From assembly GCA_002269645.1 (NCBI GenBank), contig NIVC01000652.1, positions 248,001 to 312,000 of the forward strand: DNA of 64,000 nt, read 5' to 3'. The notes below the pieces were generated by a model. That model had not been told where the DNA came from, did not search any database, and saw only the letters and a program-made list of their open reading frames with translations. The stretch comes from Macrostomum lignano (Eukaryota). The position numbers and the translations under genes were made by a program. Position 1 is the stretch's first letter, and every line of letters starts with the position of its first letter. This document shows positions 1-64,000 of this stretch, piece after piece.

Positions 1-532
1 GCAAAGTTTTGTCAAAATACTGTAATAAGCGCGCATCATCCATACAGGAAAGAGCGCGCAACATTTTTTAAAAGTCGCTGTCCCTCTGCTTCGTGATTGT
101 GGACTGATGTCACACTCAGGCTTACCGTCTTGATGCTGCAATAGGCGACCAGGACAGTGTTTGTCGCAGCAGCGGAAACCGACTTTGCTTCTATCTCTGC
201 CACTATCTTTTCGATAGACGAATTCGTCCTTTACAAAAAGTTTTGAACCGCGACGGTTTCCTTCTATGCACTCCATAGCTGGAAGTAACACTGAATAATT
301 TGATCGCAGTGTAATCGGCTTTTAAACGCCGCAATTGAAAGTGTAAGTCATATCAGGCCCACAACCTGATTTGCACGCTCCATGCGCTGGGCACTGTACA
401 TTGCACCCCTCTCCCCTGCAGCCAATCAGAAGCCGCGAGAGCCAACTGTGGCCAGTCAGTCAGATATTGAGCCTAAAGGCCCATGCCCTTTGAAAATTTC
501 AGGCCCCTGCAGTCAGTCAGTTAAAAGCAGCT

Positions 533-745
533 GCGCGCTCATTCCGAAAGCGGGTAAAATTTTGGCGCGCTTGTTCCAAGTCATGGGAAAACTCGTGCGC
601 GCTTTTTCCTGTATCGATCAAAAATACTGCGCGCTTATTCCGGTCTGTGGAAAGTTGACTGCGCGCTTATTCAGGTTTTGGTCCGTTCTCCGAACGATGT
701 AAAATATGTGCGAAAATGCGCGCTTGTTCCTGGCGCGCTTAATCT
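533..745. repeat. Interspaced short repeat: GCGCGCTTRTTCC core at a 32-bp period
   Basis: Cores start at 533, 565, 597, 629, 661 (exact 32-bp spacing) plus 718 and 733. The roughly 19-bp spacers differ in sequence. Confidence 0.7.
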
Positions 746-834
746 AGCTACCCAGCCAGCTGAGCCCGGCTGCAAGGTGCGTAGGGTATGTGCCCACAGT
801 GTCGCTCAGCCCCTCTCAACAAGTCAGAACTCAC

Positions 835-1046
835 CGTCCCGCCGCCGGCGCCGTAGATGTCGGTGGCGGAGCCTTTCCTGGGTGCTGTACGCAGGTTGAA
901 AGTCGGACTGCTGCCCGTTTTGCACATCCTGCCGCTCCCACTGCCACCTCCGCTGACGAATCCAGCAAATGACCTCAGGTGCTGCTGCTGCTGGTTCTGC
1001 TGCTGCGGTTGCTGCTGTTGCTGTTGTTTTTGGTGATGGTCAGGTC
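835..1046 (-). CDS. Probable coding exon (PDHHQKQQQQ...GAGGGT), Gln/Gly-rich
   Basis: Acceptor tttcag|, donor ACG|gtgagt, 212 nt open, phase 1 to 0, compatible with the phase-1 end of exon 3919-3668. Confidence 0.55.
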
Positions 1047-1873
1047 CTGAAATCAGATCAAAGTGAATTGGCTGTGGTTTGACAATAAGATTGGTTTTGC
1101 ATAGTAACTAAAGGTTACTAAGGTCACGCTAGAATTCCGGATTCACGAATGAGATTGAAAGAATATTGAGGAATACAACATGTTGAAAATTCACTACAGT
1201 GAGTCTGCGCACACATTTTGTTTTGGCAAAGGCTGTCCATGACAAGGTGCTTTACTTATGGTTGACACAGATTTTGTGCCTCAAGGTCTATAAACTAATG
1301 TGTCGCCTCGAGCACGCTTTTGGCGAGCTCATCGGGGTGCCCACAGCTACATGTATGAGCAGTGCCGAAGGCGCCAGCATCTAGCTCGGATTCTGTTTCC
1401 GGTAGAAAAAATATTGACCCTCCACAAAGTCCATGCTGCTTGCAGCCACGCGACCGCCTGCGCCAGCGCAGTTTCCTGAAAAGCAATCTCCAAATTTGGA
1501 ATGCGTCTAAAGCAGCCCCTGAATTCAATGAGGCCAATGAAGTTGCGCTTCAGTCCACGAGTGCAAAGTCCTTTTCCCTTCTTCTCCGCCGCGTCATTGG
1601 CTGCTGGGTGGGCAGGGAGGCTGGGTGGTGGGGATGGATATCCCATGAGACGGGTTGGGGATCTGGGGGCACTGCTCCCTCCAAGATCTCCACGCTCTGG
1701 GCCCCGACTCTCCGCTATTAAGACGGCTTGACAGCCCCTCTAAGGCGCCACTTTTTCACTTTCAACTGGGCACGAGCTGCTAGAGCGATACGAGCGAACT
1801 CAAGAACAGGCAAAATCCCCCTGCGACTGCGTTGAGAAACATTGAGCACTGCTGAGAACCTGAATCGCCCGCA

Positions 1874-2338
1874 ATGCATTTGACTCTCGCTACGGCCGTG
1901 GCCACCATGGCACTGCTGCTCTCTGTCGCCGACGGAAGCAAGGCCAAGACGGAGGAGGTCGAGCACAAGAGGTTCGCTGCCCCGGGTCAGTACGACTGGA
2001 AGAAGAGGTTCGCCGCCCCGGGTCAGTACGACTGGAAGAAGAGGTTCGCTGCCCCGGGTCAGTACGATTGGAAGAAGAGGTTCGCCGCCCCGGGTCAGTA
2101 CGACTGGAAGAAGAGGTTCGCCGCCCCGGGTCAGTACGACTGGAAGAAGAGGTTCGCTGCCCCGGGTCAGTACGATTGGAAGAAGAGGTTCGCCGCCCCG
2201 GGTCAGTACGATTGGAAGAAGAGGTTCGCCGCCCCGGGTCAGTACGACTGGAAGAGGTTCGCCGCGCCAGGGCAATACGACTGGAAGAAGAGGTTCGCCG
2301 CGCCGGGTCAGTACGACTGGAAGCGGGACTCTGAGTAA
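1874..2338 (+). CDS. Secreted neuropeptide-type precursor (prepropeptide) with 10 copies of FAAPGQYDW
   Basis: 154-aa single-exon ORF. Hydrophobic signal peptide (MHLTLATAVATMALLLSVADG), short acidic spacer, 10 identical nonapeptides each bounded by KR/KKR convertase sites, then DSE-stop. Repeat copies differ only at synonymous sites (gct/gcc/gcg, gac/gat, cag/caa). Confidence 0.9.
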   Translation: MHLTLATAVATMALLLSVADGSKAKTEEVEHKRFAAPGQYDWKKRFAAPGQYDWKKRFAAPGQYDWKKRFAAPGQYDWKKRFAAPGQYDWKKRFAAPGQYDWKKRFAAPGQYDWKKRFAAPGQYDWKRFAAPGQYDWKKRFAAPGQYDWKRDSE

Positions 2339-3667
2339 GGCCAGCAGCCAAATCCTGAGCGGGGTCCTAACGAACCCAGCAAAAGCAGCGACCGTCACCT
2401 CAGTTGCGGCGGACCTGCAGCGCGTCAAAGCCCGACTGTCCATACTAACACTAACTATCTGATATATTTTCGAACATCGCTTTCAATGTTGAAATCTAAA
2501 TATTCTTACTCTCCAATTACTTCAGCTTGTTTCTAAGCACAATCTGGAAAACCGCTGGCTCCAAGTCCTTGCTGAGATTGTCCCTCTCCAGTATGCGAGC
2601 AAAATTGCAGCAAAATTACACGCATAGAGAGCTGATCACTCAAGTTTGCGCATGCATAACAATTTAGCCGATGTCTAGCTTTTTATTTGCCTTGAGACTT
2701 CGAAGTCCCGGCGCTCCGTTTATCCGGCAGTTAAATCTTCCTAATTGCCCCCGCTCTGCTGGTCCGAGCACAAATTGCTCAATCCGTCCGCAAAATTGCA
2801 GGGAGGCGAACAGCTTAATTCCCGGGGTCGCCCGGAATCCGAGCCAGCTCACTCCGGGGCAGGCAGGCGGGGCGAAGTTCGAATCGGCATGTCGCCAATT
2901 ACAGCTGGGGGTCGGAGCAGATTAAGTCTGACGGATCGAGGCCGAGGCCCCGGGGCCAAAAGGCACTGCGGCGGACGGCTCACAATGGATACAATCGGAC
3001 AGATAAGAGGCCAAATTGAGCAAGACTACGCGGTAAATTTTCGGGCCCGCCAGCTCGGCCCTCTCGAGCAGCAGCCGGATTAACCTGCGGATTACAGATT
3101 CGGAAGAAGAATCCGCCAGATTCTTTTTTGGCGGCGCGAGTGGTTCGGTGCCTCCAGAATCCCCACGGGGATCCCCACGGGCAAGGAATTTGATTTACGC
3201 ACAATGCCCGGCCCGTGCTGCCAGACGCATGAATCATAACCAGACTCGAGATGGGCTTTGAGCATGCGGGATGAAGGCGTGGGTAGCAGGTCGCTTGCAC
3301 GGATACTATCAACACACTGGATAAAGTACGCCACAAAACACATTGGATTGACATTCAGTGTTTGCTAGGTCAGCCTACAGGTTGGTTACAGCTGGGATCA
3401 GCTGGGGAGCACAGCGGGAAAATCCTCTGAGTGAGCGCGCATTGGCATAAGCGCGTACAAGCCGGCAGTGTTACTGACATCTATCGAGATGTTTGGCATG
3501 TCAGCAGCGCGTATAAATATTTCATCCTCTCAGCATTCCCCTTGTCCTGTATTGTGCTAGTAGTGCGCTTCCTTTCAAGGCCAAGTTGCCACCTGCAGCG
3601 CTATGAATCTATGATTGAAATGCGCGCTTATGCCAATCGAGCCACCCGATCTGCCCCTCTCCCCGAC

Positions 3668-3919
3668 CTCCTCCTCCGAGATGCTCCCAGGCGGCAGTCC
3701 GCATCCCCGCCGTGCCCTGACTGCGACGACGGGGCACCGAGGCAGCCTCCGGCCCCCCCGACTGCCCGGCAGCGGAGGAGGCGGCCGCCAGCTGCGAGCT
3801 GAGGCGGCGCACGGCCGCCGTGCCGCTGCAGTAGCGGTTGAGGGCGCGGGACAGGCGCGCTGAGTTCGAGCCCGAAGAGTCCAGCAGCTTGGCGATGGCC
3901 TCCATGCGGCCCGTGAGGT
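3668..3919 (-). CDS. Probable coding exon (DLTGRMEAIAKLLDSSG...), likely low-complexity tail of the SCYL2 gene
   Basis: GC-rich, acceptor cgcag| and donor GAG|gtcggg, 252 nt, phase 1 to 1, compatible with the phase-1 end of exon 9516-9293. Linkage to SCYL2 is inferred from phase and strand only. Confidence 0.5.
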
Positions 3920-4347
3920 CTGCGTGGCGTCGATTTTGCGAGGGGCGGCGAGTTTTGAGGCGCGGATAAAATCAGCTCACTGGCTAGAAAAATGAGCTTG
4001 AAGTTGAATCAGTAAAATCTCAATAAAAAGTTGAAACTTTTGGAACGGATTGCCTGTAGGCGGAGGCGGAAACATTTCTTAAGCCGACGGCTTTTTGAGC
4101 CACGAGCCCCGGGAGGCCGGCGGGCGGGCAATTCATCACGGCGGACGCTGCGGCCGAAAATCCCGCGCGCGGCTGCAGGCGGGAGAAATGCGGGCTCTGG
4201 GCAGCTCCGGATTTATGGCCGAGACGGGTGGATGGGGGCAGTTTATGCCCTTACTGCGGCTTTTTTAGACTGTTTATTTTATTGTTTGCTTTGTTTACCA
4301 TTTAAACTACGGCTGGAATGACTGGGGTAAATGGGATCATGGAAGAA

Positions 4348-4520
<173 letters not shown>

Positions 4521-6482
4521 GCGGCCCAGCCAACGCAGCCAACGGAGTATTTGAGGTCGTAAAATGTCGCTGGGCCCGTTCTCTATTTAAACAAAATATT
4601 TTTAAAATTTTCCCATTGAAAGAGTCGGGCTGAGCCGGCCCCAGTTCCATCTCCATCGCTTGGATGAGCTGCGCAGCGGGGCAGCCGTGAGCTGATGGAG
4701 CTGTGGAGGAGGCTGGGGGAGGCGGCTCAAACAGAAGCCGTGGTTAATCGCTTATTCCAGCTGTAGCCACTGCGGCTCAGAATTTCAGTGTTTGTCAGAC
4801 AGTTGAAATCTGCGTCGGTAAATCCCAGGGCTGCCAGGCCCGTCCAGCCTCAAATTAATTTGGCAAATTTGATGGAGCTGAATTGAGAAAAGCAGAGAGG
4901 CTCCCTTAAGCCCCTGCAACCCCCCCCAGATTCTCCACTTGCCCCATGGTCTGCAGGGACAGCAGGTTTTGGGGAGATTTTCCCCTCTGAATTCCGCCGC
5001 TTCGCTTTGCTCAGTTTTTGCCGGCATTCCGAAGATGCGCCGGCATATCGAGCCGGTGGTGAATAATTCAGCCGCTCCCAACTCAGGAGATGAGGCTGGT
5101 GACGCAGCGCAATGGGGTGGGGGTGGGAAGAGAACTGGCATAAACACGGGAAAGGTGAGCGAGGCTGAGGGGATGCATAAGAAAGCAATGAACCGTGGGA
5201 CTTTGCGAGGATTTGAGAGCTTTAAATTCTCATGTTTCCCGATTGTGAAGCTCCTGTCTGCTTACGAAGCTGACAATCATTTTATACGCGTTGCCATGGT
5301 TACGCCAGGACGATGGGCAATGTTCCGGCCGGGCGCTGGCCACAGCCGGAAGCTAGGATTTGGGAAACGCCGTAAGACATAAAAAGTGTGAAAATTCGAG
5401 CCTGGCAGATGCGGCTAAAAAGAAGACGAACGTCGGGAAGCTGGATAGATCCTCAGCCTGATAACTCGCTCAAGTCGGCAGGGAGGCAGGCAGGAAGGAA
5501 TTGAGGGGGAAAACGGAAAGCCACCCAGCATGCGCTGCCTCTCAGAGCTGCGCGTCCCTCCCACGTGTGTGGGAACGATGGGGAACGATGTCAAGCCTGA
5601 GGTGCAGGCTGAGGGGCTCCCAGCTGCGGAGTGGGAGGTGAGGCTTGCTCCATCTAAAAAGTCTGCAGTCTCCCGGCCAGGTAGGCTGAGACAGCGGCTG
5701 AGGAATTGCGAGAGACAATGGCCTGTCAGAGAAAAGAGATCTTTTTGAGATGAAGCGGAGAGGGAATGAGTGATGCAGCTGAATAATGAGGCTGACTGGG
5801 AGACGCCAGCTGGAGAGCTGAGCAGGCAGTCTGGAGTACCGGGCGCAGCCCCTCGGGCGATGGGGCGCCTGACTTGCGGATGACAGCGCGTCAATCGCAA
5901 GAGTTGATGAAGCTCAGAGAGGGGAACCAACGCGCTTCCAGATTCCCACTGGAGCTCAGAAAGGTGTAATTTAATTGGGAAAATATGGACCAGTGTGGAT
6001 CCTTGTGGATCTGCCTTCTCACCTTCCAACTGTTGATAGGAGGGTGTTGAGGAAAATTTCTGGAGCAGCCCCATAGCCCCATCAGCATCTCCGTGATGGC
6101 AGCTCCTTCATCACGCAATCAAGCTTTGTGTCTGAGAGAATTTCCTCTTGGCCGAGGCGGCACAACAAAAGCCATGGGTTGAGCTTCTCCTGTTCAACCA
6201 ATGCATTGCCTACTCAGCTCATCGGGTTGCTGAAGCCTGAGTGCGCCTCAGTACAGCTGATTGTACACCCTATTAGGCCTCAGTAAATCTTATTACACAC
6301 CTTTGTACACCTGACCACAAGTCAGTAGACCTCATTGTACAGACTTTTAGGCCTAATTTAGTCTTAGTACTCACGTCAGTACACCTCAGTGTACACCCTA
6401 GTAGACCTCATTAAATTCTAGCACAAACATCAGCACACCACAGCAACGCCCGGTTGGAATGCAGTACACACCTCAGTGAGGG

Positions 6483-6554
6483 GGGCCGTAGCCCAGCGGT
6501 AGCGCAGCTGCTCTGGTGTGCCAGCGACCCAGGCTCGATTCCAAGTGCAGTCAC
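6483..6554 (+). pseudogene. tRNA-derived degenerate sequence (tRNA pseudogene or SINE head)
   Basis: A-box-like TAGCCCAGCGGTAG and B-box-like GGCTCGATTCC at tRNA spacing. Acceptor, anticodon and T stems pair poorly. Confidence 0.4.
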
Positions 6555-9112
6555 ATTAATTTGGGGCTGAATTGGAATCTCGGCTTGGCTCTGCTCGTGC
6601 AATTAACGGCCTTGAGAGCCAACCCCCCAAGGCGCAGTAAAGTGTACATGCCCAACGATAATATAAAGTTAGGGCCGCTGTACACTCCTGTGTGAGTGTG
6701 TGCCTGCGTACGTATCCGCGCGCTTGTATGCCTGCTCAGGGGAGTCGGCGGAATGGGCAGTAATGCCTCTCGCAGGTTGTGTGCCCATGTCGCTTAAAGT
6801 GCGCCAGGGTGCACACAACCCCCTGCCTCTAATAAAAAACGCACCTCAGTAAAACCTGATTATACTTCAGTAAACCCTTAGAAAATGCATTGCAACCTGA
6901 ATCGGTCAATCAGAAATCTTTCTTTACCACCTTGGCAGGTTCCGAAGCCGGATTCGCAGCCTTAAGGACTTTTGGCGTCATTGAACGGATCCCCCCAATG
7001 GCGCACTGAAATGATGAAGCTGTCACTCCAGGCTCTGCCAGCCAGCTGCCAGTAAATGCAGGCCAGGCTCTGCAGGACCTGGCCGTCATAATTCTGCCCC
7101 ACCAAATCTGAGTCCAACTCGCCACTCAGCAGGAGGCTTAAGAGGATCGCCGACCCTGAGCTGCACTGGCGCTGTGTTTCAGGAAATTGGGGGATTCTGA
7201 AGGACTGAGCGAGTCCGGAGGCAGGTGTTAGGGGGGGGGGGAAGCTGTGCCACAAAAATCCCCAAAGCTGCAGGCCGTGGGTGTGAGATTTCATCTCGAA
7301 TTGGCCCGCGCGAGGATGCGGAGTCCCGCTGGTCCCCGCAGCCGCCCGCACCGAGCAAGGTGTGCTCGGAGTCGCTCCGGCTGAGGGATGGAGAGGGGAT
7401 TACTGCAGGTCTGGACTTGAGTGCTGCTGCCGAGTGGGCCAGCGGATCAGAAATCCCCCTGTGGATGGCAGGCAGGCAAGCAATTCTCCCCAGCTGAGCA
7501 GTTCCTCACGCCATCCCGCCGGGAATGCCGCCGCTCTGCTTCCAAGAAGGCGAGAAGAAATTGCATTCGAAATGACTTTTTAATCCGAGCCGGGCAGCCG
7601 CGTCTCGATCTCCGCCTCTCTCTGTTAGTGCGGCCAATTTTTTACATCGGATCAATTTCAATTTTCAGTTCCGTGCGGTCGATGCGAGCGGCTGCAGGTG
7701 AACAGGCGGTGAGGCGGGGCCCGGGCTTGCCGGCTCGGAATTCACCGAGCAGGGGGGGCAGCTTCTGTCAAATGAAAGTCTTGACTCCTGCAGACTGTCG
7801 GCGCGGCTCTCACTGTGCTGCACTTCCCCAGCCTTCAGCCCCGATGGGTCATAAAAGACTTTGCCAATGAAATGCTGCCAGGTTTGCAAATTGAATTACC
7901 CACACCGATGAATATCAGAGAGATGAGCCCAGAGGCTCCCATTGATGAGATTGGCCACCCTTTCTCCTTCCTCTCCTCATCCCCAGTGCTGCTTTCTCCC
8001 CTTTTTTTACAATCAGGTCAGCGGGATGAGCCAGAGGGACCTGGAACCGGCCTCTGCAGTGCCAGCTCGTCCTAAGGCACGATGCTTTTTACGAGTATAC
8101 ATGATGTTCATAATTTCTATGAAATATTTAATAAATTACGAATTGCTAATTACATGACTGACGATTAGGCAGACAGGGCCGATGTACATCCTGGGTGAGC
8201 TGTGTGTATCAGTGCGTGCCTGAGTACAGCATTCGCGCGCTTGTACGAGTCTTAAGGTTTTGTCCACAGCTTGAAACTGAGATAAAAAAGCTGGGAAAAG
8301 CCGGCACTCCAGCCTCCTAGCCCTGAATCTCCTTAGATAAGCTCGGAAACTGCAAGGCTGAGGGAGGCCGCTCCGCTGCTGAGGACCCGGCCGGTGGGGT
8401 GGGGGGGGGAGCGGCACCCTTTGAGAAGACTCAAAAGTTTTCTCAGCTGAGGCCAGCGGATGCTGACTAGAAAATTCAATCCCGGGCTGTAACCATGGCA
8501 ACCGAGGAAAAGACCAATGAAAACGGCTGGATTGTCTTTTTTAAAACTTCTCTTCCTAACGAAACAACGGGAGGCTAAAAGATAAAAAAAGCTTGAAAGC
8601 AAATCAAGACGGAGATCCGCTGGCTGCCGCTCTTTTGCGGCTCCGTCTTGCAGCCTCTTCTTTCTGAAAGTTTCATGAAGAAGCAATAATTGCCTGCCAA
8701 CAATGGGCCCGGGAGGGAATGCGTAGGCAGTGGCAGAAGCTTCACAAAAGAGCTGAAAGGCGAAAGAAAGACCCATGCAATAAAAACTGCTGCTGAGTGC
8801 TTTTGAGAGGCTGGCTGCATGAATGGGCGCTTGGAGAAATATAAAATGAACTTCCCCGAGATTCGGAGCTTTACTAACAGTAGCATTGCGTGGATTGGTT
8901 GTACATAACAGAAAAAATATGAAATTATAAAAACTATCGTCTAATTTTGCGAGGAAATTCTGCTCTAACGAAAACGATAATGAGGAAAATTGCCAGCAAG
9001 CATAAAATAAACAAGCAAGTAAAACAAATATTCTTTTTCAGAAGTTGCAAAAAGGAAAGAATAAAAAAGAAAGTTTGTGAGTGCCAGCTAAAAAAGAGAA
9101 CTTTAAAGACAT

Positions 9113-9149
9113 CAATCAATCAATCAGTCAGTCAGTCAGTGTCAGTCAC

Positions 9150-9189
<40 letters not shown>

Positions 9190-9205
9190 CCAATCAATCA
9201 ATCAA
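9113..9205. repeat. (TCAA)n/(TCAG)n microsatellite
   Basis: Direct reading. Confidence 0.9.
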
Positions 9206-9292
9206 TCCTGAGACTTCTGGCACAGTCTCCTACTTAATCCTGCAGAGGATTTGAGCACCCCAATGCAGCCGAGCACTTTAAGCAAATCTCAC

Positions 9293-12200
9293 CCGGGTTG
9301 GACCGGACACTCTTGGCCTCGCTAAGTTTGCCGCTGGCCGCCTCCGCCCGCTGCTGCTGCAGCTGCTGCTGCAGGCCCGAGGAGCTCCGGCGCCGCTGCT
9401 GCTGCTGCTGGTGCTGAACTGGCAGGTCGGCAGCCGACGCTGACGAGTGAAGGCTGGCCGCGTCCGCGTCGAAACTGGGCTTCTGCATCGTGATTAGCGG
9501 CGGCCGGATCAGGTTGCTGCCGGAGGCGGGCGGGGCGGGTTTCCAATGCTTCTCTTCTCGCATAGAAACAGAAAATGTTGTCTGGTCTCGTTACGCTACT
9601 GTTAGTAGAGCCAACGCATTTGCACGTTGAGTCTCACCCGAATTCGTCCGTGGAATCGGCGCCCTCGGCGTCCTCCAGGCGCATCTGGGCGGACCGGCCC
9701 GATTCCAGGCGGTTCCACATTTCGTTCAGCGTCTCCATGGCGACGCGAAAATCGTCCCGACGCAGATTGGGGTTCACCGTGTAGGGGATCAGATGGGGCA
9801 GAACCTTGGTGGCGATCAGGTTGTAGCTGAGTCCGAACCGCTTGTCAGACAGCATGCGCTTGTAGATGTCTGAGGCGTTTTGTGGTGCGACTCACGGATG
9901 ACTCCCTAAACCCTTCTCACTGCCACTCACTCTTGAATATAAAACAGATTTTCGCAGGAGGGCTGCGGGCACCCTGACACAACGCCTTCGGTGCGTCCTG
10001 CATCCAGCGGTGAGGCAATTCTGCCTACTCCGCTGACTCCTGAGTACGAGTACGTACCCACTCACTCTGCATCTGCGTATCCGCCTCTCTATCCGCCTCT
10101 CTATCCACCTCTCTACCCGCCTCTCTATCCGCCTCTCTGTCCGCCTCTCTATCCGCCTCTCTGTCCGCCTCTCTATCCGCCTCTCTGTCCGCCTCTCTAT
10201 CCGCCTCTCTATCCGCCTCTCTATCCGCCTCTCTATCCGCCTCTCTATCCGCCTCTGTCCGCCTCTCTATCCGCCTCTCTGTCCGCCTCTCTATCCGCCT
10301 CTCTATCCGCCTCTCTATCCGCCTCTCTATCCGCCACTCTATCCGCCTCTCTATCCGCCTCTCTATCCGCCTCTCTATCCGCCTCTCTGTCCACCTCTCT
10401 ATCCACCTCTCTGTCCGCCTCTCTATCCGCCTCTCTGTCCACCTCTCTATCCACCTCTCTGTCCGCCTCTCTATCCGCCTCTCTATCCGCCTCTCTATCC
10501 GCCTCTCTATCCGCCTCTCTGTCCGCCTCTCTATCCACCTCTCTGTCCGCCTCTCTATCCGCCTCTCTGTCCGCCTCTCTATCCGCCTCTCTATCCGCCT
10601 CTGTCCGCCTCTCTATCCGCCTCTCTGTCCGCCTCTCTATCCACCTCTCTATCCGCCTCTCTGTCCACCTTTCTGTCCGCCTCTCTATCCACCTCTCTAT
10701 CCGCCTCTGTCCGCCTCTCTATCCGCCTCTCTGTCCGCCTCTCTATCCGCCTCTCTATCCGCCTCTCTATCCGCCTCTCTGTCCGCCTCTCTATCCGCTT
10801 CTCTATCCGCCTCTCTATCCGCCTCTGTCCGCCTCTCTATCCGCCTCTCTGTCCGCCTCTCTATCTACCTCTCTATCCGCCTCTCTGTCCACCTCTCTGT
10901 CCACCTCTCTATCCACCTTTCTATCCGCCTCTCTGCCCGCCTCTCTATCCACCTCTCTATCCGCCTCTCTGTCCGCCTCTCTATCCGCTTCTCTATCCGC
11001 CTCTCTATCCGCCTCTCTGCCCGCCTCTCTATCCACCTCTCTATCCGCCTCTCTATCCGCCTTTCTATCGGCCTCTCTGTCCGCCTCTCTATCCTAAATC
11101 TCTTTGACCAAGTAAATGAGCTACTGTATTTCAACACTCTGCTAGTCCAGATCCCAACAGTCCCTGCACCCCAACTTACTCAGCACAGCCATGTAGATGT
11201 CTGGATCAGAAAACCCGATCTCGAGCAGAAAAGGCAGCAGATCCTCCAAGATGGCCATCTTGTCCAGCCGGTCCATCAGCCGCTCCAGGCAGGACAGCAC
11301 GCCTACCTTCATCTGCAAGGGGCGAGGGATTTGCTGCTGATTAATTGGTCAATGGTTGGTTACTGATTTTTTGGGTTCTGTTGCAATCGGGGATGCTGTT
11401 GCAGTGGGGGTGCTGTTGGAGTGGGGTGCTGTTGGAGTGGGGTGCTGTTGGAGTGGGGTGCTGTTGGAGTGGGGTGCTGTTGGAGTGGGGTGCTGTTGGA
11501 GTGGGGTGCTGTTGGAGTGGGGTGCTGTTGGAGTGGGGTGCTGTTGGAGTGGGGTGCTGTTGGAGTGGGGTGCTGTTGGAGTGGGGTGCTGTTGGAGTGG
11601 GGTGCTGTGTAGTGGGGTGGTGGTGTGCTGTGTAGTGGGGTGGTGGTGTGCTGTGTAGTGGGGTGGTGGTGTGCTGTGTAGTGGGGTGCTGTTGGAGTGG
11701 AGTGCTGTGTAGTGGGGTGCTGTTGGATTGTGATTGTTGAGGGAGCCGCACTTCCCACTCACCGCAATGCTTTTGTTCTTTTGAAACAGCGCCTTGGTTT
11801 TGGGTAGGATCAGCTTCCTCAATGTAGCGTCATCGATATGATCCTGCAGCACCACGAACGAACTGAGCGCAGCCTCCTGAGTTGCGGGATCGGGCAGGAA
11901 GTCAATGAGCTTCAAATTCGAAAGTCGTGACAATTTTAAGATCTCTCGCTTCGTTTGTGTCACGATTTTGCCGAAGCAAAACATCCAATGCAACCCAATG
12001 GTTTGATTTTTAGGGGAATGTTTTTATACCTTCTGAAAGGAATTTCTGCTCCAAGTACCATGAATTTGGCAGCAATTCAGTTCCGGGTCTTTGACAGCGA
12101 GCTGGGTTGGGTTTCAATTAGTATAAGTCAACTCCAGGCTTGCATCTCACACCTGTCTGACTTCTATTAACTCACCTGGCCGCTGGAAGAGTTCGAGTCC

Positions 12201-15200
12201 AATGTGGTGAACACGAGCGGGAGCAGGTCGCCTTTCACCTGACTGTCGTCCAACTTCTCCACCAGAACGTCGCTGTGCTCAACCAGCACCAGGGTGACCT
12301 TAGGGGATGGATTGAGTTTCCTGTTGCACCGACGGTTCCTCTGCTGTCTGATCAAAGTTCAATAAAGGTCAACTTTTCGTGTTTACTCCTTCCCCCTCTC
12401 TCCCGCGGTATTGTTGAGCCAAACTCAACCATCCCTCCATGAGCGCATGACAGATCTGCATTGCTGATTAAATATATAAGCCAGAGCAGAGCAGAGCTGC
12501 TCAGCAGTGCCCTCTCTGCATGGAGTCAGAGAGTTCAGCTATTGAATTTGCCGCATCTTGATGCACGCAGCGATACCCATCTGCCCTGGCCTCATTCAGT
12601 ATTCACAGCCTCATGGACTCCTCTCCGATGTCGGGCCCGTCCGATGTGCTCACCAGTGAGGAATTCGGGCCAAACGCTGACCTCCCCACTCCGACTACGA
12701 AAACGGAAAGAGGCGAATTGAGGCGAAAAAGGCTTAGCGGAGAGCCTGCAAATCAGGGCCGACAGCGGAATGCTGGGAGGGACGGGGCGAAGCAGCTCTG
12801 CTGGTCAAGATTGAAAGAGTTCGGAGCGGCAGCCGTAATGACCCGAGCTGCTCCGGCCGCGACTCCACTCTCACTGATCTTTTTTGATGGCTAATTAGGG
12901 AGACGGCAAGGAAAAGCTCGCTCGGAGAATGCTGCAACTCTGTGATGCAGGTGAGCATTGTCTAAATTAGTTAAGGAATTGAAGCTAGGGTTCTTCGTAA
13001 TCCCGGGATTACAAGCTTCTGGGATTTTGACATCCTTATTTGAACAGATGGAGAGGGAGTTCACAAGACCGAAATTTCACAGCGCCAACAAACTACTGCT
13101 TGGTCTTTGTTATTATATTAAGTTTTCTACGATGTGAAGTGACGGCTTTTGAAGGACAATGCAGTAGTTTTCGGCGTAGTGAAATTTCGGTCTTATGAAA
13201 GCGGCCCGCACAGATCCTGTCAAAGACTAAAACTCACACAGGATCTCTTTGGAAACAAAGATTTTCTTTAAGAACGGATAAGAGCGATATTGGAAAATTT
13301 TAGACAGCGAAATTTTATGAGACAATCCGAAATACGGGCTAGGATTTTATTTTCGTTAGATTGCTAATATAGCTCGTTAGATTGCTAATTAGATTGCTAA
13401 TATACCTAATTAACTCCAGCGGGGGGTTGAGTTTAAACCTGGGGTGATGATAGGAGATAATAGTAGAAACGAAACTGGCCAATTGCTTTGATAGTTTGGG
13501 GAGGTTTGAAATGGAGCCGATTATAACTTGATAAGAAGACAATGAACATTGTGCGGCTTATACGCAAGATAATTTGAGAGGGCTAAAGTGGAACTGACGA
13601 AAACTGGATAGAAAGGAAAATAGTGTACTTTGTGTGAGCTCCCGCACTATGGTCAGGCCTGAACTGGATAGAAAGGAAAATAGTGTACTTTGTGTGAGCT
13701 CCCGCACTATGGTCAGGCCTGAACTGGATAGAAAGGAAAATAGTGTACTTTGTGTGAGCTCCCGCACTATGGTCAGGCCTGAACTGGATAGAAAGGAAAA
13801 TAGTGTACTTTGTGTGAGCTCCCGCACTATGGTCAGGCCTGAACTGGATAGAAAGGAAAATAGTGTACTTTGTGTGAGCTCCCGCACTATGGTCAGGCCT
13901 GAACTGGATAGAAAGGAAAATAGTGTACTTTGTGTGAGCTCCCGCACTATGGTCAGGCCTGAACTGGATAGAAAGGAAAATAGTGTACTTTGTGTGAGCT
14001 CCCGCACTATGGTCAGGCCTGAACTGGATAGAAAGGAAAATAGTGTACTTTGTGTGAGCTCCCGCACTATGGTCAGGCCTGAACTGGATAGAAAGGAAAA
14101 TAAATTGTACTTTGTGTGGCTCCCGCACTATGGTCAGGCCTGAACTCGATAGAAAGGAAAATAAATTGTACATTGTGTGAGCTCCCGCACTATGGTCAGG
14201 CCTAAACTAGATAGAAAGGAAAGTACAATGTACATTGTGTGGCTCCCGCAATAGCTGATTGGACAGGGTTGAACTGGAACCGATGATAAAGGTTTAGATA
14301 GCAGACGACAACGTCAGACGCATAATCAAAAGTGTTGCACAAGCCTAGCAGACGCACCTGCGCCGTTTTGGGCCGTCGAAGCACCCCCAGTGTGTGCTCG
14401 CATAGGTGCTGACGGAACTCCTCGGGCCCGACCTGCATCACCGCCCGCAGCAGGCAGGGCAGCACGTAGGGCGTCAGGTCGGCCGTCAGCTGCAGATTCT
14501 CCGCCACCAGCGGGCAGACCCGCTTGAACAGGATGTTCTGTGCGGGCAAGTTGAGGCATTGAAGGTCATCTCGTAGAAGCCATGAATTTTTTTATTAAAA
14601 ACTTGCTCAATTCAGTTTGTACTGAGCTGCCTGGATTCTGAGAGGGAGGTGGCCAAACCATATCTATACTCATATTTAATCTGCCGCCTTAGAGTCCCTA
14701 GGGCAAAAACTTCCAAATCACAATGGCAGCTGCCTTGTGGAGCAGCCGCTGGTGAATAATTCAGGACTCGAGTCCGAATCGATAAGACTCAGTCGCTTCC
14801 AGCCAACTCCAGTAATTAAAGTAGAGCAAGTGCCGGCTTGCGATTTCGGAATCGCTAAACTTTATAGTAGGAACTCGGTGCAGCCAGAGCAGGGAAAATT
14901 ACCCTTTTCTTCCCAGCAGGGGTGCTTCTGCATTGAGTAGTTTGATTGAGCTGCTCAATGGGCTTGGAACTTCTCCAATAGAATTTGCTCACTGATTGGT
15001 TGGAGGGATTTGAGTGCACTCAGGCTTGCAGTCTGCCGATTGCGTAACTTCTAAATGAACTGCGCATGCGATCAGTGAAACTTCCAACTTTCCCCAAGGT
15101 TTCGAAAGGAATTTTAAATGCAAAAATATTTTTTAGGAAAGTCAGGGACCCAAGGGTAGTCAGGGATCCAAGGGTAGTCAGGGACCCAAGGGTAGTCAGG

Positions 15201-18200
15201 GATCCAAGGGTAGTCAGGGACCCAAGGGTAGTCAGGGATCCAAGGGTAGTCAGGGACCAAGGGTAGTCAGGGACCCAAGGGTAGTCAAAGACCCAAGGGT
15301 GGCCAGGGATCCAAGGGTAGTCAGGGAACAAGGGTAGTCAGGGAACAAGGGTAGTCAGGGATCCAAGGATAGTCAGGGATCCAAGGGTGTTCAGAGATCC
15401 AAGGGTAGTCAGGGATCCAAGGGTAGTCAGGGATCCAAGGGTAGTCAGGGATCCAAGGGTAGTCAGGGATCCAAGGGTAGTCAGGGATCCAAGGGTAGTC
15501 AGGGATCCAAGGGTAGTCAGGGATCCAAGGGTAGTCAGGGATCCAAGGGTAGTCAGGGATCCAAGGGTAGTCAGGGATCCAAGGGTAGTCAGGGATCCAA
15601 GGGTAGTCAGGGATCCAAGGGTAGTCAGGGATCCAAGGGTAGTCAGGGATCCAAGGGTAGTCAGGGATCCAAGGGTAGTCAGGGATCCAAGGGTAGTCAG
15701 GGATCCAAGGGTAGTCAGGGATCCAAGGGTAGTCAGGGATCCAAGGGTAGTCAGGGATCCAAGGGTAGTCAGGGATCCAAGGGTAGTCAGGGAACAAGGG
15801 TAGTCAGGGATCCAAGGGTAGTCAGGGATCCAAGGGTAGTCAGGGATCCAAGGGTAGTCAGGGATCCAAGGGTAGTCAGGGATCCAAGCCAGCTCACCTT
15901 GGGAAACTGCTCCCTCATCATGGTCTGCATGAGCAGACTGAAGAACTCCTTCTTCTGCTCAACCGTCTTGGCCTCGCAGGTGACCAGGCCCTCCAGAGCC
16001 AGCAGCAGCGGATCCTGGAAGTACTTGTTCTGCAGGCGGAGCACAAAAAGTGAAATAGCAGCAGCTCCAACATGCAGCAGGTTTTGTTTCTGCTAAGACA
16101 GCATGAGATCCCCATGAATCTCCCATCCCCCACAGGAAGCGGAGATGCCACAGAAGTCATGCAAGTTAAACAGCGGCTCTGATTCCCTAGAGCAGGTGGG
16201 TTTTCTCCCTTCTCAAGCCCTCTTATGAGCCCTCAGCTGGTGGAGGCTGGGTTCGGCATCAGCGATCGCATTTTATCCCGTGGAGCAAGCAGAGCAGCCA
16301 GCAGAGGGATGGAAAAGTGCTTCCAGTGGGCGTGTGACGAATCTCTGTCGCTACTTCTGCCTCTGAGCCGCTGTCATGTCGCTCTCCGTGTTTCGTTCAT
16401 TTTTCAGCTTTTAATTTAAATAATTTTTCCATCCCGCACTCTTCTGCTTCTGGCTGGGGGCTCCGAGACTCCCCGCTTGTTCTCTGCTTTTTATCTAGCC
16501 TGATTTCTACCGCGGGATGAATCTGCTTTGCTGTTAGTATGCTGAGCCGCTCTGGCGGCTGGCTAATCGAATTTACCGAGAGCTTTGAGATGAAGGAGGC
16601 TGGGCGCCGAGTTGAGGGAATCCGGATCAGGGATTATGGAGCGCTAAGTGACGGACTGAATGCGCGCTTGGAAAGAGTGAGGGGCGGAAAGAAAGAGTGA
16701 GGGGCGGAGGGAAAGAGTGAGGGGCGGAAGGAAAGAGTGAGGCGCGGAAGGAAAGAGTGAGGGGCGGAAGGAAAGGATGAGGGGCGGAAGGAAAGGATGA
16801 GGGGCGGAAGGAAAGGATGAGGGGCGGAAGGAAAGGATGAGGGGCGGAAGGAAAGGATGAGGGGCGGAAGGAAAGGATGAGGGGCGGAAGGAAAGGATGA
16901 GGGGCGGAAGGAAAGGATGAGGGGCGGAAGGAAAGAGTGAGGGGCGGAAGGAAAGAGTGAGGGGTGGAAGGAAAGAGTGAGGGGCGGAGGGAAAGAGTGA
17001 GGGGCGGAAGGAAATAGTGAGGGGCGGAAGGAAATAGTGAGGGGCGGAAGGAAATAGTGAGGGGCGGAAGGAAAGAGTGAGGGGCGGAAGGAAAGGATGA
17101 GGGGCGGAAGGAAAGGATGAGGGGCGGAAAGAAAGGATGAAGGGCGGAAGGAAAGGATGAGGGGCGGAAGGAAAGGATGAGGGGCGGAAGGAAAGGATGA
17201 GGGGCGGAAGGAAAGATTGAGGGGCGAAAGGAAAGAGTGAGGCGCGGAAGGAAAGAGTGAGGGGCGGAAGGAAAGAGTGAGGCGCGGAAGGAAAGAGTGA
17301 GGGGCGGAAGGAAAGGATGAGGGGCGGAAGGAAAGGATGAGGGGCGGAAGGAAAGAGTGAGGGGCGGAAGGAAAGAGTGAGGCGCGGAATGAAAGAGTGA
17401 GGCGCGGAAGGAAAGAGTGAGGCGCGGAATGAAAGAGTGAGGCGCGGAAGGAAAGAGTGAGGGGCGGAGGGAAAGAGTGAGGGGCGGAGGGAAAGAGTGA
17501 GGGGCGGAAGGAAAGAGTGAGGGGCGGAAGGAAAGAGTGAGGGGCGGAAGGAAAGGATGAGGGGCGGAAGGAAAGGATGAGGGGCGGAAGGAAAGGATGA
17601 GGGGCGGAAGGAAAGGATGAGGGGCGGAAGGAAAGATTGAGGGGCGAAAGGAAAGAGTGAGGCGCGGAAGGAAAGAGTGAGGGGCGGAGGGAAAGAGTGA
17701 GGGGCGGAAGGAAAGAGTGAGGGGCGGAAGGAAAGGATGAGGGGCGGAAGGAAAGAGTGAGGGGCGGAAGGAAAGAGTGAGGCGCGGAAGGAAAGAGTGA
17801 GGCGCGGAAGGAAAGAGTGAGGCGCGGAATGAAAGAGTGAGGCGCGGAAGGAAAGAGTGAGGGGCGGAGGGAAAGAGTGAGGGGCGGAGGGAAAGAGTGA
17901 TGGCGGAAGGAAAGAGTGAGGGGCGGAAGGAAAGAGTGAGGCGCGGAAGGAAAGAGTGAGGGGCGGAAGGAAATAGTGAGAGATTATGCAGAACGAACCA
18001 TGCTGAGCAGCTGTGCAGAAGGCCGGTGGCGCGGCTCCCTGTCCAGCATCTTCTCCACCAGCTCGGCCAGCTCGCAGGGCAGTTGCGTCAGCGCCTTCGG
18101 CAGATTCACTGGCAGCTGCAGTGAGAAGAGGTTTGAGAATTGAGAATTTGAGATGCTCTCAGCTACTGCCCTGCCACAGTGAGAATGTACAGTTAAAATG

Positions 18201-21200
18201 AGAGTCTGCTTGAAGTCTGTCACCTCCTCGACCTTGCGGTGGTACTGCTGGCTACTGCGCCCAGCGTCCAGCAGGGAGACGCCGCCGTTGAAGATGGCTT
18301 GAATGACGAGGCCCAGCGAGAAAATGTCGCAGGCCTGAGTGGCCTTGCCGTAGATCTGCAGGTCCGGCGCCAGGTAGTCAAGATCGGGCTGTGCCATCTT
18401 CGGCAGCTTGGAGGTCCACTGGGTGAAGTTGTAGGCCTCCTAGGATTGAAGAGGGGCACGGGTGCACCTGGGAATCGGTGGTGACAAACTGGGAATCGGC
18501 GGTGACAAACTGGGAATCGGCGGTGACAAACTGGGAATCGGCGGTGACAAACTGGGAATCGGTAGTGACAAACTGGGTATGGGAAGCTGCATCACTGGGT
18601 ATGGGAAGCTGCATCACTGGGTATGGGAAGCTGCATCACTGGGTATGGGAAGCTGCATTACTGGGTATGGGAAGCTGCATTACTGGGTATGGGAAGCTGC
18701 ATCACTGGATATGGGAAGCTGCATCACTGGGTATGGGAAGCTGCATCACTTGCCAAAAACGCGAAACTCACATGCAACGTGCTCGACTTTTCCACGAACC
18801 CTAGGCCGGAGAGTTTCCAGCATCCTCGCTTGGTGATGAGGATGGAGCAGGGGCTCACATTGCCGTGAATCACCTTCTGAGTGCAGTGAAGGTACTTCAA
18901 AGCCTCGTTTATCTGCGAGTTCGAGTTGTTTAAACCGGTTAGTTCACAATTGGATAGGTAAAAATTCAGTAAACTGTAACTTACCTGGAAAATTCCATGC
19001 TTGATCTCCAGATCCGTCAGGCTCTCCTGAGAATGGAAAACAAATTTTATGCTGCTGTGATCAAAGACTCGTGTACTCTGAAATGCTCATAGTTCAACTC
19101 CGTATGAGGTTCAGTTATGTCAGGGATCTCATGGCAGAGTGAGAGACAGATCTCATGTTAGAGTGGGAAACAGATCCCATGTCAGAGTGATAGACTGGCC
19201 CCATGTCAGAGTGTAGACAGATCCTATGTCAGAGTGATGGACTGGCCCCATGTCAGAGTGATAGATTGGCCCCATGTCAGAGTGAGGGGACAGATCCCAT
19301 GTTAGAGTGATAGACTTGCCCCATGTCAGAGTGAGGGGACAGATCCCATGTCAGAGTGATAGACTGGCCCCATGTCAGAGTGAGGGGACAGATCCCATGT
19401 CAGAGTGATAGACTTGCCCCATATCAGAGTGATAGACGGATCCCATGTCAGAGTGATAGACTTGCCCCATATCAGAGTGATAGACGGATCCCATGTCAGA
19501 GTGATAGACTGGCCCCATATCAGAGTGATAGACGGATCCCATGTCAGAGTGATAGACTGGCCCCATGTCAGAGTGAGGGGACAAAATCTCTTAAAAGCCA
19601 GAAAACACTGCAAGGCACAATCCCGGGAAATGTTTCCCAGCGGATAAGCAGGCAAACAACGAAGCAGAGAATGAAACCTGGGCTTCCGTCAGTCAAAAAC
19701 TCCAGCAGGCCTCAATATTTAAAAGGAGGGTTTCGGCTTCGATTCATTGCAGTCTTCCAAAATAAAAACAATGTCTTGGAAGTCTGTAAAGCCAGCCCCG
19801 GGGCCGGTTCTGTCTGGCTGAGCACTTTAGCTCTACCCGCCACTCCCTTCGCGAACAGATGCTGATGGGGCACAATGGCCCTAGAATGCCCTCTCTCGAC
19901 CGCTCTTGTCCCGGTGAAAAAAGACACAAATGGGGGTCGCTGGATAGCCAGCCAAGATCCCCAATCAGCTCCCAGCGAATCCGTCTCGCGGATACAATGA
20001 GTGGCGCACGCCTCGTGTCGTACTTTTTTATTTGATTGGCAGGCGTTATAGTCCTTCATCTTTGGTGCTCAGACTCCGAAACCCTGCTCGTTAAATATAG
20101 AGGTAGTACGGCGCTGGCTCCATTTTGCTCCAAATTCGTGTTCCACTATAACTGTTGCTGCCAGTTATGCTAAAAGCTTTTAATGGGCTAGATTCTCAAC
20201 AATTATTTTGTATCTCAGGTCCAGTTATGCCTCTTTTGTCAGAGACTCCGAGCAATAGAAAAAGTACATTGCAGCTTGCTTCCTTCGTGCCATCAACCTC
20301 AGTTATATTCAATGTACATCGCAGCTGAATTTCTCTCCCTCAGACACCCCGCTATTCAATGCACATCGCAGCTGAATTTCTATCCCTCAGACACCCCACT
20401 ATTCAATGCACATCGCAGCTGAATTTCTCTCCCTCAGACACTCCACTATTCAATGCACATCGCAGCTGAATTTCTCTCCCTCAGACACCCCGCTATTCAA
20501 TGCACATCGCAGCAGAATTTCTCTCCCTCAGACACCCCGCTATTCAATGCACATCGCAGCTGAATTTCTCTCCCTCAGACACCCCGCTATTCAATGCACA
20601 TCGCAGCAGAATTTCTCTCCCTCAGACACCCCGCTATTCAATGCACATCGCAGCAGAATTTCTCTCCCTCAGACACCCCACTATTCAATGTACATCGCAG
20701 CTGAATTTCTCTCCCTCAGACACCCCACTATTCAATGTACATCGCAGCTGAATTTCTCTCCCTCAGACACCCCGCTATTCAATGCACATCGCAGCAGAAT
20801 TTCTCTCCCTCAGACACCCCGCTATTCAATGCACATCGCAGCAGAATTTCTCTCCCTCAGACACCCCGCTATTCAATGCACATCGCAGCAGAATTTCTCT
20901 CCCTCAGACACCCCACTATTCAATGTACATCGCAGCTGAATTTCTCTCCCTCAGACACCCCACTATTCAATGTACATCGCAGCTGAATTTCTCTCCCTCA
21001 GACACCCCGCTATTCAATGTACATCGCAACTGAATTTCTATCCCTCAGACACCCCACTATTCAATTTACATCGCAGCTGAATTTCCTTGGCAGCGCAGAG
21101 AGCCTCACCTTGATCTCGGCCGGCACAGACGACGAAATTCGGTCGCACTTTCCAAGAAAATTGGCCAGGCTGCCCCAGATTGGCTCGGTGGCGAAGCCCA

Positions 21201-24200
21201 GACTGTCGCTGCAAATTTCGAGCAGTATTTAGTAGAATTATTATCACCCGCAATAGCAGGTGAGCTGGTGCTGTCTCTCACCTGCAGTCCTCGGCTGGAT
21301 GCCAGATCTGCAGCAGTTTCGGGTGCTTGAACCGCTCCAGGTAGCGAACCTCGCGACGCAGAATCTCCGACACAGTTTCCTTTCGCTTGGGCTTGTGCAG
21401 CTTGTCGGCGATCTTCTTGTCGAACAGCAGCAGCGAGGCCTCCTGGAGTGCAGCAACACCCGGTGGTGACATAAAAAACTAGGATTGAGTTCTCACAGAA
21501 TCTGCCAGATTTTGGGCATCCGCATCAATTGCGACTTCCCATTTGGGAGGCATTAAAGCTACAGACGGATGGCAGCAGGGGAATCCCTACGTGTCTCCTG
21601 TCAGAGCCGCATGAATTTCATTGCCGCCCTGGGAGCGCAGCAGAGTTGGGGGGGGGGGGAAATGTACTTGTCTGTCCCCGTGTCTGCCCCCAGTTGATAA
21701 GTGAAAGGAGCGAGTAAAAATAGAGGCAGTGGGAGGCAGAGGCAGTCACGTCTCTCAGGAACTCTGGCTGAATCAGATTAGCTGCGGCATCCTAATGAGA
21801 CCCGGCCGCCAACTAATCACCTCCAATCAGATTGAGCTCTTTGATCAGCAGCTCGCAGCGGACGGTGCCGCGGCTGTCGGGGCATTGGGCGGCATTGATC
21901 ATCGGAACCGGAAGGGAACGGATCGGACAGGGGGCCGGACCCTCACTTCCGGAGCGTCTCCTCTCTCCCTCCTGCTGTCTGTCTTCGAGTTTTCAAAATC
22001 GTCGGGTTTCGTTAAAAAAGACTGACTTCGACTTTTCGTCAAATCAAGATTTTCAATTTCCGCAGCAGGCAGACTGTGGGAAAGGAATTTGAGAAGAAGA
22101 TATTCGAGAATTAGGAGTTCGAAGGGGAGATTCGAGAAGTGAGATTCGGGAAGGAGATTCGAGAAGGGAGATTCGAGAAGGGAGATTCGGAAGGGGAGAT
22201 TCGGGAGGGGAGATTCGGAAGGGGAGATTCGGGAGGAGAGATTCTTGAGACTTACTGCTGAGATTCGGGAGGAGAGATTCGGGAGGAGAGATTCGGGAGG
22301 AGAGATTCTTGAGGAGAGATTCTTGAGACTTACTGCTGAGATTCGGGAGGAGAGATTCGGGAGGAGAGATTCTCGAGACTTACTGCTGAGATTCGGGAGG
22401 AGAGATTCGGGAGGAGAGATTCTTGAGACTTACTGCTGAGATTCGGGAGGAGAGATTCGGGAGGAGAGATTCTCGAGACTTACTGCTGAGATTCGGGAGG
22501 AGAGATTCGGGAGGAGAGATTCGGGAGGAGAGATTCTTGAGACTTACTGCTGAGATTCGGGAGGAGAGATTCGGGAGGAGAGATTCTCGAGACTTACTGC
22601 TGAGATTCGGGAGGAGAGATTCGGGAGGAGAGATTCGGAGGAGAGATTCTCGAGACTTACTGCTGAGATTCGGGAGGAGAGATTCGGGAGGAGAGATTCG
22701 GGAGGAGAGATTCTTGAGACTTACTGCTGAGATTCGGGAGGAGAGATTCGGGAGGAGAGATTCTCGAGACTTACTGCTGAGATTCGGGAGGAGAGATTCG
22801 GGAGGAGAGATTCGGGAGGAGAGATTCTTGAGACTTACTGCTGAGATTCGGGAGGAGAGATTCGGGAGGAGAGATTCGGGAGGAGAGATTCTTGAGACTT
22901 ACTGCTGAGATTAGGGAGGGTAGTTATGAGAGGGAAGATTGGAGATTAGAGATGAGTGGGGATTCAGAACAGAAGGGGAGAGGCAAAGAAGAACATTGAC
23001 TTTTTCTCTTTCAGTTCGCTGTCGGCATAGAAAAAGAAAGGCATGAGTGCGCAGGAAAATTATTTAAAGCAATTTTCCCAGTCGGTGGGATCCTCTCGCG
23101 GCGAAGCCCCACTTTCATTTGTGATGACGCGCAGTCCGCAGACTTCAATGCTAGGAATTTTCCTCAATAGGCCCCTCGCTATCTCTCCCTCTGTCTGTTT
23201 TCCCTCCCATGCACCCTGTCTCTGGAATTTTCACCCGCCCAGCTTTTTTGAGTCATCGATGATGAATTGAGACTCGCGTGTGAGCTGCAGCACGTGCTGT
23301 TTCCTGGCACGGGGCGGGGACGGCAAAGGCGCTTTTTTTCAGCACCCATCGAGATTCGCTCCCATGACAACTCCCTCCTCCCTGACGGGTTCTTGAGTTC
23401 CGGCAGGCTTCATTCTAAATGAGGAATCCAAAATGAAGCTCTTGTGCAGTCTAGGGCAACAGTCTGTTAATAAGGTTAATTCGTCAATACGAGTTAATCC
23501 ATAAACAGCGTAGATTCTAGCTGGAGAACGCACAGCGCTAAATGAGCTTTTTCCATAGACAAACTATGTCGAGACACAAGTCCACAACTGCGAGCTCCTC
23601 ACCGGCCTCCAGCTCCATTACTAAGAAAATCGAGTCTGGCACCCTTCCACAACCTATGCGTTCCTCACCGGCCTGCAGGTTGTTTCTAAGAAAATCGAGT
23701 CTGGCACCCTTCCACAACTTTGCGTTCCTCACCGGCCTGCAGGTTGTTTCTAAGAAAATCGAGTCTGGCACCCTTCCACAACTTTGCGTTCCTCACCGGC
23801 CTGCAGGTTGTTTCTAAGAAAATCGAGTCTGGCACCCTTCCACAACTTTGCGTTCCTCACCGGCCTGCAGGTTGTTTCTAAGAAAATCGAGTCTGGCACC
23901 CTTCCACTTCAGCTGTCCATGTTTTTTTCATTTCAACTCTAACGCTTCTGCCGTTGACGGAATTCAAATTTTTATTAGCAATGCCCAACACGGCAGTTCA
24001 TGGCGACAATCGACAGTTGCAAGGCCTGCCATTCCGAATCGCGACAAGCCTGAAGACGTTGTCTGGGCAAAAACATTTTGAATCGTGATTTGCTTTGCTG
24101 AAAAATTCAGATGAACTGCCAGCGCCGAGACGAGTCCCGGGAACGAAGAGCCGTTGGCCAGTTGTACCGGTGATTGAGCACCTGCTTACCTGGCTTGGGG

Positions 24201-25511
24201 GAAGCAGGCGACACGGACCCAGAATCTCTTCTTCATCATCATTCTAAATGTTTTTTTCAGCCCTCGTCCAAGTCTCTTCTCGTATGCGATTGAATTTTCA
24301 CAGCGAGCGCAGCTGATTGATCACCTGAGCAGCTGCTCACACTGGGCAACCCCCACCGCCGGGTTTGAGAAGGAGGTTCTTCTTCTCACTCACTTCTACT
24401 CAATTAGTTTAGCATTGGTTTTTGTCACCGCTGAGGTTTGCAAAGCCGCTGGATAGAAGCTTTCGGCTCGGCTCGTTCAGCAGGAGCTCAAAGCTACTTC
24501 TTTAGGGGAAGGGAACCGTAGGCAGAGCGTCCACCTCTGGGAATCCTGCAGCTCAAAGCAATGAATGATAGATCATTCGAGACATTTGCCTTGCTTACTT
24601 TGCAGAAACTCTAGGACTGAGGAAGTGTGTTGTATTGAAGAAGGAATAAAGTACAGAATAGAGGGACGCAGGACCAGAGGGACACAGGACCAGAGGGACG
24701 CAGGACCAGAGGGACGCAGGACCAGAGGGACGCAGGACCAGAGGGACGCAGGACCAGAGGGACGCAGGACCAGAGGGACGCAGGACCAGAGGGACGCAGG
24801 ACCAGAGGGACGCAGGACCAGAGGGACGCAGGACCAGAGGGACGCAGGACCAGAGGGACGCAGGACCAGAGGGACGCAGGACCAGAGGGACGCAGGACCA
24901 GAGGGACGCAGGACCAGAGGACGCAGGACCAGAGGGACGCAGGACCAGAGGGACGCAGGACCAGAGGGACGCAGGACCAGAGGGACGCAGGACCAGAGGG
25001 ACGCAGGACCAGAGGGACGCAGGACCAGAGGGACGCAGGACCAGAGGGACGCAGGACCAGAGGGACGCAGGACCAGAGGGACGCAGGACCAGAGGGACGC
25101 AGGACCAGAGGGACGCAGGACCAGAGGGACGCAGGACCAGAGGGACGCAGGACCAGAGGGACGCAGGACCAGAGGGACGCAGGACCAGAGGGACGCAGGA
25201 CCAGAGGGACGCAGGACCAGAGGACGCAGGACCAGAGGGACGCAGGACCAGAGGGACGCAGGACCAGAGGGACGCAGGACCAGAGGGACGCAGGACCAGA
25301 GGGACGCAGGACCAGAGGGACGCAGGACCAGAGGGACGCAGGACCAGAGGGACGCAGGACCAAAGGATCTCACCTTTCCATCATCAGCCCGAACAGCCTC
25401 AAACACTTTCCAAACGAGCTCTTGCCCGGCGCTGCCCGTCTGCCGCCGAGTCTGAAACATCCGAAGCAGCGGATTCGAGTTCGTGTCGTGCCCGGCCGCG
25501 GAGGAGCGCAT
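9293..25511 (-). CDS. SCYL2: SCY1-like protein 2 (CVAK104-type pseudokinase + HEAT repeats), multi-exon
   Basis: Phase-consistent GT-AG exons: 25511-25374, 21442-21282, 21208-21109, 19026-18985, 18912-18772, 18439-18224, 18115-17999, 16029-15898, 14537-14358, 12298-12176, 11876-11763, 11312-11180, 9869-9638, 9516-9293. Translation includes [67 protein letters not shown], and [18 protein letters not shown], matching recalled SCYL2 motifs. HGN replaces HRD and GLG replaces DFG, as expected for this pseudokinase family. The true start may lie further upstream. Confidence 0.88.
10078..11093. repeat. 12-bp minisatellite (CCGCCTCTCTAT)n, intronic
   Basis: Direct reading; lies in the SCYL2 intron 11179-9870. 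Confidence 0.95.
11403..11722. repeat. 16-bp minisatellite (GTGGGGTGCTGTTGGA)n
   Basis: Direct reading. Confidence 0.95.
13060..13199. mobile_element. MITE-like element with 21-bp inverted repeats
   Basis: TTCACAAGACCGAAATTTCAC (13060-13080) versus GTGAAATTTCGGTCTTATGAA (13179-13199): 20/21 reverse-complement match. No target-site duplication identified. Confidence 0.5.
13602..14250. repeat. 60-bp minisatellite, about 10 copies
   Basis: Successive 60-nt sequence lines are identical. Confidence 0.95.
15140..15888. repeat. 18-bp minisatellite (AGGGATCCAAGGGTAGTC)n
   Basis: Direct reading; abuts the donor at 15897. Confidence 0.95.
16670..17980. repeat. 20-bp purine-rich minisatellite (GAGGGGCGGAAGGAAAGAGT)n
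   Basis: Direct reading; abuts the donor at 17998. Confidence 0.95.
18470..18750. repeat. Two juxtaposed 21/22-bp minisatellites sharing an ACTGGG start
   Basis: CTGGGAATCGGCGGTGACAAA followed by ACTGGGTATGGGAAGCTGCATC. Confidence 0.9.
19130..19582. repeat. About 24-bp minisatellite with alternating variants
   Basis: AGAGTGATAGACTGGCCCCATGTC and AGAGTGATAGACGGATCCCATGTC units. Confidence 0.9.
20305..21085. repeat. 47-bp minisatellite
   Basis: TATTCAATGCACATCGCAGCTGAATTTCTCTCCCTCAGACACCCCGC units; abuts the donor at 21108. Confidence 0.95.
22105..22910. repeat. Compound minisatellite (GAGATTCGGGAGGAG units interspersed with ATTCTTGAGACTTACTGCT)
   Basis: Direct reading. Confidence 0.9.
23620..23905. 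repeat. 64-bp minisatellite, about 4.5 copies
   Basis: GAGTCTGGCAC recurs at 23697, 23761, 23825, 23889. Confidence 0.9.
24661..25362. repeat. 16-bp minisatellite (GAGGGACGCAGGACCA)n
   Basis: Direct reading; abuts the donor at 25373. Confidence 0.95.
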
Positions 25512-25635
25512 GCTGTTGCGGCGGCGCCTGCCTGACTGCTGAGGTTGCGCCAGACCTGCCCTGCGGATCTGAGAAATTTCCCTGCACTGAGGATGGCTGA
25601 GAGTTGCTTAGAGTCGAGAGTTGTTTAGAGTTTCT

Positions 25636-25741
25636 GAGAGTCGCTGAGAGTCGCTGAGAGTCGCTGAGAGTCGCTGAGAGTCGCTGAGAGTCGCTGAGAG
25701 TCGCTGAGAGTCGCTGAGAGTCGCTGAGAGTCGCTGAGAGT
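25636..25741. repeat. 10-bp repeat (GAGTCGCTGA)n
   Basis: Direct reading. Confidence 0.9.
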
Positions 25742-26504
25742 TGCCGATAGACGGCAGGTGATTGTGAAGGCTACCGCGACTCAAGGCTCAATGGTTCCTC
25801 TTTTCTATACGCCAGCCTCCTTCTCTCCTCTCCACTCTCACTCCCCCATGCTGCCCTCTGGCTGAGCCAATCAGACTCGGCCTGCAATTTTGAATCGTGA
25901 AAAATGGATGGGCAATGAATATTTTTACATTGAGGCAGCCACAGCCGAAGGTAACAACAATAGGTGTTGGATGCTGGAAGCTGGGAGGCCTCGATGCCCC
26001 TCTGCCCATGACCTCCGAGGATGAATGAGCTGGCTGGTCCATTGTGCTCGGCGCCTGGAGACCAACAGTAAATAACCAAAACTCACCGGCCAGCGGCAGC
26101 CACAAGAGGCCGCATAAACCAGCAGGCTTTGGTCGGCCTGACTGATTTATTGGCGCGGCAAATCCCAAGCTGTTTACCCCCCCCCCCATCCTGGCGCGTG
26201 TTTTCGGTTTTGAGACTTTTTGTGCGCCGTGCGACGAAGTGCGGATGCACTTTAGGCCGGGCCGGCCGGCTGTCGCTTCAATTTCCTTTCGTCCGCTTCG
26301 ACGGCGTAGAGCGGAATTTCTGCTCTCCGCTGCCTCGCCCGCGCTGCGACTGCTGTTCGGCCCGGCTCACGAGCTCTGGCATGAATTTTCCTGTCTCTGG
26401 TCTCTGCTCTGAGCACTGGCATCACTGCCTCGGGCTAACTGATCTCACTATTGATAATGGGTTCTCAACAACACTCGGGCCTATTCACAGTTCTAAAACA
26501 CTGC

Positions 26505-26973
26505 CACTCTCAATCACCAACTCTAGCACACTGTCACTCTCACTCACCAACTCTAGCACACTGTCACTCTCACTCACCAACTCTAGCACACGGTCACTCT
26601 CACTCACCAGCTCTAGCTCACTGTCACTCTCACTCACCAACTCTAGCACACTGTCACTCTCACTCACCAACTCTAGCACACTGTCACTCTCACTCACCAA
26701 CTCTAGCTCACTGTCACTCTCACTCACCAACTCTAGCACACTGTCACTCTCACTCACCAACTCTAGCACACTGTCACTCTCACTCACCAACTCTAGCACA
26801 CTGTCACTCTCACTCACCAACTCTAGCTCACTGTCACTCTCACTCACTAACTCTAGCACACTGTCACTCTCACTCACCAACTCTAGCACACGGTCACTCT
26901 CACTCACCAACTCTAGCACACTGTCACTCTCACTCACCAACTCTAGCACACTGTCACTCTCACTCACCAACTC
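26505..26973. repeat. 30-bp minisatellite
   Basis: CTCTAGCACACTGTCACTCTCACTCACCAA units. Confidence 0.95.
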
Positions 26974-27785
26974 TATATGTCACTCGGCATCAGCAGAGGC
27001 TGGCAGGAGAAGCTTGGCTCTATCTTTGAATCTGGCTGCACTGCGCAGTCCCGGCTGTTCTCTCTGACTTTTTGATGCTCAGGCAGCTCTCTAAATCCAA
27101 TATTCTTTGTGCGAATAGGATATTGACAGCTCAGCTGTGCTTCTGTGCCGCCCGCCTCAGCGTCCTGTTGAGCTGCTCGCTGCTCAGAATGCGCGAGATA
27201 AAAAGGAGAAACAGTCGGCAGGGGGCTCACACCGGAGCCCCGGACGCGGCTGCAGATAAAAAAGGCTTCAAGGGAGTCATGTGCGGGCAGGGCCGCCCCG
27301 TCGGAATGATCAGCCTTCTGCCCCAAATCCCCTCCGCGTTCTTGTCAGTCGCCTGATAAAGTAATCTCTTTTTGCCTCGCCTTCTCCCGGGGAAAAACCG
27401 GGAGATTCGCCAAGCCCTTTGCAGCCCGGCGCTGCCCCCTGGAGACGCTCTGGACTCAATTATTGGGCTGCAGGGAGTCAGCGGGAGAGATTCTCAGTTG
27501 ACGCCATCGGATTTTTCACACGGAGGGATTTGAGCAATTTTTTATCGATTGAAGTTTCTTGCCAGGGCTGCTCACCTGGCTGATTAATTGTTCCTAATTT
27601 TAAACTTTCGCCCTGCTTTTCAAACCCGGTTTTGAAGCTCTCGCGGCAAATATGGAAATGAATTTGTTGCGCGAGAATCCAGAGCTCGATAATCCGGCAT
27701 CAAAAATTTTAATTGAATTTTTTATCTCTTACCAGAGCCAATGCAGTTTTTTCGCTAGGTTTACTTTTAATCTGCATAAAAACAA

Positions 27786-29255
27786 CCAGAGATGACAGCA
27801 CATTCACCATTCCACTGTCAGAGACATCAGCTAGCCAGAGATGACAGCACATACACCATTCCACTGTCAGAGACATCAGCTAGCCAGAGATGACAGCAAA
27901 TACACCATTCCACTGTCAGAGACATCAGCTAGCCAGAGATGACAGCACATTCACCATTCCACTGTCAGAGACATCAGCTAGCCAGAGATGACAGCACATA
28001 CACCATTCCACTGTCAGAGACATCAGCTAGCCAGAGATGACAGCAAATACACTATTCCACTGTCAGATGACATCAGCTAGCCAGAGATGACAGCACATAC
28101 ACCATTCCACTGTCAGAGACATCAGCTAGCCAGAGATGACAGCACATTCACCATTCCACTGTCAGAGACATCAGCTAGCCAGAGATGACAGCACATTCAC
28201 CATTCCACTGTCAGAGACATCAGCTAGCCAGAGATGACAGCACATTCACCATTCCACTGTCAGAGACATCAGCTAGCCAGAGATGACAGCACATTCACCA
28301 TTCCACTGTCAGAGACATCAGCTAGCCAGAGATGACAGCACATACACCATTCCACTGTCAGAGACATCAGCTAGCCAGAGATGACAGCAAATACACCATT
28401 CCACTGTCAGATGACATCAGCTAGCCAGAGATGACAGCACATTCACCATTCCTCTGTCAGAGATATCAGCTAGCCAGAGATGACAGCACATTCACCATTC
28501 CACTGTCAGATGACATCAGCTAGCCAGAGATGACAGCACAAGGACAATTCCACTGTCAGATTATATCAGCTAGCCAGAGATGACAGCACATACACAATTC
28601 CACTGTCAGATGACATCAGCTAGCCAGAGATGACAGCACATACACCATTCCACTGTCAGAGACATCAGCTAGCCAGAGATGACAGCAAATACACTATTCC
28701 ACTGTCAGAGACATCAGCTAGCCAGAGATGACAGCACATTCACCATTCCACTGTCAGATGACATCAGCTAGCCAGAGATGACAGCAAATACACCATTCCA
28801 CTGTCAGATGACATCAGCTAGCCAGAGATGACAGCAAATACACTATTCCACTGTCAGAGACATCAGCTAGCCAGAGATGACAGCACATTCACCATTCCAC
28901 TGTCAGAGACATCAGCTAGCCAGAGATGACAGCACATTCACCATTCCACTGTCAGAGACATCAGCTAGCCAGAGATGACAGCAAATACACTATTCCACTG
29001 TCAGAGACATCAGCTAGCCAGAGATGACAGCACATTCACCATTCCACTGTCAGAGACATCAGCTAGCCAGAGATGACAGCACATACACCATTCCACTGTC
29101 AGAGACATCAGCTAGCCAGAGATGACAGCACATACACCATTCCACTGTCAGGGACATCAGCTAGCCAGAGATGACAGCAAATACCCCATTCCACTGTCAG
29201 ATGACATCAGCTAGCCAGAGATGACAGCACAAATGACCATTCCAATGTCAGACAC
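27786..29255. repeat. 49-bp minisatellite, about 30 copies, with an internal TGACAG/CTGTCA inverted repeat
   Basis: CCAGAGATGACAGCACATTCACCATTCCACTGTCAGAGACATCAGCTAG units. Confidence 0.95.
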
Positions 29256-29458
29256 TTCAAAGCCTGCTCCGAATTCACGTCAAGGCAGCAACTATCTGAG
29301 CACTAAGAATGCCTCCGATGGCTGACCCAGCTGCAGCCATGACCGAAACAAAATAGGAGGACAAGAAAGCATAATTTATCAGACTGTCAAACCGAATGGA
29401 AAATGAAGGCTCGCTGCTGCAAATGAATATTTTATTTCCCACCAATCGCAGCCTTCGG

Positions 29459-31693
29459 TCACTTGGTGTGCTGGTACTCGTCTCTGGCGCTCAGACTCTT
29501 CATCACCTTATCGATTCGCTGCAGGAAGTCCTCCTGCGTCACGAACTGGCGGCCCTCGCGCAGCGCCGAGAACGCGGCCTCCTGGCAGATGAGCTTCAGC
29601 TCGGCGCCCGACGCTCCGTGCATTCGCTCGGCCACGGCGCGGAGACAGACGCCGCGCCCGAGGTTCATCCGTCGGGAGTGGATGCGCAGAATGTCAACCC
29701 GGCCGTCCAGGTTGGGCGGCGGGAAGAAAATCTTGCGGTCCACCCGGCCTGGCCGGATCAGGGCTTCGTCCAGGGTGTCGATGCGGTTGGTGGCCAGGAT
29801 CACCTGGGCGGGGATCAGGTGCGAGCCGGTGGCTAAGGACGGCTTTGAAGTTGCGTCTTAGGTAGAAAAAATGTCTTTACGACTGGCTTACGACTGTCCC
29901 TTTAGAACTGTTTTAGGGACAGTCTTGAGTACTGTATTAGTCTTACTGACTGTCTCAGGTAGACTACGAGTGTTTACAAATAAACTTAATGAATACCATA
30001 GATGACTGTCTCAGGGACTGTGCTAAGAACTGTCTCAGGGACTGTGCTAAGAACTGTCTCAGGGACTGTGCTGAGAACTGTCTCAGGTGCTGTGCTGAGA
30101 ACTGTCTCCTGGACTGTGCTGAGAACTGTCTCAGGTGCTGTGCTGAGAACTGTCTCATGGACTGTGCTGAGAACTGTCTCAGGGACTGTGCTGAGAACTG
30201 TCTCATGGACTGTGCTGAGAACTGTCTCATGGACTGTGCTGAGAACTGTCTCAAGGACTGTGCTAAGAACTGTCTCCTGGACTGTGCTGAGAACTGTCTC
30301 ATGGACTGTGCTGAGAACTGTCTCAGGGACTGTGCTGAGAACTGTCTCATGGACTGTGCTGAGAACTGTCTCAAGGACTGTGCTAAGAACTGTCTCAGGG
30401 ACTGTGCTGAGAACTGTCTCAGGGCTGTGCTGAGAACTGTCTCAGGGGCTGTGCTGAGAACTGTCTCAGGGCTGTGCTGAGAACTGTCTCAGGGTTGTGC
30501 TGAGAACTGTCTCAGTGGCTGTGCTGAAAACTGTCTCAGGGGCTGTGCTGAGAACTGTCTCAGGGACTGTGCTGAGAACTGTCTCAGGTGCTGTGCTGAG
30601 AACTGTCTCATGGACTGTGCTGAGAACTGTCTCAGGTGCTGTGCTGAGAGCTTTCTTTCACCAGAGTCCTCAACTAAGCACAGGTAGAGAGCGCCAACCT
30701 TGATGTTCTCAGCCGGCTCAAAGCCGTCCACCTGGTTGAGCAGCTCAATCATCGTGCGCTCGCAGGACGAGCCTCCTCCGCTGCTGTGGCTGCCGCCGCC
30801 ACCGTCCGACCGCTTGGTGCCGATGCTGTCCACCTCGTCCAAGAAGATGATGGACGGCGCCTTCTGTCTGGCCAGGATGAACAGCTCCCGCATGAGGCGG
30901 GCGCCTTCGCCGATGTACTTCTGCACCAGCTCGGTGCCCGACAGCTTGAAGAAGGCGCACTTGGTGTGGTGGGCCACCGCCCTGGCCAGCATGGTCTTGC
31001 CGGTGCCCGGCGGCCCGTACAGCAGCACGCCCTTCGGCTGCGAGATGCCCAGCGAGGTGAATAGCTCCGGGTGCAGGATGGGCAGTTCAACGACCTCCTT
31101 GATCTCACGAATCTGCCGTTCCAGGCCGCCGATCATCTCGTAGGTGGACTCCGTGTCCTTCTGCACCAGCATCAGCGCCACCAGCGGGTCCTGGACATCT
31201 GGGAACACCCGGTAGATCTCCATGCCGCCGGTCGGGTGAACCGGATGCCCACTTTGCAGTTGGGCCGAATTTTGTCAGCCAGCGGAAGCCGCTCTCTGAG
31301 CGTCACCACGAAGCTCTCGCTGCCGAGCTTGATGCGGACCATCTGGCGGCCCAAAACGGACTGCACCAGCGCCACGTACCTTGGCGAGTCCTCGAGCTTC
31401 TCAGCGACGGTCTCGAGCTGTTTGAGGTAGCGCAGCTTGTGCTTGGCGAGCTGCTCAAGTACGCTCAGTCGGTAGCTGCAGTGGTTCAGGCTGAGGTTGG
31501 CGTCCACGATTTTGTGCCGCATGTACAGCCGGAACAGGTCGGTGCCGCACTGCACTGCCGCTCCGCCCGGGTTGAAACAGTCGGCTTCCAGGGTGGACGA
31601 GCTGGCGTCCTCGGTGCGAAAGGCCTCGCGCTCCGGCGCGTTCACGTCCGGCCGTGGCAGGCCGCAGGACCGGCCACTCCACAAGTCGGACAT
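29459..31693 (-). CDS. PSMC5: 26S proteasome AAA-ATPase Rpt6/PSMC5-like divergent paralog, 2 exons, one apparent 1-nt frameshift near 31233
   Basis: Exons 31693-30699 and 29803-29459 (AAG|gttggc ... cccag|GTG). Contains [18 protein letters not shown], Walker [18 protein letters not shown] (Rpt6 signature), pore loop KYIGEG, Walker B IIFLDE, ATNR, arginine finger RPGRVDRKI. The N-terminal coiled-coil/OB part is in a different frame upstream of 31233. Confidence 0.85.
30005..30650. repeat. 24-bp minisatellite in the intron of the Rpt6-like gene
   Basis: CTGTGCTGAGAACTGTCTCAGGGA units. Confidence 0.95.
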
Positions 31694-32191
31694 GAGGATC
31701 GGGCGGCGGTTCGAACAATCCGAGATTCGATATCCTTTTTGCCAGCCTTTGTGACACTTTTGTGAGTACTTCGGATCCTCTTGTGAGCATGAAATATCAA
31801 TGAGAGAAAGAAAGAATCAATCTGATCTGCAACTCGCTGCGAAATGTCTGTGGCCGAGGCAGCCCGCTCGAGACATGAAATTGATCGGCTGCTCGCATAC
31901 TGAAGAGGTTTTAAAGTACAATGAAAAGGTTGAAGCTTCCAACAATGTTTTGATCCTCATGAACAGGAGCAGAACTGCGGGGAGCTGCATCTCACGGGAT
32001 GTCTTTGGATCGATTCTGCACGATGCAACACAAATCAGGGGGCTCGTGCTCCAGAGTCCAGCGATTCACGACTAGAGGACCAGACCTCAGGGCACGGAGA
32101 GTGCATTCCTGCTGATAGACACTCAGGGGCACTACGATCGTACACCCAGTGTGAGCGTCTGCCTGCAATGCATGTAGCTCGTAAGCAACTG

Positions 32192-32588
32192 ACTATCAGA
32201 CACATGGATAACTAACTATCAGACACATGGATAACTAACTATCAGACACATAGATAACTAACTATCAGATGCATGGATAACTAACTATCAGACACATGGA
32301 TAACTAACTATCAGACACGTGGATAACTAACTATCAGACACATGGATAACTAACTATCAGACACGTGGATAACTAACTATCAGATGCATGGATAACTAAC
32401 TATCAGACACATGGATAACTAACTATCAGACACATGGATATCTAACTATCAGACACATGGATAACTAACTATCAGACACATGGATAACTAACTATCAGAC
32501 ACATGGATAACTAACTATCAGACACATGGATAACTAATTATATCAGACACATGGATAACTAACTATCAGACACATGGATAACTAACTA
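32192..32588. repeat. 23-bp minisatellite
   Basis: ACTATCAGACACATGGATAACTA units. Confidence 0.95.
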
Positions 32589-33168
32589 GTCCTTGATAAC
32601 ACAATCAGTGCTTCTGCATGTAACCACAATGCTTTCCGTACTATCCATTTTCCTGTGCATGACTGTTTAAGTTAGCTGCTATAAAGCTGAGCTTGTTTAA
32701 ATCAAGGGGTTGTCTTACGAAAACGCAGCAGAAACAATCTTTCACAGAAGCTTTGTAGTAAACGACATGGTCGAGCGTCTACGTGTAATGAAATCTCCCC
32801 AACGGAGAAACGCCAGAAGAAAAATATCCGTTATTCGTGTTTTAATTCGCCTTCAAAGTAAAGCGCAAGATAAGTAAGTGATAAAAGTCGGTCGCAGAGA
32901 TCCCGCCCGATCGAGCCCCAGTCGCAGAAATACTTAGCAAACAAAAATTCTTGAATTCGTTAAAAAAAGTCACAGCAAAAACCAGTCGGGAGAAAAAAAC
33001 AGTCGGGAGAAAAATCCCGCGGACTCGGGAGCCCCCAGAGGTCACCAGCGACTGCATTTTACTCCTAGCATTCGGGTAGAAGGTTCAGCTGTTTGGCCGC
33101 AAAGTCAATGGACGAAAATCTGCGAGGTTAAAAATCTGTACCGCTGGTCCTGTTGCGCTCTCTCCCTG

Positions 33169-45698
<12,530 letters not shown>

Positions 45699-46736
45699 CT
45701 AGGGACGGGCGACGGGGGGGTAGCTTTGGTTGCCATGCGGTTGCTAACCGGCTTCTCAAGAAGACTTTTACTCTAGATATGATCCCCTGGGGTTGCCATG
45801 GGGTTGCTAACTCGTTTCTAGGAGCTGGTTAGACATCAAAGAGATCTGTGGACTAAAAAACGAGAGTATGAAGTTGAGTTAATGAGGCACGCAGTCGTGA
45901 GCAGGGGAGCAGGGAAACACTCACCCATCCAGATATCTTCTGGAAGCAACCAGCTAATATGGCAATTACTTCTTCTAGTTACCAAGTTCGAATATTCTAT
46001 TCTGGCTCAGCATGGCTTCGTTTCTCCGCCTCTGTCTGCTTCTGCGGCAACAGCAGAAGCGGCAATGAATTTCTCGGCTTTTCAACAGTCAGCTTGTTGA
46101 AAGCAAACAGAGAGCTGCTCTCCCCAGGCTGCCGGGTTGAGCTCCAGACTCAGAAGCGACAAGTGAAAGCTGCATGTTTTAACTAGAATAAAAAGCCAAA
46201 TAGAGAGCCGAAAAACCTTTGCTTCTGGCTTTTCTCTTTTTCTGCCTCTGCGCAGCAGAATATGCGCAAGCAGCAGGGTTTAGAATGGGCTGAGCAGGGA
46301 AGTCTGTTTGCTCTGTGAGGGTTTGCAGGTGCTTGTGTCTTGACTGTCCCGGCCCGGCTCCCAGCCATCTGTGCCTCTCCTTGCCTGATGCCCAGAGTCT
46401 GTCTTCGCGTCCCCCGGGAAATCCTACAGAAGACAATGCATGCTTTTTCCGCATCCACCCGATTAGAATTCTGCGTTTTCCTGGTTGACGCTCCGCTTCT
46501 TGGCTCTTAGGAAGTTCCTTTGTTGAAAGATGCAGTCTTGGGAATGGCAAGAAAAGTGAAAAAGCTTGTTCACGGGGTTCTCGGCACTCCATGTGCCACT
46601 CCATATTTCTTTTCAGCGTGATTTTTCGGCTCCTATCTCCGCTCTGGTGCCGCAGTCGGTGGGTTCGATTCCCGTTTCATTTTTAAGGCTCATCGATCAG
46701 GGGCCTGTTGTGCTTTTCTCACCCATGAGTGCCAGC

Positions 46737-47642
46737 CTCCGAGGCACAGAGAGTGTGCATGGTTGTGACCCTGTCTCCGAGGCACAGAGAGTGTGCATGG
46801 TTGTGACCCTGTCTCCGAGGCACAGAGAGTGTGCATGGTTGTGACCCTGTCTCCGAGGCACAGAGAGTGTGCATGGTTGTGACCCTGTCTCCGAGGCACA
46901 GAGAGTGTGCATGGTTGTGACCCTGTCTCCGAGGCACAGAGAGTGTGCATGGTTGTGACCCTGTCTCCGAGGCACAGAGAGTGTGCATGGTTGTGACCCT
47001 GTCTCCGAGGCACAGAGAGTGTGCATGGTTGTGACCCTGTCTCCGAGGCACAGAGAGTGTGCATGGTTGATGATGACCCTGTCTCCGAGGCACAGAGAGT
47101 GTGCATGGTTGTGACCCTGTCTCCGAGGCACAGAGAGTGTGCATGGTTGATGATGACCCTGTCTCCGAGGCACAGAGAGTGTGCATGGTTGTGACCCTGT
47201 CTCCGAGGCACAGAGAGTGTGCATGGTTGATGATGACCCTGTCTCCGAGGCACAAAGAGTGTGCATGGTTGTGACCCTGTCTCCGAGGCACAAAGAGTGT
47301 GCATGGTTGTGACCCTGTCTCCGAGGCACAAAGAGTGTGCATGGTTGTGACCCTGTCTCCGAGGCACAAAGAGTGTGCATGGTTGTGACCCTGTCTCCGA
47401 GGCACAGAGAGTGTGCATGGTTGATGATGACCCTGTCTCCGAGGCACAGAGAGTGTGCATGGTTGATGATGACCCTGTCTCCGAGGCACAGAGAGTGTGC
47501 ATGGTTGATGATGACCCTGTCTCCGAGGCACAGAGAGTGTGTATGGTTGTGACCCTGTCTCCGAGGCACAGAGAGTGTGCATGGTTGATGATGACCCTGT
47601 CTCCGAGGCACAGAGAGTGTGCATGGTTGATGATGACCCTGT
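46737..47642. repeat. 38/42-bp minisatellite
   Basis: GACCCTGTCTCCGAGGCACAGAGAGTGTGCATGGTTGT with a GATGAT length variant. Confidence 0.95.
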
Positions 47643-47814
47643 GTGAGCTGTGAGCGCCTGCATGCGGACTAACTGTCGCCGTGACGAGGACTTCATTAGC
47701 CAGTTTATTCATCGCTACATCTGGCACTTCAGCATGTCACTCTCTTTGTCACTCTTTTGGCGCTTTGTCTGTCACTTTTCTTATCGCTCTAAATGTCACC
47801 CTATCTGCATCACT

Positions 47815-48140
47815 CTATGTACTCTGTGTATTACATCATGTATCACTGTGTATTATATCATGTATCACTGTGTATTACATCATGTATCACTGTGTATTAC
47901 ATCATGTATCACTGTGTATTACATCATGTATCACTGTGTATTACATCATGTATCACTGTGTATTACATCATGTATTACTGTGTATTACATCATGTATCAC
48001 TGTGTATTACATCATGTATCACTCTGTGTATCACTCTATGCATCACTCTGTGTATCGCTCTGTGTAACACTCTATGGATCACTCTAATGTATCACTTTAT
48101 GTGTCGCTCTATGTATCACTCGATCTGTCACTCTGTCTGT
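47815..48140. repeat. 22-bp minisatellite
   Basis: TATTACATCATGTATCACTGTG units decaying at the ends. Confidence 0.9.
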
Positions 48141-48747
48141 CACTCTATAACTTTGAATCGGTAGATGAGTCATAAATGTCTGGCTCTGTACTTGTCATTC
48201 GTACCTGCACAGAACAAATTTACGGGCCAAATGTTGTTTCCCAGTGATCGATAGGAAATTAATTCAGCCTCCCAAGCAGCTCCTCACGGATGAGCATCGA
48301 AATTAATTTTTTTTGTCGCATTGTCTTCTTCGTCAATGAGGCTGAAAAATCCGCTCTAATTGTAAAAAATCCGCCTCCGTGGGAATTTTAAAAAAGCGTA
48401 CGGAATTGTCGCCTTTTTCTCCCACCCCCTCCCCTCCTTCAGATCCAGCGTCCCTCAGCATCTCCTCATCCTCCTCTTCCCATCGTCTCCATTCTCCCCT
48501 CGGCTCTGGCCCCCTTATCTCTGTTGCCAGGGGCAACTGGCGCCACCGGCTGAATGTCGCCTTCCAGCGCAGCCGCCCCCCCCGCCACTTCGCTCCATTT
48601 CTCTTTTCCACTGTTCAGCATGCCGTCTTAATTGGGACTGCCGGGCCGCGGAGCCCGACGCCCGCCTTGCCTTTCCATTTTTGTGCTGATAGAGGAACTC
48701 AGCTGTTTCTAAAATGTAGATCTGCATCAACAGATTGATGTAAAGAC

Positions 48748-51700
48748 AGATGGAGTGATGGATAGAGTGATGGATGGAGTGATGGATAGAGTGATGGATA
48801 GAGTGATAGATAGGGTGATGGATGGAGTGATGGATGGAGTGATGGATAGGGTGATGGATGGAGTGATGGATAGAGTGATAGATAGGGTGATGGATGGAGT
48901 GCTGGATGGAGTGATGGATGGAGTGATGGATGGAGTGATAGATGGAGTGATGGATGGAGTGATGCATGGAGTGATGGATAGAGTGATAGATAGGGTGATG
49001 GATGGAGTGATGGATGGAGTGATGGATGGAGTGATGGATGGAGTGATGGATGGAGTGATGCATGGAGTGATGGATAGAGTGATAGATAGGGTGATGGATG
49101 GAGTGATGGATGGAGTGATGGATGGAGTGATGGATAGAGTGATGGATGGAGTGATGGATGGAGTGATGGATAGAGTGATGGATAGAGTGATGGATGGAGT
49201 GATAGATAGGGTGATGGATGGAGTGATGCATGGAGTGATGCATGGAGTGATGCATGGAGTGATGAATAGAGTGGAGTAATGGATAGAGTGATGGATAGAG
49301 TGATGGATGGAGTGCTGGATGGAGTGATGGATAGAGTGATGGATGGAGTGATGGATGGAGTGATGGATAGAGTGATGGATGGAGTGATAGATAGGGTGAT
49401 GGATGGAGTGATGGATATAGTGATGGATGGAGTGATGGATGGAGTGATGGATGGAGTGATGGATAGAGTGATGGATAGAGTGATGGATGGAGTGATAGAT
49501 AGGGTTATGGATGGAGTGATGCATGGAGTGATGCATGGAGTGATGTATGGAGTGATGAATAGAGTGGAGTAATGGATAGAGTGATGGATAGAGTGATGGA
49601 TGGAGTGATGGATAGAGTGATGGATGGAGTGTAGGATGGAGTGATGGATAGAGTGATGGATGGAGTGTAGGATGGAGTGATGGATAGAGTGATGGATGGA
49701 GTGATGGATAGAGTGATGGATGGAGTGATGGATGGAGTGATAGATAGGGTGATGGATGGAGTGATGCATGGAGTGATGGATGGAGTGATGGATAGAGTGA
49801 TGGATAGAGTGATGAATGGAGTGATGGATGGAGTGATGGATGGAGTGATGGATGGAGTGATGGATGGAGTGATGGATAGTAATGGAAAGAGTGATGGATG
49901 GAGTGATGGATGGAGTGATGGATAGAGTGATGGATAGAGTGATGGATGGAGTGATGGATGGAGTGATGGATGGAGTGATGGATGGAGTGATGGATAGAGT
50001 GATGGATGGAGTGATGGATGGAGTGATGGATGGAGTGATGGATGGAGTGATGGATGGAGTGATGGATAGAGTGATGGATAGAGTGATGGATGGAGTGATG
50101 GATGGAGTGATGGATGGAGTGATGGATGGAGTGATGGATAGAGTGATGGATGAAGTGATGGATGGAGTGATGGATGGAGTGATGGATAGTAATGGAAAGA
50201 GTGATGGATAGAGTGATGGATGGAGTGATGGATGGAGTGATGGATGGAGTGATGGATGGAGTGATGGATGGAGTGATGGATGGAGTGATGGATGGAGTGA
50301 TGGATAGAGTGATGGATAGAGTGATGGATGGAGTGATGGATGGAGTGATGGATGGAGTGATGGATAGTAATGGAAAGAGTGATGGATGGAGTGATGGATG
50401 GAGTGATGGATGGAGTGATGGATGGAGTGATGGATGGAGTGATGGATAGAGTGATGGATAGAGTGATGGATGGAGTGATGGATGGAGTGATGGATGGAGT
50501 GATGGATGGATTGATGGATAGAGTGATGGATAGAGTGATGGATGGAGTGATGGATGGAGTGATGGATAGAGTGATGGATGGAGTGATGGATGGAGTGATG
50601 GATGGAGTGATGGATGGAGTGATGGATAGAGTGATGGATGGAGTGATGGATGGAGTGATGGATGGAGTGATGGATGGAGTGATGGATGGAGTGATGGATA
50701 GAGTGATGGATAGAGTGATGGATGGAGTGATGGATGGAGTGATGGATGGAGTGATGGATGGAGTGATGGATAGAGTGATGGATGAAGTGATGGATGGAGT
50801 GATGGATGGAGTGATGGATAGTAATGGAAAGAGTGATGGATAGAGTGATGGATGGAGTGATGGATGGAGTGATGGATGGAGTGATGGATGGAGTGATGGA
50901 TGGAGTGATGGATGGAGTGATGGATGGAGTGATGGATGGAGTGATGGATGGAGTGATGGATAGAGTGATGGATGGAGTGATGGATGGAGTGATGGATGGA
51001 GTGATGGATGGAGTGATGGATGGAGTGATGCATGGAGTGATGGATAGAGTGATAGATAGGGTGATGGATGGAGTGATGGATGGAGTGATGGATGGAGTGA
51101 TGGATAGAGTGATGGATGGAGTGATGGATGGAGTGATGGATAGAGTGATGGATAGAGTGATGGATGGAGTGATAGATAGGGTGATGGATGGAGTGATGCA
51201 TGGAGTGATGCATGGAGTGATGCATGGAGTGATGAATAGAGTGGAGTAATGGATAGAGTGATGGATAGAGTGATGGATGGAGTGCTGGATGGAGTGATGG
51301 ATAGAGTGATGGATGGAGTGATGGATGGAGTGATGGATAGAGTGATGGATGGAGTGATAGATAGGGTGATGGATGGAGTGATGGATATAGTGATGGATGG
51401 AGTGATGGATGGAGTGATGGATGGAGTGATGGATAGAGTGATGGATAGAGTGATGGATGGAGTGATAGATAGGGTTATGGATGGAGTGATGCATGGAGTG
51501 ATGCATGGAGTGATGTATGGAGTGATGAATAGAGTGGAGTAATGGATAGAGTGATGGATAGAGTGATGGATGGAGTGATGGATAGAGTGATGGATGGAGT
51601 GTAGGATGGAGTGATGGATAGAGTGATGGATGGAGTGTAGGATGGAGTGATGGATAGAGTGATGGATGGAGTGATGGATAGAGTGATGGATGGAGTGATG

Positions 51701-53180
51701 GATGGAGTGATAGATAGGGTGATGGATGGAGTGATGCATGGAGTGATGGATGGAGTGATGGATAGAGTGATGGATAGAGTGATGAATGGAGTGATGGATG
51801 GAGTGATGGATGGAGTGATGGATGGAGTGATGGATGGAGTGATGGATAGTAATGGAAAGAGTGATGGATGGAGTGATGGATGGAGTGATGGATAGAGTGA
51901 TGGATAGAGTGATGGATGGAGTGATGGATGGAGTGATGGATGGAGTGATGGATGGAGTGATGGATAGAGTGATGGATGGAGTGATGGATGGAGTGATGGA
52001 TGGAGTGATGGATGGAGTGATGGATGGAGTGATGGATAGAGTGATGGATAGAGTGATGGATGGAGTGATGGATGGAGTGATGGATGGAGTGATGGATGGA
52101 GTGATGGATAGAGTGATGGATGAAGTGATGGATGGAGTGATGGATGGAGTGATGGATAGTAATGGAAAGAGTGATGGATAGAGTGATGGATGGAGTGATG
52201 GATGGAGTGATGGATGGAGTGATGGATGGAGTGATGGATGGAGTGATGGATGGAGTGATGGATGGAGTGATGGATAGAGTGATGGATAGAGTGATGGATG
52301 GAGTGATGGATGGAGTGATGGATGGAGTGATGGATAGTAATGGAAAGAGTGATGGATGGAGTGATGGATGGAGTGATGGATGGAGTGATGGATGGAGTGA
52401 TGGATGGAGTGATGGATAGAGTGATGGATAGAGTGATGGATGGAGTGATGGATGGAGTGATGGATGGAGTGATGGATGGATTGATGGATAGAGTGATGGA
52501 TAGAGTGATGGATGGAGTGATGGATGGAGTGATGGATAGAGTGATGGATGGAGTGATGGATGGAGTGATGGATGGAGTGATGGATGGAGTGATGGATAGA
52601 GTGATGGATGGAGTGATGGATGGAGTGATGGATGGAGTGATGGATGGAGTGATGGATGGAGTGATGGATAGAGTGATGGATAGAGTGATGGATGGAGTGA
52701 TGGATGGAGTGATGGATGGAGTGATGGATGGAGTGATGGATAGAGTGATGGATGAAGTGATGGATGGAGTGATGGATGGAGTGATGGATAGTAATGGAAA
52801 GAGTGATGGATAGAGTGATGGATGGAGTGATGGATGGAGTGATGGATGGAGTGATGGATGGAGTGATGGATGGAGTGATGGATGGAGTGATGGATGGAGT
52901 GATGGATAGAGTGATGGATAGAGTGATGGATGGAGTGATGGATGGAGTGATGGATGGAGTGATGGATAGTAATGGAAAGAGTGATGGATGGAGTGATGGA
53001 TGGAGTGATGGATGGAGTGATGGATGGAGTGATGGATGGAGTGATGGATAGAGTGATGGATAGAGTGATGGATGGAGTGATGGATGGAGTGATGGATAGA
53101 GTGATGAATGGAGTGATGAATGGAGTGCTAGACGGAGTGATAAATAGAGTGCTACAAGTATACGGAGTGATGGATGGAGT
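48748..53180. repeat. 12-bp satellite (GATGGATGGAGT)n, 4.4 kb, with 1970-bp higher-order duplication
   Basis: Identical ORF translations recur offset by 1970 bp (49279/51249, 49677/51647, 49882/51852, 50192/52162, 50370/52340). Confidence 0.95.
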
Positions 53181-53267
53181 GACGTCTGGAAGCTAGCCAG
53201 GATTTTGCGCGCAGCTGCAGCTCACGGTTTTGAGGCATAGCGGCCTGGGCTGGCCTTCATAGTCCTG

Positions 53268-54715
53268 TATGCATCACAGGATGCAATCACACAGACGCAG
53301 ATGCAATCACACAGCCGCAGATGCAATCACACAGCCGCAGATGCAATCACAGCCGCAGATGCAATCACACAGCCGCAGATGCAATCACAGCCGCAGATGC
53401 AATCACACAGCCGTAGATGCAATCACAGCCGCAGATGCAATCACACAGCCGCAGATGCAATCACAACCGCAGATGCAATCACAGCCGCAGATGCAATCAC
53501 AACCGCAGATGCAATCACACAGCCGCAGATGCAATCACAACCGCAGATGCAATCACACAGCTGCAGATGCAATCACACAGCCGCAGATGCAATCACACAG
53601 CCGCAGATGCAATCACAGCCGCAGATGCAATCACACAGCCGCAGATGCAACCACAGGATGCAATCACACAGCCGCAGATGCAATCACGCAGGCGCAGATG
53701 CAATCACAGGATGCAATCACACAGGCGCAGATGCAATCACACGCCGCAGATGCAATCACACAGTCGCAGATGCAATCACACAGGCGCAGATGCAATCACA
53801 GCCGCAGATGCAATCACACAGCCGCAGATGCAATCACACAGCCGCAGATGCAATCACACAGCTGCAGATGCAATCACAGGATGCAATCACACAGCCGCAG
53901 ATGCAACCACACAGCCGCAGATGCAATCACAGGATGCAATCACACAGCCGCAGATGCAACCACACAGCCGCAGATGCAACCACACAGCCGCAGATGCAAT
54001 CACAGGATGCAATCACACAGGCGCAGATGCAATCACACGCCGCAGATGCAATCACACAGCCGCAGATGCAATCACACAGCCGCAGATGCAATCACAGGAT
54101 GCAATCACACAGCCGCAGATGCAATCACAGGATGCAATCACACAGCCGCAGATGCAATCACAGGATGCAATCACACAGCCGCAGATGCAATCACAGGATG
54201 CAATCACACAGCCGCAGATGCAATCACACAGATGTGAGCCATTGATTTGCTATAGAGCGCCCACCCCATTTTTCCGGCTCCGTACGTCAGCCGGCTTTCT
54301 CTCTCTAACCCTCGCCCCCTTATCTGTACTCGTAGTAGGCAAAGTGTACATTTACGACCACCACCCCACGCAATGCAGTAGTCGACTAAATATTAAATAA
54401 ATAGCACCGTCTCACCCACTGTGGCTTTCGTACTTCTTCGTGCAACTGCCAAATCATGCATTGAACTCTTACAACAGGCGCAGATGCAATCACAGGATGC
54501 AATCACACAGCCGCAGATGCAATCACACAGGCGCAGATGCAATCACACAGCCGCAGGTGCAATCACACAGCCGCAGGTGCAATCACACAGCCGCAGTTGC
54601 AAGCACACAGCCGGAGGTGCAATCACACAGCAATCACACGCTTGCCGCAGGTGCAAGCGCACAGCCGGAGGTGCAAACACAGCCGGAGGTGCAAGCACAG
54701 CCGGAGGTGCAATTG
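53268..54715. repeat. GCAGATGCAATCACA(CA)GCC minisatellite, interrupted by unique sequence at about 54240-54475
   Basis: Direct reading. Confidence 0.9.
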
Positions 54716-54744
54716 CCCGACAGACAACTTCAAACGAAGCTCAC

Positions 54745-57700
54745 CGTTGAAGTGCGCCGGTGGCGCGGTGAAGTCGTCCATCTCGGAGTCGGACAGGTCT
54801 CTGGGCTGCTGCCTCTGGGCTGCCCGGCGCTGCCCGGCTGCTTCGTCCTGCTCTGTCCGGGACGTGGCCGAAGTCTGCGCCACGAAGACGTAGCGGCGGT
54901 CAGCGGCGGCCGCGTCGGCGGCTCTCTCAGCTGCGCGCATCGCCGCGGCTTCGAAGTCCGCGACTGAGTGAGCGACTGCGGTCGCGGCCGGCTGGCGAGT
55001 GAGCGAGTGAGTGAGTGAGTGAGTGAGTGAGTGAGGGAGTGAGCGAGTGAGTAAGTGAGTGAGTGAGTGAGTGAGTGAGCGAGTGAGTGAGTGAGTGAGT
55101 GAGTGAGTGAGTGAGTGAGTGAGTGAGTGAGTGAGTGAGTGAGGGAGTGAGCGAGTGAGTGAGTGAGTGAGTGAGTGAGCGAGTGAGTGAGTGAGTGAGT
55201 GAGTGAGGGAGTGAGTGAGTGAGTGAGTGAGTGAGTGAGTGAGTGAGTGAGTGAGTGAGTGAGTGAGTGAGTGAGTGAGTGAGGGAGTGAGTGAGTGAGT
55301 GAGTGAGTGAGTGAGTGAGTGAGTGAGTGAGTGAGTGAGTGAGTGAGCGAGTGAGTGAGTGAGTGAGTGAGCGAGTGAGTGAGTGAGTGAGTGAGTGAGT
55401 GAGTGAGTGAGTGAGTGAGTGAGTGAGTGAGTGAGTGAGTGAGTGAGTGAGCGAGTGAGTGAGTGAGTGAGTGAGTGAGGGAGTGAGTGAGTGAGTGAGT
55501 GAGTGAGTGAGTGAGTGAGTGAGTGAGTGAGGAGTGAGTGAGTGAGTGAGTGAGTGAGTGAGTGAGTGAGTGAGTGAGTGAGTGAGTGAGTGAGTGAGTG
55601 AGTGAGTGAGTGAGTGAGTAAGTGAGTGAGTGAGTGAGTGAGTGAGTGAGTGAGTGAGTGAGTGAGTGAGTGAGTGAGTGAGTGAGTGAGTGAGTGAGTG
55701 AGTGAGTGAGTGAGTGAGTGAGTGAGTGAGTGAGTGAGTGAGTGAGTGAGTGAGTGAGTGAGTGAGTGAGTGAGTGAGTGAGTGAGTGAGTGAGTGAGTG
55801 AGTGAGAGTGAGTGAGTGAGTGAGTGAGTGAGTGAGTGAGTGAGTGAGTGAGTGAGTGAGTGAGTGAGTGAGTGAGTGAGTGAGTGAGTGAGTGAGTGAG
55901 TGAGTGAGTGAGTGAGTGAGTAAGTAATAAAATTATTCCAAGAAATGAGCTCATCGCAATCACCGCAGTTAGCCTCATAAATAAATGACAATGGCATTGA
56001 ATTCAGATTGGTGCCAGATATTCTCACGTGCAAGTCCAACCCTCAGCAGTGGCCAGCGAATTCGGGATGCAGAGTTCCTTTTACTCCCAGCTCTCACCTC
56101 CTTGTGGCTCTGAGCAGCAGCAGCAGGTGTTGGAGTCAGTCGCAGCCGCAGGGCGGAATACATGCAATGCGCTCAGGCCTAAAATTGCCGCGCTTGCTCA
56201 GCTGCTCGAGTGGCTTTTATCGCCGTGTCGAATTGGAGCGCTGCTCCAGCCAGCTCTGCCTTGTTGCTCTCTCCTTCTGGGCGGTTCTGTCGCCCATCAG
56301 TTTCCTTCCCGTTCAGATTCTGGGATTATTTTCCCCCCTCCGGCCTGCATCTTAAATATCCCCTCTGTCCCCAGCTCTCCATTCCTGTCCTGCTCTGCTG
56401 CACTGCTGGGTAGAGCAGGCCTGAGCCGCCTGCAGCCGCTGTACTCAAGTCTGCTAGAGCAACAACTCCTTGCTTCACAAGCAATAGCATTGTTCTCCCA
56501 GCCTCCCACCCAGCCAGGCTCCTCACCTGCCCCCCTGCCCACCACGTTTCTGCCTCAGCCTCTGCTTCCCCTGCTCACCGCTAGCCGCCAGGTTGGATTG
56601 CGCGCATTGTGCGCTGCAGTCGGCACAGCGGTCTGGTAACTAAGCGATGGCGATAAAAGCTGAATAATTGATTCGCCCCAAGGCCAAGTGAAGAAGTGGT
56701 TTGATGCATATTGCGAAGTATAATGTTCTTCGAGACATTCCCTTTCAAGCCTTTGCCGGCAATTAGGCAAACTTTTTTAATTGTCGTTGAAATATCCAAA
56801 TTTGTTATAAATGAGAAAAGTGTGAAATCTCTATATAACCAAACCTGAAAAGTTTATATGTATGTATGCATGTACAAGCCTAATCGGATTTTAGAGGCGC
56901 CTAATTGATTCTTACAGCCGTCTAATCGGATTTTAGAGGCGTCTAATTGATTCTTACAGCCGTCTAACCGGATCTTACAGCCGTCTAACCAGATCTTATA
57001 GCTGTCTAATTTGATCTTACAGCCATCTAATCGAATCTTACAGGCGTCTAGTTGATTCTTAATCGGTGTCATTTTTAGGTAACTTTTTAAATTTCTGTTG
57101 TTTACCTTTTACTAAAAACAATTAGATGAAGTGTACGATGGCCATGGACAAAAATATCTAAATCTGTGTCATCTACTGAAAGTAGCGAAAAGCGCAAATT
57201 TGCCGCTATTTGCGAGCTCGTCCGAAACTTCAGCACACAAAAAACAGTTTCAATGCGCACCTGATCGCTTGGTTCGATGGACGCCCCCTCCTCGTCCAGG
57301 TATTCGGACGAGAAGTCGTTCTCGTCATCGGAGGCGGCCAGGTGGCTCCGCCGGTATCCGCCGCCGCGATCGCGGCCGCCTGGAAGCAGCACCACGGGGG
57401 GCCGAAGCTCCCAGTCCTCATCGTGGATGTCACCAGGATCAATGTCCCGCGCTCCCAGCGGAGGTGGCGGAGGAGCCGGGGGCGGAGACGGTGATGGAGG
57501 ATCCTGATTTGATGAGAAAAATATTGGTGCTGATTACGAGTGATCATGAGCTCTGGTTGTGCAAGTGCGTGAACTCCGGTTGTGCAAGTGCGTGAACTCC
57601 GGTTGCGCAAGTGCGTGAACTCCGGTTGTGCAAGTGCGTGAACTCCGGTTGTGCAAGTACGTGAACTCCGGTTGTGCAAGTACGTGAACTCCGGTTGTGC

Positions 57701-57975
57701 AAGTGCGTGAACTCCGGTTGTGCAAGTGCGTGAACTCCGGTTGTGCAAGTACGTGAACTCCGAATAGCTCATACTGCAGCCAACCATCCACAAAAATCTG
57801 CCATTTAAGCACATGTCCGCCATGACTGCAGCTAAAAACTCACCCCAGATTCGGGCGCCTGTGCTTCATCGGTCGAGGCAATCTCGGACACTTCAGCTTC
57901 ATCCTCAGCGTCAGCTGGCGGGCTGCTTGAAGGTCCCTCGCCGCAGCTTCTGGGGGTCGAAACTGCCGAGTTCTG
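54745..57975 (-). CDS. Five phase-compatible acidic/Pro-rich exons, possibly an N-terminal extension of the DCX-EMAP gene
   Basis: Exons 57975-57844 (QNSAV..APESG), 57503-57261 (DPPSPSPPP..DDENDFSSEYLDEEG..SDQ), 56639-56579, 56178-56098, 54963-54745. All are GT-AG and chain in frame. The last ends in phase 1, matching the phase-1 acceptor at 45698. The start codon was not located, and the two small middle exons are less certain. Confidence 0.5.
54997..55922. repeat. (GAGT)n microsatellite, about 920 bp
   Basis: Direct reading. Confidence 0.97.
56880..57065. repeat. About 21-bp degenerate minisatellite
   Basis: CTAATCGGATTTTAGAGGCG / CTAATTGATTCTTACAGCCG units. Confidence 0.8.
57556..57760. 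repeat. 23-bp minisatellite
   Basis: GTGAACTCCGGTTGTGCAAGTGC units. Confidence 0.95.
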
Positions 57976-59372
57976 CTGCAGGAATTCCTGGTACATGCTG
58001 CCTCACGGGGCTCTGGGATGTTAGGAAAATTGAAGGGGAAATGTTTGAGCAGAGTTTAGTAAGCCAGTTTTGTTGGGGATGGCGAAGAGAGTCAACAGGC
58101 GGAGGCTGGAATCGCTGAGAATGGGTGGCAGATGAGGCGGAGAGGCTGAGAAGACGCACAGGGGAGGCTGGCAGGCGAATGGCTTCGGTGGTCCAGCAGT
58201 TTGCAGTTCCTGCCCGTGTGCAAACAGCCGCCTGGTGGCAAAGCTGCTGAGGTGGCCCCGCACTGCTGCACCTCTGCGGATGCAGCAAGTTCAGCCTGAG
58301 AGAACTTCTTGCTCTTCTTGCTCTAAAGCCGCTGCTTTGCAGCAAAGCTAGCAGCGAGATAAGATTAAGAAATCTGTGGCTGAATCAGAAGGAGGCGAAG
58401 TCAGTGGCTGAATCGCTGCTCATGCTTTGTGGGGCAAAGCCGGGAAATTTCAGCCAACGTGTGCGGCTGGCTCGGTTTTGCTCTAATCTGGTTGCCCCGG
58501 ACAACAACTGCAGCCAACCCTGAGAGAGCAAATGAGCAAACAGAGCTGATGCGGCTGCAGGTGCCAGTCTGTGTTTAGCTGATGAGCCCGGAAATCCAGA
58601 AAGGTGCTGCGCTGAGCCTTTAGGTGTTCACCTCTGTCGAGTGCTTCGATCAAGAAGCCAATGGCATTTGGTCCACAATTTTGGGTCTGATCTTGCTTCT
58701 CTGCAGCAGTTGCTAATGAAGCATTGCTATGCACTTTTGGTGACAATAACACGCGCGTGGGATGCGTGTTAATGTCCAAAATGACCGCATAAACAACCGC
58801 AATCTAAACAATAACAGAGGGTAAACTTTATTTTTTTATGTTAGAAAAACATCAAAAACTGTTTCCAGTCTGGTGGCGACAAGAGCACTGGCTCGGAACA
58901 ACTGGTTGCTGACGGTGCTAGTGAGGTGAATCAACTTCCAGATACGTTCCCTGGAGAACCAGAGCCGGTGCAGGAGCGGAGCAGCAGCAACCGCAACCTC
59001 GGAGAAGTGAAAGACTGTTGACTAAGCCAAGAGTACATTTCAAAGAATGAACTGTAAACTTTTGAAGTGGGGAGGTGTTGCGGGCTGGCTTTTGCCCGAG
59101 CAGATTTAAGTTTATTTTTAACTGAAGCATGATCATAGACTATTTTATTTGCCTGTATTGAGCACAAGAGCCTAACTAAAGGCAAACCGCTTCGAAATAA
59201 GTAAAATAAATATAAAGTTAAACGTGGCCAAGCAGACATCGGCAAAAGAAAGGCCGAATGTACTACGGCGCATATTCAGGGCATTGAGCCCAGTGTTTCA
59301 GTACAATCCTGTAACATCAACAAAGAAATCGTATGTTAATCAGTTAATACCAGGCCTACACAGAAACGTCAC

Positions 59373-59978
59373 TCAAAAAGGATTTTGGACGATCTTATTA
59401 TTGACATTAGTTTCGGAAACTGCATGATTCAGCGCCTTATCGACAGCCAGAGATGCCCGATACAAACTGCGATCACGTCGCCTCGATAAGTAGCGCTTAA
59501 CAGTCCGCTCACACTTTCGCCTAGTGATGAGCAAGATCTCCTGGATAGTCTGGCCACAGGCCTCCAGGTGGCAAGCTCTAGTTACTCTGCAGTTTAAGAA
59601 AAGTTGGCAACTGATTAATCTACGCTCGTAGATGCAAAGGTGTTTACAGAAAAACATTATGAATATGATGGGAAAAAGCACAGGTCAAACTACCTACCAT
59701 ATGCAGCGGTCGGTGTACACCTTGGTAAGGCCTGCTTTCTCACTGACGTTCTTCATAAACTCATGAAGATAGCGAAAGCCTCTAGCAGCTTTTCTCGGAG
59801 AATCTATAGCGGTTCGCTGCATCTCGACTGTCTAATGACCTTGGGCATGATCGAATGACGTGCAAATCAAGTCGAACTCACCGGATGTTACTCCTGAAAT
59901 CTCACCATTCGGCATAGCTCCGTGGTTAAATAGAGGAGGCAGAACTTCTGCCACTGTAGTTGGCTCAGCGTCAGCCAT
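59373..59978 (-). mobile_element. Degenerate Crypton-like tyrosine recombinase C-terminal fragment with spliceosomal intron(s)
   Basis: 59831-59698 reads ..GFRYLHEFMKNVSEKAGLTKVYTDRCI. After a 111-nt GT-AG intron, 59586-59373 reads VTRACHLEACGQTIQEILLITRRKCERTVKRYL. This aligns by eye with the recalled Crypton/DUF3504-type box II (FMKxxSxKAGLxxxYTNHSxRAT..L..xG...I...TGHRSxxxVxxY). The HxxR Arg has become TGA across the junction. A possible first exon lies at 59978-59882. Confidence 0.6.
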
Positions 59979-60985
59979 GGCGATTTCGTTTGCGAAAATG
60001 AAAGATGCAAGCAATCAAATCTGCTGTCTTTCTACTCAGTTTTCTTAAACCTTCTGTCTCCCTCTTTATGGGGTCAAAAAACTACAGTGCATATTAATGT
60101 CAATGTGGCCATAGACTAAAATTTATCTACTTTTCATTGTAAAAGTGGGGGCTTTGCCCCACACCCCCATTCTCACTCTCCCCCCTCCTCGACTCCTTCC
60201 GGCGTCAACTAATGCCATAGACGAAAGCGCATAGCAATGTTTCTACTGCACTATTTTTGAGTATTAATGGATAAATTGTATATATTCTTCGTTATTCCCC
60301 CTAGACACTTGGTATTAATGGGGAATATGTGATGCATCCTGCACCACTTAAAAGTAGAAGCAGCGTAACAGGGAAAGCGGGGTCAAGGGGGCGCCCAGCC
60401 CCCTTGCGGGGGTGTGGGGGCAGAACCCCCATATTTAAGAACGTTAAGACAATTTTAAAAAATGATTTGATGTCTGTGGTCTGTATACCTCTCTATTTCT
60501 ATACAACTCTCTCTATGTAGCCAATTGAGCAGTTAGAAGCAGCGTTTTAATATTGTCTTTGGGCGAGTGAAATAAACCGTTTATCTGCACCGATGCAAAT
60601 AAATGAAATTTACACTGAAACCATAGACGTTCGCCCGGGGCAAGTGGGGGGATACATAATCAGCGGTCCCGGTGCATGACAACGATTGTCTGGCGAGCGC
60701 CGGTAGGCAGTTCTGCATAAAAAATGCGAATAATGATCGTCAAATTGCTAAACAATGTCATTACGCTAATAACATTAACACTCAAAAATAGTGCAGAAGA
60801 ATATATCATTGTGGACCAAATTGATGCTTGTCGGACCAAATTAAAAGCCGCTGTGCCAGCCTTGCTACCATAGACAAAAGCTTCGTTACATTAGCAAACC
60901 TATCTTGGATTCAATTCTATGCGCGAAGGCCCAAATGGGCTGCAGAAAGCTATAATATATTATACATTTATATCATATCAAAACA

Positions 60986-62154
60986 TATCGAAGACCAACC
61001 AGCTGATGGTCGCAAGTGACATCTCGGCTTCAAGTTTCTCGTTTCAGATAAAAAGTTTGGATTAAAAAACGTTATTAGAAAAGGTCAGAGTTATAGCAAG
61101 GTGGGATTCGACAGGTGAAATGGGGAGGATCTGGGATTAGACAGGCCCAGACAGGAAAATGGATTAGAGAGGGGAGTTTAGGAGAAGTGAGATTAGAGAG
61201 GCTCAGATTATAGAAAGGAGTAAAGTGGGGGAGATCAGACAAGTGAGATTAGAGGGGTCAGGATGGGAGGCGGTGGGATTAGAGAGCTAAATAAGCGTTA
61301 TCAAAGCAAAAAAACAGAAGCAGCTGGGAGAAAAGCTCTGAAGCGGGCTTCCGGTCTCAGATAAAATAATTTAAGGAATTCTAAAAGCTACAATTCGAAT
61401 GCCGAAAATGCAAAAAACTTTTTCTAAAAAGTTAAAACTTTTAATTCTGAATTTTTAAAGCGTTTTTGGTAAAACTTTAAAGATTAATTTCGTATGCACC
61501 AATGGTTAATGGAATGCGGATAATTCATGCAATGCAGAAGCAAAGCTATTTCAATTCTTGTAATCATTTTTCAACAAATATCGAAGACCAACCAGCTGAT
61601 GGTCGCAAGTGACATCTCGGCTTCAAGTTTCTCGTTTCAGATAAAAAGTTTGGATTAAAAAAACGTTATTAGAAAAGGTCAGAGTTATAGCAAGGTGGGA
61701 TTCGACAGGTGAAATGGGGAGGATCTGGATTAGACAGGCCCAGACAGGAAAATGGATTAGAGAGGGGAGTTTAGGAGAAGTGATTCAGAATAGAAAGGAG
61801 TAAAGAATCAGACAAGGAGAAGAGGGGTCAGGATGGGAGGCGGTGGGATTAGAGAGCTAAATAAGCGTTATCAAAGCAAAAAAACAGAAGCAGCTGGGAG
61901 AAAAGCTCTGAAGCGGGCTTCCGGTCTCAGATAAAATAATTTAAGGAATTCTAAAAGCTACAATTCGAATGCCGAAAATGCAAAAAACTTTTTCTAAAAA
62001 GTTAAAACTTTTAATTCTGAATTTTTAAAGCGTTTTTGGTAAAACTTTAAAGATTAATTTCGTAAAATGCACCAATGGTTAATGGAATGCGGATAATTCA
62101 TGCAATGCAGATCAGCAAAGCTCTTTCAATTCTTGTAATTCATTTTTCAACAAA
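60986..62154. repeat. Tandem duplication of an about 590-bp block (two copies)
   Basis: ATATCGAAGACCAACCAGCTGATGG starts near 60986 and again near 61579. The copies differ mainly by small indels. Confidence 0.9.
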
Positions 62155-62276
62155 AGCTACTCACTATTTAAGCAACGAGTTGAGGTATTTTGAAAAGCTA
62201 AATTAGAGTTAAGATATTTTTTCAAAAATAGAAAAGCAATTTAGAGCGTCTTTGAATTCAAACAAAGTCAGTCAAA

Positions 62277-64000
62277 ATGAACCTCAAATACCTGGTGCTG
62301 CTGGCCATGATGCTTGCAGCTTCACCGTGTGAGGCTGCATCAACTGCCCGATCCGAGCCGCCCAAAGCTTCTAAAACAAACAGCACTGCACCGCGCATCA
62401 AGCAGCTACTCGGTAGCATTGCGAACTCGGTGATCAAAGACTTCAGCAACCTGATGGAAGGCCTGAAGAACCAGAACCTGCTAGCCAACGGCAAAAAGAC
62501 TGGGAAGTCAGCCCACAAGTATCGGGCCAACGGCAGGAGTTCCGAATTCTCCTACTTCAATTTCGACGCCACCAAGGACAGAAAGTCGGCAACGTTCGTG
62601 AATTTTCAAGTGCACAATGGTTCGACAACGGAGCCGAAGAACAACCAGCTGAAAGGAACGGCGGATAAGTGCGACAAAGTGCGAATCGCGTGCACCACTT
62701 CCACCTGCAAAAGTGCGCAGTGCTTCTCCGAGTGTCCGAAAGGCTACCAGCCTAGCGACAAAGATAAAACACTGTGCGTTCCATGCAGCGCTGGCAACGC
62801 AAAAAGCTTTGAAGGTAACAGAAAATGCCGCGTCTGTATGGCAGGAACTTTCAGCGCATTCTCGCCGGAAGGATCCACTGGCTGCACTCCGTGTCCGACA
62901 GGCAGCTCGAGTGGACCAGGTGCAGCGCGTTGTACCAGCTGCAAGCCCGGGACATTCGCCTCAGCAACCGGATCATCGACCTGCACCCCGTGTTCAGCTG
63001 GATACTTTGCCAGTGAAGCCGGAGCAACAGGTTGCAGCAAGTGTTCCGCTGGCAGCTCGAGTGTCGAAGGTGCGGTAAAGTGCACCAGCTGCAAGGCCGG
63101 ATTCTCTGCGACCGCTGGCGCCGCGACCTGTGCTCCGTGCTCCTCTGGTAGCTTCGCCTCTCAGGCCGGTCAAGCCAACTGCAAAAAATGTCCTGCTGGA
63201 AGCTCGAGTGGACCAGGTGCGGAGAAGTGCACCAGCTGCATGGCCGGAACATTTGCGTCGTCAACTGGAGCATCGAAATGTACCGAATGTCCTGCTGGTA
63301 GCTCGAGCGGACCAGGTGCGAAGAAGTGCACCAGCTGCAAGGCCGGAACATTCGCGTCGTCAACTGGAGCATCGAAATGTACCGAATGTCCTGCTGGTAG
63401 CTCGAGTGAACCTGGTGCAGAGAAGTGTACCAGCTGCAAAGCCGGAACATTTGCGTCGTCAACTGGAGCATCGAAATGTACCGAATGTCCTGCTGGTAGC
63501 TCGAGCGGATCAGGTGCGAAGAAGTGCACCAGCTGCAAGTCCGGAACATTTGCGTCGTCAACTGGAGCATCGAAATGTACCGAATGTCCTGCTGGTAGCT
63601 CGAGCGGATCAGGTGCGAAGAAGTGCACCAGCTGCAAGTCCGGAACATTCGCGTCGTCAACTGGAGCATCGAAATGCACCGAATGTCCTGCTGGTAGCTC
63701 AAGTGGACCAGGTGCGAAGAAGTGCACCAGCTGCAAGGCCGGAACATTTGCGTCGTCAACTGGAGCATCGAAATGTACCGAATGTCCTGCTGGTAGCTCG
63801 AGCGGATCAGGTGCGAAGAAGTGCACCAGCTGCAAGTCCGGAACATTTGCGTCGTCAACTGGAGCATCGAAATGTACCGAATGTCCTGCTGGTAGCTCGA
63901 GCGGACCAGGTGCGAAGAAGTGCACCAGCTGCAAGTCCGGAACATTCGCGTCGTCAACTGGAGCATCGAAATGTACCGAATGTCCTGCTGGTAGCTCAAG
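62277..64000 (+). CDS. Secreted cysteine-rich CxxC repeat protein (GCC2/GCC3, ephrin-receptor-like Cys repeats), truncated by window end
   Basis: ATG at 62277. MNLKYLVLLAMMLAASPCEA signal peptide, about 110-aa Cys-free Lys/Asn-rich segment, then CPKGY..CVPCSAG..CTPCPTGS..CTSCKPGTFAS, followed by near-identical 33-aa (99-bp) units CPAGSSSGPGAKKCTSCKAGTFASSTGASKCTE. Frame is open to 64000 with no intron seen. Confidence 0.85.
   Translation, partial: MNLKYLVLLAMMLAASPCEAASTARSEPPKASKTNSTAPRIKQLLGSIANSVIKDFSNLMEGLKNQNLLANGKKTGKSAHKYRANGRSSEFSYFNFDATKDRKSATFVNFQVHNGSTTEPKNNQLKGTADKCDKVRIACTTSTCKSAQCFSECPKGYQPSDKDKTLCVPCSAGNAKSFEGNRKCRVCMAGTFSAFSPEGSTGCTPCPTGSSSGPGAARCTSCKPGTFASATGSSTCTPCSAGYFASEAGATGCSKCSAGSSSVEGAVKCTSCKAGFSATAGAATCAPCSSGSFASQAGQANCKKCPAGSSSGPGAEKCTSCMAGTFASSTGASKCTECPAGSSSGPGAKKCTSCKAGTFASSTGASKCTECPAGSSSEPGAEKCTSCKAGTFASSTGASKCTECPAGSSSGSGAKKCTSCKSGTFASSTGASKCTECPAGSSSGSGAKKCTSCKSGTFASSTGASKCTECPAGSSSGPGAKKCTSCKAGTFASSTGASKCTECPAGSSSGSGAKKCTSCKSGTFASSTGASKCTECPAGSSSGPGAKKCTSCKSGTFASSTGASKCTECPAGSS

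Follow-up and report, generated by a model that had tools for sequence, protein, structure and literature searches.

The open reading frame at positions 1874-2338 on the plus strand of the window (the whole 64,000-nucleotide stretch of Macrostomum lignano DNA analysed here) is, with high confidence, a real coding gene for a secreted multicopy peptide precursor that is processed at dibasic sites. Overall, our data are best explained by a transcribed gene for a secreted polyprotein of the prohormone type, which would give rise to an EYE53-like neuropeptide acting on a receptor, and we put the probability of this complete reading at roughly 0.6. The precursor gene is of a well-known kind, of which it is a new member and may represent a new subfamily.

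The frame runs without interruption from ATG to TAA (2336-2338) in a single exon and encodes 154 amino acids, with a GC content of 62% compared to 51% for the window. Its first 21 residues (1874-1936, MHLTLATAVATMALLLSVADG) constitute a predicted signal peptide. The highest 12-residue Kyte-Doolittle mean of the leader is 2.28, small residues are found at the -3/-1 positions (A-D-G), residues 5-17 form a helix in the AF2 model, and equivalent hydrophobic N-termini are present in the paralogues described below. The assignment uses hydrophobicity and the -3/-1 rule instead of a trained predictor, and cleavage would probably occur after Gly21. The leader is followed by an N-terminal spacer, SKAKTEEVEH, and the first KR cleavage site (1937-1972), which places HKR directly before the first FAAPGQYDW copy. 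Ten FAAPGQYDW units with KKR or KR spacers then form a 36-nt tandem array (1973-2320) with one shorter unit of 33 nt (2225-2257), the 27-nt peptide copies starting at 1973, 2009, 2045, 2081, 2117, 2153, 2189, 2225, 2258 and 2294. Copies 1-7 and 9 are followed by the spacer KKR (AAGAAGAGG) and copy 8 by KR, while copy 10 has behind it a final KR (AAGCGG) and the C-terminal tail DSE (2321-2335) before the stop codon, so that all ten units are bounded by dibasic KR or KKR. According to TRF, the array spans 1967-2323 and has a period of 36, 10.0 copies and 93% matches. The ten exact, KR/KKR-separated copies behind a signal peptide given in the preliminary description are thus confirmed both by reading of the frame and by TRF.

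Cys is absent from the precursor, and Gly does not occur before any of its basic sites. A Pfam search assigned it to no family, and the AF2 model is disordered and repeat-like (mean pLDDT 42.8, pTM 0.16), which is weak evidence since the underlying alignment held three sequences only; the missing fold would be what is expected for a polyprotein destined for cutting. A TATA-like element, TATTAA (1716-1721, plus strand), lies 158 nt upstream of the ATG and might conceivably be a core promoter, although the paralogous loci lack it, and no promoter or 3' elements conserved among the paralogues were found within 700 nt upstream and 900 nt downstream. Neither AATAAA nor ATTAAA is present within 900 nt downstream of the frame. 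No further copies turned up in the 64-kb window, either when all six frames were scanned for the motif or when frames with a signal-like leader and at least five dibasic sites were sought.

Non-coding satellites abound in the window (81 TRF rows over positions 1-64000, and long open reading frames of satellite origin by the dozen in all frames), so that an open frame is by itself no proof of coding. The variation among the ten 27-nt units is more informative. There are six distinct nucleotide variants, each of them a synonymous change at a third codon position, a pattern with a neutral probability of about 6e-5, or 2e-4 when a transition bias is allowed for. The sole length change in the array is one 3-nt codon, and the array gives an invariant peptide in one frame only, that of the precursor on the plus strand. 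That the copies differ only synonymously had been claimed before and holds for every variant; the three synonymous changes earlier ascribed to the ninth copy are in fact four relative to the consensus (GCG, CCA, GGG and CAA), and three only relative to the neighbouring copy 10, with which it has GCG in common.

The M. lignano genome encodes at least four peptide types of this kind, and hence at least three paralogue types beyond FAAPGQYDW. FSAPGTYDW is found in the hypothetical protein Mlig001773.g8 (PAA48327.1; P0001), FAQAGTYDW together with FVQPGTYDW in the hypothetical proteins Mlig017890.g1, Mlig017890.g3 and Mlig030851.g1 (PAA83548.1, PAA73271.1 and PAA59548.1; P0002), and FSAPQAFDW in UniProt A0A1I8HD77 (P0003) and in a chimeric model of 1378 aa. 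Layout and motif are the same as in the FAAPGQYDW precursor, whereas the peptides differ from it at positions 2, 3, 5, 6 and 7, giving a family consensus of F-x-x-[PA]-x-x-[YF]-D-W followed by [KR]KR. No element is better conserved among the paralogues than the basic spacer, in which KR is invariant; their N-terminal spacers are acidic, of similar length and end with KR, and their C-termini read KKK-SME and KKR-NEE. Two of the paralogous loci (L001 and L002) are readable in the genome as uninterrupted frames with 8 copies each, compared to 10 in the FAAPGQYDW precursor. When the paralogues are compared, pS for the 12-codon unit is 0.59-0.73, close to saturation, and dN/dS is 0.10-0.24, while the flanks (700 nt upstream and 900 nt downstream) cannot be aligned and contain only chance matches of 11-12 nt. 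The constraint is therefore located on the peptide unit, which is under purifying selection in the frame of the precursor, both within the gene and between paralogues. It is this conservation, together with the synonymous-only pattern, that raises the frame above chance. L001 and L002 had also been considered as orthologues from a related species, on the basis of the GC content (51% versus 42-45%) and of syntenic exons that are only about 70% identical; this was rejected as the window is itself M. lignano DNA, and since the window and these loci belong to one genome they represent old paralogous loci.

The gene is nested on the opposite strand in an intron of about 8.2 kb (1048-9290, minus strand) of the host gene Mlig028795.g1, which may be SCY1-like; its product P0028 is kinase-like, with only a weak Pkinase match in Pfam. 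The exons next to the intron on its 3' side (835-1047, minus strand; P0028 aa 477-547) and on its 5' side (9291-9515, minus strand; aa 403-477) were both mapped by tblastn at 100% identity, and P0028 joins directly across the intron at aa 477. Window positions 814-18124 are collinear with L002, and the exon homologous to 835-1047 is found at 9100-9189 in L002 and 7847-7921 in L001. The nested position is retained in that L002 lies between homologous exons and L001 has the 3'-side exons present. This same relative position implies that the host and its nested gene were copied as a pair and have not been separated since. The host gene, whose exons extend up to about position 25500 on the minus strand, has at least two old paralogues with exons of about 50-70% amino acid identity, and in each of these the homologous intron still carries a paralogue of the peptide precursor in antisense orientation. 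A TGC/CTG trinucleotide array at 980-1023, in the part of the 835-1047 host exon that covers 978-1047 (minus strand), encodes a polyglutamine run in P0028 (QQQQQQPQQQNQQQQ) and is thus a coding microsatellite.

Two non-peptide readings of the array were considered. A non-coding intronic satellite whose 36-nt period happens to leave the frame open, with the gene model as an annotation artefact, would be in line with the abundance of TRF rows and satellite frames in the window, with the intronic location and with the antisense frame that is also open across the array (a 241-aa frame at 1718-2443). Such a satellite would hardly be expected to vary synonymously in one frame only in all six instances, to start with an ATG and a signal-like leader, to stand out by its GC content, or to have three paralogue types in which frame, motif and dibasic spacing are kept despite near-saturated synonymous sites and unalignable flanks. 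The minus-strand frames, moreover, contain stops in L001 and L002, while the plus frame is open in all three loci. We consider this possibility very improbable and effectively refuted by the comparison with the paralogues. The other reading, in which the array serves as an alternative minus-strand coding exon of the kinase-like host gene, draws on the open minus frame 0 and on the host gene being on that same strand. In this frame, however, the copy variants alter amino acids (V/I, G/S and R/W), the paralogous loci have the stops already mentioned, and the annotated P0028 crosses the intron without it, which leaves a likelihood close to nil. Near-saturated synonymous sites, a plus frame open in all three loci and the stops in the minus frames together rule out both the satellite and the antisense exon.

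The tandem-repeat load of the window is in general extreme. The longest array reaches 4.4 kb (12-nt unit, 48749-53141), and the majority of the arrays sit in introns of minus-strand genes. The exons of an AAA ATPase of the proteasome-regulatory type (29396-31693; PF00004, 9.6e-30), of an EML first beta-propeller (36356-39386; PF23409, 8e-43) and of a doublecortin-domain protein (44905-45759; PF03607, 9e-14), all identified with Pfam on the minus strand, are broken up by satellite-filled introns. Near the end of the window, a plus-strand region (62703-63998) contains a coding 99-bp (33-aa) tandem repeat, CPAGSSSGPGAKKCTSCKAGTFASSTGASKCTE, in near-identical copies (array 63187-63997) that continue past the window end; the repeat is cysteine-rich and of the Ephrin_rec_like/GCC2_GCC3 type (Pfam 4.3e-65, 11 stretches).

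The precursor locus is already annotated but unnamed and mis-modelled. Window positions 1-28397 are 100% identical to contig NIVC01000652.1 of GCA_002269645.1. A gene is called there at exactly 1874-2338 (26060-26524 in the coordinates of locus L003), with a product of 142 aa; it is 12 residues short because a single 36-nt repeat unit is spuriously treated as a GT..AG "intron". For this assembly, the GenBank gene models draw exclusively on RNA-seq and transcriptome assemblies (PMC5730564). The gene model is thus indirect evidence that the precursor gene is transcribed. The models at L001 (10001-10402) and L002 (10001-10423) under-count the peptide copies in the same manner as that of the precursor locus (L003), through spurious GT..AG introns of at least one whole 36-nt unit, with 4 copies in the deposited proteins compared to 8 in the genomic frames. 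All three models checked against genomic DNA (those of the precursor gene, Mlig001773.g8 and Mlig017890.g3) contain too few copies, the 36-nt repeat having been collapsed by short reads, and general caution is warranted for multicopy peptide genes in GCA_002269645.1. The 154-aa frame, both possible 142-aa spliced forms and the 8-copy paralogue frames have no exact match in the protein collection. In UniProt, chimeric models fuse FSAPQAFDW copies to unrelated proteins, which explains the misleading names "Coat protein", "ANK_REP_REGION" and "PACS-2".

The fate of the precursor can be proposed from established prohormone-processing rules, on which the convertase, carboxypeptidase and release steps are modelled. 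As judged from the sequence, the precursor of 154 aa would enter the ER by means of its signal peptide; in the secretory pathway, a prohormone convertase of the subtilisin-like class (PC2 or furin type) would cut after every KR or KKR, and an enzyme of the carboxypeptidase E/D type would trim the basic residues. The predicted products are ten FAAPGQYDW peptides ([M+H]+ 1054.463), the spacer SKAKTEEVEH and the tail DSE, and the predicted [M+H]+ values of the paralogue peptides are 1043.447 for FSAPGTYDW, 1112.505 for FVQPGTYDW, 1058.458 for FAQAGTYDW and 1068.479 for FSAPQAFDW. Since Gly is absent before the basic sites, the peptide would keep a free C-terminal Trp and would not be amidated, as had been supposed. 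FAAPGQYDW would act on a receptor, probably a GPCR, and by analogy its role is most likely that of a neuropeptide; it is solely from the resemblance to EYE53 that we infer neuronal expression. That it is a neuropeptide of the EYE53-like family specifically is a view towards which we lean slightly. The prohormone-type layout recognised in the preliminary description is on the whole borne out by purifying selection, by the architecture of the paralogues, by the transcript-derived gene model and by the lack of a folded domain.

Two further alternatives accept the frame as coding. An uncut secreted protein of 12-residue repeats (structural, adhesive or mucus), in which the K/R clusters are charge patches, would agree with the disordered, repeat-like AF2 model, which is seen for many low-complexity secreted proteins. 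We regard this as quite improbable, since a canonical KR bounds every unit and the spacer KR is invariant across the paralogues, since the layout of signal peptide, acidic spacer, repeats and short acidic tail matches that of the MS-validated eye53-1, PPP-1 and SPP-15, and since the product is tiny, with 133 aa after the signal peptide. The same precursor, processed in the same way, might on the other hand come from non-neural glands (prostate/seminal, adhesive/epidermal or pharyngeal) and give a seminal, pheromonal or defensive peptide, and a secreted or seminal peptide had already been considered in the preliminary description. The sequence itself cannot distinguish neurons from gland cells, and reproductive and secreted effector genes often multiply in the lineage-restricted way suggested by the Macrostomum-restricted look and the multiplied paralogues. 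Seminal proteins typically evolve rapidly, however, whereas strong purifying selection has acted on the peptide core between old paralogues. Among known peptides the neuronal EYE53 ones match best, and the acidic FAAPGQYDW (net charge about -1) is unlike an antimicrobial peptide. The paralogue IDs are also absent from positional and reproduction RNA-seq supplements, a weak argument as these contain no Mlig IDs with such number prefixes. A glandular origin is thus unlikely, though it deserves more weight than the uncut protein, and a neuropeptide released by dibasic processing is the reading that we prefer.

The peptide family looks restricted to Macrostomum. An exhaustive profile search of 1.84 billion representative proteins, together with word-indexed and alignment searches, gave no relatives outside this genus; members with the same layout were found only in M. 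lignano, and the other matches were unrelated repeats. One match from the profile search, P0020 (ENA, 46-kb contig), is unrelated; this multicopy precursor has a signal peptide and DADFGFYDDF copies with KKR between them, and might give rise to peptides in some other invertebrate. Searches of the literature with motif strings gave no description of the family, which may have been named elsewhere; the paralogue gene IDs are absent from main texts in the searchable literature, and the searched supplements of M. lignano papers contain no expression data for them. The proposal of a novel signalling system has to be qualified in two respects: the locus was already annotated as an unnamed gene model, and a likely kinship with EYE53 makes the system less of a novelty. 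A tentative and rather doubtful alternative is that the F-x-x-P-x-x-[YF]-D-W peptides form an undescribed signalling system restricted to Macrostomorpha, with its own receptor, a convergent likeness to EYE53 and at least four paralogue types (8-10 copies each), nested in an intron of paralogous kinase-like host genes. Were this true, the antisense lock in the same intron would be a hint that the host and nested genes are regulated jointly.

M. lignano is a flatworm model in which stable transgenesis is routine, and a neuropeptide catalogue for this species did not come to light in the searchable open literature. The precursor offers an entry point to peptidergic signalling in this animal, and its family provides four abundant, easily synthesised 9-mers whose exact predicted masses make them suited to peptidomics, reporters, RNAi and receptor deorphanisation.

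The general plan of the precursor is shared with many known systems. Molluscan APGWamide and FMRFamide precursors likewise have a signal peptide and tandem, near-identical peptides separated by dibasic sites, and copy identity within multicopy precursor genes is kept by concerted evolution. No match to FMRFamide, MIP/AstB, pedal peptide/orcokinin or the myomodulin-like RL/RM-amides had been recognised before, and this assessment stands: the MIP (W-X6-W-amide), pedal peptide/orcokinin (D-x-I-G-x-x-L-L), RFamide and APGW-Gly motifs are absent from the precursor on inspection, there is no amidation signal, and the planarian PPP and NPP peptides do no better than background when scored against those of Macrostomum. 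Fungal Kex2-type repeat precursors (alpha-factor and ustiloxin-type RiPPs) were dropped from the comparison, the genome being that of a flatworm. The MS-validated planarian PPP-1 (pedal-peptide-like), SPP-15 and NPP-5 also combine a signal peptide with tandem, dibasic-separated short peptides (PMC2953531), but they have no sequence relation to FAAPGQYDW, and most such generic peptides are amidated (Gly before KR).

The closest known family is EYE53 of planarians. The Smed-eye53-1 prohormone has a signal peptide and contains LSIPTYWDDIDTS, LSVPTYFDDWES and LSVPPYWDEWESQ between KK, KR and RKKR sites; the first two were detected by MS, while LSVPPYWDEWESQ is predicted only (PMC2953531). EYE53-2 yields AVVDPADWDWEI, detected by MS at low confidence, and its mass drops after pc2(RNAi) (PMC2953531). 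Expression of the planarian EYE53 genes is seen in photoreceptors and in the cephalic ganglia, and light-avoidance behaviour requires these genes. The EYE53 precursors (Smed-eye53-1, -2 and Dj-eye53) and the present one are both small, with a signal peptide and non-amidated, acidic Trp peptides flanked by KR, KKR or RKKR, and neither the EYE53 nor the Macrostomum precursors carry Cys or Gly-amidation signals. There are clear differences as well. EYE53 precursors have three non-identical peptides of 12-13 residues, compared to 8-10 identical 9-mers in the Macrostomum genes; EYE53 peptides have acidic tails after Trp (ES, ESQ or EI), whereas the Macrostomum peptides end at Trp and, unlike EYE53, start with Phe.

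When the Macrostomum peptides were scored against 69 MS-characterised peptides from 29 planarian prohormones (Table S2, PMC2953531), the EYE53 peptides ranked 1-3 of 69 and the two EYE53 genes 1-2 of 29. With composition-preserving shuffles, the best score was reached in 73 of 2000 and the summed score in 18 of 2000. The similarity is short, with an hhalign probability of only 22%, and EYE53 is absent from the results of the exhaustive profile search over the 1.84 billion representatives. The loose likeness to eye53-type peptides noted in the preliminary description thus stands as far as the P-x-x-aromatic-D-W core and the top ranks are concerned, while the statistics make EYE53, as a probable distant relative, suggestive only. 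EYE53-2 has this core in common with the Macrostomum peptides without a gap (DPADWDW versus PGTYDW, PGQYDW and PQAFDW); for EYE53-1 (LSVPTYFDDW versus FSAPQAFDW) the same core requires a one-residue gap, and x-S-[AV]-P is also common. If the link is real, a family so far known only from planarians would extend to the base of Rhabditophora, and it is tempting to see in P-x-x-aromatic-D-W a conserved core for receptor recognition.
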